Below, one piece after another: positions 1 to 64,000 of a stretch of 64,000 nucleotides of DNA. The stretch covers positions 381,159 through 445,158 of the forward strand of contig CAZNIK010000001.1 in NCBI GenBank assembly GCA_964573095.1, in the 5' to 3' direction. Made by a program: the position numbers and the translations under genes. Source of the DNA: an uncultured Candidatus Saccharibacteria bacterium (GTDB lineage: Bacteria > Patescibacteriota > Saccharimonadia > Saccharimonadales > 2-12-FULL-41-12). The notes beneath the pieces were generated by a model, which did not search any database, was not told the origin of the DNA, and saw nothing but the letters and a program-made list of their open reading frames with translations. Positions within the stretch are counted from its first letter, which is position 1, and every line of letters starts with the position of its first letter.

Positions 1-1030
<1,030 letters not shown>

Positions 1031-1882
1031 TTATACCTTCACATTCCTCATGCCGTTAATAATCTCCTTGAGGCGCTCGTCTTTGACTGCACGCTTGCTT
1101 CGACTTAGTTGCAGTTTGATCTCACCGAGCGATTCATCAGCGTTTTGGTGCGAGGCTGACATTGCCCTAAACCGGCTGGCGTACTGCGCGAGCTTTGAGT
1201 CAAGGATAAGTTGGCTCAGCGCAATCTCAGTCATTGACCGCTCCAAATGATCAACCACGATAAAGGGGCTGGGTTCAAAAATATACGTCTTTTCGCTGAT
1301 AACTTCATCGGTTTTTTCGGCACTGGCGCCTTGCTCGGCAACAGCTTTGTTGAGCTGAATGCGCTTTACGTCTTGCACCATGAGGGAGACGTACTCTTGG
1401 TAGAACACGCTTGTGTCGCGATATTTTTGAACATACTTAATTATTGGTTCGACGTTAATATTCTCGTCTTTTTCGGGCAGCTTAAAGTATTTTTTAAATG
1501 CAATACCTTTTTGAGCCAACTGAACCGCACCATGATGTCCAATGACAATAATGTCATTTTTTTCTGCGTCAAAACTTTTTAGCATCCAACTGATTAGCTT
1601 TTGGTCAATATCACCACTAAATCCGCCCTCAGCTGTTATCACAATAAACAGCTCTTTGTTGATAAGATCTTTTGCATGGTCACCGCGACCATACCGAAAT
1701 AAACTGTCCACCCGAAGTTGGGTGTAAATACCCCACAGCTCGTCAAAAAACTCAGTCGCCTGCAACACCTGGTTCTTGATTCTGGCGATACGCATACTGG
1801 CGATACCTTCAAACACACTACTAATCTCAACCATTGTCCCCATGGACAGCATTTGTTTTTCGATTTCTTGGACGCGCTTCAT
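1031..1882 (-). CDS. atpG: F1Fo ATP synthase gamma subunit
   Basis: 283-aa ORF between atpA and atpD with an ATGA overlap to the atpA stop. Gamma-like C-terminal helix [39 protein letters not shown]. Confidence 0.85.
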
Positions 1883-3306
1883 ACCTTAAGCTCCACCAAT
1901 GACTTCGCTTTTAGCTCGTCTCTCACCTGGTCAAAATCTTCATCTTTGGTTATCTTTGGGGCATATTCGTGCACGTTGTTTTTTAAAGCTTCGGTATCAA
2001 TCTTTTCTCCCTCAGCGGCGTTTAGAACAATGTCCAGCATTAGTTGCTGGGAGTACAATGAATAAATATCCGTTGGCCCCTGGTTTAGCACCACAAATAC
2101 ATTCTTGCCTTTTTCAAGCACAGTTTTTGACTCTAGCGCCAACTCTGACCCAAAGTGAGAAAACTCTTCGGCTTGACGATATTCTGCCAGCAACTTCAGA
2201 GTTTGGGCCGCAAGCGCTTTTTGGCGTTTATTATGACCAACCCCACCCACACGTGTCACGCTCAGTCCAGTGTTTACTGCCGGACGAATTCCACTTCTAA
2301 ATAAATCCATATCCAGGATCCATTGGCCGTCAGTGATTGACATAATGTTTGTCGGCAAGAACGCGGTGATATCACCACCAGCCGCAAGCACCACAGGCAC
2401 TGATGTGAGGCAGCTGCCATTCTTTGCCAGCCGACCCGCCCGCTCGAGTAAGCTAGAGTGCGCATAGAACATATCGCCGGGATACGAGTCCCTGCCTGGA
2501 CTGGTTCCAGAAAGCAACGCAACTTCTCGATAGGCATGGGCATGACTTGTCAGATCGTCGTAGATAATAATCGTGTCTTGGTTTTTTTCTTGCCAAAGAT
2601 ACTCGGCCATAGAACAGGCCACGTACGGCGCAAGGTAACTCATGATCAGTGACTCGAACATCGTAGAGACTACCACGATTGCAGTATCTAGCGCCTTGGT
2701 AGATTCTAGACGATTCAAAAGTGCATCGACGTCACTCCGTCTTTTGGCGATAAGGCAATAGACCACAATTTGATCGGTGTTCTTTTGATTAATCGTAAGC
2801 TGTGTGACCAGACTACTCTTACCCGATTTACTGTCGCCAAGAAGTGCAAGTCGCTGGCCTCTTACTATTGGAAAAATTGCATCAATCGCAGTTACGCCAC
2901 TTTCCAGCTGGGTATCAAGGAGTTTTCGTTCGTACAGCGGGGGCGCTGTATTAAACACTGTCCAGGTGCTGTCCGCGGTAATTGGTCCTTTCCCATCCAA
3001 GGGATCACCAGTCACCGAAACTACCCGACCGACAAAATTCATCCCAACCTTACACACCAACTTATCGTGTTGCACAACTGCCAGCGTCCCGACTGGCAAG
3101 CTTGCAGTGCCAAGATGCAATACCATCACATCATCTTCTGTTACATGCTGCACAAAGCCTTTGGAACCATCCTCGAACATAATCAAGGCATGCACATTTA
3201 CGGGGTGAAGCCCTTTGACCTTTATTAAAAACTTGTCAACGGCGATGACTTCTCCAACCGGGTGACCATTATTTACAAACTGCTGAAAGTGCTGTGTTTC
3301 GCTCAT
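1879..3306 (-). CDS. atpA: F1Fo ATP synthase alpha subunit
   Basis: 475 aa. P-loop GDSKSGKSS and alpha-type conserved blocks ([40 protein letters not shown]). Sits in operon context. Confidence 0.95.
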
Positions 3307-3800
3307 CGACCAACCTCAGACAGCTTCTCTACCAATACTGGGCGTTTTTCAATAAATCTATTTCTTAGACTAAAATCAAAGTACTTATTTGTTGTCCTCA
3401 CCACACAACCAGCCGTAACTGTTGGCTGAAGCCCAATTTCGACAAGCACTATCGGGCTGATATTTTTCCTCATCCACGTTACGAGATTTCGGACAAAATT
3501 ACTCGAGGGCTCGGTGGCAAAACTAATGTGAATTATTGGAGCTCGGTCGTGAAAGACTTTCAGCAGTTCAACCAATTGTTCGCGTTGCGTTCCGTCGAGC
3601 AAAGAGACCTTATTGAGGCTTGCCAACTCTTCGAGTACTTTTGAAGTTTTTGGCAACTGCACATTGCTGCCAGGCGCCCGAATGGTTGCTTGATGGAGCG
3701 ACTCATGAAGATCACTCAACTCACGAATTAATCGAGCCAGGTCGGTTGCCCCGGCTAGCTGATCTGGAAAAAGAATCGATTTTTTTTCTTCGTGCTTCAC
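3303..3800 (-). CDS. atpH: F1Fo ATP synthase delta (OSCP) subunit
   Basis: 165 aa with a 4-nt overlap to atpA. OSCP-like C-terminus ([21 protein letters not shown]), located between atpF and atpA. Confidence 0.7.
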
Positions 3801-3828
3801 AAGCTTTCGTCTTCTTTGATTATGATAA

Positions 3829-4443
3829 TTACGTTCCCCTGGTAATGTCCTCGATGATTGCTTTTTTATTCTCTTCTAACTCTCCGAGAATGTACTCAAG
3901 CTGATCATCGAGACTAATCTGATTACCAATAGCTGCCAAGACGTAATGGTTTACAACATCGGCCATGTTGTCATGAAAGCGCCCAAGAACCCGCTCTTTT
4001 TCAGCAGCAATTTCTTTTTGGAGCTGTTGGCTCATCATTTCCCGTTGTTCCTCAACCGCGGACTGGGTTTTTTGAATTGACTCCAGCGCCATATCCTTGG
4101 CATCACTTATCGAAGATTCATACTTCTCAAAAGCATCCTTGAGTGTTTTGGTAATTTCCTGTTTCATAAACGAGTTAATCTCAGAGGTGGTGAGACGCAT
4201 ATCTTGTTGCAAAAACATCGCGTTTTCGCCGATGATCTTTTCAAAATGAAGCCGCCCCCTATTTCGAAGCTCCTCTCGAAACTCATCGTTAAATATATGC
4301 TCGACGTCTCGCTCGGCAAGATTACTGTAGTCTGGATCTTCCTGTTTACTCGGGTTACCTACTTTGAGTGCGACCCAAATGAACGCGACAGTTGACGCCA
4401 ACAAAGAGGCGATTATTATCCCCGTTTGTAGCCACGACTCCAT
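3829..4443 (-). CDS. atpF: putative F1Fo ATP synthase b subunit
   Basis: 204 aa with one N-terminal TM helix followed by a long charged coiled coil, sitting immediately upstream of atpH. The sequence is divergent, so the call rests on position and architecture. Confidence 0.5.
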   Translation of the reverse strand: MESWLQTGIIIASLLASTVAFIWVALKVGNPSKQEDPDYSNLAERDVEHIFNDEFREELRNRGRLHFEKIIGENAMFLQQDMRLTTSEINSFMKQEITKTLKDAFEKYESSISDAKDMALESIQKTQSAVEEQREMMSQQLQKEIAAEKERVLGRFHDNMADVVNHYVLAAIGNQISLDDQLEYILGELEENKKAIIEDITRGT

Positions 4444-4472
4444 CTATGTTTTTCCCACCCGCTTACTTATTG

Positions 4473-5321
4473 CTAAAGCTTTAGTAGTAAATATACCCCA
4501 AAAAGCCCTGTTATGAAAATGATTAACCCCATTAATATTATTTGTATCAAGCCTTTATAAATGGTTTTTTTTGATAAAGGATTGCGCCCAATGGAAATCA
4601 AGGTGTTCCTAACGCCGCTATAAAGAATCACACCCGTAATTATCGCCGTTGCCAAAAACACTGTTGCCGCGAGGTATACTCGAATCGAGCTCACCGGCTT
4701 ATCGGCAACCGCAGCACCTACTTTTTTGAGGAAGCTTGGCACATCACTGCCTTCGGCCGTTTTCACAAGTGGATTTCGGTTAATCGAAATTGCGACTTGT
4801 ACTCGGCCAAAATGAATCGCTCGCCCCGAGCTCGATTGGGTGGTGCCGATGCTGTCTTCTTTTCCTTCGAACTTGTTAAGAGCCCGGCCAAGAATAATGC
4901 TTTGTTCTTCTCCAACTTTCATCCCTACACCAGCGAGAGAAGAAATACTAATATAATCTCCTGGTTGAATAGCGCCATTTTCATCACTTACTAACACATC
5001 GTTATTGCCAGCCGTCGACACAAACACCTTTTCTTTGTCACTACTTAGAGTAATTGGAGAATCATTTGCCTCGACCACAACCCCCTTTAGTCGATCCAGG
5101 GAGTCTTTGTTGATTGCTTCTACCTTATTGGGGTCATCTCTTCTTACTGCGACCATCATGCCACGTTGCAACTTCTGGTCAGACCCGTAACCTTTTGTCA
5201 CAGACTGTGCCGAAAGAGGACTGGTAAGGCTCAAGATGATCAAAAACAACAATCCAGCACCAGCGAAGAGACGCTGTCTAGGAAGCAGGTTACGAATTGA
5301 GTAGATGTTTATTTTTGCCAT
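4473..5321 (-). CDS. hypothetical secreted/membrane protein
   Basis: ORF 4473..5435 trimmed to the internal ATG at 5321 (MAKINIYSIRNLL...). This gives a signal-like N-terminus (LFLIILSLTSPLSAQS) and removes the overlap with the upstream desulfurase gene. Two C-terminal TM helices. No family recognised. Confidence 0.5.
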   Translation of the reverse strand: MAKINIYSIRNLLPRQRLFAGAGLLFLIILSLTSPLSAQSVTKGYGSDQKLQRGMMVAVRRDDPNKVEAINKDSLDRLKGVVVEANDSPITLSSDKEKVFVSTAGNNDVLVSDENGAIQPGDYISISSLAGVGMKVGEEQSIILGRALNKFEGKEDSIGTTQSSSGRAIHFGRVQVAISINRNPLVKTAEGSDVPSFLKKVGAAVADKPVSSIRVYLAATVFLATAIITGVILYSGVRNTLISIGRNPLSKKTIYKGLIQIILMGLIIFITGLFGVYLLLKL

Positions 5322-5370
5322 GGTCGAAAGGTGTTTCAGCCAATGTTGCGCACGTGGCACTAGTATACCT

Positions 5371-6540
5371 CTAGTGCTTCTCCGCAAGCAAGCTTTTTGA
5401 AGCGACCTTACGAAGTTGGTCAACGAATACATCAAGGTCGCTTTTTGTGGTTGCTCGGCCCATGCTTACCCGAATCGAACCTCGAATTTCTCGGTTGCTG
5501 CAGCCGATGGCTGTAAGTACGTGCGAAGGCTGTTCGTCGCTTTCGCTGCACGCCGATCCAGTTGCAACCCATATTCCTTCTTGATCGAGAGCCATCTGGA
5601 GACGTTCGTTATCATACCCGGGAAGCGAAAAGTTCAAATTATTTGGCAGACGGTGTTTCATCGACCCGTTTAGTTGCAGTGCTGGGAATGCCGATTTCAA
5701 TTGTTGGACGAGGTGTTTTTGTAGGCTAGAAAGTCGTCTCGCCTCAGCTTCCCTAATAGCTTGAGCTGTAGTTAGTGCAGCGCAAAACCCGAGGACCCCG
5801 GGGACGTTTTCTGTGCCGCTGCGCAATCCATTTTCTTGCCCACCGCCCTGTAGGAGGGGAGTCAGTTCTACCCCCGAACGGACAAACAGCGCACCGCTCT
5901 GTTTTGGGCCATATATCTTTCCGCCGTTAAGACTCATCAAATCGACTCCAAGTCGATGGGCTTGAAGCTGAAGGTAATTCGCAGACTGCGCCGCGTCGGT
6001 ATGCAAATACAGTGGAGTTTTGTTGCCGACCTTTCGTCGTGCAACCCTAATTTCTTCAAGCGCGTGGGCGATTTTTCTAAGTGGCTGAATGGTGCCAATC
6101 TCATTGTTGGCGTGCTGCACACTTACCAAAGATGTTGAATCATTAATGCGCTTCAACACTTCTCGGGCTTGCACAATGCCACTTTTGTCAACCGGCGCAA
6201 ATTGATGTTGATATCGTTTTGCAGGATAAAGTACAGAATGGTGTTCAATTTCTGAGACAACAATGTTCGTCTTTGGAAGCTTTTGTAACACGCCATGAAT
6301 CGCAATATTATTTGCCTCTGTGCAGCCAGCAGTAAAGATAACTTCTTTCGGTTTTACGCCAAGCGTTGCCGCAACTGTTTGACGAGCGTGTTCGAGGGTC
6401 GCCTTCGTTCGCCTTGCAGGGCTGTATTCTGCTGATGGGTTATAGAAATCCACCGAAAAATACGGTTGCATCACGGCAAAAACATCTTCCGCAACCGGCG
6501 TGGCGGATGCATAGTCCAAATAAATGCTCTGTTGCTTCAT
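5371..6540 (-). CDS. cysteine desulfurase (class V aminotransferase, NifS/IscS-like)
   Basis: IYLDYASATP N-terminus, PLP-lysine region LNGGKIYGPKQSGALF and active-site loop ATGSACSE. Start placed at MKQQSIY (6540). A GTG at 6573 is an alternative start. Confidence 0.85.
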   Translation of the reverse strand: MKQQSIYLDYASATPVAEDVFAVMQPYFSVDFYNPSAEYSPARRTKATLEHARQTVAATLGVKPKEVIFTAGCTEANNIAIHGVLQKLPKTNIVVSEIEHHSVLYPAKRYQHQFAPVDKSGIVQAREVLKRINDSTSLVSVQHANNEIGTIQPLRKIAHALEEIRVARRKVGNKTPLYLHTDAAQSANYLQLQAHRLGVDLMSLNGGKIYGPKQSGALFVRSGVELTPLLQGGGQENGLRSGTENVPGVLGFCAALTTAQAIREAEARRLSSLQKHLVQQLKSAFPALQLNGSMKHRLPNNLNFSLPGYDNERLQMALDQEGIWVATGSACSESDEQPSHVLTAIGCSNREIRGSIRVSMGRATTKSDLDVFVDQLRKVASKSLLAEKH

Positions 6541-6611
6541 CCTAATAAAATAATTATAGTCTGTATCCGTCACACCAGTCTATCGCTTGTGCGCAATTGT
6601 GAAAAAGATGA

Positions 6612-7385
6612 TTAAATTCCAAACAACTCTTGGGCGTTCATTGTTGTGCGCTTGGCAATCTGTTCCAGCGGCTCACCTCGCAGCTGAGACAAAAATTCGG
6701 CAACAAGTTTTACATACTCTGGCTTACAGACTTTACCTCGAAAGGGTTTTGGGGTTAAGAAGGGAGCGTCGGTTTCAAGCAGAAGCCTATCCAAAGGAAT
6801 TCTTTTGGCTGCTTCAAGCTGATCATCGTCTTTCGTAAAGGTCATTATTCCGTTTACGCCAACGTAGAGATTCCTGGCAAGCACTTGATCGAGAACACCG
6901 CCGTTCGACGAGAAGCTATGCACCACGCCATTTATTCCGCCGAAATTATCAACAATCGGCCAAAAATCCTCAAACGCATCTCGAACATGAAACACCACCG
7001 GCAGATTGTGTTTTTTCGCGACACCAAGCTGCCATTCGAGCAAGTTCCGCTGGCTGGACTTATCGGAGTGCTGATAATAGTAGTCGAGACCCGTTTCGCC
7101 AATCGCAACGATTTTATCGTCGTCTTTCTGAGAAAGTAATCTTTCAAATTTTTGGAGATTGGCTTCATCCGACAAAAATTCGTTGGCTTCGTGAGGATGA
7201 ATACCGATACTCGCCCATACTCCCTCGTGCGCTTTGGCAAATGAAATCGCGCCCTCACTATCATCAAGTCGACACCCTACGGCTAGCAGCTTGTTTACTC
7301 CATGCTGCTTTGAAGATTGCCACACTTCTTCCGCATCAAGTCCATACGAAGAAAAATGAATGTGGGCATGTGTATCTACGAGCAT
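6612..7385 (-). CDS. tatD: TatD-family metal-dependent hydrolase/DNase
   Basis: MLVDTHAHIHF start with HxH. The 257-aa length and ETDAPFLTP motif are typical of TatD. Confidence 0.9.
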   Translation of the reverse strand: MLVDTHAHIHFSSYGLDAEEVWQSSKQHGVNKLLAVGCRLDDSEGAISFAKAHEGVWASIGIHPHEANEFLSDEANLQKFERLLSQKDDDKIVAIGETGLDYYYQHSDKSSQRNLLEWQLGVAKKHNLPVVFHVRDAFEDFWPIVDNFGGINGVVHSFSSNGGVLDQVLARNLYVGVNGIMTFTKDDDQLEAAKRIPLDRLLLETDAPFLTPKPFRGKVCKPEYVKLVAEFLSQLRGEPLEQIAKRTTMNAQELFGI

Positions 7386-7434
7386 TACTAGGCTATCATT
7401 ATGCCATATATCAGTGATACGATGCGTAAAGCGT

Positions 7435-8286
7435 ATGACTCATTTTTCATCTGTTTGGAATGCCGCAAAACACACCGCCGTATCTAAAGGCTTAAAAATT
7501 ATTGAACATGGCTGGGAGCAACACGTCATCATTGACGAGACCCGCTCGATCGTCTATCGATATCCCAGAAACCAAAATGCTGCAAATAAGCTACTCGATG
7601 AGGTAGCCGTACTCAAGGGGCTACACACACTGCGCTGGGATACCTCTATTCCGAAGATTATTGAGCACCACCAACAATATTCCTCCTACCACTATATTCC
7701 TGGTGATGTGCTCAACCACAAAACGCTGTCGCATCTTCACCCCTCCGACCTTGATGCAATTGGCAACGAGTTGGGCATATTTCTCGCCACGCTGCACGCA
7801 GCGCCCCACAAAATTGTTGCGGCAAAGAAAACAAAACAAGCCATGAGCCTCCTCGAGTATTATCAAAAACGCATTGAAGGAAACGTCAAAACCCCACACT
7901 TCTCGCGGGCAAAATCAAGACTCGATCAACTTCTGTCGCGTTTTGCAGCCTCCCACGAATGGGTAGTTGTCCACGGCGATCTCCATGGATTAAATATTGT
8001 AGTACACACGAATCCCGGCCAGCTAGCGGGGGTTATTGATTTCAGCGAGGTTGAGCTTGGTGATCCGCATCAAGACTTTAGAAAGTTGTTCATGGTCAAC
8101 GAAAAATTGCTCGAATCGGCTCTCAAAAACTACCAAACGGTGACTTCAAAACGCCTTGATATCGAGACTGTTCGCCTCTGGGCATACGTCAACGAGTGGG
8201 CAAACATGTGTCACTTCTCAGATCAAGAGGGCAATGAAACCTTCAAGCGGGCCCTTTACCACCTCAAAAAATGGGGTGAGATTTAA
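7435..8286 (+). CDS. aminoglycoside/choline-kinase-like phosphotransferase (APH family)
   Basis: Catalytic-loop motif VVHGDLHGLNIVV and the DFSEVELGDPHQDF motif. Start moved to the ATG at 7435 to avoid overlapping the divergent tatD start. Confidence 0.7.
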   Translation: MTHFSSVWNAAKHTAVSKGLKIIEHGWEQHVIIDETRSIVYRYPRNQNAANKLLDEVAVLKGLHTLRWDTSIPKIIEHHQQYSSYHYIPGDVLNHKTLSHLHPSDLDAIGNELGIFLATLHAAPHKIVAAKKTKQAMSLLEYYQKRIEGNVKTPHFSRAKSRLDQLLSRFAASHEWVVVHGDLHGLNIVVHTNPGQLAGVIDFSEVELGDPHQDFRKLFMVNEKLLESALKNYQTVTSKRLDIETVRLWAYVNEWANMCHFSDQEGNETFKRALYHLKKWGEI

Positions 8287-9770
8287 GCCGTGGCAACCTC
8301 TTCGGATGTTGGCACAGAACTCTCTTCTTTCGGAAAAAGGGTTGTTTCAATTTTTTGAACCACGCCTGTCCCAAAAATATGGACAATTTTTTGAGAAGTT
8401 GTCGGCATAAATGGCTCAAGCAGTTCGGCAATCTCGATCAAACAACTCGCCATGTAGGCAAGCACTTCTCTTAAGTGGTCGCCGTCGTGGTTTTTTGCGA
8501 GCGCCCACGGCTTTTCCTCTTCAATATACTGATTAAGTCCCCGAACCTGCTGCCAGACGGTCTCGAGCGCCCTGTCAAACCGGCAGTGTTCTATGGCTTT
8601 TTCGTAGGCGGCAATATCGTGCTCCGAAGGCGGCATATCGCCAATAATACCTTGTTGATACTTGATTATCATCGCCGAGGTGCGGCTCACTGCGTTGCCC
8701 AGCTCGTTCGCGAGCTCATTGTTATAGACCTCTTCAAGTCGTTCCCAAGAAAATTCGCCATCTGAATAGCTAGGAATATGGCGCAAAAAATAATAGCGAA
8801 ACGCGTCAACGCCGTACTTGCTAATAATGTCATCTGGGCTCACCACGTTTCCCAAACTCTTACTCATTTTTTGTCCGTCGCTCATATTGATAAAACCGTG
8901 AATATAGAGCTTGTTTGGCAATGCAATCTCTAAGCCCATCAGTATCGCTGGCCAAATGATGGCATGAAAACGAGCAATATCTTTGCCAACAATCTGCACA
9001 TTGGCTGGCCAAAATTCCTTAAAATCGGAGTGTTCTGGGTAGCCAAGAACCGTCACGTAGTTCATAAGAGCTTCGAACCACACATACATCACTTGGGTGT
9101 TGTCGCCAGGCACAGGTATGCCCCACGAGATTTTTTCTTTTGGGCGACTAATACTGATATCTTCCAAGCCCTCATGCAATGTCCCGAGTATTTCGTTCTT
9201 TTTGGTTTGTGGAATAACTTGAAATTCTCCAGAGTCGATCGCCTTTTTGATTTGCTCAGCAAAATGCGTCAACTTAAAGAAGTAGTTATCTTCAGACAAT
9301 CTCTCGTAGGGTTTATCATGATTTGGGCACACACCGTTGTGTTCTTTGGCAGTTGCATCCGTCACAAAAGCCTCACAGCCCGTGCAATACCAACCCTCAT
9401 AAGTTGCTTTATAAATGTAGTCTTTCAAGGCCTGCCAAATCAGACCCGCCCGCTGTTCGTGACCTGGGTCGGTCGTACGAATAAATCGATCGTTACTGAG
9501 TTGGAGTTGCTCAGCAAGACGGCGAAACGAGTCACTCATTTTGTCAGCTAGTGCTTTCGGTGCGAGCCCCAGCTCAGCAGCCTTTTCTGCGACTTTACCA
9601 CCATGCTCATCGGTTCCAATACTAAAAATTACCTTGTGATAATTTTTGCTGCTTCGGGCGCTACGCGCCAGCACATCACCCATCACAAACTCCATGGCAT
9701 GTCCAAGATGCGGCTCGCCATTAATGTAGGGGATAGACGTGGTTACATAGTAGTTTTTCTGAGCACTCAT
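8283..9770 (-). CDS. metG: methionyl-tRNA synthetase
   Basis: Class I motifs PHLGHA (HIGH) and KMSKS, plus a Zn-knuckle region CTGCEAF...GVCPNH. 495 aa. Confidence 0.95.
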   Translation of the reverse strand: MSAQKNYYVTTSIPYINGEPHLGHAMEFVMGDVLARSARSSKNYHKVIFSIGTDEHGGKVAEKAAELGLAPKALADKMSDSFRRLAEQLQLSNDRFIRTTDPGHEQRAGLIWQALKDYIYKATYEGWYCTGCEAFVTDATAKEHNGVCPNHDKPYERLSEDNYFFKLTHFAEQIKKAIDSGEFQVIPQTKKNEILGTLHEGLEDISISRPKEKISWGIPVPGDNTQVMYVWFEALMNYVTVLGYPEHSDFKEFWPANVQIVGKDIARFHAIIWPAILMGLEIALPNKLYIHGFINMSDGQKMSKSLGNVVSPDDIISKYGVDAFRYYFLRHIPSYSDGEFSWERLEEVYNNELANELGNAVSRTSAMIIKYQQGIIGDMPPSEHDIAAYEKAIEHCRFDRALETVWQQVRGLNQYIEEEKPWALAKNHDGDHLREVLAYMASCLIEIAELLEPFMPTTSQKIVHIFGTGVVQKIETTLFPKEESSVPTSEEVATA

Positions 9771-9935
9771 ACAACTACTAGCCTATCAAACTATCAGACT
9801 ACACACTAGTGAGGTGCCAACAGCCGCACTCACTACATTTATATGGTTTTAGGGCAGTTCCACGCTGGTGATACAAGACCAACGCTTGAGCTTTTGCTTC
9901 GTGCTCGGTTCCGAATTTGAGCTTCCCGCTGCACT

Positions 9936-10997
9936 TCATGTCTTTAGCGTCTTTTTGGCAGAACGTTTTGCCTCGAGCACCGAATGCGAAATTGCAAGAC
10001 TAATAACGACCACACCAGCCAGCCCCGTTACATATTCTGGAATATGGTATTTTAGCGACAGCAGCATAAACACCGACAGTAACCCGATGGCATAATGCGC
10101 CCCGTGCTCCATATATATAAACTTCTCGAGCAGACCTCTTCGTAGCATATGAATCGTTATGGTTCGCACATACAACGCCCCAATGCCAAGACCAGTAGTA
10201 ATAAGCAGTACGTTGGTGGTGATCGCAAACGCGCCTATCACCCCATCCAAACTAAAGCTTGCATCAATTATTTCTAGATAAATAAAGCCCAAAAGTCCCG
10301 CCTTAAACGTATGGTGGGTTGCGCTAATGTGCTCGAGCGATCGTGTCGATTTTGATATAAGGGTATCCAAAGAATTGATAATCAAATAGATAACCATGCC
10401 AATTAATCCCGCAACGATTACCGAAATTCTTTCTGGTTCATCAACTAACCTGGAGGCGGCGAGCAGAACGATAAGGGCAGTGATCACATTTAGATTGGTC
10501 AGCTTTCCAGCTTTCTGGAGGATGGACTCTACGGAATTTATCCATTTAGTTTTTCGTGCGGTCGCAAAAAACTCGAGTGCAATCATCAACAAAAACATTC
10601 CTCCAAACGCGGCAATCATTGGCTTTGCATCATTCAGCAAGACACCGTAGGTTGTCGAGTCGTTTAGCGCAAGGTCGACAATTGCCCGAAAACTTTCCCC
10701 GGTCGCCAGAGCGACGATCAGTATCGGAAATACCAGTCGCACTCCAAAAACCGCAATAATAATACCAACAGTAAGGAACAGTTTTTGCCAAACTGGACTC
10801 ATGCGCCGCAAAATTTTGGCATTAATAACAGCGTTATCAAAACTAAACGTTATTTCTAGACCAGCAAGCACGAGGACAAGCAAAAAACCCTTAAGACCTT
10901 GTTGACTTGCCACGTACGCAATAAGACAAAAAGAAATAAGCGTCGAAAGCCAGTAAATTCTAAGCAAAGATGGTTGCTTGGCAAGTTTCTCGTTCAT
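9936..10997 (-). CDS. TerC/DUF475-family integral membrane protein
   Basis: 353 aa and polytopic, with a TFSFDNAVINAKIL motif characteristic of TerC-like proteins. Confidence 0.6.
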   Translation of the reverse strand: MNEKLAKQPSLLRIYWLSTLISFCLIAYVASQQGLKGFLLVLVLAGLEITFSFDNAVINAKILRRMSPVWQKLFLTVGIIIAVFGVRLVFPILIVALATGESFRAIVDLALNDSTTYGVLLNDAKPMIAAFGGMFLLMIALEFFATARKTKWINSVESILQKAGKLTNLNVITALIVLLAASRLVDEPERISVIVAGLIGMVIYLIINSLDTLISKSTRSLEHISATHHTFKAGLLGFIYLEIIDASFSLDGVIGAFAITTNVLLITTGLGIGALYVRTITIHMLRRGLLEKFIYMEHGAHYAIGLLSVFMLLSLKYHIPEYVTGLAGVVVISLAISHSVLEAKRSAKKTLKT

Positions 10998-11122
10998 GAT
11001 AAAAGCCTAGTATAGCCTATTTTTGCATCTTCGCGCTTCACCTAAAGCTACTTATACACTAGACTTTTTTAATTCTTATGTTATAATATTTCTTGAGGCA
11101 TGTGACGAGTCTGCCGAAATTT

Positions 11123-11514
11123 GGGGCTGATTTTAAGCTCGACATTGGACCTTTACAAGTTAGTTTGCAAGCCGCTTGTCAGCGTCATAGACAAACTTTT
11201 TAAATGCAAACGCGTTTAAGAATGTCGCTAGTGCAGTAAAGAGCTTCTTTGCGCCTAGCTACGCATTCGCTGTAGCCTAAGAGCTCGCAGCTGCGAATGG
11301 TGTGACTTCAGATAGCACCATTTCGTATCATATTTTCTGAATAGACTTTTGCATCTGATCTGCCGCATAGTCGAAACTTTTAGATCTGCGAATCAAAGCC
11401 ATTTGGTTGTTTGTTCAGCTTTGATTCTAAGCAAGCGATAAACAACCTAAGCTTGTAGAAGACTAACTACAATAAAGCCGATGGACGCGGGGGCAGAGCC
11501 CGCCAGCTCCACCA
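11123..11514 (+). ncRNA. ssrA: tmRNA (transfer-messenger RNA); 3' end taken as the first CCA
   Basis: 5' GGGGCTGATTTTAAGCTCGAC pairs with 3' CAGCTCC-ACCA, a 7-bp acceptor stem including the G3:U identity pair. Internal tag reading frame is present. T-arm is GCGGG-GGCAGAG-CCCGC. Length of 392 nt is typical. See the finding on the duplicated 3' end. Confidence 0.85.
11206..11280 (+). other. putative tmRNA tag-peptide reading frame (ANAFKNVASAVKSFFAPSYAFAVA*)
   Basis: In-frame GCA resume codon to TAA with a hydrophobic Ala-rich C-terminus (AFAVA), as in proteolysis tags. The resume codon was chosen by eye. Confidence 0.45.
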
Positions 11515-11523
11515 ATAAAAGTA
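11496..11523 (+). repeat. 28-bp direct repeat, copy 1 (ssrA T-loop 3' part through CCA plus 9 nt)
   Basis: GAGCCCGCCAGCTCCACCAATAAAAGTA is identical to 11675..11702. Confidence 0.95.
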
Positions 11524-11552
11524 GCCGAAACACGTTCGGCTGTTTTTATTGG
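11521..11552 (+). terminator. rho-independent terminator after the first ssrA 3' end
   Basis: AGCCGAA-ACACG-TTCGGCT hairpin inside the outer stem CCAATAAAAG / tTTTTATTGG, followed by a T-run. Confidence 0.55.
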
Positions 11553-11671
11553 TAAAGTTAGTCAAGTGGCTCTGCCCGAGAGGGTGAGGATTGCCAGCGA
11601 CAATCCGAAGAATCATTGCTTGGCCGCCTTGCGCAATTGCCTATGGCAATTTTGTCGCAGGCGCAGAATAG
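11553..11671 (+). repeat. hairpin-rich module between the two ssrA 3' ends (divergent member of the tRNA-linked module family)
   Basis: Contains GGCTCTGCCC, the reverse complement of the upstream T-loop GGGCAGAGCC. Also contains GGGTGAG followed by the hairpin GGATTG-CCAGCGA-CAATCC, and the hairpin AATTGCC-TAT-GGCAATT. The motif order matches the tRNA-Glu module. Confidence 0.6.
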
Positions 11672-11702
11672 TTCGAGCCCGCCAGCTCCACCAATAAAAG
11701 TA
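11672..11702 (+). pseudogene. second (displaced or alternative) ssrA 3' end with a canonical TTCGAG T-loop, plus repeat copy 2
   Basis: TTCGAGCCCGCCAGCTCCACCA (CCA ends at 11693) followed by AATAAAAGTA. A weak terminator CCTAC-TAGCAT-GTGGG-G-TTTTTT follows at 11704..11726. Confidence 0.7.
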
Positions 11703-11795
11703 TCCTACTAGCATGTGGGGTTTTTTCTTTGTCAATAGTTGTGTGGGTTTTTGGTTATGCTTGCATGTTGTTAGTAATTGCTTAGAATTAAGCTC

Positions 11796-12062
11796 ATGAC
11801 AGCGAACTTCTCAACTGAGACCGACCACGCAAAGGGCGAAGCTGTGAGCTTATACCCCAAAGAGGGTGTAGAGCTGGAATACAGAGGTAGAGTAAGTCTA
11901 CATATTGGCTCTGTTGTAATTAACAACTGTGTTGAGAAATTAACGACCCACAGTGACGTCTTAGACCTAGTGACCCAAGAGAGCCCCAACAGTCGCCGGG
12001 TCGTGGCCTCGTCAAAAGACACTGAATCTTTGCCCGCGGTACGATCAATTAAGTTGATGTAA
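11796..12062 (+). CDS. hypothetical small protein (weak call)
   Basis: 88-aa ORF from ATG 11796. An equally long mirror ORF lies on the opposite strand, there is no clear SD, and no family is recognised. Confidence 0.25.
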   Translation: MTANFSTETDHAKGEAVSLYPKEGVELEYRGRVSLHIGSVVINNCVEKLTTHSDVLDLVTQESPNSRRVVASSKDTESLPAVRSIKLM

Positions 12063-12134
12063 TAAAGTGGGCGATTAAACAATCAAAACGCTGGTGCTTG
12101 CATTTGTCGGTCGTAGTTTGTAGATTAGAGCTTT

Positions 12135-12584
12135 ATGGAGTTTAAAAAAATCAAGCGCGAGCAAGGATTGGTGCACGAAGTTACCTTCACCGCGGATGAG
12201 TCCAAGATTATTAGTGCAATATATACGGAAGCCATTAACTATCGAATAAAGCACGGAAACACTTCCTCGATAAGCGATCATGACACATGTCTCGCTAGAG
12301 CATACAACAAGCCCAGCGGCATAAAGGGTATCTTCGGCGCATTAGAAAATTTACACAACACTATCCATGAGTTCGTGGAAAGGACTGATTCTGAGTCCGC
12401 TAGCCTCACAGAAGTTGATTCCTCCTACAGAAACCATGACGCCATCGAAAGAATCGAGTATGGCAAGGCTGCCGAGAAGATGTTGGGCGAGCTACAAGAA
12501 CACCTGCAAGCCGAGCGCCAACACCTCCCCCCGCTTCCAGACACGTGGGAGGTGCCAGACCGCCCGCCAAAAGACCTACTCTAA
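12135..12584 (+). CDS. hypothetical protein
   Basis: 149-aa ORF, acidic with a Pro-rich tail (LPPLPDTWEVPDRPP). No recognisable motif. Confidence 0.5.
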   Translation: MEFKKIKREQGLVHEVTFTADESKIISAIYTEAINYRIKHGNTSSISDHDTCLARAYNKPSGIKGIFGALENLHNTIHEFVERTDSESASLTEVDSSYRNHDAIERIEYGKAAEKMLGELQEHLQAERQHLPPLPDTWEVPDRPPKDLL

Positions 12585-12685
12585 ATCACGGCAGCGGCTT
12601 TTTCTGCACCACAAAAAATATTTCAGCTATTGACGAAGTTCGTTTTTGCTTTCACAATACGGCGTAGAAGCGAGAGAAGGAAACC

Positions 12686-13273
12686 ATGAGGAATCAAGAG
12701 TTAATCCCCGGCCACTCAACAGAACAAAGGGTACTGAATATCTTCGACGATGCTGCTCGCGCACTGCATACCATTGCGACGCTAGAAGAGGGGCTTGATC
12801 GAGACCGGCAGGATAATGTTCAAGTCATCCATGATCACATAGCTCACACGGCGCTAAAAAGATACGAGCTTGATGATGTCAGAAAAGACCCAACTGTAAA
12901 AGCTTCGCTTTTGAAGTATTTTACGACCTATCGGGAAAGTACCTTCGAAAGCCAGTGGTTTTTGCATGAGATTGAGCAACGCCAACGAGAACTTGACGAA
13001 CTCTTAGTCGGCGTTCCTGTGGCGGTTCGCCCCAAGGAAGGCGTTGATCCTGCGGCTGTCTTTTCTCCCACCGAAAACATAACTGAATCGCATATTCCCG
13101 AGGTTTTGCATGGTCAGATTACAAAGACAGATACCATTTTGGGCAAACTTACTGTGGCGGCCGAAAACAATCCGTCTGAACTCTTTGACGTCTATATGTA
13201 TGATCAACCCAAAGATTCTCACGATATTGGCGAAGTGCAAGTAGAGCTAGAGCTACTCGGCCAAGATAGCTAA
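12686..13273 (+). CDS. hypothetical protein
   Basis: 195-aa ORF preceded by the SD-like GAGAAGGAAA. No recognisable motif. Confidence 0.55.
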   Translation: MRNQELIPGHSTEQRVLNIFDDAARALHTIATLEEGLDRDRQDNVQVIHDHIAHTALKRYELDDVRKDPTVKASLLKYFTTYRESTFESQWFLHEIEQRQRELDELLVGVPVAVRPKEGVDPAAVFSPTENITESHIPEVLHGQITKTDTILGKLTVAAENNPSELFDVYMYDQPKDSHDIGEVQVELELLGQDS

Positions 13274-13695
13274 CGCTCTAGCGTCGTTCGAATCAGTTCA
13301 AGGGTTTTCGTAATCTTTAGTTGCTGCGTTTCGCTGAGATACTCAAACATCGGCGCATGATAATTATTAAGGTCACGGGCGGCTCGACTGACCATTTCTT
13401 GGCCTTGTTTTGTGAGAAAGATAAAATGCTCTCTGCGATTACTGGCGCTCACTTTTGCAACCACAAGTTTTTTGTCAATCAGCAGCTTTATTTGTCGACT
13501 TATTGAAGCTTGGGTTTGATGAAGCGAGGCTGCGATTTGTTTTTGGGTTTGTCCATCGCGCTCCTCTAGTACCATTAGAACCTTAAACTGGGCAAACCCT
13601 ATTCCCAGGCGCTGCTGAAGAATTTGATTTGAATCAGCTTGTATTAACTGAGCAAGCTCGTGGAGAAGGTAACCAATGCTATGCCGAAAGTCCAT
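13270..13695 (-). CDS. MarR-family transcriptional regulator
   Basis: 141 aa with a winged-HTH region QTQKQIAASLHQTQASISRQIKLLIDKKLVV...NRREHFIFLTKQG. Confidence 0.85.
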   Translation of the reverse strand: MDFRHSIGYLLHELAQLIQADSNQILQQRLGIGFAQFKVLMVLEERDGQTQKQIAASLHQTQASISRQIKLLIDKKLVVAKVSASNRREHFIFLTKQGQEMVSRAARDLNNYHAPMFEYLSETQQLKITKTLELIRTTLER

Positions 13696-13737
13696 AATCT
13701 ACTGATTACTTTACCATAGAGCAAGCTGAAAATAATA

Positions 13738-13759
13738 AATACTTAACATGTTAAGTATT
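13738..13759. promoter_or_regulatory. perfect palindrome AATACTTAACATGTTAAGTATT upstream of the marR gene (candidate operator)
   Basis: 22-bp perfect inverted repeat lying 43-64 bp upstream of the MarR start codon. The same 20-mer recurs at 52636..52655, and with 1 mismatch at 31636..31655. Confidence 0.45.
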
Positions 13760-13775
13760 GAGGCAGGGGAGTGGT

Positions 13776-14576
13776 TTACAGGTTCGAAAACTCGGCTGAA
13801 AGCTTGATCCATTCATCCACCGAAAGTTGCTGGGGACGAATTGCTGGATCAATTGCGGCACTTGATACGAGCAATTTGACTTGTTCTTTTGGCATCGCAA
13901 GCCCCCCCGAAAGAGAGTTAAGAAGAGTTTTGCGCCGATTGGAAAACCCAGCCTTTATCACCCGAAACACTTCCCCGGCTTCCCTATCGTTAAACAAAGG
14001 CAGTTCCCGCCTCACAAGATGGACGATTTGAGAGTCAACCTTGGGTGGCGGTGAGAAAAGTTTGGCTGGAACTATAGATCCATGCGAACACTCAAAATAC
14101 ATCTGGGTGGATACCGACAACAACGACATCTTCCCTGGCTGTGCACAAAGACGCCCCGCGACTTCCTTTTGGACAAGCAGAGTCGCTGAGATCGGTGGGT
14201 TTGGAGTTTCGCAGAGAAGTCGCATTAGGTTACCTGTCAAATAATACGGGATGTTGGCGACAACTTTGTAGTTTTTTGGCAGACTTGATAAGTCAAACTT
14301 GAGAATATCTTGATTGATGAGCCGAAGTCGCTCAACATCTTTGCTGTACATACTACTAGCTTCAGCCTTGAGCTTCTCAAAAATGCTGGTGTCATATTCA
14401 ACGGCTATGACGTGGGCATTGTGTGATAGCAACACCTCAGTGAGCGTACCTAGTCCAGGACCGATCTCCAGCACGTGGTCACCAGGGTTAATCTGTGCCG
14501 TGTCTGCAATATCGTATAGTACGTCTACGTCGTATAGCCAGTGCTGGCCAAGCGATTTTTTGGGATGGATTTGCAT
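13776..14576 (-). CDS. rsmA: 16S rRNA (adenine1518/1519-N6)-dimethyltransferase
   Basis: KKSLGQHWL, SAM motif VLEIGPGLGTLT and NIPYYLT. Start set at MQIHPKK (14576). Confidence 0.9.
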   Translation of the reverse strand: MQIHPKKSLGQHWLYDVDVLYDIADTAQINPGDHVLEIGPGLGTLTEVLLSHNAHVIAVEYDTSIFEKLKAEASSMYSKDVERLRLINQDILKFDLSSLPKNYKVVANIPYYLTGNLMRLLCETPNPPISATLLVQKEVAGRLCAQPGKMSLLSVSTQMYFECSHGSIVPAKLFSPPPKVDSQIVHLVRRELPLFNDREAGEVFRVIKAGFSNRRKTLLNSLSGGLAMPKEQVKLLVSSAAIDPAIRPQQLSVDEWIKLSAEFSNL

Positions 14577-14589
14577 AGTAATTTTAGGG

Positions 14590-15783
14590 TTATCGATAGA
14601 TATCTTGAAGACCCATTTTAATCTTGCACGAAGGCCACGGCTGCCACCCACGCCGCTGGTAGGTTTCCCAGGCTTTTTGATCCTGGACTATGGGCGGTGC
14701 TTGGGCGGCATTTTGATAGCCACCAAAACTATTCCAAGTTCGAACATCAAATTGATACGCGCCGTAGTAGCCATTGCCGGTACTACTTGTGTAGCTGCCC
14801 TCACAGCTTCGCAGTCGTGCGAGCGCGGCTTGAAAGTCGCCATTAAATGTTGCGTCGACATTTGTCGGCTTCGCAGCTCCCCTCGCTACCAACTTTCGGG
14901 TGGGTTGCGACACTATTATTTCTTGCAGGGGTTTCTTGTTGCCGTCTTTCGCCACCTCGTACACAACTACTTTCTTGCCTGGCCTACCTTCTTCTCGAAC
15001 TTTTGTGCTGCCAGTTGGCACCTCGGTGCTGTCGACGTACTCGGTTGGTTGGGCGATTGCTTCCTCGACGGTGCTTATTTGCTTCCCGGGTTCGGTTACA
15101 AACACCACGTCATTAGCTTTTAGTTTTGTTTGGGGGCTCGGCAAAATAGACGCTTGGTCATAAGTAAAGTTTCGCTCGCGCGCAAGGTCAGCAACAGTAT
15201 CGGCTTGAGTACGAACATCGTACATAGCGCCGTAAAGACTCAGCTTTATCGGTAAGGCTCGATCGATAAGCACTTGATCGCCAACCACCCCCGAAGCCAT
15301 TGCCTTGTCCGGCGACGAAATCTGCACCACATCTTCTGGGAAGACAGTTACACCGGCTTTTTTTACAATTGCCTGCGGTTGTCGATCGGCAACTCTTGTC
15401 ACAATCGTTTTTCCGTCTTGGTCAACAATGGTAACGGGCCGAGAGCGATAAATATTTACACTAAAACTATCGCCATAGATTGGTGTGTCTCCCGCTGGTT
15501 CGACAACATCACTTTGGTGCAATTGAATATCTAGCCTGCGCAGCAAATCATTCACATCAACCGCTCTGGTCGGTATGGTTTGCGAAGTGCCGTCAACAGA
15601 CAGTTTTACGCGCTTAGAGTCGGATGGACCCAACGTTTGACCGTTAGTCAGAACTAGCCCTACACACGACACAAAAAAAAGTGTCATAAATGTCACTACC
15701 GGTACCACAAACGGGTGTTTGTGCCACACCGGCAGTCGAAACATTTTGGATTTTCTTGCTAAATTTCTTGACTTCTTTACCAT
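14590..15783 (-). CDS. RpfB-like cell-wall protein (TM - DUF348 repeats - G5 - Rpf/transglycosylase-like domain)
   Basis: N-terminal TM and DUF348-like repeats (VKLSVDGTSQTIPTRAVDVNDLL). G5-like block (EGRPGKKVVVYEV...VSQPTRKLVARG). C-terminal CEGSYTSSTGNGYYGAYQFDVRTWNSFGG Rpf motif. Start set at MVKKSRN (15783). Confidence 0.8.
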   Translation of the reverse strand: MVKKSRNLARKSKMFRLPVWHKHPFVVPVVTFMTLFFVSCVGLVLTNGQTLGPSDSKRVKLSVDGTSQTIPTRAVDVNDLLRRLDIQLHQSDVVEPAGDTPIYGDSFSVNIYRSRPVTIVDQDGKTIVTRVADRQPQAIVKKAGVTVFPEDVVQISSPDKAMASGVVGDQVLIDRALPIKLSLYGAMYDVRTQADTVADLARERNFTYDQASILPSPQTKLKANDVVFVTEPGKQISTVEEAIAQPTEYVDSTEVPTGSTKVREEGRPGKKVVVYEVAKDGNKKPLQEIIVSQPTRKLVARGAAKPTNVDATFNGDFQAALARLRSCEGSYTSSTGNGYYGAYQFDVRTWNSFGGYQNAAQAPPIVQDQKAWETYQRRGWQPWPSCKIKMGLQDIYR

Positions 15784-15882
15784 AGAGTATTGCTTGTCTT
15801 TACAGGAGGCTGGTTGATGACATGGGAGGCTTTCAATTCTGACTCCCAAAAACGAAACAAGCTGTCGAATTATAGCACGCCA

Positions 15883-16347
15883 TCACTTCTCGAAGCAACG
15901 TGCTACGACCATTTTGACGTCGTTTTGAATTCGAAATTTGCTTAGTTTTTTTCGAGGCACCCACTGTGCCCGGGCAATTTCGGGCATGCTAGGAGATGGT
16001 TGCTCCATTGTATCAACGCGAACAACATAGTAGTGGGCGGTAAAACGAATAAGACCGTGTGAAAGCGGCAGCTTGTCAACAAAGCGCACGTGCGCCGGGT
16101 CAACTTTTATTGACGTTTCCTCGTCCAACTCTCTGGTCGCCGTATCGACAAGTTTTTCTTTGCCGTGCATGCCACCACCTGGAACGTCCCAGCTTCCCAG
16201 TCCCAGCCACGGCTTCACCAAAAGTACATTGTCGTTGCACAGCACGATAATCCTTGCACGGTGCGAACCATGCAGATACCACGCCCAGTAAAAATACAGC
16301 ACTATGTATGCGAGCAGACCCGTAAATTCGTACAATCGCTGCTTCAT
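15883..16347 (-). CDS. NUDIX hydrolase
   Basis: Nudix box GGGMHGKEKLVDTATRELDEETSI. ATGA overlap with the pcrA stop. Confidence 0.8.
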   Translation of the reverse strand: MKQRLYEFTGLLAYIVLYFYWAWYLHGSHRARIIVLCNDNVLLVKPWLGLGSWDVPGGGMHGKEKLVDTATRELDEETSIKVDPAHVRFVDKLPLSHGLIRFTAHYYVVRVDTMEQPSPSMPEIARAQWVPRKKLSKFRIQNDVKMVVARCFEK

Positions 16348-18482
16348 AGCTTTTTTAGTGGGGCGAAGGAGATATTTAGTTTCTTTGAACCCTTGCCCTT
16401 AAAGTAAATTGCCGCCGTGTCGCCCTCGATCTCCATAATGACTCCCTCGCCAAATAGCTGGTGATGGACCGCGTCGCCTTCTTCAAGGTCAAGCGCGTAC
16501 CTGGGCTCATTTTGAACAGGCAGAGAACCTTGTGAAACGAATGGCTGACTAAAAGAGCTTGCTTGTTGCTGAAACTCGCTATCGATTTCCGATAAAAACC
16601 GACTTGGCGGATTATGCTGTACCCCTCCGTACAACATCCTTGATGAACTAAACAGCATATAGAGTTCTTCTTTGGCCCGCGTCATCCCCACGTAGCAGAG
16701 TCGTCGCTCTTCTTCCATTTCTGACTGATCATACAAGGCTCTGGAATGCGGCATTATGGTTTCTTCCATGCCCGCCATAAAGACGACCGGAAATTCTAGA
16801 CCCTTTGCTGAATGCAGCGTCATAAGCGTGATCGCGTGCCCACCTTGATCGACCGAATCAACGTCACTCACCAACGCAACTTCTTCTAAAAATCCCTCGA
16901 TGCCCAAATCTTGATACTCTTTTGCGACGCTCAATAATTCTTGGACGTTTTCCTGGCGCGCGTCACCTTGCGGCGTACCATCATTGAGAAACTCTAGGTA
17001 CTCAATTCTTCGAATAAGCGACTCGATGATGCTTACCGGCGGCGCAGTTTCAAGATTCTGGCGCACGTCGAGAATCATGCTGCCAAACTCGTGTAACGAT
17101 TTCTTGGCACGCGGCGTGAGGTTTGGACACTCTTCGACTCGCGCAAGCGCATCAATTAAACGAAGCGACTCTGTTGCTTGCCATGAAAAAAACTGTTGAA
17201 GAGATTTCGTGCCAATACCTCGAGTCGGAACATTAATAATTCGCTCAAAGCTTACTCGGTCCTCTGGCTGAAACAATACGCGGATGTAGGCAATGATGTC
17301 TTTTATTTCCTTGCGGTCGTAGAAGCGCTGGCCACCTACGATTCGGTAAGGAATACCATATTGCAGGCACACTTCTTCAAGGGCACGACTTTGGGCGTTA
17401 GTGCGATACAACACCGCAAAATCGTTATAGTTTCGAGTGCTTGATTCAATAGCCCTCGAAATCCGGCGAGCAATCACTTCGCCCTCATTCCGCTCGTTTC
17501 TGACGGAAACCATCTGAATCGGTAGCCCCGAACCGCTGTCAGTCCATAGTTTTTTGTCAGATCGATTCAGATTCTTGGCAATCACGGCGTGGGCACCATC
17601 AAGAATGTGCTTTGTGCTTCTATAGTTTTGTTCAAGCCTAATTACCGTAGAGCGAGGAAAGTCTTTTTCGAACATTAAGATATTCTGGTAGTTCGCTCCG
17701 CGCCAAGAATAGATACTTTGCCAATCGTCACCCACGACTGCAATATTGCGATCTGGCCCAACCAGCAGTTTTATCAAGCTGTACTGGGCCGCATTGGTGT
17801 CTTGATACTCATCTACCAATATGTAATGAAATTGCTTCTGCCACTTTGCTCGCACTTCTGGGTGTGTTTGTAGCAATCCAACCGTTTTGGCGATTAAGTC
17901 ATCAAAATCAAGCGCGGAGGCGTTTTTGAGCAATGCTTCGTAATGGGGAAAGACCTTGCTGGCGATAGTCTGCAATGGGCCCTGTGCGCTCGCTTGGTAG
18001 TCGTGTGCCGACACCAGCTCGTTTTTTGCGCTACTGATCAATCCCGAGATTTGCCGCGGCAGATAGTCTTTTTCGTTGATATGAAGCTGCTTATAAACTT
18101 GTTTGATTGATGCCAAGCGATCGGCTTCATCAAATATCACGAAATTTGCTGGAACTGCTATATAGGCTCCGTCTTGGCGCAATATTTTCACACAAATGCT
18201 GTGAAACGTGCCCATGAATGGCAAAAAATCTCGGTTGTCTGGGTTTTGTCCAAGCAATGCCGCAAGTCGTTGCCGCATTTCTTTGGCTGCTTTATTGGTA
18301 AACGTAACCGCGAGAATGTTGTACGGTGAGGTTTTTTTATGGGAAATTATGTGGGCAATCCGGTGAGTAAGGGTTTTGGTTTTTCCGCTCCCTGCACCCG
18401 CTTGAATGAGCAAAGGCCCCTCCGTGGTAGTAACCGCCCGCTGTTGTTCGCTGTTGAGGCCTTCTAGGATTGCATCAGACAT
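16344..18482 (-). CDS. pcrA: ATP-dependent DNA helicase PcrA/UvrD
   Basis: 712 aa with SF1 motifs AGAGSGKT, VDEYQDTN, QNYRS and TLHSAKGLEF. Confidence 0.9.
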   Translation of the reverse strand: MSDAILEGLNSEQQRAVTTTEGPLLIQAGAGSGKTKTLTHRIAHIISHKKTSPYNILAVTFTNKAAKEMRQRLAALLGQNPDNRDFLPFMGTFHSICVKILRQDGAYIAVPANFVIFDEADRLASIKQVYKQLHINEKDYLPRQISGLISSAKNELVSAHDYQASAQGPLQTIASKVFPHYEALLKNASALDFDDLIAKTVGLLQTHPEVRAKWQKQFHYILVDEYQDTNAAQYSLIKLLVGPDRNIAVVGDDWQSIYSWRGANYQNILMFEKDFPRSTVIRLEQNYRSTKHILDGAHAVIAKNLNRSDKKLWTDSGSGLPIQMVSVRNERNEGEVIARRISRAIESSTRNYNDFAVLYRTNAQSRALEEVCLQYGIPYRIVGGQRFYDRKEIKDIIAYIRVLFQPEDRVSFERIINVPTRGIGTKSLQQFFSWQATESLRLIDALARVEECPNLTPRAKKSLHEFGSMILDVRQNLETAPPVSIIESLIRRIEYLEFLNDGTPQGDARQENVQELLSVAKEYQDLGIEGFLEEVALVSDVDSVDQGGHAITLMTLHSAKGLEFPVVFMAGMEETIMPHSRALYDQSEMEEERRLCYVGMTRAKEELYMLFSSSRMLYGGVQHNPPSRFLSEIDSEFQQQASSFSQPFVSQGSLPVQNEPRYALDLEEGDAVHHQLFGEGVIMEIEGDTAAIYFKGKGSKKLNISFAPLKKL

Positions 18483-18555
18483 CTATACATTTTAGCAAGC
18501 TTCTTGGCATCATAGGCGTTGTGCTTTAGACCAAAATTTTACTGGTGATATTTTT

Positions 18556-19194
18556 TCAAAGTATGTCAGTGAACGGTTCAAAGCCCGCATCAATCAATTC
18601 CGCATCGGTACCAAAGTTGATCGCCAACGCCATTATCACCAAAAATACCACAAGAAATACTATGGCTCGTCGTCCAGATTTTCGGTGAGCCTCTTCCCCA
18701 ATCGGCACAACATATTTTTTTGAGTCAATTATCTTCTGAACTTCTGCCCGCTGTTTTTTGGCTTCTGTTTCGGCTTTGGCTGCTTCTTTTTTCGAACTTA
18801 CCTCTTGAGCCAGCGCATCGACTGCCCCCGCCTCTCCTCCGTCACTTAGAGGCTCGTCTTCGGTTTTGATCTGATTATCATTTTCTTCTTTGGGATCCTC
18901 GGTTGGAGTATCGTCACTCGAATCCTTGGTTTTCATATCATCACTGATTGGCGCAATCACTTTTTTGTCCATCGCCGCAGACTCACTTAGCTCGTCTTCG
19001 AGCGGTTTGGTCGTTTCTGCATCGGCATCTTTGTCAGTCTCTTTTTGCTTCACCATTGGGTCCTGCGTCATTCCTCCGGGGTGCTGAGTAATAATTGGTC
19101 GTCCTGTGGCAGATGGCGCTGATTCTCCCGGTTTTGCGACATCAAATACTTTTGACTGGTCTGGAGATTCTTTTTTGTTGTTGGTTGATGCCAT
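18556..19194 (-). CDS. hypothetical acidic protein with a C-terminal TM anchor
   Basis: 212 aa. Low-complexity D/E/K-rich N-terminal part, then RRAIVFLVVFLVIMALAINF TM. No family recognised. Confidence 0.5.
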   Translation of the reverse strand: MASTNNKKESPDQSKVFDVAKPGESAPSATGRPIITQHPGGMTQDPMVKQKETDKDADAETTKPLEDELSESAAMDKKVIAPISDDMKTKDSSDDTPTEDPKEENDNQIKTEDEPLSDGGEAGAVDALAQEVSSKKEAAKAETEAKKQRAEVQKIIDSKKYVVPIGEEAHRKSGRRAIVFLVVFLVIMALAINFGTDAELIDAGFEPFTDIL

Positions 19195-19980
19195 TTATTG
19201 TTTTCTTTCTCTATGAAGACGGTACGCCGCATCGACAATTGCAATAAATTTTCGATAATTTAAGCTCGCGTTACCAATCAGCGCACCGTCGCAGCCTTCA
19301 ATCTCAAGATACCCGCGAACGATATGCTCATCTACGCTGCCGCCATATAAAATTCGGACACTTTCGGCAGCATCTGCGCCGTACAGCTCCATGATCTGAT
19401 GACGAATAAAATCCATGCTTTTTTTTACTTCGTGGGGTTTTGCAAGTGTGCCGCCAAAATTACTTATTGCCCACACTGGTTCGTAGGCAACAACGACGCC
19501 ACGGACGTCTTCGGACGTGAGATCGCTTAAGGCGCTCACGATTTGATCGTGCAAGACTTGTTTGGTCTCTCCGTTTCGTCGCTCTTCTCCCGTTTCTCCG
19601 ACACAAAGTAGTGGCGTAATACCGTTTCGTACGCTTGCGGCAACCTTGTCGCGAATCATGTCGAGCGATTCGTTAAAATAAATCCGGCGCTCAGAATGGC
19701 CAATTATCGCGTAATGCACCAGTTCCCTCAGCATTGAAAAAGATACTTCCCCAGTCAGTGCACCTTCGTCGGCGGGATGCGCATTTTGCGCAGCCAACCG
19801 AAACCTTCGACGATCGATCTGCAAACTAAGCGGCTGAATTGCGAGCATACTTGGCGCCAGCACGACTTCAATGTCGCGGTGTCCAGAAATGTGTTTTTGC
19901 AACCGAGCGACGAGCACACTGGATTGTGACACGTTGAGGTGCATTTTCCAGTTTCCAGCTATAAGTGTGCGTTTTATCAT
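19195..19980 (-). CDS. tpiA: triosephosphate isomerase
   Basis: IAGNWKMH, IIGHSERR, AYEPVWAI and GGS motifs. Confidence 0.9.
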   Translation of the reverse strand: MIKRTLIAGNWKMHLNVSQSSVLVARLQKHISGHRDIEVVLAPSMLAIQPLSLQIDRRRFRLAAQNAHPADEGALTGEVSFSMLRELVHYAIIGHSERRIYFNESLDMIRDKVAASVRNGITPLLCVGETGEERRNGETKQVLHDQIVSALSDLTSEDVRGVVVAYEPVWAISNFGGTLAKPHEVKKSMDFIRHQIMELYGADAAESVRILYGGSVDEHIVRGYLEIEGCDGALIGNASLNYRKFIAIVDAAYRLHRERKQ

Positions 19981-19999
19981 GATGCTTTTGCTTATTGTA

Positions 20000-21292
20000 T
20001 CACTTCGACTCTAGGGCCTCTACTCCTGGTAGTTTCTTGCCGCTCATGAGCTCCATACTTGCGCCTCCCCCGGTAGAAACGTGATAGAAATTGTTTACCA
20101 AATTTCTTCCCTCAACATATCCTACGGTATCGCCGCCGCCCACCACTACTCTTGGTTGATGACCGAATTGTCCCAACATGGCCTCGACGACTAGCTCTGT
20201 GCCTTGCGAAAATGGCCCGCTTGGGGTTTGCAGACCACTCACCTCCGTGACCCCCATCGTACCGTTCCAGATTACCGTATTAGAAAGCTGCATGGTACCA
20301 GCGATAAAAGCGCCCGAGAACGGCCCAATGTCGAGAATTTTTTCCGCCGCAGAGACCTCGCTCGCTTCGGGTTTTGGTGGCTTTGGGTAGCTTTCGATAT
20401 CTGCAATCACCTGTGTCCCCCAGTCAACTATTCTTGTTCTGACTTTGGTGTCGATCTCTTTGGCAACTACGCCGTCTTGGGGCACATAAAAAATAAAGCG
20501 TTGTTCTTTGGCTTTCTTTTTTGCCTTAGCAATAATGTCCCGGGCAAGCGCAATGTCATCCGCCTCAACCAGGCTGTCACCAACTCCAACACCTTGGGCT
20601 AACAGAAAGGTATTACTCATTGCGCCGCCAACAGCAACCACATCTGCGATATCTATCAAACGGTTAAGCAGGGCGATTTTGTCGGATATCTTTGCGCCGC
20701 CGACAAGCGCCATCAGCGGTCTTTCTGGGTGGAGCATAACGCCGTTGATAGCGGTCACCTCGGCCTCTAGCAGCAAACCGCTCACTGACAACAAGTGCTT
20801 CGTTATGGCGTCCGTGCTCGCATGAGCCCGATGAACAACTCCAAAGCCATCCTGGACAAACACATCAATATCTTGGGCTAATTGCCGGGCAAAACTGTCA
20901 TCATTTGCTTCTTCCTCCTTGTGAAATCGCAAGTTTTCGAGCAACAAGACTTTGCCGTGTTCGAGATTTCTTATGCGCCCGCGTGAATCTTCGCCAATAC
21001 AATCTGGGCTAAAATGGACCGGTGACTCAAGTAGGCTCGCCAGTCGCTTTGCCACAGGATGAAGTGATAATGCTTGGTCTTCTGGACCAGTGGGGCGACC
21101 AAGATGAGAGCAAATCACCACTTTACAGTTTTGGTCCATCAAATACTTAATGGTTGGCACCGAACGTGTAATCCGATAGTCGTCGGTGATTTTTCCATTT
21201 TTCAGAGGCACATTGTAGTCGGCTCTCACCAGCACGATTTTTCCTAATGTGTCTATGTCCCGAATGGTTTTTTTGTCAAAATGATTTGTCAT
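20000..21292 (-). CDS. pgk: phosphoglycerate kinase
   Basis: VLVRADYNVP, GRP hinge, GGAKISDKI and STGGGAS motifs. Start trimmed to MTNHFDKK (21292) so the gene no longer overlaps pyk. Confidence 0.9.
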   Translation of the reverse strand: MTNHFDKKTIRDIDTLGKIVLVRADYNVPLKNGKITDDYRITRSVPTIKYLMDQNCKVVICSHLGRPTGPEDQALSLHPVAKRLASLLESPVHFSPDCIGEDSRGRIRNLEHGKVLLLENLRFHKEEEANDDSFARQLAQDIDVFVQDGFGVVHRAHASTDAITKHLLSVSGLLLEAEVTAINGVMLHPERPLMALVGGAKISDKIALLNRLIDIADVVAVGGAMSNTFLLAQGVGVGDSLVEADDIALARDIIAKAKKKAKEQRFIFYVPQDGVVAKEIDTKVRTRIVDWGTQVIADIESYPKPPKPEASEVSAAEKILDIGPFSGAFIAGTMQLSNTVIWNGTMGVTEVSGLQTPSGPFSQGTELVVEAMLGQFGHQPRVVVGGGDTVGYVEGRNLVNNFYHVSTGGGASMELMSGKKLPGVEALESK

Positions 21293-21300
21293 ATTACTAT

Positions 21301-22731
21301 CTACAACACCCGTACCTTTATGGTGTCTGTTGTGCCCATCACGCCGGGGTACTTTCCAGAGGCAGTTACGACTACATCGCCTCTCTTTAATACCTTGCTC
21401 CGATGAAGCCAATTTGTCAGCTTGGTAGCTTGAAGCTTATTGTCGGGGCGAACATAACTTTTTGTGCCGTACACAACTGCAAGTTGCTGCGCCACTCTTG
21501 GGACAGAGGTGGCGGCGATTATCGGTATATTCGGCCTTCGAGACGAAACATGAAGTGCGGTCGCGCCAGATTTAGTTTCGGCCACAATTGCAACCGCATC
21601 AACCGAATTCGCAAGACGAATAATAGCGTTCGATATGGCGCGCGTCTTACCAGGCAGACTATCTATGTCAACAAGTACTGGACCGTGCAAGGCGTGACTC
21701 TGCGTGTAGGTCACTACCCGCTTCATCACAGAGACTGCTTCGATAGGGTATTTCCCGCTCGCCGTCTCGTCACTTAGCATTACCGCATCTGTGCCAAGCA
21801 ATACGGCTGTGGCGACGTCAGACACCTCGGCTCGCGTTGGCTCGGGCGACTCGCTCATACTCGCCAGCATTTGAGTGGCTACGATGGTTGGCTTGGCATG
21901 CTTCATCCCCAATTCAATAATTTTCCTTTGGATAATTGGTACTTCCTCGGGCAGTGTTTCGGTAGCCAAGTCGCCGCGGGCCACCATAAGTCCATCAGAT
22001 TCTTGCGCAATTAACTCTAGGTGGACAACTGCCAGCCTAGTCTCAATCTTGGCAATAATTTTGGCTGATGAACCCAAGTTAACTAACAATCGGCGCAGCT
22101 TTTTTATGTCGTCTGGCGTCTGAACAAAGCTCAGCGCCACATAGTCGATATCATTGGTTGAACCATAGGCAATATCTTCTTGGTCTTTTTTGGTAATAAT
22201 ATCTCCCAAAAAATCTGTATCGGGCACGTTGATCCCTTTGCGCTTTATCAAAATTCCACCGTTCTCGGCGCGCACAAACACCTTTTTGTCTTTTACAGCA
22301 GTTACCGTGGTCCTAATTTTGCCATCATAAAGATAGAGTCGCTCGCCCCGTTTTACCTTTTTACTAAGATCATACTGAATCGGCAGCACACCCGTTCGCT
22401 CATAATCAGCTTCATAGCCAAACGTGAGACTTTGCCCAAGCGCAACATTTACGATCCCTTCAAAATCACCCAGGCGTATTTTGGGACCTTGCAAATCTTG
22501 AATAATTGCGACCGGTTTCCCCGCTGCTTTTGAGGCTTTGCGTATCCACGCTATTTGCTGATCTCGCTCTTTGTGGGTGCCATGACTAAAGTTAAGACGA
22601 AGACCATTCGCCCCAGATTTAATCAGTCGCTCTATCGACTCGTATGAGTTTGTAGAAGGGCCGACCGTGGCTATAATTTTGGTTCTTTTGAACGCTTTAA
22701 GAGGTACGTTTGGTATTTTATGTGTTGACAC
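21301..22731 (-). CDS. pyk: pyruvate kinase
   Basis: TKIIATVGP, NFSHG, MVARGDL and a C-terminal regulatory domain. 476 aa. Confidence 0.9.
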   Translation of the reverse strand: MSTHKIPNVPLKAFKRTKIIATVGPSTNSYESIERLIKSGANGLRLNFSHGTHKERDQQIAWIRKASKAAGKPVAIIQDLQGPKIRLGDFEGIVNVALGQSLTFGYEADYERTGVLPIQYDLSKKVKRGERLYLYDGKIRTTVTAVKDKKVFVRAENGGILIKRKGINVPDTDFLGDIITKKDQEDIAYGSTNDIDYVALSFVQTPDDIKKLRRLLVNLGSSAKIIAKIETRLAVVHLELIAQESDGLMVARGDLATETLPEEVPIIQRKIIELGMKHAKPTIVATQMLASMSESPEPTRAEVSDVATAVLLGTDAVMLSDETASGKYPIEAVSVMKRVVTYTQSHALHGPVLVDIDSLPGKTRAISNAIIRLANSVDAVAIVAETKSGATALHVSSRRPNIPIIAATSVPRVAQQLAVVYGTKSYVRPDNKLQATKLTNWLHRSKVLKRGDVVVTASGKYPGVMGTTDTIKVRVL

Positions 22732-22812
22732 TCGAAATCATCCCACCAGTTGATTTTCTGATTGTATATCTGTCAATAGTGTAACCGTTTATGGCTATTT
22801 GGGGCAACTATT

Positions 22813-23231
22813 CAAAACAACCAACTAAAATACCCCGGGCAGAACCGGGGCGCTTTAGTTGGTGACCTCAAGGGGAATCGACTCACCTTCGGCGAGCCCG
22901 TCGCAACATCTTTCAAAACCAGTTTTGAAGAGTTGACTCCCTTGCGCAGTGCCACCGGCACTGCTCACCCGATTGGGCAATAGGGGTTCGAGTCATAAAA
23001 AAACAACCAACTAAAATACCCCGGGCAGAACCGGGGCACTTTAGTTGGTGACCTCAAGGGGAATCGACTCACCTTCGGCGAGCCCGTCGCAACATCTTTC
23101 AAAACCAGTTTTGAAGAGTTGACTCCCTTGCGCAGTGCCACCGGCACTGCTCACCCGATTGGGCAATAGGGGTTCGAGTCATAAAAAAACAACCAACTAA
23201 AATACCCCGGGCAGAACCGGGGCACTTTAGT
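22813..23231 (-). repeat. tandem array: 2 full 186-bp units plus a partial third, each holding a terminator, a structured module and the last 22 nt of tRNA-Glu
   Basis: The period is exactly 186 bp (CAACCAAC anchors at 22818, 23004 and 23190). The units differ at 1 position (22851 g vs a). The tRNA-Glu 3' fragment TCGATTCCCCTTGAGGTCACCA (minus strand) lies at 22860..22881 and 23046..23067. Terminator copies lie at 22813..22859, 22999..23045 and 23185..23231. Confidence 0.95.
23185..23231 (-). terminator. rho-independent terminator directly after tRNA-Glu CCA
   Basis: Minus strand: ACTAAAGT-GCCCCGG-TTCTGC-CCGGGG-T-ATTTTAGT followed by TGGTTGTTTTTTT. The G:U wobble is compatible with the minus-strand RNA. 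Confidence 0.7.
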
Positions 23232-23306
23232 TGGTGACCTCAAGGGGAATCGAACCCCTATTGCCGGGATGAAAACCCGGTGTCCTAACCGTTAGACGAT
23301 GAGGCC
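23232..23306 (-). tRNA. tRNA-Glu (anticodon TTC), CCA encoded
   Basis: GGCCTCA-TC-GTCT-AACGGTTA-GGAC-A-CCGGG-TTTTCAT-CCCGG-CAAT-AGGGG-TTCGATT-CCCCT-TGAGGTC-ACCA gives a full cloverleaf of 75 nt. Confidence 0.9.
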
Positions 23307-23388
23307 ATACGCTGTGCTTGGTTTGAATTGTTAAGCTTACTGCTGCTATGTGCTAAAACTTGTTATCTAGAACGGTTAAGATGTCCTA

Positions 23389-23475
23389 GTCACGTTCCGC
23401 GACCCCGAAACTTCGCTATTGGCAAACCAGTTGCCATCGGAAGGTTTCCTTGCAAGCTGCCACTGGCAGTTCTCA
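23389..23475. repeat. 87-nt structured core module upstream of tRNA-Glu (about 89% identical to 45572..45658)
   Basis: Hairpins on the + strand are GTCACG-TTC-CGCGAC, TGGCAA-ACCAG-TTGCCA, GGAA-GGT-TTCC and AGCTGCC-ACT-GGCAGTT, followed by TCA. See findings. Confidence 0.85.
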
Positions 23476-23494
23476 CGTTAGACGATGAGGCCAT
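23476..23494 (-). pseudogene. orphan 5' fragment of tRNA-Glu (nt 1-17 plus 2 upstream nt)
   Basis: The minus strand ATGGCCTCATCGTCTAACG is identical to 23290..23308 and lies exactly 186 bp upstream of the intact gene. Confidence 0.9.
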
Positions 23495-23527
23495 TCTCTC
23501 TTGTTTAGCTGGGGTATTTTAGCAAAT

Positions 23528-23568
23528 AAACCCCAGAAGCTCCACCCTTCTGAGGTTTATCGTTTTTG
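23528..23568. terminator. stem-loop/terminator between the surface-protein operon and the tRNA-Glu locus
   Basis: AAACCCCAGAAG-CTCCACC-CTTCTGAGGTTT (12-bp stem with 1 mismatch), followed by a T-run on the + strand. Confidence 0.4.
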
Positions 23569-23676
23569 CTAAATTGTAGTGTTAGTTTTCTTGAGCGGTC
23601 AGTCATTGCTCTCGTAACTAATGAAACATTAGCACATTTTGTGGTTCTTGACTAGACCACTTATCCACAGAACTGT

Positions 23677-25323
23677 TTAGACACGGTAGTACTTGCGCGA
23701 GAAGACATAGTAGCCAACACCGCTCGCAAGACTGACTGCAACAAAGATTGCTGCAACATCACCAGGACCCGTGTCCGGCAACGAGGTTGTAGTCGTGCCG
23801 GTTGGAGGCGTAACAGGAGGTTTTGGAGGAGTTGGTGGCGTCGTGAAGTTAAGCGCAGCTGCACACTTATCGCTCTCAGCAATCTTTAGCTCACCGTTCA
23901 CCAAAACTTCTACCTTTACGCGAGCAACGTATTGCCCATCTTTTGCATACGTGTGCTCGACCATGCTTTGGTCAGTTTTGAATTCTTCTGTGCCGTCACC
24001 AAAGGTGTAGAAGTATCGCTTGATAGTTGCACCATTGGTTGCAGTGGCGTTTGTAGTGAACTTGACCGTTCTGCCTTGCAAAATTTGAGCTTGCAACAGA
24101 TCACAACTATACGTTGGGTTTACTGGAGGATTACAGTTCTCTTTGGTAATAACTACGTCAGCGTCATCTTTAATCTCATACGGATACTCTTTCGACTTCG
24201 CGTACGCGACGTTCCGTATTCGTGTTTGACATGGTTCAAAGTCGCCCTTAAGCACAGTTGTAAACGTTATCAATGTATTGTCATTTGGGTTATACTTACC
24301 GGCGTTGTAGCCCCCGCCAAACAATGGTCCATCGAGAAGAGTTTGACTACCTTTTGCGTTAGTAAACTTCACCGATCCTGGAACAAGTTCAACATGGGGT
24401 GGCAGTGCATCTCGAGTAACTACGTCGGTAAGTGGCGCAAGACCAGTGTTCTTGGTGTTCAATAACCAATCGACTTTCTCCCCGGGCTTTCCAGAAACTT
24501 CGGATACCCATCCGCCGGTTTGACCCGACTTGTTCTTCCTAACTTGTTTTGTAAGGCCCATGTTAGGCACTTCTTTGGGTGTGACAACTACGGTAATTTG
24601 AACTTGAGCATCATACTGGAAACAACCTGGAAGATTGCCATTAAGTTCGTTCCAGCCAATTTTAGTACCGGTTGTAACTACGCTGTCTGGCAGCGTAACA
24701 CCGTTGGCAAACGGACCGTTGTTTCGGAGTATTGCCGAACCTGGCTTGTAGCTCATAGTAAAGTTTTTAGTCGATGTGAAGTCAACCGTATCAACGACTT
24801 GACTCGGGGTTGCGTTACTTGCAGAAATATAACCAACTGCTCGTAGCGCATTTCCTTCTACTCCAGGTAACGCAAATCGAACGGTCGTGTCTTTTGCGAT
24901 CCCCTTGCCACTCGCATTGGTGTTTTGGTTGGCATTGTTGTGAACGTACATACGAAGCACAACTTCTTTGCTTGCGCCGGTGGTTACATTCGTTAGAGGA
25001 TCTTTGTAGCTGCCGGCGGCGGTGTTTTCTTTAAGCCGTGCGTCAAGAAACTCACGCTCGTCACCATAGCTTGGTGTATTAACAAAAGAGTTAAATACAG
25101 GACCGTTTAATGAGCCGCAGCGTCCGTTTTGGGTAGCTGGGTCATTCGCGTCGTCGTTACAATTGCTACTAGCACTGCCTTTGTTGTAGTCAAAGGTTGG
25201 ACGACCTGGAAAGAATCCAGCATCAACCACAAGTGGTGCTACAACTACTGCAGTCAAAGAACCTACTACTATTGCCAACTTGGTCTTGCGACTAAGAGAG
25301 CGTATTTTGTTGAAAATCCTCAT
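23677..25323 (-). CDS. LPXTG-anchored cell-surface protein
   Basis: N-terminal signal/TM, Ig/PKD-like repeats (YFYTFGDGTEEF), a Pro/Thr linker and a C-terminal LPDTG plus hydrophobic helix plus RKYYRV sorting signal. Confidence 0.8.
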   Translation of the reverse strand: MRIFNKIRSLSRKTKLAIVVGSLTAVVVAPLVVDAGFFPGRPTFDYNKGSASSNCNDDANDPATQNGRCGSLNGPVFNSFVNTPSYGDEREFLDARLKENTAAGSYKDPLTNVTTGASKEVVLRMYVHNNANQNTNASGKGIAKDTTVRFALPGVEGNALRAVGYISASNATPSQVVDTVDFTSTKNFTMSYKPGSAILRNNGPFANGVTLPDSVVTTGTKIGWNELNGNLPGCFQYDAQVQITVVVTPKEVPNMGLTKQVRKNKSGQTGGWVSEVSGKPGEKVDWLLNTKNTGLAPLTDVVTRDALPPHVELVPGSVKFTNAKGSQTLLDGPLFGGGYNAGKYNPNDNTLITFTTVLKGDFEPCQTRIRNVAYAKSKEYPYEIKDDADVVITKENCNPPVNPTYSCDLLQAQILQGRTVKFTTNATATNGATIKRYFYTFGDGTEEFKTDQSMVEHTYAKDGQYVARVKVEVLVNGELKIAESDKCAAALNFTTPPTPPKPPVTPPTGTTTTSLPDTGPGDVAAIFVAVSLASGVGYYVFSRKYYRV

Positions 25324-27074
25324 TATTGATTCTCCCCATTACTTGCATTGCTAATATTCCATTTGCCATTCTTTCCCCTTCTAGCCCGTAGAGCTCCTCC
25401 GAGAGCTAGAGGCAAAGCAAACATTGCATTTGGGTCAGTCGGACCTCCCTGGCCTTCGCCATTAGAGGTGCCAGGTACTGGTGCCTCAGGTACGCCGTTG
25501 CCCCCTTGGTTGCCAGTTTCGGCGGGTGGACGATTTTGTCCCTCAGAACTCGGTCGTTGTGGAGCTGGAGGCTGAGGTGCAGGTGGCCGGGCTACAGAGT
25601 CTGGGGTTGGTCCCGCAGTTGGTTCGGTTTTTTCCTGGACTCCAGTAGGATTACCTTTGCCGCGGTCAGCTTGTACGGGAGAGTCGCCTGTGCCAGGACT
25701 TCCCTCGTCGGTTTTTGGTGTAAGCTTCACAATTCTTTTACCTCCAGTTTGGTTGGTATTTGAGGTCTTGTCTGGCTTATCTGGTTGTGGCTTAACTTTT
25801 CCGCCACCGCCGGTTGTGTTGGTGGTAGAAGTTCTTTGGCCTTGGCTCGTACTAATAGTACTTCCAACGAACTCACGTACGCTCACAGGATTTCCTTGGA
25901 CATCGTTCCAACAAGTTCCAATAGATTGGTCACTTCCCCCACCAACCTTAAATAGCGCTTTCTTACCATTTTCTAGAGTCATTTCCAAAAACAAGACGTT
26001 ACTAAAGTTTTGTCGAACACTAAATACGTCGTGTTCGCTTCGTTGGGCCGCATTCTCGGAATTAGGAATAGACATTTTTAGAAGACGATAGTTTGTGCCC
26101 TCATCAGCCATTTTATTGAGTATCCAGGCACGAGCCTCACTTACGCTAGTTGGAAGCTCAGAAGTAAGTGGTCTGTCGTGGAGGTTGTTATAGGTCGTTA
26201 CCACGTTTCCGTCATCACTGTGTCGACTAAGAGCCACCATCTCTATCGCAGTTGGGAGGGTAATCGCTTCTTTATTGACCGCAGCATGCGCTTGTTGGTT
26301 ATAGGAGTGAGAAACACGTATTTCTGGTGACTCGGCAATTTTCCTCACATTTGCCTTGGCGTCAGCAACAGAACCGCTCTTTATAAGCTTTGCGGCCTCG
26401 TTTAGGCTTGCACCTCGAAGTGCGTTGCCGCTCGGAAAGGTAGGTTTATCACCAGATTTATCGCTTGGAAGACCAGGTTTGGCTTTGTCTCCGCTGCCAC
26501 CTGGGTTAGAAGGTTTTTTGTCCGTGTACTTAGCTGGAATGGTGCCGCTGAGCACATTCGGTGTTTTGTCCTTGTCGTCAGTGAGCTTGCCTACAGCAAA
26601 ACCAATGCCGGCGCCAATAGCAGCCGCTACCACTACCGCTCCAATTTTGCGACTCTTCCGCTTGAACCAATTTTCGCGACTTGAAGAATTGTTTGCCGCA
26701 CGATCTCTTGAGGCGAATGGTCCCGGAGTTGGAGGCAAAAATGTGCCGCCACCTGTAGCGCTTGGTGCGTCAGCTTGGTCGTCATCTTGAGTCCTTGACC
26801 CTTGCGACCCATCATCAACAGGGTTGTCTGGCGCTGGCTGGGGAGCAACTACGGCTTGTTCGCCGAGCATACCTACAAGGCGTTCCAATCGATCTGCTAC
26901 GTTTGCAATGCTTTCGCCGGCTTGCCGAAGTTCTACAGCGGCACGACCGATTTCATTACGTATTTCACCCTGCAACAGAGCGTTTCGCGCTTCTAGCGCT
27001 GCCACTCTCTCCGTTAGCGCGATATTTTCTAATTCCAGTGGGTTTCGTCCCCCTAGATCTTCTGGTGTTGCCAT
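25323..27074 (-). CDS. hypothetical membrane/surface protein (coiled-coil N-terminus, one TM, Pro/Gly-rich tail, C-terminal hydrophobic and basic segment)
   Basis: 583 aa. The TAATG stop/start overlap with the downstream LPXTG gene indicates an operon. No family recognised. Confidence 0.6.
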   Translation of the reverse strand: MATPEDLGGRNPLELENIALTERVAALEARNALLQGEIRNEIGRAAVELRQAGESIANVADRLERLVGMLGEQAVVAPQPAPDNPVDDGSQGSRTQDDDQADAPSATGGGTFLPPTPGPFASRDRAANNSSSRENWFKRKSRKIGAVVVAAAIGAGIGFAVGKLTDDKDKTPNVLSGTIPAKYTDKKPSNPGGSGDKAKPGLPSDKSGDKPTFPSGNALRGASLNEAAKLIKSGSVADAKANVRKIAESPEIRVSHSYNQQAHAAVNKEAITLPTAIEMVALSRHSDDGNVVTTYNNLHDRPLTSELPTSVSEARAWILNKMADEGTNYRLLKMSIPNSENAAQRSEHDVFSVRQNFSNVLFLEMTLENGKKALFKVGGGSDQSIGTCWNDVQGNPVSVREFVGSTISTSQGQRTSTTNTTGGGGKVKPQPDKPDKTSNTNQTGGKRIVKLTPKTDEGSPGTGDSPVQADRGKGNPTGVQEKTEPTAGPTPDSVARPPAPQPPAPQRPSSEGQNRPPAETGNQGGNGVPEAPVPGTSNGEGQGGPTDPNAMFALPLALGGALRARRGKNGKWNISNASNGENQ

Positions 27075-27293
27075 ATCCTTGGTTCCTCCCCTAGTAACTC
27101 CACTAGGATTCTTATATTAGGTTGTTCCCCACACCTCTCGTGCTTAGTGGCACAAAACGTGTTATGACATACAATATATCACAACAATTCTAAATTGTCA
27201 ATATTGTTAGATAATTATATTCATAAGCAACTTCACCTCTGTCAACGCAATTGCTTTTTGTGCACTTGACCGGTTTTTACCGTTTGCTGTTGC

Positions 27294-28898
27294 TTATGAG
27301 CTTGGTTTTGAAGCAGGTTTTGGCAGCAGCTTTGCTATTTCGAAACAGAAGCCAAAAGTACTCCCCTTGCCCTCTTGGCTTTCGAACAAGATTGTGCCGC
27401 CTTGGGCTACCACGACCTTTTTTGCCATAAATAGACCGAGGCCACTGCCGTCTGGGCGCGCCTTTCTGGCATTTGATGCACGATAAAATTTGGTAAACAT
27501 ATGGGCTTGTTCGTTTTTGGGCACCCCAAAACCACTATCCTTGACAGTAAAATAGAGATGTTTCTTGTCTTGCTTCAACTCAACAGCAATCTTGCCGCCA
27601 CTGGGCGTATAGTAAATTGCATTATCTATATAGTTCATTATTACTTGACGTATTTTTGTTTCGTCGAGCATAAGCGCTGGAAAGTCTTTGGGCTTCGTGT
27701 AGGTTATCTGCAGTTTTTTATTCGAAAACGCTTCTTTTAGCTGGTCAATCTCACTTTGGATAACGTCTGGCAAATATGATTCGACTGGATTGATTACAAA
27801 CTTGCCGGTTTTCAGCCTCGACACATTTAAAAGATCAGCAATAAGATAGACCATTCGCTGCGAACTTGAGAATGCTTGACCCAAGAGCTGGCGCTGCAAG
27901 GGGCTTATTTTGCCGGCATCGCCCTCTAAAACCATGCTCACATAGCCCTTTACCGAAGTAAGCGGTGTTCGGAGCTGGTGGCTGGCCATGCTAATAAACT
28001 CATCCTTGGTGTCATCCATTTCTTTTAGTTTTTGGTTGGTACGACGAAGTTTTGCCGTGGCTTCTTCGATGCGTTCTTGGAGAAGTACATTAAATTGCTG
28101 AATCTCTTCAAACCGCAGCGAGTTTTGAATCGCAATAAGGAGTTCATCAGCAATAATGTCAATGATTTTTATATCCTCCACACTATACGGTTTGCCGCTT
28201 TTCTTTGGACCCAAAACGAGATAGGCTACCGCCTCCTTGGTTTGGTAATATTCTTCTACGAGCGGGCGAACAATTGCCAGATTATTCTCAACCAGTACCT
28301 TTTTTAGCTCGCCCTCTGAATTATCAATTTCGGCGGTAACCGCCATAATCTGACCCCGCTTTAGCAACTCTTGACGCAGATCATCAAGATCGTGGGCGCT
28401 AATTGTGACTTTCGATTCGTTTCTTATTTTTAGCTTGCCAGATTCCAGATCCTTGATCGCAATCAAACAAAACTGACACTTTATGTTCTCCTCGATAACG
28501 CTTGCGACGCGTCGAAGCAAAATACCAACCTCAATATTAGAAGCAATTGCGTGATTAAGTTCATTTAGGAAGCCTTGGGGGTCATAACTATCCCGAAAAA
28601 ACAAACGATTAGTAATCTTATCAAACGCGCGTTTGAAAAGTGGTGCCGTGGCGGCAACCAACAGTGCAGCGACAAATGGAATGATGTCATTTGGGCTCGA
28701 GGTATCGCTAGAAAGTATTTGGGTCGAACCAAAAATAATTCCCACATACAATGCCCCAAGAATAGTAACCAGTAATGTATACGCAAGCGATCTTGCAGCG
28801 ATAAAACGAATGTCGAACAGCCTGCGCCCCGCAAACCCGTATACTAACAAGCCAGCAACGACAAGAACCAGAATTAAGCTAGTTATGCTTATCCACAT
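27294..28898 (-). CDS. sensor histidine kinase
   Basis: N-terminal TM helices, H-box MASHQLRTPLTSV and HATPase boxes (NAIYYTP, DSGFGV, GSGLGL). Confidence 0.85.
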   Translation of the reverse strand: MWISITSLILVLVVAGLLVYGFAGRRLFDIRFIAARSLAYTLLVTILGALYVGIIFGSTQILSSDTSSPNDIIPFVAALLVAATAPLFKRAFDKITNRLFFRDSYDPQGFLNELNHAIASNIEVGILLRRVASVIEENIKCQFCLIAIKDLESGKLKIRNESKVTISAHDLDDLRQELLKRGQIMAVTAEIDNSEGELKKVLVENNLAIVRPLVEEYYQTKEAVAYLVLGPKKSGKPYSVEDIKIIDIIADELLIAIQNSLRFEEIQQFNVLLQERIEEATAKLRRTNQKLKEMDDTKDEFISMASHQLRTPLTSVKGYVSMVLEGDAGKISPLQRQLLGQAFSSSQRMVYLIADLLNVSRLKTGKFVINPVESYLPDVIQSEIDQLKEAFSNKKLQITYTKPKDFPALMLDETKIRQVIMNYIDNAIYYTPSGGKIAVELKQDKKHLYFTVKDSGFGVPKNEQAHMFTKFYRASNARKARPDGSGLGLFMAKKVVVAQGGTILFESQEGKGSTFGFCFEIAKLLPKPASKPSS

Positions 28899-29048
28899 TG
28901 GTAAGCATTATGTACTAATTTTGACCAAAAACAAAAGCCTTCCAAAAGAGATACGCCCCCACGCATGTCTGGACATGTGTTTCATCGTCCACTGTAGTAG
29001 CGGCAACAAACATAACCCATAGATAGTTTTATTATTTTCATCTACAAT

Positions 29049-29444
29049 ATGGCATATATGCCAGACCAAACCTACAAAGTCGCTATTGTTGAAGACGATC
29101 AAGCGATTTCCCAGATGTACCGAATGAAGTTCGAAGCCGAAGGCTATGAGGTTGAGACCGCCGAAAACGGCAGACTTGGCCTTGCGCTCGCTGAATCCAT
29201 GCGGCCAGATATTATCCTGCTCGACTTGATGATGCCAGAGATGAACGGTGACGAAATGCTGGAACAGCTACGACAAACCTCTTGGGGTAAAGCTACAAAA
29301 GTCATCATTCTTACTAATATGGGCGAGCAGGAAATTCCTCCCCGTATCCGAGAGCTTGGCGTAACCAATTTCATCCTAAAAGCTGACATGACGCCTCGCC
29401 AAGTGGCTGAGATTGTTCAAAAGAACCTTAGCGCGCAAGGGTAA
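29049..29444 (+). CDS. single-domain response regulator (receiver only)
   Basis: 131 aa with VAIVEDD, the phospho-acceptor region ILLDLMMPEMNG and a conserved K near ILKAD. No output domain. Confidence 0.85.
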   Translation: MAYMPDQTYKVAIVEDDQAISQMYRMKFEAEGYEVETAENGRLGLALAESMRPDIILLDLMMPEMNGDEMLEQLRQTSWGKATKVIILTNMGEQEIPPRIRELGVTNFILKADMTPRQVAEIVQKNLSAQG

Positions 29445-29450
29445 GCTGTC

Positions 29451-30761
29451 TTGAAAGTTGCCATTCTCGGTTACGGCGGTCAAGGTCAATGTGCGCTAGA
29501 ATACTGGTCAAATTTGGGCGCCGAAGTAACGGTGTGCGACAAAAACGTTGACACTATCGTTCCCTCAAACGCCGCAACCCAACTTGGAGCACACTATCTT
29601 GAAGGGTTAGACCAATTTGATCTCTTGGTGCGGACACCCGCGCTTCACCCAAAAGATATTATTGACGCAAACCAAGACCCAACCATTCTGGCGAAAGTTA
29701 CTTCGGTCACCAATGAATTTTTTCGAGTCTGTCCAACCAAAAACCTCATCGGAATAACTGGCACAAAAGGAAAAGGCACTACCAGCTCCTTGCTGGCAAA
29801 AATGCTAGAAGCCAGTGGCAAAAGAGTGCATTTGGGGGGGAATATCGGTATACCTCCGCTTGAATTACTTAAAAATGACATCGCGGGCGATGACTGGGTT
29901 GTGTTAGAGCTTGCGAACTTTCAAATCCTTGACCTCAAATACTCCCCGCCAATCGCAGTATGCCTTATGATGGTGCCGGAACACTTGGACTGGCACGAGG
30001 ATTTTCAAGACTACAAAAACGCCAAAAAGCCACTGTTTTCGCACCAAAGCGCCAGTGATATTGCGATTTATTTTGGAGAAAACGAACACTCGAGAGAAAT
30101 TGCCAGCTCTGGAAAGGCAAAACTCGTCCCTTACTATTCGCCGCCGGGGGCGTTCGTAAATTCCAACGGAGAAATTCAGATAGATGAGGTTATTATTTGC
30201 CACACAAATGATGTCGCACTGCTAGGAAAACACAACTGGCAAAATATTTGTGCGGCAATTACGGCGTTTTGGCAAGTCAGCCACGACGCAGATGCGATCC
30301 GCGCAGTTGTGACATCATTTTCTGGGCTCGAGCATCGACTCGAATTCGTGCGCGAACTGGACGGAGTGAAATACTATGACGATTCTTTTGGCACGACGCC
30401 AGAAACCGCACTGGTTGCACTGCAGGCTTTTGCGCAACCGAAGGTGCTTATTGTAGGCGGATCCGACAAAGGTGCCGATTTTGAAGCCTTGGCAAAAGGC
30501 ATTGCCGAATGCGGCGTGCATTCAATTGTAAGTATCGGAGTTACCGGTCCAAAAATAGCACAGCTAGTCAGAGACCATAACTCCTCTATTAAAATTGTCG
30601 AGAACCTCGAAACAATGCCGGAAATTGTCCAAGCCTCGAGAGAACTGGCGGATCCTGGAGACGTCGTTTTGCTGTCAACCGGTTGTGCGAGTTTCGGGCT
30701 TTTTCAAAACTACAAAGACCGCGGTGAACAGCTCAAGTCAGCTGTGAAAGCACTTTCCTAA
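29451..30761 (+). CDS. murD: UDP-N-acetylmuramoylalanine--D-glutamate ligase
   Basis: Rossmann N-terminus ILGYGGQG and the Mur ligase P-loop GITGTKGKGTT. 436 aa. Confidence 0.85.
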   Translation: MKVAILGYGGQGQCALEYWSNLGAEVTVCDKNVDTIVPSNAATQLGAHYLEGLDQFDLLVRTPALHPKDIIDANQDPTILAKVTSVTNEFFRVCPTKNLIGITGTKGKGTTSSLLAKMLEASGKRVHLGGNIGIPPLELLKNDIAGDDWVVLELANFQILDLKYSPPIAVCLMMVPEHLDWHEDFQDYKNAKKPLFSHQSASDIAIYFGENEHSREIASSGKAKLVPYYSPPGAFVNSNGEIQIDEVIICHTNDVALLGKHNWQNICAAITAFWQVSHDADAIRAVVTSFSGLEHRLEFVRELDGVKYYDDSFGTTPETALVALQAFAQPKVLIVGGSDKGADFEALAKGIAECGVHSIVSIGVTGPKIAQLVRDHNSSIKIVENLETMPEIVQASRELADPGDVVLLSTGCASFGLFQNYKDRGEQLKSAVKALS

Positions 30762-31380
30762 GCTTAGAGATAGTGGCTTGCTCTGGCTGAAGAACGATCG
30801 CTTTATCGGCAGCATAAGTATCTATGATCTGTTCTATCCAATGGTAGTGCGTACAGCCCAGAACAATAACATCGGCCTTTTGCTCCAGACAATCGTCTAT
30901 TGTGGCTTTGATTCGTTGGCGATCAATGCTGTCTTGTTCGATCATGAGAGCCCAGTCTGAACAATTAGGTTCAATGATGGCTGCGTTGGTCGCATACCTT
31001 GCACATAGCTCTTTGTACCGTATACTGGCGAGCGTTCTTGGAGTTGCACACACTGCAATTACCCCACTTTTCGAAAGCGCCGTTGCTTGTTCAATCATTG
31101 GTTCTACGCCAATCAACGGGACCTTTACGCTTTCTTGTAGCTTAGAAAGGATAGTCGTACTAATTGTGTTGCACGCCACAACAATCACGTCACAACCACT
31201 TGTTTGAAGGCTCAGAAGGTGGGGCAATGATAGATTATAGAGTTCTTCTTCGGTTTTGGTGCCATACGGAATATTTTCGGCGTCATTTTCGTAGACGATA
31301 TCACAGCTGGGAAACGATAGCTCAAGGGCATTTGCGACTGCTTTTCCGCCAACCCCCGAGTCAAAAACCCCAATCTTCAT
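30733..31380 (-). CDS. murI: glutamate racemase (short form)
   Basis: GVFDSGVGG plus catalytic Cys motifs VVACNTIS and LGCTHY. 215 aa. The 3' end overlaps the murD 3' end by 29 nt (convergent genes). Confidence 0.8.
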   Translation of the reverse strand: MKIGVFDSGVGGKAVANALELSFPSCDIVYENDAENIPYGTKTEEELYNLSLPHLLSLQTSGCDVIVVACNTISTTILSKLQESVKVPLIGVEPMIEQATALSKSGVIAVCATPRTLASIRYKELCARYATNAAIIEPNCSDWALMIEQDSIDRQRIKATIDDCLEQKADVIVLGCTHYHWIEQIIDTYAADKAIVLQPEQATISKLRKVLSQLT

Positions 31381-32204
31381 TGCGGCTTTTCCGCAAAGTT
31401 GCCTGCTGAGCGGATCACGTTCTCGAATAATGCGCAGACGGTTAATGGACCGACACCACCTTTGGGAGGGGTCAGCACAAGATCATCACGCTCGTAAACT
31501 TCGGGTGCGAGGTCGCCGACCGTTTTGCCATCTTCGCTTGCCGTGCCCGCATCCACCACCACGGCGCCTTGTTTGATCATGTTTGAAAATAAAATGGCCG
31601 GGCTTCCAGCTGCAGTGATAAGTATATCTGCTTCTATACTTAACATGTTAAGTGTCTTGGTTTGCCTGTTTGCGACAGTCACATCGTGACCAGAATCTTT
31701 AAGTCGTTGGGCTAAAGGCTCTCCGACCAGCTTGCCTTGGCCAATGATTAGGATTTTTTTGCCCCGTAAGTCAACATTGTAGCCTGCCAGCAACCACATA
31801 ATTGCCATCGGTGTTGCCGGCTCAAAAATTGAACTTTTGCCAAGCGCATCAACATCCTTGTTCGCGATGACCATGTCGCATATTTCATCTGTCTGACTTG
31901 GGTCGCTAAGTGGCAACTGAATAATAATTCCATGAATCTCTGGATTCGTATTCAGCTTCGTGATGATGTCTTTGGCTGCCGTTTGCGCAACACTGTAAAC
32001 TTCGACCTCCACCATAATATCGGCCCCATAGGCCTTCTTTAACCGTACGTAGGTATTAATTACGGGGTCGTCCTTCACCTGTACAATCGCAAGTTTCGGG
32101 ATAATTCCGTGCGCTTGGCGTAATGCACGCACCTGTTTTGCTTGACGGGCTTTTATATATCCAGACAATTCTGTTCCACTCATCAATTTTTTTGCCATAG
32201 TCAT
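31377..32204 (-). CDS. folD: bifunctional methylenetetrahydrofolate dehydrogenase/cyclohydrolase
   Basis: GKKILIIGQGKLVGEPLA and PKGGVGPLTV motifs. The start is uncertain (32204, 32198 or 32252). Confidence 0.85.
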   Translation of the reverse strand: MTMAKKLMSGTELSGYIKARQAKQVRALRQAHGIIPKLAIVQVKDDPVINTYVRLKKAYGADIMVEVEVYSVAQTAAKDIITKLNTNPEIHGIIIQLPLSDPSQTDEICDMVIANKDVDALGKSSIFEPATPMAIMWLLAGYNVDLRGKKILIIGQGKLVGEPLAQRLKDSGHDVTVANRQTKTLNMLSIEADILITAAGSPAILFSNMIKQGAVVVDAGTASEDGKTVGDLAPEVYERDDLVLTPPKGGVGPLTVCALFENVIRSAGNFAEKPQ

Positions 32205-32252
32205 AATAGTATCTTTTTGGCAACACCTCATCAAGGGAGCATAATGTAGCAC

Positions 32253-32861
32253 ATGGACGTCACGGGGATCTTGCAGTCTGTTGGCTACGTTGGTATTTTT
32301 CTGTGCGTCTGTATCGAAAGTGGTATTATTTTTGGTTTACTCGTGCCATTGCCTGGCTTCTCACTGCTTTTTACGGCAGGTGTATTTGCAGCCAACGATC
32401 GCCTTAACATTTACCTGGTATTGCTAAGTGGCCTTTTGGGGGCAATCTTGGGGTACGTCATTGGGTATATCACCGGAAAACGTTATGGAAGAAAGTTATT
32501 TTACGAATACCGAAACCAGAAATATTTCACCGCGGCCCAGGGGGAACGCACCGAGAAATTCATGCAAAAACATGGCTATACAACCTTATTTGTTGGACGT
32601 TTTCTGCCCATTGTTCACACCGTTGCCCCTATATTAAGCGGTGTTGCAAAAACGCCAATTGGCCCGTTTATGGTCATAAACCTCTTGGGTGCAGTAGTGT
32701 GGGTGGGTTCGGCCACATTTTTTGGATATGTTGTTGGCAATTCACTGCCTGGAGCGCAATACTATGTACTACTCTTTGTAATCATACTCATAGTCGTTCT
32801 CAACACCGGGTTCGCCAGGAACTATATCAAAAGATTACTTGCTAGAATCGAATCGTTTTAG
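32253..32861 (+). CDS. DedA-family membrane protein
   Basis: 202 aa and polytopic, with YxxGRxxG-like GYITGKRYG and the FVGRFLPIVHT motif. Confidence 0.75.
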   Translation: MDVTGILQSVGYVGIFLCVCIESGIIFGLLVPLPGFSLLFTAGVFAANDRLNIYLVLLSGLLGAILGYVIGYITGKRYGRKLFYEYRNQKYFTAAQGERTEKFMQKHGYTTLFVGRFLPIVHTVAPILSGVAKTPIGPFMVINLLGAVVWVGSATFFGYVVGNSLPGAQYYVLLFVIILIVVLNTGFARNYIKRLLARIESF

Positions 32862-34048
32862 GTAGCCGAAACGAAGGTGTACGCGAACCCGGAACGTCCA
32901 GCTCGCCCGGCACGGCCAATGCGGTGAACATAGTCGTCGTACGACTGGGGCTGGGAGTAGTTGATGACGTGCGATACATCCGCCACATCAATACCCCGGG
33001 CCGCAACATCTGTCGCAACCAAAACTTTTACTTCGCTGTCACGAAACCTGCGAAGCGCACGCTGTCTTTGTCCTTGAGATTTGCCACCATGAATCGCATC
33101 AGCTTTAAAGCCTCGGTCGATGAGTTCTTTGCTGAGGCGCTCGACGCTGCGCTGGGTATCATCAAAAAGCAATACTTTCGACACCTCGTCTTTAATGAGC
33201 AGGTCGTGGAGTTGATGGAGTTTGTCTTGGGTTGTCTCGTACGCAACAATGTCTTGTTCGACATTTTTACTGGCCGCGCTGGTACGAACAGAAATACTAA
33301 CCGGGTCTTCAGAAAATTCTCGTATCAATTGGTTGATTTTTGAATCAATAGTTGCCGAAAAAAACAGCGACTGTCTTTTGGTTGCGAGCTCACCAAGCAG
33401 GCTTCTGATATCGCCAATAAATCCCATATCGAGCATTCGGTCGACTTCATCAAGCACCACAATATTAAAACGACCCAAGTCTAGAGTGCGCCTGTCGGCG
33501 TGATCTTTGATTCGGCCGGGCGTTCCGATAACCATGCTGGGATTGGCTTTTAAGTCGCGGATCTGAGGACCCATCGGTGAACCACCAATGAGCACGGCGC
33601 CACGAAGCCCGCTGTGTTTTGCAAAATCTCGACAGGCCGCCTCAATCTGTTGAGCTAGTTCACGAGTCGGAGCGATCACAAGGGCTCGAGCGGAACTGTC
33701 TGACATTAGTTTAGTTAATATCGGTAGCGAGAACGCCGCCGTTTTTCCAGTACCGGTATTGGCGATACCAATAACGTCTCTGCCGTCAAGAACGAGCTGA
33801 GTCGCTTCATCTTGTATTTGGGTTGGGGTATTAAAGCCCAGCGCTTCGATGTTTCTATGAAGCAGTGGATGCAAGGCAAAGTCCGCAAACGTATGCGTGG
33901 CAGTATAGTGCGTTTCAGACTGCTGCACGGCAGGGCTCACAAACTTGCTTGGGTGAATATATTGTTTTTGATTTTTTCTTCGCACATTAGTACTGCGACC
34001 ATTGTTTGAGTGAAAACGACGCTGTGGTCGCCTTTGTTGATATGACAT
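32858..34048 (-). CDS. DEAD-box ATP-dependent RNA helicase
   Basis: Q-motif region, ANTGTGKTAAF, the DEAD-box variant VLDEVDRM, SAT and HRIGRAGRAG. Start placed at MSYQQRR (34048, with AAGGA upstream). Longer starts up to 34117 are possible. Confidence 0.85.
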   Translation of the reverse strand: MSYQQRRPQRRFHSNNGRSTNVRRKNQKQYIHPSKFVSPAVQQSETHYTATHTFADFALHPLLHRNIEALGFNTPTQIQDEATQLVLDGRDVIGIANTGTGKTAAFSLPILTKLMSDSSARALVIAPTRELAQQIEAACRDFAKHSGLRGAVLIGGSPMGPQIRDLKANPSMVIGTPGRIKDHADRRTLDLGRFNIVVLDEVDRMLDMGFIGDIRSLLGELATKRQSLFFSATIDSKINQLIREFSEDPVSISVRTSAASKNVEQDIVAYETTQDKLHQLHDLLIKDEVSKVLLFDDTQRSVERLSKELIDRGFKADAIHGGKSQGQRQRALRRFRDSEVKVLVATDVAARGIDVADVSHVINYSQPQSYDDYVHRIGRAGRAGRSGFAYTFVSAT

Positions 34049-34167
34049 AAAAATAGAATCCTTTGTCGTTAATTTGCTTCTCATTGTTTTTGTCATGAAA
34101 CCTGAGAAAATGAGCAAACTAACTCGGATTCATTTGAAATACAATTAACTAAATTATAGCACAGACG

Positions 34168-34213
34168 TATAAAAAAATCAATAGCCCGGCGGGTCTGTTC
34201 CGCACCGGGCTAT
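34168..34213 (-). terminator. rho-independent terminator downstream of the DUF308 gene
   Basis: Minus strand: ATAGCCCGG-(15-nt loop)-CCGGGCTAT followed by TGATTTTTTTAT. Confidence 0.6.
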
Positions 34214-34233
34214 CCTTATAGACAACTCGCTGT

Positions 34234-34797
34234 TTATTTCTTATGGGCAGCTTCGAGGCTGTGCTTGACGTCGAAGGATATGGCAATCATAAGTGGCCCC
34301 ATGATTAAGGCATACAACCCAAGAACCCATACAAACGCAACCCCTGCTGCGACCGACGAATTGAGCACAATAATGCCAATCACAATCGCCGCTAACCCAA
34401 TGATGACATTGAGCGTTTTATAGGTTGCAGTTCCCTCGTCAATCAGTGCGCTCACTATGTCGATTAGCCCACGTACGATGAGGGTGAAGCCAACTATCAG
34501 AATCAAAGTGGCAAATGTCACGTTAGGATGCCGAACAAGATATACCCCAACACCGAGACCGATCAAGCCAAAAACCAGACTTAGCCACCAATTGCTGCGG
34601 TGTTTCATGCCGAGCAGGCCACCAACTATTTCGGCGACGCCCCACACAAGTATAAAAGCACTAAAAAGATACACGAGAGTTTGCAGTGTGAGTCCTGGCC
34701 AAAAAAGTGCTGCAATACCAAACAGTACTGCTAAAACTCCTTGGATGAGACCAATCCACCACAGCTCCGCTACGGCTTTATCTCCATTCATGTTCAC
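34234..34797 (-). CDS. HdeD/DUF308-family membrane protein
   Basis: 187 aa with repeated WWxxLxxGxxxxxxGI TM-pair pattern (ELWWIGLIQGVLAVLFGIAALFWP). Confidence 0.65.
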   Translation of the reverse strand: MNMNGDKAVAELWWIGLIQGVLAVLFGIAALFWPGLTLQTLVYLFSAFILVWGVAEIVGGLLGMKHRSNWWLSLVFGLIGLGVGVYLVRHPNVTFATLILIVGFTLIVRGLIDIVSALIDEGTATYKTLNVIIGLAAIVIGIIVLNSSVAAGVAFVWVLGLYALIMGPLMIAISFDVKHSLEAAHKK

Positions 34798-34812
34798 AAA
34801 TCTCCGTTAAAG

Positions 34813-35196
34813 TTAACTGTCTTTTTTTACGTCTCTTTGGAATGTTTTGTGTATTGCAACCCCTCCTCCCTTAAAGTTTCGGTAAATGTTGACCGCCCCC
34901 GTCAACAGCAGCAAACCACCTAAGCCCCACCTAACTATCGGAACAGATACAATGTTTAGTGACCGAAGAGTTAGAAAGAACCCTAATACGGTCAGTGGTA
35001 TACCGATTTTATAGTTTCTTTGATTGGGATCTTCAAAAACTAGAATTAGACCAGCGCACAACAGCACAAAACAGAGCCAGAAAGGCGCAACGGTAAGTTC
35101 GATGACAGCAAAAAGCAAACACGTACCAAGGGCAATGAGAAGCACATCCACCACCGCTCGCACTGCTTGCATGAACCGAACGCTTGGATGTTTCAT
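34813..35196 (-). CDS. hypothetical small membrane protein
   Basis: 127 aa with 4 predicted TM helices. No motif recognised. Confidence 0.5.
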   Translation of the reverse strand: MKHPSVRFMQAVRAVVDVLLIALGTCLLFAVIELTVAPFWLCFVLLCAGLILVFEDPNQRNYKIGIPLTVLGFFLTLRSLNIVSVPIVRWGLGGLLLLTGAVNIYRNFKGGGVAIHKTFQRDVKKDS

Positions 35197-35236
35197 GCCA
35201 AAAACCCCTTTGTCCTTATTTAAGGTTTATGTCTAT

Positions 35237-35656
35237 CTATACGCCTATGAGACCAATAACCAAACCCATGAGCATTATTGTTGCAAACTCATTACCAACA
35301 GTGATGAGCGTCAACTTGGTCGGCCGTCCCTCAAAAACATCGTGTGTCACAATCCGAGCTGCGGTGAGCCCCAGCCAAAGCCAAAAAGCGGTCGTTACAC
35401 TATCTTGTAGAAAACTATTTTGAAAAAATTCATTTGACAGATAGGCAACGTGCGCCAGCACATATGCCGTGATGAGACTGACCACAATCGTAGTCACAAT
35501 CGGTTTTGCGACATTTGCGTTATTTTTTGATAAATCTACCTTAGCGAGTTTTCCCCAGGTCGTACCAAATACCGCCCGAGCATACCACACACTACCGACA
35601 ACTAATGAGCTTGCCATTGCAGCAACTACCCCTAGAAAATTTACTTCTACGTCCAT
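35237..35656 (-). CDS. DUF1761-family membrane protein
   Basis: 139 aa. The N-terminus NFLGVVAAMASSLVVGSVWYARAVFGTTW is typical of DUF1761. Confidence 0.55.
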   Translation of the reverse strand: MDVEVNFLGVVAAMASSLVVGSVWYARAVFGTTWGKLAKVDLSKNNANVAKPIVTTIVVSLITAYVLAHVAYLSNEFFQNSFLQDSVTTAFWLWLGLTAARIVTHDVFEGRPTKLTLITVGNEFATIMLMGLVIGLIGV

Positions 35657-35773
35657 AATTCCCCTCCTTATTGATTTGAATTATATACCAATTTTTCTAC
35701 AAATAAACCGGTTCTTTTTTCACAGCTAACCCCGCCACTCGCCGGTTGTTGACGAAGGAGCTATAATTAAGGC

Positions 35774-36361
35774 ATGAGTAAAAATAGACACGTGATAAAA
35801 AATAAAATTCTGTGGTGGGTTTTGGCAAGCGGTTCGCTGGTTGGATTACTGGCATCGTTTATTCAGACAATTGAGCGAATTAACTACGCAAAAAACCCGA
35901 CTGTACCACTCAAGTGTGATGTCAGCGCGATCTTTAGTTGCAGTAACGTCTTCGACGCCTGGCAGTCATCTGTTTTTGGGTTCTCTAACTCGCTCATGTG
36001 TATTGTATTTTTTTCGATTACGTTTGGCGTCGCACTCGCGGGAGCGACCAGTACTGAAATTCGCAAAGCACTAAGATTGTGGGTTCACTTTTTCGCTGTT
36101 TTCTTTCTCGGCTTTGGGGCCTGGTATTTATGGCAAAGCGCGTATGAAATTGGCTACATCTGTATTTTTTGCGCCGCGTGTTACGGCGCAGTGATTGCAA
36201 TGAATTGGGCATGGCTCAGACTCAACGCCCAAGACATCTTTCGCTCAAAATCCGCCAAAGCACGCTGGCAACGAATCGAATCCAGTGGCGCCGACACTTT
36301 TGGCTGGATTCTTTGGGCAGTAATAATTGCAGGTGTAGTTGCAGCACCATTCATCAACTAG
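35774..36361 (+). CDS. vitamin K epoxide reductase (VKOR)-family thiol oxidoreductase
   Basis: Loop cysteine pair (KCDVSAIFSC) and membrane CxxC (CIFCAAC) within 4-5 TM helices. Confidence 0.7.
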   Translation: MSKNRHVIKNKILWWVLASGSLVGLLASFIQTIERINYAKNPTVPLKCDVSAIFSCSNVFDAWQSSVFGFSNSLMCIVFFSITFGVALAGATSTEIRKALRLWVHFFAVFFLGFGAWYLWQSAYEIGYICIFCAACYGAVIAMNWAWLRLNAQDIFRSKSAKARWQRIESSGADTFGWILWAVIIAGVVAAPFIN

Positions 36362-36370
36362 TCAAAATGA

Positions 36371-36622
36371 TTATTGCTTCTTAGTCTCAGCCTTTTCGCG
36401 TCCGTGCCCAGAATTATTCTTTTCAACTAGCTTGATCGCCTTTTTGGCACTTAGCCCAAGCAAAAACGGGTAAAGGATAAATAGCCACAGCGAATCGAGA
36501 ATATTTGGAATCCGCGGATCTGACAAAAAAGAATACCAAGTTTCGAAGCCTAAAATTGACCCAATTATATTGATAATGATCGCCAGAGCTAAAATAATTA
36601 TGCCAACAGCAAAGGTGTTCAT
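36371..36622 (-). CDS. hypothetical small membrane protein
   Basis: 83 aa with 2 TM helices. Confidence 0.4.
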   Translation of the reverse strand: MNTFAVGIIILALAIIINIIGSILGFETWYSFLSDPRIPNILDSLWLFILYPFLLGLSAKKAIKLVEKNNSGHGREKAETKKQ

Positions 36623-36718
36623 GCGTGTCGTATTGATACTCTAGTGTTACTAATTACAGCTTGCCTTTTCCTTTGGTCTTACTATAACAAACTTAACCTT
36701 CAAACACGTCGCAATTAA

Positions 36719-37483
36719 CTAGGGTTGAAGGGTGCCACCAAAAACTTGCCAGGCAAGAAGCGATTTTGCGACCAGGCTCAAGATAATATACGCGCGCTCG
36801 CCATACAAATAATCCCTCCATGGTCCAACCTTTTTGTACTGAAGCACCATATTTACAGCAAAACAACTAAAGAAAATAAAGATCGACACAAATATCCAAT
36901 AGACAAACGTGGGCGCTCGACTACCATTTTCGGCACCGAGCCACATGTAAAGTGCAATCACAAGCCACGGGATAATCCCGGCAAAACACCCGATGTAATA
37001 GCTCAGCCAATTCGTTGTCTTGGTGGTCTGATTATGGACCTCCATTACGAGTCCCATGAGGTTCATAACTGATGTTAAGGCAAATATCATTAGCAAACTA
37101 CTAAGGTCGTACACGCCCACCAACGCTGCAATCGCAACCATCATCACGCTTGCGGAAATCGAATATTCGACCCACCTTAGCCTATTGATTCCTAGTTTTA
37201 GCTCTTTTTCGTATCGTCGATTATAGCTTGTAGCAATTACAAAATGAAAAATCGCCGAAAGAAAGAAAAACGCTGCAATCAACCACGGTAATTCAACATT
37301 AAACAAAGCTGTGGTGGTTGGCTGAAGTGACTCTGTTTGTTGATTAAAGAAAAGATAGGTGCCAGAAATTGGTATCTCAAATGATTTGCTTATTACAAGC
37401 ACAATCACACCTTGCGCGAGGTGCAAAAACCCCGCAATGATGTTTAGTTGTTTTAATTTTTGCGGTGTTATTTTTCTTGCCAT
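36719..37483 (-). CDS. heliorhodopsin
   Basis: 7-TM protein with close motif-level match to heliorhodopsin 48C12. Matching blocks are IAGFLHLAQ (His), IFHFVIA (His), RWVEYSISASVMM (counter-ion Glu) and GERAYIILSLVAKSLLAWQVFGGTL (retinal Lys). Start set at MARKITPQ (37483). Confidence 0.85.
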   Translation of the reverse strand: MARKITPQKLKQLNIIAGFLHLAQGVIVLVISKSFEIPISGTYLFFNQQTESLQPTTTALFNVELPWLIAAFFFLSAIFHFVIATSYNRRYEKELKLGINRLRWVEYSISASVMMVAIAALVGVYDLSSLLMIFALTSVMNLMGLVMEVHNQTTKTTNWLSYYIGCFAGIIPWLVIALYMWLGAENGSRAPTFVYWIFVSIFIFFSCFAVNMVLQYKKVGPWRDYLYGERAYIILSLVAKSLLAWQVFGGTLQP

Positions 37484-37658
37484 GTTTCGACTATAGCACA
37501 CGTACTTTTCACAATAACAAAAGGACAGCTAGCGAACCATATCCCAGCCGTTTTGGCTTTTTGGTTGTTTACATGTTTATTTTTGCTTTCGTACCTCTAA
37601 TTATACGACTATTGTCAATAGCACTACAAAAAAGTTTGATATTTAGTTGCACAAGTAA

Positions 37659-37697
37659 TGTAACGAGTGTTACAGTATGCGTGTAACGAGTGTTACA
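37659..37697. promoter_or_regulatory. two tandem 16-bp palindromes TGTAACGAGTGTTACA (candidate TetR operators)
   Basis: Identical copies at 37659..37674 and 37682..37697, ending 6 bp before the TetR start codon, within the heliorhodopsin/TetR divergent region. Confidence 0.6.
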
Positions 37698-37702
37698 AAA
37701 TT

Positions 37703-38293
37703 ATGACAACAACAACCCGCCAAACCATTCTAAAAACATCAAAACAGCTCTTTGCGCGCCATGGATATGAGGGGTTCTCTATGCGCACCCTTTCAAAACA
37801 AAGCGGGGTTGGATTGTCTAGTGTGTATCACTTCTTTTCTGACAAGGACGAGATTCTAAAAGAACTTTTTAACAAAACTAATACTGAGCTAGGAGAAGCT
37901 CGCAAAAAGCTTCCCAAAAAAACCAACGCCAGCGACATGTTGCTTCAGAGAATTGTGTTTCAATTTCAACACATCGAGGATGTTGTTTTTGTATTAAAAT
38001 ACTATATCCATTTTCGGCCCGAGTTCTTAAAGCTTGATTCTGGCTACATTCCGAAGAAAGGTTATCTGCACATCGAAGAAGTACTCCAGGTTGGTGTGCG
38101 CACAAAAGAATTCGCGATAGCCCCGTCCGAAATTGATGAGCAAGCAAAGATTATCACGCACGCCATCAATGGATTTCTGCTCGAGTACTATCCAAAAACC
38201 CTTCGGGGACAAGAGCTTAGCACTGTCACCAAACCAATCCACCTGTTTCTGCTTCGCAGCTTAACAAATAAGGAGGTTGTTATGAGGAAGTAA
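37703..38293 (+). CDS. TetR-family transcriptional regulator
   Basis: N-terminal HTH ARHGYEGFSMRTLSKQSGVGLSSVYHFFSDKDEIL. Start at MTTTTRQ (37703). Confidence 0.85.
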   Translation: MTTTTRQTILKTSKQLFARHGYEGFSMRTLSKQSGVGLSSVYHFFSDKDEILKELFNKTNTELGEARKKLPKKTNASDMLLQRIVFQFQHIEDVVFVLKYYIHFRPEFLKLDSGYIPKKGYLHIEEVLQVGVRTKEFAIAPSEIDEQAKIITHAINGFLLEYYPKTLRGQELSTVTKPIHLFLLRSLTNKEVVMRK

Positions 38294-38339
38294 TACCTTA
38301 CGTGTCTATTATTGGGGTAAATTTATAAGGGAGAAGAAT

Positions 38340-56021: not shown

Positions 56022-56053
56022 AAGCTAGATAAAGTATATATGTTTCGGGCGGA

Positions 56054-56908
56054 CTATGGAAGAAGGCTATCCAAAGATATCATCACGGAAAATCCGAGTA
56101 AAACGATAAGGGACATGCCGAACATATTTCTCGCCCATTTTGTGTCGTCGGTTATGCGAAACCGTTTTGCGCCAACGTAAAACCAGATAAAGCCTAGTCC
56201 ACAGACCACGAACAAATACGTATACCCAGTGTAGTCAAATAGGGTGAGCAGGGAGGCCACCCCTATAAACGCCGCGATGTAATAAAGTATGTGCCGCTTG
56301 GTGATACGAACACCTTTTACTAGCGGTAACACTGGGATGTTTGCGCTCGAATAATCCTTGCGTCGAAAAATCGATATCGCATAGAAGTGTGGCATTTGCC
56401 AGCAGACCAAAATAACAAAAAGCAGCACTGCCCCAAGGTCTAGCGTTGAAGTCACTGCCGTATATCCTGCCACGGGCGGAATGGCCCCCGACACACTACC
56501 CACAAGTGTGCCAAACCGGGTCCTTCGCTTGAAAATACTATAGACGACCACGTAGGCGAACCAACCAACCATGCCGACAAGCACGGTGACGGGATTGGTA
56601 AACACTATGAGTGTTGTGATACCCAAAACTCCAAGTATCATTCCAAAAAACAGTGCACTTCTTTTGGATATTTCACCGCTCACCAATGCTCTTTTTTGGG
56701 TTCTTTTCATTTTGGCATCTATCTCTTGGTCGAGATAATTATTAAACACGCACCCAGAAGCCATAACCAATGTTGACCCGACGACTGTTTGTAGCAGCAA
56801 CCAACCGTCAACCACCCCTTTGGAGGCGAGTAAAAACCCACCAATCACGGTCAGCAAGTTTCCGCGAATAATCCCAGGCTTTGTGAGCCGGTAGTATTTA
56901 TTGATCAA
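56054..56908 (-). CDS. cyoE: protoheme IX farnesyltransferase (heme O synthase)
   Basis: UbiA-family polytopic protein (YRLTKPGIIRGNLLT, NNYLDQEIDAKMKRTQKR) with a 4-nt overlap to cyoD. Confidence 0.85.
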   Translation of the reverse strand: MINKYYRLTKPGIIRGNLLTVIGGFLLASKGVVDGWLLLQTVVGSTLVMASGCVFNNYLDQEIDAKMKRTQKRALVSGEISKRSALFFGMILGVLGITTLIVFTNPVTVLVGMVGWFAYVVVYSIFKRRTRFGTLVGSVSGAIPPVAGYTAVTSTLDLGAVLLFVILVCWQMPHFYAISIFRRKDYSSANIPVLPLVKGVRITKRHILYYIAAFIGVASLLTLFDYTGYTYLFVVCGLGFIWFYVGAKRFRITDDTKWARNMFGMSLIVLLGFSVMISLDSLLP

Positions 56909-57300
56909 CGAGGATTGATTCCTTCATCTTCGATTATGTGCGAATCCGTGGGTTGATCAATATGAGGATGTCTATAATCGAGATTGTCCATAATCCAGAG
57001 CGTACCAGCTACCAAAACAGTTACTACCATCACCATAAAGTACAGGGCAATAGTATTCCATCTTGGCTTTGATTCCCGACCTAGATGAAGAAAGAAAACC
57101 ACTTGGACGATAAATTGTACCATCGCCAAAAAGAGCACAACATACAAAATAGTTCGATGCGAAGGAGAATTGTGCTGAGAGTTAATGTGAGCGACAACAA
57201 CACTGTACGCAATTAGTGTAAGTACGATTGAAAGCATAAAGCCGATCACGTACGAGAATAGGCTTTGCCGATCTTGCGAGGAGAGTTGCTGTTTTGCCAT
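56905..57300 (-). CDS. cyoD: cytochrome o ubiquinol oxidase subunit IV
   Basis: 131 aa with 3 TM helices, positioned between cyoC and cyoE. Confidence 0.7.
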   Translation of the reverse strand: MAKQQLSSQDRQSLFSYVIGFMLSIVLTLIAYSVVVAHINSQHNSPSHRTILYVVLFLAMVQFIVQVVFFLHLGRESKPRWNTIALYFMVMVVTVLVAGTLWIMDNLDYRHPHIDQPTDSHIIEDEGINPR

Positions 57301-57304
57301 ACGA

Positions 57305-57904
57305 CTACCCCGCTGCCCCTATTAAATACACGACTGAGAAAATGAAGATCCATATTATGTCCAAAAAGTGCCAGAACAGGCTCAGCAGGATAAGTCTCTT
57401 AGTGATTGTGCTGGTTATTCCCTTTTGTAAAATGCTAACAGAGAGTACTGCCATCCACGTCAAGCCAACAGCAATATGAAGCCCGTGGGTTCCAACAAGA
57501 GTGAAATACGACGACAAAAACGCACTGCGCGTCCAACTATTTCCCTCGTCTATGAGATGACGAAATTCGGCGATCTCCATACCCAAGAATGCAAGACCAA
57601 GTAAAAATGTCACGCCCAGCCAGAACAGAACTTGATTTTTATTACGGCGATGAAGCGCCCACATTGCCAGCCCGGCCGTGAAGCTACTGGTAAGCAGTAG
57701 GAGGGTTTCTACAAGCACGTACGGCAGTTCGAAAATCTCCTCGCCGGTTGGACCACCGAAGGTGTTGTTGTGGAGAACAGCGTAGGTCGCAAACAAGCTT
57801 GCAAACACCACACAATCGGTCATTAGGTATACCCAAAAACCAAGTATCGTCTTTGAGTCATCGCTATGTGATGACATGGCGTGGCTATGCAATGATTTGC
57901 TCAT
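57305..57904 (-). CDS. cyoC: cytochrome o ubiquinol oxidase subunit III
   Basis: 199 aa with 5 TM helices and a heme-copper oxidase subunit III pattern ([29 protein letters not shown]). Confidence 0.8.
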
Positions 57905-59889
57905 GGCCGTACCGCCCCGTTTGCCTTTTTTTGCTCAATTTTCCTTACGTCGGCTGCCGGTATTACGTACTCGGTATTCTCGTCGTTTGAACGAATAATA
58001 AAACTCACGATAACACCGAGTAGCGATACAGTGGCAAGCCACGGAATATGCCAAATTGCCGCAAACCCAAACAAAAATGCAAAGCCGGCGATTAGTATTC
58101 CAAAGCCGGTGTTTTTTGGAAGCACGATGTCTTCGTAGGTTTGGTTGGCCGGCGAGTGCGCTTGAGCCTTTTTGGCAACCCAAAACGCATCTCGCTCATG
58201 GACTACTGGTAAATGTGCAAAGTTGTAGACTGGCGCGGGGGATGACGTCGACCACTCAAGGGTCCGGCCGTTCCAGGGATCACCAGTTGTGTCTCGGTTT
58301 TTATTTCGGTCTTTAATACTCACAATGAACTGCAAAATCTGCATCACTACACCTAGGCCAATGATTAGTGCACCTACTCCAGCCACAATAAATAACGACT
58401 GCCAGCCCATTGACGACTCGTAATGATCAAGACGTCTGGTTGCTCCCATAAAACCGAGTGCATACAATGGCAAAAATGCAGTCGCAAAACCAATTATCCA
58501 ACACCAGAACGCATACCGACCAAGCCTTTCGTTGAGCGTAAATCCAAAAACTTTTGGAAACCAATATGAAATACCGGCAAAATACCCAAACACCACGCCA
58601 CCAATAACCATGTTATGGAAATGGGCGACCAAAAACAGGCTGTTGTGGAGCTGGAAGTCTGCAGGCGGCACCGACATCATAACCCCAGTAACTCCGCCAA
58701 TGGTAAACGTCACCACAAACCCCATAAACCACAGCATTGGGGTGTTAAATCTAATTCTGCCTCGATACATTGTAAACAGCCAGTTAAATACCTTCACACC
58801 AGTCGGTATGGCGATTACCATGGTCATAATTCCAAAGAAGGCGTTTACGTTTGCCCCGGCACCCATGGTAAAGAAATGATGCAGCCATACCACGTAAGAC
58901 AGAACTGCTATGGCTCCGATTGCCCACACCATCGACTTATAGCCAAACAGTCGCTTGCCAGAAAAGGTTGCAACCACCTCGGAAAAAATACCAAAGGCCG
59001 GCAAAATTAAAATATATACTTCAGGATGGCCCCACGCCCAGATCAAGTTAACATACATCATTGGATTACCCCCAAAATCAGAAGTAAAGAAATGCATGCC
59101 AAATGTTCTATCAAGTGCCAAAAGAGCCAACGACACTGTTAAGATTGGAAAAGCAAAAATAACAAGTGACATGCTCCCAAGTACGCTCCAACAAAACACG
59201 GGCATCTTCATGAGCGACATGCCTTTGGTGCGCATTTTTAGAATCGTAACTAAAAAGTTGACCCCCGACAGCAAGCTGCCAATGCCGGCAATCTGTACGC
59301 TCCAGATCCAATAGTCAACGCCCGGTCCAGGACTGTAGGCCAGTCCCGAAAGCGGTGGGTATGCCAGCCAGCCGGTAGCTGCAAACTCTCCGCCAATCAC
59401 AAGCGAAATATTTATCAGCACCGCTCCCGCAACATACAACCAAAAACTAACCGAGTTCAAAAACGGGAATGCCACATCCCGTGCGCCGATCTGAAGGGGA
59501 ACTATGAGGTTAATCAGTCCAAACATAAGCCCCATGGCTACGAAAAATATCATTATTGTCCCATGCGCCGTAAACACCTGCTGGAAGGTGTCAGAAGAGA
59601 TGATTCCACTCGAATCTCCCACCGAAGTTGCTTGCTGGACTCTCATCATGAGGGCATCAGCGGCACCGCGAAGCAACATCGCAACAGCAACAATGATATA
59701 CATAACACCTATGCGTTTTGGGTCAAGCGATGTAAGCCACTCCTTCCAAAGCCATTTCCATTTTTTGAAATATGTCAGCACTACCGCTGCTCCAAGTATC
59801 GCCGCCGCCATGGAAACGGTGGCTCCAACCAGCAACTTGTCATCCAGCGGGAAAATATTCGATGAACTGAAGAACTGCAAAAAACTCAT
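57901..59889 (-). CDS. cyoB: cytochrome o ubiquinol oxidase subunit I (heme-copper oxidase)
   Basis: 662 aa with [17 protein letters not shown], the HHFFTMG and VAHFH histidine ligand motifs. Confidence 0.95.
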
Positions 59890-60809
59890 TGCATCATCTC
59901 CGAATAGTGCATCGTCTGTTCGTCGTTTGGATTATCAAGAAACGAAGGGGGTGATAAGAATTTTGTTAACACTTGGTCGTACAAACCCGACTCGCTCGCA
60001 GCAAAGTACATTTGGGGCACATTCTTACTTGGAGCCGACAATTCTTCGTACATACTTTTGTCTAAAACATTGCCCGATTCCCTCACCAAACCCACCCACT
60101 GGTCGAAATCATCTTGAGGCACCGATTCAGCAACAAATTTCATTCCAGAAAACCCCTCGCCACTAATATTTGCAGACGAGCCGGCAAAAGAGCCGGTTTC
60201 TGATGCCCGCAGACTTAAGCGGGTTGACATTCCGCTCATGGCATATATCTGTCCGCTCAATTGAGGAATCCAGAAGGAATTCATTGGTGCGTCAGCAGTT
60301 ATCTCAAAATCTATCGGTCTGTCTTTTGGAATTTGCACATAATTAACCGTTGCAATATTTTCCTCTGGATAGATGAAAAGCCACTTCCACTGCAGCGCTA
60401 CGACCTGCACCTTCATTGCTGCTTTGTCAGACGCGAGAGGCTTAAAAGGATCTAGGTCGTGAGTGCTGTTCCATGTGACGATCGACAAAATAACTATTAA
60501 CAAAATTGGCACACCCCACCACACCGCTTCTAGCGTTCGGTTTCCATCCCACTCGGGAGTGTATCGTGCGCTATGGTTAGATGCTCGAAACTTCCAGATA
60601 ATATAAAAGAACAGTGTAAATACTGGAATAACCACCACGAGCGAAAGACCAGCCGCGAATAAAATTAAGTTGCGCTCTTTTTCGGCAATTTCTCCACTTG
60701 TCTCCAGCAATGGAATACTATGTTTCTGAGAAAGAAACACTACTAGGGTCACCAATCCCACAATGTAAAGCAGCGCGACTCCAACCCCAAAAAACTTTCT
60801 CATACACAC
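59886..60809 (-). CDS. cyoA: cytochrome o ubiquinol oxidase subunit II
   Basis: Two N-terminal TM helices and a quinol-oxidase-type cupredoxin block [23 protein letters not shown]. This aligns with the E. coli CyoA motif and has no CuA Cys/His motif. Confidence 0.85.
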
Positions 60810-60969
60810 ATACCGCTAACAATAAGCATCTTGTCTATTACTATACCAGTCTGAAGCTAAAATATTTAACAATATGTGACACGCACGAAAATCTATAGCT
60901 ATCCAGAGGTGGTTCCCTGCTCGCCATATGATAATAAAATTGCTAAAATTACGTAGTCTCTTGCCGTTT

Positions 60970-61047
60970 GGCGGGTGTAGCTCAGTTGGTTAGAGCGCCG
61001 GGTTGTGGTTCCGGAGGTCGTGGGTTCAATTCCCATCACTCGCCCCA
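60970..61047 (+). tRNA. tRNA-His (anticodon GTG) with encoded G-1 and CCA
   Basis: G-1 plus GCGGGTG-TA-GCTC-AGTTGGTTA-GAGC-G-CCGGG-TTGTGGT-TCCGG-AGGTC-GTGGG-TTCAATT-CCCAT-CACTCGC-C-CCA. G-1 can pair with C73. Confidence 0.9.
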
Positions 61048-61164
61048 AGTATTATCACTTTTAGAAGTGTTTTTTAATTTATATACCCCTTATAGAACTC
61101 AAGACCTTTGCTTATAAAGCGTAATTATGAGATTATATATTAAATAACTGCTTAGGATTTTACG

Positions 61165-62460
61165 ATGTCTTTTGAGATGCAAACCCTAGACTCTGGGCTC
61201 ACTGTAGCAGCAGAGCATATTCCAACGGCTCACACTACAGCCGTAACCGTAATGGTGAAGGTGGGCGGCCTTTATGAATCCGACAGCGAAGTCGGATTGA
61301 GTCACTTGGTTGAGCACTGCGTCCACAAACAAACACAGTTATTCAAAGACCAAGAGGAAAGACTGGACTATGAGCATAGTCACCAATACGAAAGTGGCGC
61401 GAGCACTTCCCAGACTAGAACTTTGTACTATGGTCGTGGTCCGCAATTTGACAGCCTTCTCAAGGGTCTAGCGTCCTTAATAGCTACCCCAACTTTTAAT
61501 GCCGACCACGTTGCGGAAGAAGTACTGGTTGTAACTCGCGAAGCTAAAATGCATAAAGATGCACCGTCAACAAAAAGTTATTTTGCAAGCACACAACACA
61601 TGTACAATAGCCCGTATTCACGACCGGTTATAGGATTTGTCGACCAGCTGAATTTTAGTCCAGACGAGGTACGAAATTACCACGGCACCAAATACTCCTT
61701 AGGAAAAATTGCTGTAGTAGCTTCTGGCAAATCAAGTATGTCAGACGTTGTCGGTGCGTCTAGAAAATATTTAGAAGAAAGCCCGCTAGCTGAAACGGCT
61801 AACTCTACAGCCAGAAGCCTTGACAATAACCTGCCCGAACTCACCATTGGTGATACTGGAATATTTGGCATTCTTGGAAACCAAAGCAACAACATTTCAA
61901 TACAAACAAGAGTACCAATGAGCGAACATTTAAAAAATAAATTTACTAGCGAGGATCGCTTTGCTTACTGGTTGGCTAGTGGTGTAATAAGTAAGTCCAT
62001 TTCTAAATCATTAAGAGAATATAGGCAGCTGTCGTATGATGGTGGTTATTTCTTAATTACTGAGCCCCCAAAGGCTATCTGGGAAACAGGCGCATCAGTT
62101 ACGTGCGACCCTTCAAAATTAGATGAGGCCTTAGAGGCAATCCAAGAAGGTATAGTAAACGCAGGAAGTCGAACTCACACGCAGCTGCAAAATGAAAAAT
62201 TATGGGCAGAGGGCAGTGTTCTGAGTAGCTTAGATGAGGTGGGCTCTCATGTTGGACGAATAATAGCGAGCCTGAATCATGGCATGAGGCCGCTGTCGGC
62301 ACAAGAACTGGTAAAATCGTACAAAAAAATAAAGCCAAGTGATATTCGTGAAGCAATAACCGATTTGGTTAACGAATATGAAACCACAGATAAATTCGTT
62401 TTTGTTGAGGGCGCAGAAGAAGCAATACAAGACTACCCAATACTAGAACCAAACATATAA
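61165..62460 (+). CDS. M16-family (pitrilysin/insulinase-like) zinc peptidase
   Basis: Inverted zinc motif HLVEH (HxxEH) near the N-terminus. 431 aa. Confidence 0.7.
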   Translation: MSFEMQTLDSGLTVAAEHIPTAHTTAVTVMVKVGGLYESDSEVGLSHLVEHCVHKQTQLFKDQEERLDYEHSHQYESGASTSQTRTLYYGRGPQFDSLLKGLASLIATPTFNADHVAEEVLVVTREAKMHKDAPSTKSYFASTQHMYNSPYSRPVIGFVDQLNFSPDEVRNYHGTKYSLGKIAVVASGKSSMSDVVGASRKYLEESPLAETANSTARSLDNNLPELTIGDTGIFGILGNQSNNISIQTRVPMSEHLKNKFTSEDRFAYWLASGVISKSISKSLREYRQLSYDGGYFLITEPPKAIWETGASVTCDPSKLDEALEAIQEGIVNAGSRTHTQLQNEKLWAEGSVLSSLDEVGSHVGRIIASLNHGMRPLSAQELVKSYKKIKPSDIREAITDLVNEYETTDKFVFVEGAEEAIQDYPILEPNI

Positions 62461-62519
62461 ACACCGCGAATATATGTTGTTGCTTCGCCTCAAGGCAAAT
62501 TATTAGAAAGTTGGCTTTT

Positions 62520-63167
62520 TTAGTTTGGCAGCCCGCTCAATAAAACGAGTACCGCCAACGGGATGGTTATGTTGTCTGTTCCGTACCAAGAAATGTTTTC
62601 TAGTAACGTGAGCGCAACCGGCGCAAAACCGAGTAACCAGAATGAGGACGGCAAGTTGAGCGGTTCGACAAACAACAAAAGTGATAGCATTATCGAAAAA
62701 GAAACCAGATAAAAACTAAGCGAACCTAACAAAGACTTCCCGTGACTCATTATTTTGTAATGTGACGATTTGCCCCATTTTAGCCCGATGTACGCCGCCG
62801 CAGAATCTGCAACCGCAAGATGAAGAATTGCGGCCGTAAACATCCACGCCGGTGGCTCAATGAATGCACACACCGCAATCGCAACTGGATATAATATCTC
62901 TCCCCTGGTTATGCGCTTTACGCTGTGGATTGACTGAAAAACATGAAGCTTATATGACAATACTATGACTGCCAGAAAAGCGATGCTTAAAAATTGAATG
63001 TATGTCCAATTAATAAACAAAGGCCAAAATGCAACATATACACCTGTTGTTGTGTGAATAATTTTTCGGCTGGTCTCTACTTGAAGCTTTTTTGCCTCCC
63101 ATAAGCGATCCACCACAACCAGCAATATCCATATTGGCACAATTGCCAGCAAAAGTTGCATTATCAT
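62520..63167 (-). CDS. polytopic membrane protein, CTP-dependent lipid kinase / cytidylyltransferase-like (dolichol/phytol kinase family)
   Basis: 215 aa with about 6 TM helices and an SRKIIHTTTG motif resembling the family. Weak call. Confidence 0.4.
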   Translation of the reverse strand: MIMQLLLAIVPIWILLVVVDRLWEAKKLQVETSRKIIHTTTGVYVAFWPLFINWTYIQFLSIAFLAVIVLSYKLHVFQSIHSVKRITRGEILYPVAIAVCAFIEPPAWMFTAAILHLAVADSAAAYIGLKWGKSSHYKIMSHGKSLLGSLSFYLVSFSIMLSLLLFVEPLNLPSSFWLLGFAPVALTLLENISWYGTDNITIPLAVLVLLSGLPN

Positions 63168-63952
63168 GATGTTTTCTTTTTGGGCAGCGGAACGAAGACA
63201 CTGGTTTTTCTTTTGTAGGCTTGGTAACTAGGGTCGTTTTGATATCTTTTTTCAAGCATTGGCACACCAGAGACAAATAGAATAAGGTAGGTAATCGTTA
63301 GCGGCCCAACAACCGACCACCACACCGGATTAATGCTCATACTTAAGATCCAAACGCCCCACCAAAGTAGCACTTCACCAAAGTAATTTGGGTGTCTCGA
63401 ATACTTCCATAATCCTTTATCCATCACTTGGTTGTCTTTTTTGCGAGTCTTCAGAAAATTTCGAAGTTGTCGATCGGCAAATATCTCAATGATAAATCCG
63501 CTCAGCCAGATCGCAAACCCAAGCGTAAGCCATAGATCAGAATTGAACACAGTTGGGCTGGTTCCAATCGCAATAATCGGAAGTGCTACCAGAAGTAGCA
63601 AAAATCCTTGCAGCATAAACACTTTCAGAAATGCGTTTAGGGCAATTGAGCCCCGCCACTTTTTTCTTAACTCAACATATCTTTTGTCCTCTTTTTTTGA
63701 CCAATTTCGCTTGAAGATATGGTAGCTAAGCCGAAGACCCCACGTTGTCACCATTGCAGTCACAAGTACCTGCGCGTAGTAACTTTCTCCCCAATTTGCA
63801 AATAGCTGTGACCACGCCACCACAATAAACCCTCCACCCCAGGCAATATCAGCAAGATCAAATTTCTTTCTTGAGAGCGCCACGACAAACCAAACACAAA
63901 AGTAGATAAATACTGACAACACCGCAATCAAAAAATAATCTCTCTCGCTCAT
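63164..63952 (-). CDS. DUF1295 / steroid-5-alpha-reductase-like membrane protein
   Basis: GLWKYSRHPNYFGEVLLWWG signature. 262 aa and polytopic. Confidence 0.7.
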   Translation of the reverse strand: MSERDYFLIAVLSVFIYFCVWFVVALSRKKFDLADIAWGGGFIVVAWSQLFANWGESYYAQVLVTAMVTTWGLRLSYHIFKRNWSKKEDKRYVELRKKWRGSIALNAFLKVFMLQGFLLLLVALPIIAIGTSPTVFNSDLWLTLGFAIWLSGFIIEIFADRQLRNFLKTRKKDNQVMDKGLWKYSRHPNYFGEVLLWWGVWILSMSINPVWWSVVGPLTITYLILFVSGVPMLEKRYQNDPSYQAYKRKTSVFVPLPKKKTS

Positions 63953-64000
63953 TCGCCAATCACCATTTTGGTTACGGAGGCTGTTATGGCAGCGATGGTC
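63949..64000 (-). CDS. 3' end of an unidentified upstream gene (partial at the right edge)
   Basis: Minus-strand frame ...TIAAITASVTKMVIGE* ends in a TGA that overlaps the next gene's ATG (ATGA). The fragment is too short to name. Confidence 0.3.
   Translation of the reverse strand, partial: TIAAITASVTKMVIGE

Follow-up and report, generated by a model that had tools for sequence, protein, structure and literature searches.

A duplicated tmRNA 3′ end in a Saccharimonadales genome as the probable scar of a three-hairpin element family at tRNA genes

Known locations of group I introns include the tmRNA T-loops of Bacillota and the tRNA anticodon loops of Patescibacteria (PMC13011429). Islands and prophages of the tyrosine-integrase type occupy the 3′ part of tRNA and tmRNA genes; like the insertion described here, they enter the T-loop region, are accompanied by a 3′ segment of the gene as a direct repeat, leave the gene intact, and are present or absent between close relatives. 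PATEs derived from IS200/IS605, and REP/REPIN sequences with their RAYT, are small, non-coding, strand-specific hairpins that occur in multiple copies, have no terminal inverted repeats and cause no target-site duplication, and in these respects they would resemble the element family considered below.

A sequence-only reading of the 64-kb stretch of Saccharimonadales DNA analysed here (the window) had assigned two alternative 3′ ends to its tmRNA gene (ssrA), the distal one with a canonical T-loop, and had seen in their arrangement the attL/attR signature of an integration event. The present analysis suggests a different picture. It is quite likely that the proximal end is the working one, and that the distal end is a duplicate arising from a stereotyped scar of a three-hairpin element family, the copy of which has decayed at this site. 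The features of the locus are as follows (window positions).

11060–11087, plus strand: promoter-like site by consensus match only, roughly 35 nt upstream of ssrA: TAGACT, 16-nt spacer, TG-TATAAT
11123–11514, plus strand: tmRNA gene (ssrA); Rfam RF00023 with 80.2 bits (gathering score 47)
11487–11491 (GCGGG), 11492–11498 (loop GGCAGAG) and 11499–11503 (CCCGC), plus strand: T-arm with a non-canonical, lineage-typical loop
11496–11523, plus strand: proximal 28-bp copy within the probable working gene, comprising the 3′ part of the T-loop, the 3′ strands of T-stem and acceptor stem, ACCA and 9 further nt
11511–11553, plus strand: first terminator hairpin (arms 11511–11529 and 11535–11553), then a T-run
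11568–11577, plus strand: target junction (GGCTCTGCCC) copied in inverted orientation and without the element, the exact reverse complement of 11491–11500
11578–11584, plus strand: GAGAGGG, just ahead of the element; putative T-stem 5′ strand copy, short and degenerate, by weak analogy with canonical units
11585–11673, plus strand: probable decayed copy (89 nt) of the structured element of about 87 nt; model R1, 14.9 bits, rough E 0.027
11674–11702, plus strand: distal duplicate, made up of the tmRNA 3′ part as C-GAGCCCGCCAGCUCCACCA and 9 further nt, an exact repeat over 11675–11702, with no 5′ T-stem partner
11702–11731, plus strand: second terminator-like hairpin and T-run, beyond which homology to the relative L001 returns

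The tmRNA gene and its T-arm in the window and in relatives

The covariance-model match of RF00023 to ssrA extends over the full length of the model (positions 1–374), and the claim that a tmRNA is already complete at the proximal copy is thereby borne out. The acceptor stem (GGGGCUG/CAGCUCC) contains a G3-U pair, is tRNA-Ala-like and terminates in ACCA; the 3′ portion as a whole reads GGAC-GCGGG-GGCAGAG-CCCGC-CAGCUCC-A-CCA. The tag reading frame encodes ANAFKNVASAVKSFFAPSYAFAVA followed by a stop, and is conserved in two of the relatives introduced below (L001 and L003). Instead of the canonical T-loop (T54-Psi55-C56-R57-A58), the gene displays GGCAGAG, and the 5′ D-loop analogue is without the usual GG (UUUAAGCUCGAC). 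The missing GG and the odd T-loop may together reflect a joint loss of the D/T-loop contact. ARAGORN reports seven tRNAs and no tmRNA in the window; it calls ssrA, and reads the tag, only after the loop is swapped for TTCGAAT. The proximal T-arm scores as part of a tmRNA in Rfam, and fails to do so in ARAGORN unless repaired.

Four Saccharibacteria loci (L001–L004) with ssrA in the same position were found via the neighbouring TerC-like protein. In L001, a Ca. Saccharimonadales MAG, the neighbour protein is 96% identical and the ssrA 3′ end (GGACGCGGGGGCAGAGCCCGCCAGCUCCACCA) is identical, including GGCAGAG. The neighbour protein of L002 displays 60% identity, and the T-arm reads CCGGG-GGCAGUU-CCCGG; in L003 (54% identity) it reads UGGGG-CGCAAUU-CCCCA; L004 (58% identity) has the loop GGCAGUG. 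Changes in the T-stem among window and relatives are compensatory (GCGGG/CCCGC, CCGGG/CCCGG, UGGGG/CCCCA), and CAGCUCCACCA stays invariant while the stems covary. Since all five lineage members compared share the loop pattern S-G-C-A-R-N-N and their T-stems covary, the GCA-type loop is regarded as the lineage norm. As judged from this comparison, GGCAGAG is a lineage-level variant under selection and no defect of the window gene, and it is the ancestral state in this Saccharimonadales lineage. The sequence-only reading had taken such a loop to be unusual and had named its being the norm in related genomes, together with the absence of the distal copy elsewhere, as the finding that would speak against it; this is what the relatives display.

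These genomes would thus represent a Saccharibacteria lineage in which trans-translation proceeds with a T-loop lacking T54-Psi55, and apparently also without the D-loop GG. Because T54-Psi55 is absent from the T-loop, the ssrA of these genomes escapes standard finders of the ARAGORN kind, and indeed no tmRNA is called by ARAGORN in any of L001–L004 (4/4 missed).

The duplicated 3′ end and the 179-bp insertion

The 28-bp direct repeat (GAGCCCGCCAGCTCCACCAATAAAAGTA) pointed out by the sequence-only reading is confirmed: it is exact and occurs twice only in the window, at 11496–11523 and 11675–11702, with zero expected occurrences (100 shuffles). The distal duplicate as a whole (11674–11702) consists of the last 20 nt of the gene and 9 nt of trailer. 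Similarity beyond the 28 bp is weak and continues to 61 nt at 75%; a single 1-nt gap lengthens the repeat by two bases (CAGAGCCC at 11494 versus C-GAGCCC at 11674). A hairpin with a T-run stands 3′ of each of the two copies, at the proximal one as had been stated before; the stem of the first terminator hairpin reaches back into the gene and pairs with the ACCA end of ssrA.

Aligned with L001, the window differs at this locus by a single 179-bp indel, downstream of which homology resumes. Neither the module nor the distal copy is found at the ssrA locus of L001; the window sequence is therefore described as a strain-specific insertion of 179 bp. All of L001–L004 are without the distal copy, and each has one 3′ end (4/4). 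Between the repeats lie 151 bp (11524–11674) that contain no listed open reading frame of at least 60 aa.

The canonical TTCGA T-loop attributed to the distal end does not hold up. The 7 nt 5′ of the distal CCCGC read GTTCGAG, which is one base off register relative to TTCGANN, and no GCGGG strand able to form a T-stem lies upstream of this CCCGC. Grafting GTTCGAG into ssrA, or joining ssrA to the distal copy, still yields no ARAGORN call. Because the gapped repeat starts two bases earlier, TTCGAG is most simply explained as the final TT of the insert followed by C56–G60 of the tmRNA itself with A57 deleted. Conservation among the relatives suggests that the proximal ACCA (11514) closes ssrA and is the end in use; for the gene itself, the value of the analysis lies in deciding which tmRNA end is real.

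The inverted copy of the proximal T-loop within the insert, also reported earlier, is an exact 10-mer (11568–11577), and its position and nature match the inverted junction copies of the canonical units described below. GAGAGGG, the 7 nt ahead of the element, is a poor match to the tmRNA T-stem strand. Read-through transcripts could in principle pair 11568–11577 with the T-loop; the proximal terminator should limit such pairing.

A family of three-hairpin elements at tRNA genes

Modules of the same kind stand around tRNA-Glu and tRNA-Lys on the minus strand of the window. On the 3′ side of tRNA-Glu, two tandem units each comprise the 3′ part of the tRNA from the T-loop on, a terminator, an inverted T-arm piece and the module; on the 5′ side of tRNA-Glu and of tRNA-Lys, a 5′ tRNA fragment is followed by the module. 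Six copies of the family were found in the 64 kb of the window, four of them canonical with R1 scores of 94–98 bits, together with about 50 metagenome loci. A pattern derived from three window modules served to recruit this set, which comprises 58 loci, about 50 of them true. Among the window copies, the duplicated flanks at tRNA-Glu (22850–23250) are identical, as in a recent insertion, and a further canonical unit occupies 45530–45720 on the minus strand. GCAAGG, CUGGUUU and CGGGSUCGC were required by the recruiting pattern, so that their invariance in the alignment is given by construction; stem covariation and genomic context were not imposed.

The alignment (A1) holds 49 distinct copies of 85–90 nt, extending from 5′-UGAG to GUGAC/G-3′ and forming three hairpins: P1, which is variable in sequence; P2, which is long and bears the loop AACUGGUUU; and P3 (GUCGCG-GAA-CGUGAC). 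In this family alignment 96.4% of the cells are paired, and double changes are seen in 23 of the 32 pairs. None of 500 shuffles reaches any of five covariation measures, and partners slid out of place are paired in 27–44%. One G-U pair is invariant, and overall G-U exceeds A-C. The invariant G-U pair indicates that the folded strand is the element-carrying strand, which is tRNA-sense at all but one locus.

Insertion follows strict rules. In all 29 units with both flanks placed unambiguously on an intact gene, exactly 2 nt are replaced, within sites of the form G/NN/Y (slashes enclose the replaced nucleotides); the preceding base is always G and the following base is C or T. Position 54/55 of the T-loop, between T-stem G53 and C56, is the commonest site; others are the D-loop, the D-stem/26 hinge, the edge of the anticodon loop and the variable loop. 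Nested copies occur at three loci (L056, L061 and L074), where one element lies inside the CGGG/GU/CGC of another. A single event at tRNA-Phe (L073, L078) concerns the antisense strand. No tmRNA is among the targets of the approximately 50 metagenome copies.

The element-bearing gene copy is always partial and never the sole copy of the gene. An intact cognate tRNA lies within about 50–300 nt of almost every copy, and the flanks are fragments of that tRNA; the few copies without an intact tRNA called nearby stand at contig ends or beside tRNA fragments only. Downstream units consist of the tRNA, its terminator, an inverted junction copy, 4–12 nt of 5′ flank, the element, the 3′ part through CCA and a terminator. 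Upstream units consist of promoter and 5′ part, the element, 6–11 nt of 3′ flank, an inverted junction copy, a promoter and the intact tRNA; promoter and leader DNA are duplicated along with the 5′ fragments (L056, L071). The inverted copy is without the element and spans the insertion point. Facing the intact gene, 13 of 35 units contain an inverted junction that matches at no fewer than 11 of 14 positions; on the far side none of the 35 does (mean match 9.4 versus 7.1; shuffles 7.0).

No Rfam 15 family matches the element at any threshold tried; at permissive E values the regions around ssrA and tRNA-Lys return only tmRNA, tRNA and noise. The family-specific pattern is without a match in IMG/VR viral contigs, and BLAST of a canonical copy finds none in INPHARED phages or PLSDB plasmids. 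A hairpin-only pattern (TGCCRGTGGCANNNNGCAAGG) gave 28 matches in viral contigs, about the number expected by chance, and was dismissed because all of them are unrelated coding sequence. In tblastn searches of the window proteins against the element-bearing metagenome contigs, homologues of up to 68% identity were found on a few contigs; some of the hosts are therefore related bacteria. No protein identical to the MetRS of the window is on record. At one of the loci (L060), an open reading frame between element copies is ASCH-like in look. A full-text literature search found no description of the family, the nearest entries being group I introns (PMC13011429), and the three-hairpin element family thus appears to be undescribed.

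How does the ssrA insert compare with these copies? Its first part (11585–11611) reads UGAG-GAUUGCCAGCGACAAUC-CG-AAG and displays the 5′ domain of the family, the GCAAGG motif being present with one deletion and one substitution; hairpin P1 is GAUUGCC-AGC-GACAAUC. The R1 match (11585–11650) starts exactly at UGAG, 7 nt past the inverted junction copy. In an unfiltered R1 search of both strands of the whole 64-kb window, the insert ranks fifth, after the four canonical copies and directly above the insert downstream of tRNA-Lys (10.7 bits); its E value of about 0.03 is a rough figure, and the true one could be several times worse. The first 21 nt agree in 17 positions with the copy at 45572–45658, which 4 of 500 shuffles equal. 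Measured from UGAG up to the last base ahead of the duplicated C56, the insert is 89 nt long, inside the canonical range. P2 with its AACUGGUUU loop and P3 (GUCGCG-GAA-CGUGAC) are not found: R1 skips P2 and places P3 on an unrelated hairpin, only GUCGC and GAA being left. The layout is that of the family, with a partial copy beside an intact gene, the inverted junction on the gene side and the 3′ part through CCA thereafter, and the order of parts equals that of a canonical downstream unit, terminator last. The 2-nt rule fits (GCGGG/GG/CAGAG) only if A57 was lost distally and GAGAGGG, the 7 nt upstream, represents GCGGG in degraded form.

Based on the 5′ 25 nt, the length and the layout, we consider the ssrA insert a likely member of the family, decayed or else divergent, in agreement with the relationship to the tRNA-Glu and tRNA-Lys modules that had been proposed from the sequence; layout and 5′ domain are the same, and the match is weak. 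Since the inverted 10-mer is an exact copy of the tmRNA-specific loop, the scar would have formed on this tmRNA lineage and would not have been imported from a tRNA. A second subfamily, suggested by the CCGCCUU shared between the inserts downstream of tmRNA and tRNA-Lys, was rejected: no more examples were found in about 80 loci, and the two are not significantly alike past the hairpin.

Possible origin and comparison with known systems

Three other origins of the insert were weighed. A phage or integrative element may have entered the T-loop of ssrA, brought a 3′ end along and lost nearly all cargo, which would leave a cis-mobilisable mini-element between attL and attR. The exact 28-bp repeats of the 3′ part, flanking an insert that is missing from a close relative and leaving the gene intact, agree with this, and T-loop sublocations are known integration sites. 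The signature of an insertion accordingly stands, as the sequence-only reading had it. However, the 151 bp contain neither an integrase nor any other open reading frame, the insert begins with the 5′ domain of a small family, and this family has no matches in viral contigs, phages or plasmids. It occurs at many tRNAs and at D-, anticodon- and variable-loop sites, with target-specific and promoter-side duplications and with inverted junctions, all of which one attP cannot supply. Because one integrase and its attP would not produce such a pattern, attL/attR is doubtful here and an island remnant seems unlikely; the integration reading is right in spirit and wrong in kind. Local duplication downstream of ssrA by replication slippage or template switching, with a family likeness due to chance, would fit the low R1 score of 14.9 bits, and by simple arithmetic a 1.4-kb region should contain about one exact 10-nt inverted repeat through chance. 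Chance would then also have to account for an R1 match that opens exactly at UGAG 7 nt past the inverted junction and that is the best non-canonical one on both strands of 64 kb, for a body of 89 nt within an order of parts as in canonical downstream units, and for 5′ 21 nt resembling a copy in the same genome (4 of 500 shuffles reach the score). We hold this to be unlikely as well.

A functional role of the distal end, either as an alternative 3′ end or through removal of 179 nt from a read-through precursor, which would create a more canonical T-loop, is highly improbable. The string TTCGA does stand before the distal copy, and an intervening sequence has a precedent in the group I introns of Bacillota tmRNA T-loops (PMC13011429). 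Against this, GTTCGAG is off register and rejected by ARAGORN, no 5′ T-stem strand adjoins it, a terminator follows the proximal end, and the relatives manage with the GCA-type loop alone (GCA-type loops in 5/5 genomes, the distal copy in 0/4 relatives), so that the suggestion of a canonical or functional distal end does not survive. An intron is further contradicted by the absence of Intron_gpI from the Rfam scan at the gathering score or at E values up to 10, and by a gene that is intact upstream of the insert; canonical elements are never found in a sole gene copy, and their carrier copies are partial with the intact gene adjacent. Known group I introns are larger than 179 nt.

Returning to the decayed family copy as the preferred explanation of the insert, we hypothesize that the family is a non-autonomous mobile element that acts at the DNA level, probably on one strand. 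Presence or absence and copy number are what suggests mobility; no transposase, integrase or reverse transcriptase was linked to the family. Insertion into a single-copy essential gene would survive only when coupled to a partial duplication by which an intact gene is regained; the distal 3′ end of ssrA would be a by-product with no tmRNA role, and the element copy would have decayed after insertion. The inverted junction copy crosses the insertion point and yet is without the element, so that it would derive from an element-free strand or copy. Speculatively, this would fit entry into one DNA strand followed, ahead of the first round of replication, by repair through a hairpin or template switch. 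The duplication of promoter DNA and the one antisense insertion speak for rearrangement at the DNA level; hence a purely RNA-level insertion is disfavoured (L056 and L071 for promoter and leader, L073 and L078 for tRNA-Phe). Serine-, tyrosine- and HUH-type chemistries were set aside by reasoning only, since none of them would account for a 2-nt loss together with an inverted element-free junction.

As a tentative proposal, for which we would claim somewhat less than even chances, the element of about 87 nt may constitute a novel kind of mobile structured nucleic acid within Patescibacteria, one that invades loops and loop-stem junctions of tRNA type on one strand with a 2-nt swap, via a single-stranded DNA or an RNA/ribozyme step, and is kept through fold-back partial duplication; the ssrA scar would be the first sign of tmRNA targeting. 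If mobile, the family would exemplify a novel strategy by which selfish elements inhabit the tRNA genes of tiny genomes, which are essential and present in single copy. The tRNA-fragment pseudogenes to which the family gives rise can also confuse annotation. The value of the ssrA scar lies in the lineage-specific tmRNA T-loop and in an abundant element family that is apparently undescribed.

Compared with integrase islands, the ssrA insert differs by its lack of integrase and cargo, by the 151 bp between its repeats and by the inverted junction copy, and the family differs in that the 5′ (promoter) side is duplicated as well at other loci, targets and positions are many, and the replacement comprises exactly 2 nt. 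What group I introns (PMC13011429) have in common with the family is that both are structured RNA-like elements directed at the loops of tRNA-type genes within one phylum; in contrast to these introns, the family elements are 86–90 nt long, display no group I core in Rfam, never reside in the sole gene copy, are accompanied by duplicated gene fragments and include one antisense insertion. PATEs and REPINs differ from the family in using a fixed motif of 4–5 nt, whereas the family requires only G/NN/Y, replaces 2 nt, targets tRNA genes and leaves a fold-back scar, no HUH transposase having been identified. A MITE of the DDE type does not match either, as the ends of the family (UGAG.../...GUGAC) form no terminal inverted repeats, and the target loses 2 nt where a MITE would leave a short duplication. 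The tRNA introns at non-canonical positions that spread among tRNA genes of the archaeal Thermoproteales are similar in that numerous tRNA genes contain related short elements, in their D-, anticodon-, variable- and T-loops; however, these introns are spliced by the bulge-helix-bulge endonuclease and reside in functional genes, whereas the family described here lives in a bacterial host and in truncated carrier copies.

Loops of the Saccharimonadales tmRNAs

The tmRNAs of Saccharimonadales (window and L001–L004, four Saccharibacteria loci with ssrA beside the same TerC-like gene) lack T54-Psi55, their T-loop following the pattern S-G-C-A-R-N-N, and the D-loop GG is likewise absent (UUUAAGCUCGAC). 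The relevant segments of the window are:

11123–11145 and 11487–11503: tmRNA segments with D-loop and T-arm

ARAGORN detected none of these five tmRNAs (0/5), and their Rfam scores are low (56–80 bits).

Element copies at tRNA genes

The three-hairpin element of ~87 nt is present around tRNA-Lys and tRNA-Glu in four canonical copies (94–98 bits, range over the four) and one degenerate copy:

22882–22967, minus strand: canonical copy
23068–23153, minus strand: canonical copy
23389–23475, minus strand: canonical copy
45307–45365, minus strand: degenerate copy
45572–45658, minus strand: canonical copy

Units, consisting of an element and a partial tRNA copy, are located both upstream and downstream of tRNA-Lys, the upstream one comprising 5' tRNA fragment 1–54 and the element. 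Upstream of tRNA-Glu lies a D-loop element unit, and downstream of it two identical units in tandem.

In the near-identical tRNA-Glu genes of the window (element at 23389–23475) and of metagenome locus L057, different element subtypes occupy one and the same D-loop position, which reflects either recurrent insertion or turnover. A single partial tRNA-Glu copy holds two elements, in D-loop and T-loop, at L075 (~330–590) and L089. L060 (977–1972) has three copies of the element, including a degenerate one, next to tRNA-Ile; two of the three bracket a 144-aa ORF (1384–1818) which, judged by eye, looked putatively ASCH-like.

Terminator hairpins

At element-bearing loci, terminator stems 3' of tRNA and tmRNA genes reach into the NCCA 3' end and pair with it (ACCAAUAAAA...UUUUAUUGGU), as is also seen at many metagenome element loci. 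Those in the window are:

11511–11553: terminator hairpin with NCCA-pairing stem
23180–23245, minus strand: terminator hairpin with NCCA-pairing stem

The terminator at 47620–47690, which belongs to the element-free tRNA-Arg, does not pair with the NCCA end. ARAGORN called tRNA-Arg(tcg) on both strands, at 47676–47751 (plus) and 47690–47766 (minus); since Rfam supports the minus-strand gene only, the plus-strand call is an artefact.

Nested and antisense insertions

Elements are also nested within one another (L056 942–1100, L061 74–230, and L074): the inserted element sits in the CGGG|GU|CGC motif of its host element, a motif similar to GGGG|UU|CGA, the T-loop sequence preferred as a target. 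In the elements that serve as hosts here, the middle domain differs and the 3' hairpin contains a long insertion; hence, the family comprises subfamilies.

Partial tRNA-Phe copies at L073 (~4130–4390) and L078 (~1350–1590) bear the element on the antisense strand, where the G|NN|Y rule of 2-nt replacement is kept and the fold-back, an inverted element-free junction copy, is retained. This argues for insertion as a DNA-level rather than a tRNA-level event.

Follow-up and report, generated by a model that had tools for sequence, protein, structure and literature searches.

Why should an intact tRNA gene be followed by a near-perfect tandem array built partly from its own 3′ end, and be preceded by a piece of its own 5′ end at the same repeat distance? 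The question is posed by tRNA-Glu(TTC) in a 64-kb stretch of assembly GCA_964573095.1 (contig CAZNIK010000001.1, positions 381,159–445,158), which we call the window. An earlier note had described this locus and suggested that the array arose by serial integration of a tiny attP-bearing circle.

The tRNA-Glu locus

The gene and the units on either side of it are made up of the following parts, given in the direction of transcription.

23476–23494, minus strand: upstream unit, two leader nt plus tRNA-Glu nt 1–17, 19-nt exact copy (repeat search)
23389–23476, minus strand: upstream unit, structured module (covariance model match 23385–23476, 106.4 bits, E = 8e-22)
23371–23388, minus strand: upstream unit, stub TAGGACA (tRNA nt 20–26), then inverted D-loop copy (repeat search, sequence)
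23232–23306, minus strand: tRNA-Glu(TTC), intact, CCA encoded (ARAGORN; Rfam tRNA, 63.9 bits)
23182–23235, minus strand: terminator 1, 19-bp stem in which the CCA end pairs with TGG, then U tract (hairpin search, sequence)
23162–23180, minus strand: unit 1, antisense (inverted) copy of the variable loop/T-arm, 18/19 nt (repeat search)
23153–23161, minus strand: unit 1, short sense stub CAATCGGGT, variable loop plus 5′ strand of the T-stem (read from sequence)
23068–23154, minus strand: unit 1, structured module, hairpins H1–H3, GTGAG start, GGTGAG end (covariance model, match 23064–23154, 94.4 bits, E = 3.6e-19; covariation)
23046–23067, minus strand: unit 1, tRNA T55–CCA copy, 22/22 nt (repeat search)
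22996–23049, minus strand: terminator 2, same sequence as terminator 1 (hairpin search)
22976–22994, minus strand: unit 2, inverted variable loop/T-arm copy, 19 nt, 1 mismatch (repeat search)
22882–22968, minus strand: unit 2, structured module (covariance model match 22878–22968, 94.4 bits)
22860–22881, minus strand: unit 2, tRNA T55–CCA copy, 22 nt (repeat search)
22814–22863, minus strand: terminator 3, one G/A difference, array end (repeat and hairpin searches)

ARAGORN and Rfam agree on tRNA-Glu(TTC) at 23232–23306 of the minus strand. The 186-bp period with one mismatch between units, as described in the earlier note, is recovered both by Tandem Repeats Finder (22814–23253, 2.4 copies, 99% matches, 0 indels, score 873) and by the repeat search, in which the full units 22814–22999 and 23000–23185 are 99% identical and a partial third copy of 68 nt, at 23186–23253, overlaps the 3′ end of the gene. 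The sole mismatch between the two full units is a G/A difference within the terminator stem, and repeat identity ends at the U tract of terminator 3. Every part of the succession of terminator, structured module and last 22 nt of the tRNA (T55–CCA), which had been said to occur twice, could be located, as could the inverted variable-loop/T-arm copy reported for each unit (22976–22994 and 23162–23180, 1 mismatch). The stub CAATCGGGT pairs as a hairpin with the inverted copy of unit 1 and shares the first two bases of the module; the same layout of stub plus inverted copy is found in more than 40 other loci.

On the upstream side, the 19-nt copy of the 5′ end (23476–23494) breaks in the D-loop and lies exactly 186 bp from the gene. 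Beside it is the module that had been called homologous, here matched by the covariance model at 106.4 bits, and an inverted D-loop copy (23371–23381) spans the breakpoint of the 5′ copy. An extended −10-like TGCTAAAAT lies 5′ of the 19-nt copy. Thus, the details given for the tRNA-Glu locus all hold, and a chance origin is impossible for any of them. Judged by sequence identity, the 99–100% agreement of the local units would be explained equally well by unequal crossing-over between the 68-nt repeats and by serial integration.

Related strains and assembly

Comparison with sister genomes, proposed in the earlier note, reveals that copy number varies: a 98–99% identical strain, L088 (GCA_041907465.1), has one downstream unit where the window has two, and its terminator loop is flipped relative to that of the window. 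At ~90% identity, L056 lacks the downstream module and keeps the upstream unit. L056 and the window agree at ~20 of 22 nt in the stub and inverted D-loop stretch, and the spacer that follows is not alignable. A PKD-domain gene is among the neighbours of the locus.

The note had also raised the possibility that the array is an artefact of assembly. Short-read (Logan) contigs of the same strain do end within the upstream module or where the 68-nt repeat begins, and, as these repeats assemble poorly, the single unit of L088 could itself be a collapse. The full units differ at one base and have unique flanking sequence, however, the independent assembly of L088 contains the same locus, and the same architecture recurs in at least ~200 independent loci from many assemblies, including other tandem units. 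An artefact is therefore scarcely credible. Module repeats do break short-read assemblies at tRNA loci, and they can mislead tRNA annotation.

Other occupied loci in the window

Three of the eight tRNA and tmRNA genes in the window carry the module. The second and third occupied loci are tRNA-Lys and tmRNA.

45658–45712, minus strand: copy of tRNA-Lys nt 1–55, 5′ of the gene, spacing 187 (repeat comparison)
45568–45659, minus strand: structured module, upstream side of tRNA-Lys (blastn; covariance model, 111.3 bits)
45549–45571, minus strand: sense stub CGAGTCC of tRNA-Lys, then inverted T-arm copy TCTCGAACCCTC (repeat comparison)
45449–45525, minus strand: tRNA-Lys(CTT), intact (ARAGORN, Rfam)
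45303–45366, minus strand: diverged module 3′ of tRNA-Lys, GCC-GGT-GGC hairpin kept (covariance model, 16.5 bits, E = 0.056)
45263–45284, minus strand: tRNA-Lys T55–CCA copy, 186 nt from its partner in the gene (repeat comparison)
11123–11514, plus strand: tmRNA gene (Rfam RF00023, 80.2 bits)
11568–11577, plus strand: inverted copy of the tmRNA T-loop region GGCTCTGCCC (repeat comparison)
11584–11654, plus strand: diverged module 3′ of tmRNA (covariance model, 18.9–20.6 bits, E = 0.016–0.006)
11675–11702, plus strand: tmRNA 3′ end copy (GAGCCCGCCAGCTCCACCA plus 9 nt), 179 nt from its partner (repeat comparison)

The upstream modules of tRNA-Lys and tRNA-Glu are 95% identical over 66 nt by blastn, and a promoter-like site lies 5′ of the tRNA-Lys 5′ copy. 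The downstream module of tRNA-Lys scores weakly (16.5 bits, E = 0.056) and sits where a module is expected. The arrangement at the tmRNA is seen again in L066, but there the module is full-scoring. GC skew is uniformly negative across the window, with tmRNA head-on and tRNA-Glu and tRNA-Lys co-directional; module orientation tracks the gene, not the direction of replication. These copies and the wider family described below go beyond the local view of the earlier note.

A family of units across Saccharibacteria

When 185,579 species genomes were scanned for the module pattern, 87 loci were recovered, almost all of them under the titles Saccharibacteria or Saccharimonadales, and a metagenome pattern scan returned at least 120, for a total of at least ~240 module copies in at least ~200 Saccharibacteria loci. 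The module pattern is absent from 2.9 million viral contigs, and an exact 30-mer of the local tRNA-Glu unit has no match in JGI metagenomes. A same-strand tRNA adjoins 82 of the 96 modules of the genome set (within 400 nt) and, among the matches listed, 104 of the 147 modules of the metagenome set (within 300 nt). Taking the listed matches of both sets together, an intact tRNA is the neighbour of 186 of 243 modules (~76%), with 98 modules on its downstream side and 88 on its upstream side; the tRNAs flanked in this way belong to more than 20 species, and tmRNA is flanked as well.

The architecture is regular. In downstream units the module is always followed by the T-loop-to-CCA copy, which matches at 21 or more of 22 nt in 23 of 46 cases, whereas in upstream units the tRNA 5′ part is duplicated ahead of it, in a copy that reaches the −10 box or leader in several loci and ends at a breakpoint between nt 17 and 66, in the D, anticodon, variable or T loop. 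Also present in every unit are a short stub of the tRNA and, in inverted orientation, a copy of the intact target. The median spacing is 186 nt for downstream and upstream types alike, and breakpoint and spacer are inversely related (r = −0.86). Tandem units also occur in L026, L032, L109, L166, and L217. Two other accounts of the duplications were rejected. A 95-bp target duplication around the module fails because the adjoining sequence is tRNA stub plus inverted copy rather than the distal flank, and a retro-copy of a terminated or mature transcript fails because duplications reach the −10 box (L070 and L076) or extend past the U tract (L026).

Insertion points lie in the D-loop, at position 26, and in the anticodon, variable, and T loops, nearly always after G-G-(G)-T and with 0–4 nt lost. 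In two loci (L047 and L012) a module sits within a module at the same GGGT site, one pseudo-copy (L052) holds two modules, and in L059 a module interrupts a complete but decayed tRNA-Ala-like gene with mismatched stems, with no duplication within the 200 nt examined. Modules are also found inside the loops of non-tRNA hairpins (L126, L163, L103, L128, and L196). These cases suggest that the module itself is able to insert. In L103 and L128, a terminator loop that is not essential also shows partial duplication, so duplication seems to come with insertion.

Fold and conservation of the module

The module is ~88–90 nt long and folds into three hairpins, H1–H3, with H1 and H3 at opposite ends. 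When the three window copies are aligned, 11 of 32 pairs are compensatory. For 92 copies taken from 80 genome loci, pairing holds in 96.5% of cells and both sides change in 25 of the 32 pairs, compared with 26–51% pairing in slid controls, although these counts come from an alignment fitted with the structure model and hence carry a model-fitting bias. A first G-U pair occurs in 74 of 82 sequences and a second in 33, which restricts the fold to the tRNA-sense strand. Loop sequences are conserved as well (GCC-NGU-GGC, AACUGGUU, and GCAAGG), and orthologous tRNA-Ser modules in L063, L043, and L015 differ by compensatory changes. The GUGA ends might be taken for a K-turn or box C/D motif; this was discarded, as the 3′ GUGA lies within a covarying helix.

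No Rfam family matches the module: cmscan of 22000–24500 at E up to 10 gave only tRNA and noise, and the whole window at gathering score gave tRNAs and tmRNA only, with no intron, ribozyme, or other family. Folded as circles, upstream units have z scores of −0.2 to −0.7, no better than shuffles, and downstream units have z scores of −4.6 to −8.9 that are largely driven by the terminator. A viroid-like or retrozyme circle was rejected on the lack of an Rfam ribozyme match and of structure beyond that of shuffles in the upstream units. In the literature, tRNA group I introns of Patescibacteria are described (PMC13011429), and we found nothing on this module or its units; the module and its 186-bp units are apparently an undescribed family.

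Could the flanking fragments be exons and the module a true tRNA intron, self-splicing or spliced by protein? The tmRNA T-loop and the anticodon loops of tRNAs are known sites of group I introns (PMC13011429 and references therein), Patescibacteria have many such introns in their tRNAs, and the likeness extends to the phylum, to insertion in tRNA and tmRNA loops including the T-loop, and to an upstream flank that usually ends in U. The loop positions are typical of non-canonical tRNA introns, and the module starts with GUGAG. An intact, uninterrupted gene lies beside 186 of the 243 modules among the matches listed, however, and the only complete interrupted gene (L059) has decayed stems. Because the interrupted copies are fragments beside an intact gene, splicing is neither needed nor possible, and, being truncated, they could not yield a tRNA. 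Group I introns have a conserved P3–P9 core and usually span 200 nt or more, whereas the module, at 88 nt, falls far under group I or group II size and matches no Rfam intron at E up to 10. This possibility is largely refuted, and we regard it as very improbable.

Alternatively, the module could be a structured non-coding RNA or cis-acting element of benefit to the host, co-transcribed with tRNA precursors and acting in their processing, stability, or regulation, with the partial tRNA copies keeping it beside its clients. The strong covariation, the conserved loops and G-U pair, and the compensatory changes between the tRNA-Ser orthologues would all suit such a role. So would the −10-like and promoter-like sites 5′ of the tRNA-Glu and tRNA-Lys 5′ copies, which would place upstream modules in the pre-tRNA leader. 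However, only three of eight tRNA and tmRNA genes in the window carry the module, it is gained and lost between relatives, downstream copies lie 3′ of strong terminators, and nesting, tandem copies, and cassette arrays are the behaviour of a mobile element. A host role of this kind is improbable.

Cassette arrays

In seven loci (L202, L193, L146, L009, L044, L177, and L098), units alternate with segments of 0.5–1.7 kb. Their cargo includes GNAT, XRE-HTH, LigT-like, hydrolase, racemase, pilin-like, and small unknown proteins, and the same unit type can carry different cargo, as in L009 compared with L044. Each segment terminates in a degenerate tRNA 3′ end of which the last 7–10 nt are kept. 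The inter-cassette blocks, composed of terminator, inverted copy, three-hairpin module, and tRNA 3′ ends, can be aligned from the degenerate tRNA 3′ fragment through the module to the next CCA, and the sequences flanking them are unrelated. All seven loci thus have gene cassettes parted by a structured site, as integrons do. Such an alternation of units with single-gene cassettes bounded by tRNA 3′ ends would be expected if small circles used the duplicated tRNA ends as attachment sites.

Integration, insertion, and the search for a recombinase

A Pfam scan of 50 of the 56 window ORFs of at least 150 aa detected housekeeping genes only, with no integrase, transposase, reverse transcriptase, or HUH protein; the six ORFs outside the scan mostly overlap longer annotated ORFs. 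When 1016 ORFs from the 87 loci were clustered in search of a recurrent partner protein, only syntenic housekeeping families emerged, as judged by eye from sequence. In the array loci, a crude tyrosine-recombinase motif screen yielded nothing convincing, and no candidate recombinase stood out in domain scans of ten cargo proteins.

The earlier proposal of serial integration of an attP circle stands in part. T-loop anchoring, the tRNA 3′ direct repeat (22–68 nt, T55–CCA with or without terminator) that characterizes integrative elements, the difference in copy number between strains, and the cassette arrays all speak for integration. The simple form, with one integrase and its attP, is not supported: no integrase was found on or beside the element among the Pfam-scanned window ORFs and the partly scanned array ORFs, nested modules occur, and in place of one attB per integrase there are more than 20 tRNA species plus tmRNA with both 5′- and 3′-type duplications. 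Given this range of targets, the repeats of 5′ parts, and breakpoints from nt 17 to 66, one site-specific integrase cannot suffice.

Could the ~88-nt module instead be a small non-autonomous insertion element that inserts, in the form of single-stranded DNA or RNA, behind GG(G)T in the hairpin loops of strongly transcribed stable-RNA genes? The partial copies would then arise by template switching or fold-back synthesis, as in tandem inversion duplications, or be the sole survivors because tRNA genes are single-copy and essential, and tandem copies and cassette arrays would reflect later recombination between repeats. Such an element would account for the many loop positions hit after a shared motif with few nt lost, the same-site nesting and doubled pseudo-copy, the simple insertion of L059, the non-tRNA hairpin loops, and the partial duplication at the terminator loops of L103 and L128. 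It would also fit the forward-inverted-forward layout of downstream units around the terminator palindrome, whose loop is flipped in L088, and an orientation that follows the gene and not replication. However, neither the window Pfam scan nor the ORF clustering gave a transposase or reverse transcriptase, terminal inverted repeats and fixed target duplications are both lacking, and the upstream layout is incompatible with symmetric inversion duplication. The regular architecture, with its ~186-nt spacing and r = −0.86, is unlike error-prone template switching. In addition, module, stub, and inverted copy are conserved between the window and L056 where the adjacent spacer is not alignable, and module scores remain high at loci whose 3′ fragment retains fewer than 15 of 22 nt, a pattern that points to ongoing constraint and not to a dead insertion. 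On balance, we consider this explanation rather unlikely.

A proposed tRNA-anchored cassette family

We tentatively favour the interpretation that Saccharibacteria have a family of small cassettes of their own, anchored at tRNA and tmRNA genes, and that the 186-bp units are those of its members that carry no cargo. The anatomy of the units, the existence of the family, its strand-specific covarying fold, its tight association with tRNA and tmRNA genes, the different unit numbers of related strains, and the arrays of cassettes are observed; a circular intermediate, a trans-acting recombinase, and a module that serves as folded recognition site, in single-stranded DNA or RNA, rather than as catalyst are what we infer from them. 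One side of the module joins a tRNA copy running from the insertion point (usually T54|T55/C56) to the outer end of the gene and bringing with it the terminator (downstream type) or the −10 box and leader (upstream type). On the other side comes a tRNA stub of 7–10 nt and then the inverted copy of the uninterrupted target. Entry would be through recombination in the duplicated tRNA segment, as expected of a small circle the length of one unit, and would always leave an intact, expressed tRNA gene. The direct repeats would let units be gained or lost, the extra tRNA 3′ ends could act as further attachment sites, and in other genomes single genes could have been captured between successive units to give integron-like arrays. 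The cassette model has no explanation for the inverted target copy and the constant upstream spacing of ~186 nt.

It is possible, if somewhat unlikely, that these features belong to a new mobile system. A self-contained unit of ~186 nt, its conserved three-hairpin core acting on nucleic acid directly or with a recombinase and its sense and antisense target copies guiding both strands, would enter any stable-RNA loop with the gene rebuilt, and the tRNA-end arrays that capture single genes would be a by-product. Such a system would give these ultra-small parasitic bacteria a tRNA-anchored, integron-like platform for gene capture.

Saccharibacteria have genomes of ~1 Mb, single-copy tRNA genes, and few recognised mobile elements. 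A conserved folded element that settles again and again in tRNA and tmRNA genes and leaves them undamaged would give the candidate phyla radiation a new route to genome plasticity and gene acquisition, the more so as the module marks the junctions of small accessory-gene arrays. The module is also a new structured nucleic-acid motif, with at least ~240 examples and strong covariation, and a candidate recognition site, ribozyme, or guide scaffold.

Relation to known systems

Integrative elements reportedly use tRNA and tmRNA genes as attB, with a T-loop or 3′-end sublocation, according to the surveys of Williams. The units resemble these elements in their T-loop-to-3′-end direct repeat, restored intact gene, tandem accretion, and use of tmRNA as a target, but are ~186 bp or single-gene in size, have no integrase found on or near them, use more than 20 tRNA species, include a mirror-image 5′-duplicating type and breakpoints in other loops, and combine, in each unit, a conserved structured module with the inverted target copy. 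With integron attC arrays they share single, mostly same-strand accessory genes, a structured, strand-specific, covarying separator, cargo-less sites, and cargo of GNAT, HTH, and small unknown proteins. An attC site, however, is a single imperfect R″-L″/L′-R′ hairpin with a GTTRRRY core, whereas the separator here is ~200–300 nt long, with two tRNA 3′ end copies, a terminator, and the three-hairpin module. No IntI or attI was seen, the arrays are anchored to tRNAs, and the module sequence is highly conserved, unlike that of attC.

Non-canonical archaeal tRNA introns and split or permuted tRNAs, with their bulge-helix-bulge motif, are a further point of comparison. They share breaks at D, anticodon, variable, and T loops and complementary flanks, but the host here is bacterial, no bulge-helix-bulge is evident, and the pieces are redundant with an intact gene. 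TIGR-Tas systems, with 36-nt dual-spacer units, box C/D motifs, and an adjacent Nop-domain Tas protein, also occur in candidate-phyla-radiation bacteria and have repeated units that match both target strands (PMC12045711). They were rejected as a model on the basis of the 186-nt unit, the lack of evident box C/D motifs, and the lack of a Nop-domain match in the window ORFs.

Among short elements, the REPINs, MITEs, and Rickettsia palindromic elements are non-coding, structured, and multi-copy, and some enter RNA genes. The module resembles them as a structured multi-copy element of reduced or compact genomes, but its targets are almost all tRNA or tmRNA loops, it has no terminal inverted repeats, and each copy comes with a partial target duplication and an inverted target copy. 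The placement of H1 and H3 at the ends, the strand-specific fold, and the GG(G)T target recall miniature elements of the IS200/IS605 type (PATE) and REPINs; the insertions here, however, come with long partial duplications, and we take the hairpin-to-end distances of the module to differ from those of IS608. No Y1 HUH transposase or RAYT turned up in the 64-kb window or in the 1–15-kb loci. Tandem inversion duplications are said, from work in Salmonella, to form at quasi-palindromes. The forward-inverted-forward order of tRNA 3′ ends in the downstream units, with the terminator palindrome as one turning point, and the flipped terminator loop of L088 are like such events, whereas the third copy carries a module, the upstream units do not fit, and the arrangement recurs at many genes and in many lineages.

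The tRNA-Glu array

The repeats beside tRNA-Glu have the structure that the earlier note read from sequence. Tandem Repeats Finder describes a near-perfect tandem array at 22814-23253 (period 186 bp, 2.4 copies, 99% matches, zero indels), and a repeat search resolves it into two complete 186-nt copies and a third, partial 68-nt copy overlapping the tRNA-Glu 3′ end. Read on the tRNA strand, each unit carries the tRNA end, terminator, structured module, and inverted variable-loop/T-arm copy that the note had listed.

The tRNA-Glu gene and the parts of its downstream unit, in order
23232-23306, minus strand: tRNA-Glu(TTC), called by ARAGORN and Rfam
Part 1: final 22 nt of tRNA-Glu, T55 to CCA
Part 2: long terminator hairpin with CCA paired to TGG in the stem, then a U tract
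Part 3: antisense copy, 19 nt, of the variable-loop/T-arm segment (18/19 nt match)
Part 4: sense stub, 9 nt, from the variable-loop/T-arm segment
Part 5: module of about 88 nt

The reported upstream fragment is likewise present: an exact copy of tRNA-Glu nt 1-17 plus two leader bases lies 186 nt upstream of the gene, followed by a homologous module, a 7-nt sense stub (nt 20-26), and the inverted D-loop copy, all read in the sequence. That the array is an assembly artefact is scarcely credible. The sister-genome comparison of copy number proposed in the note shows one downstream unit in L088 (GCA_041907465.1), an independently assembled strain with 98-99% identity, versus two in the window. Logan contigs of the window's strain (L089-L097) end 214-242 nt or 441 nt past the PKD-domain gene, within the upstream module or where the 68-nt repeat starts; short-read assemblies thus break at these elements. 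The first tRNA-Glu terminator has a 6-nt loop whose sequence in L088 (GCAGAA, about 6085-6095) is the reverse complement of that in the window (TTCTGC, 23211-23216), between unchanged imperfect stems; this difference is a small hairpin-loop inversion.

The module fold

Three window copies of the module form three hairpins, with 11 of the 32 pairs compensatory (RNAalifold). Across 92 copies from other genomes 96.5% of cells are paired, a figure somewhat inflated because the alignment was fitted to the model, compared with 26-51% in slid controls. Both-sided changes occur in 25 of the 32 pairs in these copies, and none of 500 shuffles matched any observed measure. A G-U pair occupies one position in 74 of 82 sequences and a second position in 33, so the fold exists on the tRNA-sense strand only, as RNA or single-stranded DNA. 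The loop and junction sequences GCC-NGU-GGC, GCAAGG, and AACUGGUU are near-invariant; hairpin 1 is hypervariable at its centre, where changes are perfectly compensated. The module has no family in Rfam 15, and we consider it improbable that it is purely a host-beneficial RNA. A second version, whose central domain differs and is longer (…GGCCGGAAGCCGGATGACGAACGTCACCGACTGAGGCGGGGTCGC…) but whose 5′ hairpin and 3′ end are unchanged, occurs at eight other loci (L025, L058, L077, L079, L115, L167, L186, and L193).

Occupied loci and distribution

Low-stringency blastn with the units as queries revealed a third module in the window, next to tRNA-Lys(CTT) and 95% identical over 66 nt; this locus carries the unit design both upstream and downstream of the gene. 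A covariance model built on three copies picked up all four strong copies in the window and gave two weak matches, both exactly at positions predicted by the design.

Unit design at tRNA-Lys and tmRNA
Upstream of tRNA-Lys: nt 1-55 copy, module, stub, antisense T-arm, short spacer with TACAAT, intact gene
Downstream of tRNA-Lys: terminator, diverged module keeping the GCC-GGT-GGC hairpin (weak match), tRNA-Lys T55-CCA copy
tmRNA: module flanked by the terminator and a duplicate tmRNA 3′ end (weak match)

Taken together, the strong copies and the weak matches at predicted sites indicate that 3/8 of the window's tRNA/tmRNA genes are occupied; four others examined, all tRNAs, have plain flanks.

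A module-derived pattern scanned against 185,579 species, with one genome per species, matched 87 loci, nearly all in Candidatus Saccharibacteria or Saccharimonadales MAGs. The few titled otherwise have no covariance-model match or are short contigs, which may be mis-binned Saccharibacteria sequence. A second pattern yielded at least 120 loci in metagenomes, and the module pattern had no match in viral contigs. Modules accompany more than 20 tRNA species, and a module lies antisense to its tRNA in one case, L055.

Modules near same-strand tRNAs
Genome set: 96 modules; 82 within 400 nt of a tRNA (50 downstream, 32 upstream)
Metagenome set, among the matches listed: 147 modules; 104 within 300 nt of a tRNA (48 downstream, 56 upstream)

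Breakpoints and spacing

A T55/C56-to-CCA copy follows downstream units in every case, matching at 21/22 nt or better in 23/46 and decayed to fewer than 15/22 nt in 11/46; ahead of the module lie a terminator, a degenerate in-register inverted tRNA 3′ copy, a small loop, and a 10-nt sense stub. In upstream units the module comes after a duplicate of the tRNA 5′ part, which reaches the -10 box and leader in several loci and breaks at nt 17 (D-loop), about 25, 37-38, 45-48, or 50-66; beyond the module lie a stub and an inverted copy that runs across the breakpoint. The left junction is almost always preceded by G-G-(G)-T; T-loop junctions fall between T54 and T55/C56. The loss is 0-4 nt across all sites and 0-1 nt for those in the T-loop.

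The duplicated segment lies a median of 186 nt from its partner in both unit types. In upstream units a more 3′ breakpoint goes with a shorter spacer (r = -0.86), such that breakpoint, module, and spacer sum to 184 ± 7; in downstream units the constant spacing results from the forward-inverted-forward layout around the terminator. A general rod-like circle was unsupported by whole-unit circular folds.

Cassette arrays

Twenty-six metagenomic modules have no ARAGORN tRNA nearby and no adjoining Rfam RNA gene. Many belong to units of the downstream type in which only a degenerate 3′ end, closing an ORF-bearing segment, represents the "tRNA". At two such module-bearing loci, L202 and L193, one order is repeated three times: ORF, degenerate tRNA-Lys 3′ end (GGCCCTCCA kept), terminator, inverted copy, stub, module, good T55-CCA copy, promoter-like sequence, next ORF. 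Other arrays are tRNA-Lys (L177, and L098, which adjoins an intact tRNA), tRNA-Gly-like (L146), and initiator-tRNA-like (L009, L044, and L057). The alignment between inter-cassette blocks begins at the degenerate fragment, takes in the module, and ends at the following CCA, with unrelated cargo on either side; L009 and L044 have near-identical units with different cargo behind. Cargo includes GNAT, XRE-HTH, DUF6326, LigT-like phosphoesterase, alpha/beta hydrolase, Asp/Glu racemase, pilin-like, and unknown small proteins.

Such arrays are the outcome expected if single-gene circles integrate in a tandem array like that of the window, at the tRNA-end core within its additional 3′ fragments. We tentatively favor, at slightly under even chances, reading the window's 186-bp units as cargo-less members of a tRNA-anchored cassette system. 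The module and flanking target copies would form a site for recombination or recognition; crossover would take place in the duplicated tRNA segment, which would also safeguard the intact essential gene. Counting against this reading are the 5′-type units, the bare-module insertions, and the absence of a recombinase among window ORFs of at least 150 aa and the partly domain-scanned ORFs of array loci.

The initiator-tRNA-like units are preceded by a sequence (…CGTTCCAATTCGAATGCACCTGGGCTACCA) that has no tRNA call from ARAGORN or Rfam and looks like a degenerate T-arm-to-CCA fragment ending a cassette. The L193 array (1-10000) lies beside DNA methyltransferase-like (DPPW motif) and restriction-modification-like genes, recognized by sequence motifs only, which suggests a variable defence-type region.

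Bare modules and related systems

Modules are nested inside other modules, at one site, in L047 and L012, and L052 is a single pseudo-copy with two modules. Non-tRNA hairpin loops hold modules in L126, L163, and L196, and in L103 and L128 a module accompanies partial duplication of such a hairpin. In L059 a tRNA-Ala-like gene, complete but decayed, holds the module, and the 200 nt examined show no duplication. We consider it very improbable that the module is a true intron. The main rival, which we regard as rather unlikely, treats the bare module as an insertion element that targets loops of stable-RNA genes; duplications would then arise by template switching or as the sole viable products to survive, and arrays would be secondary. 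Against it stand the regular unit architecture, the constant spacing, and the conserved stub and inverted copy. In L056, a relative of about 90% identity, the upstream unit is kept (module 95% identical to the window's) with stub and inverted copy nearly unchanged (about 20/22 nt) beside an unalignable spacer; downstream of tRNA-Glu there is the inverted copy only, without a module. At tRNA-Glu(CTC) of the same MAG (L046), a downstream unit is 92% identical to the window's.

Among known systems, the units most resemble tRNA-gene integrative elements, with which they share the tRNA 3′-end direct repeat, and integron cassette arrays, with which they share a structured inter-cassette site. Unlike the former, the units have no single attB and no integrase among the ORFs searched; unlike the latter, they have neither attC architecture nor an integrase among those ORFs, and thus by defining features they belong to neither. 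Group I introns, which are the tRNA insertions known from this phylum (PMC13011429), and TIGR arrays (PMC12045711) were each rejected as identities. A full-text literature search of incomplete coverage, which does not prove novelty, found no published description. We rate the units as putative small integrative cassettes at tRNA genes, a variant for which no earlier description was found; that they form a mobile or gene-capture system of a categorically new kind seems doubtful.

Other observations in the window

The tmRNA T-loop reads GGCAGAG (11496-11502) rather than the usual TTCRANY, and GGCAGTA in L066, another module-bearing locus; the downstream inverted copy at tmRNA matches the unusual T-loop. 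About 400 nt past the tmRNA unit (11730-12140) hold no ORF of at least 150 aa and no Rfam match. At 45160-45262 (minus strand), TTAGTTCCAATAGCAACAC, the motif at cargo-cassette ends in L193 and L202, directly follows the tRNA-Lys 3′ fragment, with AGTTCAAGTCCCATTAGGTC further on; both may be relics of lost cassettes. ARAGORN calls tRNA-Arg(TCG) on both strands at 47676-47766; Rfam backs the minus-strand gene alone (47693-47766), which makes the plus-strand call look spurious. The window also encodes a heliorhodopsin (36719-37501) and cytochrome oxidase subunits (57305-60809).

Follow-up and report, generated by a model that had tools for sequence, protein, structure and literature searches.

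Non-coding modules of about 185 nt accompany tRNA and tmRNA genes of Saccharibacteria, and their structured core is embedded in a truncated spare copy of the gene, beside the intact gene. These modules are lineage-specific insertions (Saccharibacteria/Patescibacteria), and the core matches no described RNA or mobile-element family. A genome scan found at least 119 loci, almost all in Saccharibacteria, so the copies are not confined to the present assembly, a restriction that the preliminary description of this DNA had allowed for. As an explanation we tentatively favour a non-autonomous, structure-dependent selfish element that would survive only in spare tRNA copies produced by strand-switch duplication.

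Modules in the window

The window is the whole stretch of 64,000 nucleotides that was analysed. The preliminary description had placed four clear core copies in it. A degenerate pattern matched exactly these four, with a chance expectation of 0, and they were also matched by a covariance model, R1, which we built on 121 homologues from other Saccharibacteria genomes. In the 696 kb of listed loci R1 gave 127 matches, and 22 of these lay beyond the search pattern and had the same joints. The features of the window are as follows.

45559-45665, minus strand: core match with R1, 100 bits (100.3), module U-Lys
23376-23482, minus strand: core match with R1, 95 bits, module U-Glu
23055-23160, minus strand: core match with R1, 92.6 bits, module D-Glu, proximal unit
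22869-22974, minus strand: core match with R1, 92.6 bits, module D-Glu, distal unit
23477..23494, minus strand: U-Glu 5' arm, repeating tRNA-Glu nt 1-16 and 2 nt of the leader (direct repeat D3 and mapping)
23389..23476, minus strand: U-Glu core, 88 nt (5'-GUGA, P1, GCAAGG, P2, CGGGG, P0); by the 3-nt rule it replaces GGT (D-loop G18 G19 U20) of the tRNA copy
23382-23388, minus strand: U-Glu 3' arm, tRNA nt 20-26, within 23366..23388 and followed by a turn
23366-23381, minus strand: U-Glu antisense copy of about tRNA nt 24-10, pairing with both arms (local alignments)
23307..23365, minus strand: spacer X separating the U-Glu module from the intact tRNA-Glu (sequence reading)
23232..23306, minus strand: intact tRNA-Glu(UUC)
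23192..23235, minus strand: terminator palindrome including the ACCA end of tRNA-Glu, loop centre 23213.5
23162-23180, minus strand: antisense copy of tRNA-Glu nt 60-42 in the D-Glu proximal unit (unit 23155..23180; inverted pair I5, 95% complementary)
23155-23161, minus strand: D-Glu proximal short sense arm, about nt 44-50
23068..23154, minus strand: D-Glu proximal core, 87 nt, replacing GGT (G52 G53 T54) of the spare copy's T arm
23046..23067, minus strand: D-Glu proximal 3' fragment, tRNA-Glu T55 to CCA, 22 nt (direct repeat D2)
22814..22999, minus strand: D-Glu distal unit, a tandem copy (direct repeat D1, 186 nt, 99% identity)
22976-22994, minus strand: antisense piece of the distal unit
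22969-22975, minus strand: arm of the distal unit
22882-22968, minus strand: core of the distal unit
22860-22881, minus strand: fragment of the distal unit
22820-22863, minus strand: terminator copy of the distal unit
45660..45712, minus strand: U-Lys 5' copy of tRNA-Lys nt 1-53
45572..45659, minus strand: U-Lys core, 88 nt, replacing GTT (G53 T54 T55)
45565-45571, minus strand: U-Lys 3' arm, tRNA nt 56-62, then a loop at 45559-45564 (segment 45526..45571)
45546-45558, minus strand: U-Lys antisense copy of about nt 63-50, then a 20-nt leader at 45526-45545
45449..45525, minus strand: intact tRNA-Lys(CUU)
45262..45448, minus strand: D-Lys module of a sister family, period 186; R1 matches its P1 only
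45421-45440, minus strand: D-Lys terminator; the module also contains an antisense T-arm piece, a P1-like hairpin (45345-45361) and other hairpins
45262-45283, minus strand: D-Lys 3' fragment
11123..11514, plus strand: intact tmRNA (ssrA), Rfam match of 80 bits
11568..11693, plus strand: ssrA downstream module, R1 17 bits, E = 0.006
11568-11577, plus strand: antisense piece of the ssrA module
11584-11671, plus strand: divergent core of the ssrA module, starting GUGAGG, with a P1 variant
11672-11693, plus strand: ssrA 3' fragment ending in CCA

The loop centre of the tRNA-Glu terminator, 23213.5, is also the centre about which the 3' part of tRNA-Glu and its antisense copy are mirrored (inverted pairs I5 and I7). 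No module was present at four of the six tRNAs of the window, and the same tRNAs bear one in other species.

Two divergent copies had also been claimed. That at ssrA is indeed related to the core, only weakly so, as its R1 score shows; that at 45285-45362 shares just the P1 hairpin and is a member of a sister family, whose layout is the same. The repeat spacings given earlier (186/186/186 nt at tRNA-Glu, 187/186 nt at tRNA-Lys and 179 nt at ssrA) are right, but a strict quantum of 186 nt is ruled out. That is, the period is constrained at about 184 nt across genomes and ranges from 172 to 199 nt. Taken as a whole, the earlier observations were confirmed in part, and the interpretation put on them was likewise partly supported. 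The location of the core within a truncated tRNA copy with 3 nt replaced, and the inverted tRNA copy found in every module, had escaped notice.

Consensus promoter scans showed a sole promoter-like site for U-Glu, upstream of the tRNA fragment (23602->23573), and one for U-Lys upstream of the 5' copy (45787->45759). The upstream modules have the only promoter-like site on one side and the tRNA on the other, and the gap from the U-Lys module to tRNA-Lys is the 20-nt leader. From these scans alone the upstream copies are predicted to be transcribed in the pre-tRNA leader.

Fold of the core

The core consists of 88 nt and forms three hairpins, P1, a long P2 and P0, with the conserved joints G-UGA, GCAAGG and CGGG. 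The three hairpins are supported by covariation. In the R1 alignment 95.0% of the pairing cells were paired, compared with 72.0% after shuffling and no more than 47% in slid controls, and changes on both sides occurred at 22 of the 25 pairs. When mutual information was calculated, the top covarying column pairs all fell within the three hairpins or extended them, and the core alignment gave no pseudoknot or tertiary covariation. In the fold computed for U-Lys the arms were paired with the antisense piece around a five-way junction.

The strand that folds can be told from the wobble pairs. At paired positions, read on the tRNA-sense strand, G·U was found 175 times and A·C 26 times. P0 holds a conserved G·U pair (100 of 124 sequences), and when it was left out the counts were still 75 against 26 (p = 1e-6). 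The excess of G·U over A·C on the tRNA-sense strand shows that this is the strand that folds. Two core SNPs between close strains (A·C to A:U and G:C to G·U) each keep the pair in that strand.

These results bear on the structural claims of the preliminary description. Its compensatory base changes became much stronger when homologues were added, and the pairing and wobble statistics strongly support the selection on structure that it proposed. The short hairpin which it named P3 (GGAA-GGT-TTCC) is instead the far strand of the long P2 helix, enclosing what it had called P2, and its placing of the fold on the strand antisense to the RNA genes is contradicted by the wobble statistics. For the same reason its suggestion of a structured RNA antisense to tRNAs fails, while co-transcription with tRNAs fits the promoter-like sites of the upstream copies. 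Its statement that there is no hammerhead core agrees with a permissive Rfam scan and with our reading of the alignments.

Against Rfam 15 at the gathering threshold, only tRNA and tmRNA reached threshold in the window, with nothing on the cores. At E <= 10, nothing overlapped the cores in 22700-23600, ribozyme and intron families included, and two other module loci likewise gave no core match. The core pattern was absent from IMG/VR, and when the entire U-Lys unit was compared by blastn with phages and plasmids, only the tRNA-Lys part matched. Pattern scans of metagenome contigs for empty sites or relatives gave no match. Our full-text literature search returned only the group I and II introns in tRNA anticodon loops of Patescibacteria, in a paper that does not describe the modules (PMC13011429).

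Layout of the modules across genomes

In nearly all cases the core lies 70-90 nt past the tRNA 3' end or 95-150 nt before the 5' end, on the tRNA strand. The targets comprise 23 tRNA species plus tmRNA. Exactly 3 nt of the spare copy were missing in 68 of 77 mappable modules, and the missing triplets all began with G (GGT 32, GTT 25, GCG 5, others 6). The replaced GNN sites lie in the T loop, D loop, variable loop, anticodon loop and 3' end of the D stem. Opposite the core, NNC is left unpaired, and its middle base varies.

The spare copy extends to the natural end of the gene, which is +1 in upstream modules and CCA in downstream modules; the downstream fragments measure 21-22 nt, from the T loop to CCA. 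At one locus (L094) the identity extends exactly to the last T of the terminator. Although the fragments reach the gene ends, only 6-9 nt of them pair.

The spare copy is separated from the intact gene by an antisense copy of the same tRNA segment, which is able to pair with both arms. In many downstream modules this antisense copy begins at tRNA position 77 and continues back to about 44; in 25 of 33 cases its centre was no more than 1.5 nt from that of the terminator loop. That is, the 3' part of the tRNA and the antisense copy are mirrored about the terminator loop, the order being sense, antisense, sense, and the third copy is then followed by a terminator resembling a diverged duplicate. 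The downstream modules thus show the features of a tandem inversion duplication, the upstream modules only in part. In upstream modules d + j was 84-111 while j was 16-66.

Around 181 tRNA genes we counted 75 downstream and 46 upstream fragment repeats, and triplications free of an insert numbered only 1-2 of the 75. At least three core families, unrelated or remotely related, share the same layout.

The median core identity was 0.76 between tRNAs of one genome and 0.62 between genomes, a likeness that could stem from gene conversion alone. At orthologous sites the core alignment showed different P2 types or core subfamilies. The D-Glu module has two units in the window and one in the close relative L128, where the distal unit is missing; this difference could reflect a collapsed assembly, but a flipped terminator loop argues for a real one. 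Two loci also have module copies on either side of a small island: in L031 it measures 2.6 kb and includes an S24/LexA-like gene, and in L061 it measures 1.5 kb and consists of two genes for membrane proteins.

No module contained an open reading frame beyond spurious length. A Pfam scan of 44 window ORFs and 6 island ORFs showed no mobility genes; the matches were to housekeeping genes, membrane proteins and an S24 peptidase. The 44 from the window included no recombinase, transposase, integrase or reverse transcriptase. The recombinase, HUH or IS110-type gene whose linkage the preliminary description had proposed to look for was absent from the window ORFs scanned. Neither the L031 and L061 islands nor the surroundings of modules in the loci inspected held an integrase. 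We also sought an autonomous version in cores far from tRNAs (L031, L039, L061 and L086) and met islands or decayed copies, with no enzyme.

Origin of the modules and comparison with known systems

Of the three candidates in the preliminary description, a non-autonomous miniature element targeting tRNAs fits best, in view of the missing ORF, the 23 tRNA species plus tmRNA, the within-genome likeness and the change in copy number. In the selfish-element reading that we tentatively favour, the core would be copied between loci, through gene conversion or with the help of an unlinked enzyme, and would enter single-stranded tRNA sequence of the sense strand beside a G. Insertion into a sole gene copy would be lethal, and we propose that insertions are for this reason retained only in dispensable partial copies. 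Such copies might arise by strand-switch ("snap-back") duplication at natural hairpins such as the terminator and the anticodon arm, in the manner of tandem inversion duplications. Together with the core, the arms and the antisense piece would close a multi-way junction, which in a pre-tRNA leader may sequester the tRNA fragment and so spare the folding of the real tRNA; the same closed fold may also be the form recognised for copying. Units would be gained and lost by unequal exchange between fragment and gene.

Several points tell against this account. The searches, in cis and elsewhere, brought up no candidate enzyme, and we know of no transposition, recombination or splicing chemistry in which a fixed 3 nt are lost. 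The duplication model does not account for the period of about 184 nt seen in upstream modules. Since insert-free triplications are almost absent, duplication and insertion may be one coupled event and not two. A host function would also be compatible with the long retention at up to about 40% of the sampled tRNA genes, given a genome size of about 1 Mb.

Such a function is the substance of the strongest rival, which we nevertheless consider unlikely: the module would be a cis-acting structured host RNA that controls or protects tRNA maturation from the pre-tRNA leader or trailer, and the fragments would be leftovers of its origin. As possible variants, a protein- or ligand-binding junction might have helices that compete with the antisense piece for the tRNA, or the module might act as an insulator and terminator extension. 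Preservation of the fold by compensatory changes throughout an entire class with streamlined genomes speaks for a host RNA, as do the conserved junction nucleotides and P0 wobble (100/124), the identity of the folding strand with the transcribed tRNA strand, and the antisense piece that matches the local tRNA. By the promoter scans the upstream modules would necessarily be co-transcribed with the tRNA, and downstream the tRNA 3' part, terminator and antisense copy make one long hairpin. However, a host RNA does not sit well with the patchy presence (four of six window tRNAs without a module), with fragments that reach the gene ends when just 6-9 nt pair, or with downstream modules placed behind the terminator. 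Core subfamilies swapped at orthologous sites and homogenised within genomes, tandem copies with changing copy number, and three or more unrelated or remotely related core families in one layout also weigh against it.

We regard as rather improbable a bolder proposal, in which the core is a new self-inserting small RNA or ssDNA that would find exposed tRNA and tmRNA loops through base pairing of its tRNA-derived arms and antisense guide, excise 3 nt beside a G and insert itself there. Catalysis would be due either to the RNA or to an unlinked enzyme, and the event would be fixed in DNA together with a gene-restoring snap-back copy.

A still slimmer chance is given to att-like "landing pads", or minimal remnants of integrative elements, at tRNA and tmRNA genes, served by a recombinase encoded elsewhere that perhaps acts on a folded single strand, as with integron attC or CTX-phage attP. 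The layout is classic for such sites: an intact tRNA or tmRNA gene with a direct repeat of 21-22 nt from T loop to CCA. In addition, tmRNA is among the targets, modules flank islands (L031 2.6 kb, L061 1.5 kb), and the structure is strand-specific with an inverted target copy nearby, as in CTX attP. Yet no integrase was seen in the islands, the scanned window ORFs or beside the inspected modules, the core was absent from the viral, phage and plasmid collections, and the consensus is without attC R/L boxes. The 5' fragments and five tRNA positions are unlike any single protein-recognised att site, and a single size of about 185 nt is not to be expected of over 100 random remnants.

Quite improbable in our judgement is an RNA-level mobile element, that is, a new small ribozyme or ribonucleoprotein substrate that would enter exposed tRNA loops beside a G and then pass into DNA by reverse transcription and recombination, with the arms and antisense piece serving as guide or substrate mimic. 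Its targets are loops and hinges of the folded tRNA where only the G is required, the fragments end at +1, CCA or the terminator end (the last T in L094), the core is predicted to be transcribed in the folding strand, and the arrangement of arm, core and arm facing a continuous complementary strand recalls trans-acting small ribozymes. An antisense copy mirrored at the terminator loop would be expected from self-primed reverse transcription of a terminated pre-tRNA, but the palindrome is equally explained by snap-back in DNA replication. The CCA is encoded in the genes, and the fragments are therefore no proof of an RNA origin. Against such an element stand the lack of any ribozyme or intron family match even at E = 10, of pseudoknot or tertiary covariation, of hammerhead, group I or group II signatures, and of a reverse transcriptase among the scanned window ORFs.

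Saccharibacteria have genomes of about 1 Mb with little spare DNA, yet a large share of the sampled tRNA genes bear modules, all built on the one conserved architecture. If the modules are selfish, they represent a new way to inhabit essential genes without killing the host, and a recurrent natural snap-back triplication; if they are active as RNA, a major uncultivated lineage has an abundant undescribed class of structured RNA that is linked with tRNA expression. In practice, the modules break short-read assemblies at tRNA genes, their partial tRNA copies can mislead tRNA annotation, and they are a specific marker for Saccharibacteria DNA.

Among known systems, MITEs, REP/BIME with RAYT, the Correia elements of Neisseria, pneumococcal BOX/RUP and PATEs resemble the modules in being short, ORF-less, present in many copies per genome, furnished with conserved hairpins, homogenised within the genome and presumably mobilised in trans; the strand-specific folding resembles IS200/IS605 ends. 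In contrast to these elements, the modules have no terminal inverted repeats or target-site duplication, lose 3 target nt, and carry cores only in partial stable-RNA gene copies, always with an inverted target copy. We know of no cognate transposase for them. A DDE-type MITE was rejected since the core ends (GUGAG... / ...GUGAC/GAG/AGG) are not inverted repeats and the target loses 3 nt without duplication. Compared with IS200/IS605 (PATE) elements, hairpins at both ends and strand-specific folding were found, together with a 5' flank without a fixed motif, a variable 3' end, the 3-nt loss and no TnpA among the scanned window ORFs.

Integrative elements that target tRNA and tmRNA genes, such as those with P4-type tyrosine integrases, also keep the gene intact, carry a direct repeat from T loop to CCA, use tmRNA and may leave small islands between repeats; their sublocation classes were reportedly set out by Williams in 2002. 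The modules share the identity block (21-22 nt) but measure about 185 nt, had no integrase in the units, the L031/L061 islands or the scanned window ORFs, include 5' fragments and use D-loop, variable-loop and anticodon-loop positions. The 5'-side modules misfit such elements. They also have a covarying structured core and an antisense target copy mirrored at the terminator. Integron attC was dismissed because the consensus has no R''/L''-L'/R' boxes and no integrase was found among the scanned window ORFs.

Archaeal tRNA genes carry bulge-helix-bulge introns at non-canonical positions, for which intron transposition has been proposed. Like these and the Patescibacteria group I/II introns, the modules are homologous inserts at several tRNA positions, including the D and T loops, on the same strand and predicted to be co-transcribed. 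Here, however, the interrupted copy is truncated with an intact gene alongside, and there is no bulge-helix-bulge geometry or group I/II core. Because the interrupted copy is truncated and 3 nt short, splicing could not restore the tRNA. A group I/II intron is excluded by the 88-nt core, the missing Rfam intron match and these same defects of the copies, and split-tRNA or trans-splicing by the fact that U-Glu nt 1-16 and D-Glu nt 44-75 cannot form a tRNA.

Ribozymes and retrons were considered as well. A hammerhead is ruled out by the joints, which are G-UGA (paired within P1), GCAAGG and CGGG and not CUGANGA...GAAA; HDV-like, twister and other pseudoknotted ribozymes by covarying pairs confined to the three hairpins or their extensions; and a retron-like element (closing stem, G, hairpins) by the many copies with no adjacent reverse transcriptase.

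The bridge/seek RNAs of IS110/IS1111 and the omega RNAs of TnpB/IscB similarly place a structured non-coding part beside a stretch complementary to the insertion flanks. The modules have no IS110, TnpB or IscB gene, and the complement is a 15-35-nt target copy outside the core, which changes side between upstream and downstream modules, unlike two short guide loops or a terminal guide. Accordingly, an IS110/IS1111 bridge-RNA element was rejected (no DEDD recombinase gene in or near the inspected modules, plain hairpins without internal guide loops), as was a TnpB/omega-RNA-like scaffold on the antisense strand ending in TCAC plus a guide, since the sense strand folds and the "guide" switches sides.

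Tandem inversion duplications, reportedly described by Kugelberg, Roth and co-workers in 2010, and the quasi-palindrome template switching said to follow the Ripley/Lovett models, are sporadic, unstable rearrangements. The modules share with tandem inversion duplications the sense, antisense and sense triplication and the junctions at natural hairpins (terminator loop, anticodon arm). In contrast to them, the modules are recurrent, being present in over 100 species and next to dozens of tRNA genes, with the structured insert nearly always in the outer copy.

Core copies in the window and in other genomes

The cores of the window and the genes that they adjoin are listed below. The bit scores come from R1, a covariance model built from 121 distinct cores, and a module is a core together with its tRNA-derived arms and antisense tRNA piece.

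Intact genes, core copies and the sister-family module in the window
11123-11514, plus strand: tmRNA, intact
11578-11685, plus strand: ssrA core copy, R1 17 bits, E = 0.006
22869-22974, minus strand: core copy, R1 92.6 bits
23055-23160, minus strand: core copy, R1 92.6 bits
23232-23306, minus strand: tRNA-Glu(UUC), intact
23376-23482, minus strand: core copy, R1 95.1 bits
45262-45448, minus strand: sister-family module
45345-45361: single hairpin matched by R1
45449-45525, minus strand: tRNA-Lys(CUU), intact
45559-45665, minus strand: core copy, R1 100.3 bits

A degenerate pattern made from the core of the preliminary description matched exactly the four copies that it called clear, where none was expected by chance. 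Of its two divergent copies, the one at ssrA was recovered, albeit weakly, and in the region 45285-45362 R1 matched one hairpin only. The claimed spacings were borne out, that is, 186 nt at tRNA-Glu, 187 and 186 nt at tRNA-Lys and 179 nt at ssrA. With a repeat finder, a 186-nt unit was found twice at 99% identity (22814-22999 and 23000-23185), a 68-nt block consisting of the tRNA-Glu 3' fragment and the terminator was found three times at 186-nt spacing, and 24 nt from the tRNA-Glu 5' end were found again 186 nt upstream. No Rfam family matched the cores, even at E = 10.

The same pattern, applied to one genome per species, gave at least 119 loci, so that the copies are not confined to one assembly; nearly all of the pattern matches listed were Saccharibacteria or Saccharimonadales MAGs. 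R1 detected 127 copies in 100 of the loci fetched from these other genomes, and 22 of them lay outside the search pattern. Since these 22 copies retain GGUGAGAA, CGGG and either GCAAGG or a version of it with a compensating base pair, and since their P1 stem covaries, the conservation of the core is not an artefact of the pattern. The core was absent from the IMG/VR, GenBank phage and PLSDB plasmid collections, and no description of the modules was found in Rfam 15 or the searchable literature.

Near 181 tRNA genes of the fetched loci, 75 fragment repeats were downstream and 46 upstream. Other structured inserts occupied 26 of the 75 downstream repeats with the layout unchanged. Such a sister family includes the window module downstream of tRNA-Lys and modules of L028, L046, L103 and L107; its layout and period are those of the core family and its core is different, with the order antisense T-arm piece, TGCC-NGT-GGCA hairpin, CGAACCTTGCC ... 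GGCAAGG and 3' fragment. A third module family (GCGCAGTGCAGCGAAATGCTGG...) was present in L041, L058, L064 and L107.

Fold of the core and anatomy of the modules

RNAalifold and pair counting supported three hairpins, namely P1, directly 3' of a conserved G-UGA, a long segmented P2, and P0. Paired cells amounted to 95.0%, compared with 72.0% after shuffling and no more than 47% with slid partners, and both-sided changes occurred in 22 of the 25 pairs; the compensatory changes first noticed in the window are thus confirmed across homologues. Mutual information revealed only pairs that extend these hairpins, and no pseudoknot. The segment previously taken as a separate hairpin and called P3 belongs to P2, as its far strand. 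The strand folded earlier was also the wrong one: the tRNA-sense strand is favored by its excess of G·U over A·C (175 vs 26, or 75 vs 26 without the conserved P0 wobble, p = 1e-6). The element folds as RNA co-transcribed with the tRNA, or as the same-sense DNA strand when single-stranded. Two cores stand head to tail in L070 (7657-7836) and L035 (242-420), with the P1 end of one core standing where P0 of its neighbour would be. This arrangement suggests that it matters little which hairpin serves as P0.

Nearly all cores adjoin a tRNA on the same strand. In downstream (D) modules the core lies 70-90 nt past the tRNA 3' end; in upstream (U) modules the tRNA 5' end is 95-150 nt from the pattern match within the core. 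Reading in tRNA sense, the D order is intact tRNA, terminator, antisense piece, short turn, sense piece to tRNA position j, core, j+4 to CCA, and second terminator, and the U order is sense +1 to j, core, short sense piece from j+4, turn, antisense piece, spacer, and intact tRNA. In 68 of the 77 modules with mappable arms the core takes the place of precisely 3 nt in the tRNA copy, and the replaced triplets all begin with G (GGT 32, GTT 25, GCG 5, others 6). The insertion sites are the T loop (52-55), the D loop (G18 G19 U20), the variable loop, the anticodon loop (37-39) and the 3' end of the D stem. The targets comprise 23 tRNA species, tmRNA and, in two other genomes, a conserved terminator-like hairpin with the loop AGGGGGTGGGCACCG (L042 418-432; L044 6692-6706), whose intact copy is adjoined by a partial one that the core interrupts; this hairpin had no Rfam match, and the window has none. 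At one stretch of the window ARAGORN called a tRNA-Arg(TCG) on each strand (47676-47751 plus, 47690-47766 minus), and Rfam backed the minus-strand gene only; this tRNA is without a module here and has one in other species (L016, L026, L110 and L119).

Modules contain no ORF, and their fragments end where genes naturally end. Identity of U fragments with the intact gene extends just 0-3 nt (maximum 8) upstream of +1; D fragments are 21-22 nt long, and only in tandem arrays or young copies does identity go beyond CCA; in L094 it extends precisely as far as the final T of the terminator.

The antisense piece pairs with both core-flanking arms (6-9 bp each), leaving 2-3 nt opposite the core unpaired, so that the fold of the whole unit is a closed multi-way junction. 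In D modules this piece is often much longer and covers tRNA positions 77 to about 44 in reverse. It mirrors the tRNA 3' part around the terminator-hairpin loop. D modules therefore contain the tRNA 3' third three times, in the order sense, antisense, sense, and the core sits in the outer copy. Of 33 modules, 25 have the centers of the mirror and of the loop no more than 1.5 nt apart, and 31 no more than 3 nt apart; in the window, the inverted pairs 23162-23180/23247-23265 and 23192-23210/23217-23235 share the center 23213.5. In some U modules (L066, L053, L047) the turning point is the natural anticodon arm, and the antisense copy reaches nearly to the tRNA 5' end. We take the sense/antisense/sense layout as the mark that strand switching at hairpins (tandem inversion duplication) would leave, and D modules have this layout. 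Terminators of module-bearing loci are long palindromes of up to about 19 bp (23192-23235, 23006-23049 and 22820-22863 in the window, and many other loci), in which the ACCA end of the tRNA itself and an A-tract pair with a T-tract and TGGT.

Repeat period and change between genomes

The period is constrained rather than quantised: across the fetched loci its values cluster at 172-199 nt, with second copies at about twice the distance. The D period follows from geometry, since it equals 2 x (turn at about position 44 to terminator loop) + 85. Geometry does not account for the U period: over j values of 16 to 66, spacer + j stays at 84-111, the spacer shrinking as j grows. Repeats with almost no insert were rare among the 75 downstream.

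Median core identity was 0.76 between tRNAs of one genome and 0.62 between genomes, and P2 types differ at orthologous sites of related species. In the near-identical relative GCA_041907465.1 (contig JAYRHD010000017.1), the tRNA-Lys locus is identical to that of the window. At the tRNA-Glu locus (L128 4148-4906 set against window 22732-23676), the relative has one D unit and the window two, its first terminator hairpin has the loop in flipped orientation (gcagaa vs ttctgc, the reverse complement), and its U core differs by two SNPs, both C/T at paired positions, with sense-strand pairing kept. Same-species short-read contigs (L121-L127, L129-L137) end inside tRNA-Lys itself or inside modules of tRNA-Glu. 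Module repeats break assemblies, and they may be collapsed in MAGs.

Possible nature of the modules and comparison with known systems

In the best-supported reading, to which we give slightly less than even chances, the modules are a non-autonomous selfish element living in dispensable truncated tRNA copies. Copying would carry the core from one locus to another, into sense-strand tRNA sequence beside a G, and the core would persist only in such dispensable copies, putative products of snap-back duplication. The fold of arms, antisense piece and three hairpins would keep the transcribed fragment inert, and the same fold may be the form that is copied. The analysis shows directly the anatomy, which strand folds, the distribution, the within-genome similarity of cores and the difference in copy number; how the core inserts, whether duplication or insertion comes first, and any enzyme that takes part are what we infer. 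The fixed 3-nt loss, the constant U-module period and the rarity of insert-free triplications count against the selfish-element reading, and this rarity suggests that duplication and insertion are one coupled event.

A host cis-acting RNA, as a rival reading, is rather unlikely.

As to transcription, consensus scans placed promoter-like sites upstream of the U fragments (23602 to 23573, and 45787 to 45759 with an extended -10), and the gap between the U module and tRNA-Lys is just 20 nt; U modules should therefore belong to the pre-tRNA leader. D modules are behind a terminator.

It is quite improbable that the modules are recombination landing pads served by an unlinked recombinase. Gene islands flanked by module copies for one tRNA occur in L031 (2815-5790, 2.8 kb apart; an S24/LexA-like protein and unknown ORFs) and L061 (6236-7851, 1.5 kb apart; two small membrane proteins), and neither island contains a recombinase. 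In the 44 window ORFs scanned, all families recognized were housekeeping ones (ATP synthase, MetRS, glycolysis enzymes, PcrA/UvrD, heliorhodopsin, haem-copper oxidase), with no transposase, integrase or reverse transcriptase among them. The heliorhodopsin gene (36719-37501, minus) and the COX1/COX2-type haem-copper oxidase (57901-60809, minus) stand in an otherwise small-Saccharibacteria-like genome. We give little credence to an RNA-level self-inserting element or ribozyme.

Like MITE/REP-type repeats, the modules are small, structured, non-coding and homogenised, but they have neither terminal inverted repeats nor target duplication. They share with tRNA-targeting islands the intact gene with a 3'-fragment repeat, and tmRNA as a further target, but no integrase was found in the modules, in the L031 and L061 gene islands or among the scanned window ORFs. 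As in tRNA introns, the insert lies within tRNA loops at several positions, whereas the modules have no intron core and their exons are not restorable. The module family falls outside the definitions of MITE/REP-type repeats and tRNA introns, and probably outside that of tRNA-targeting islands.
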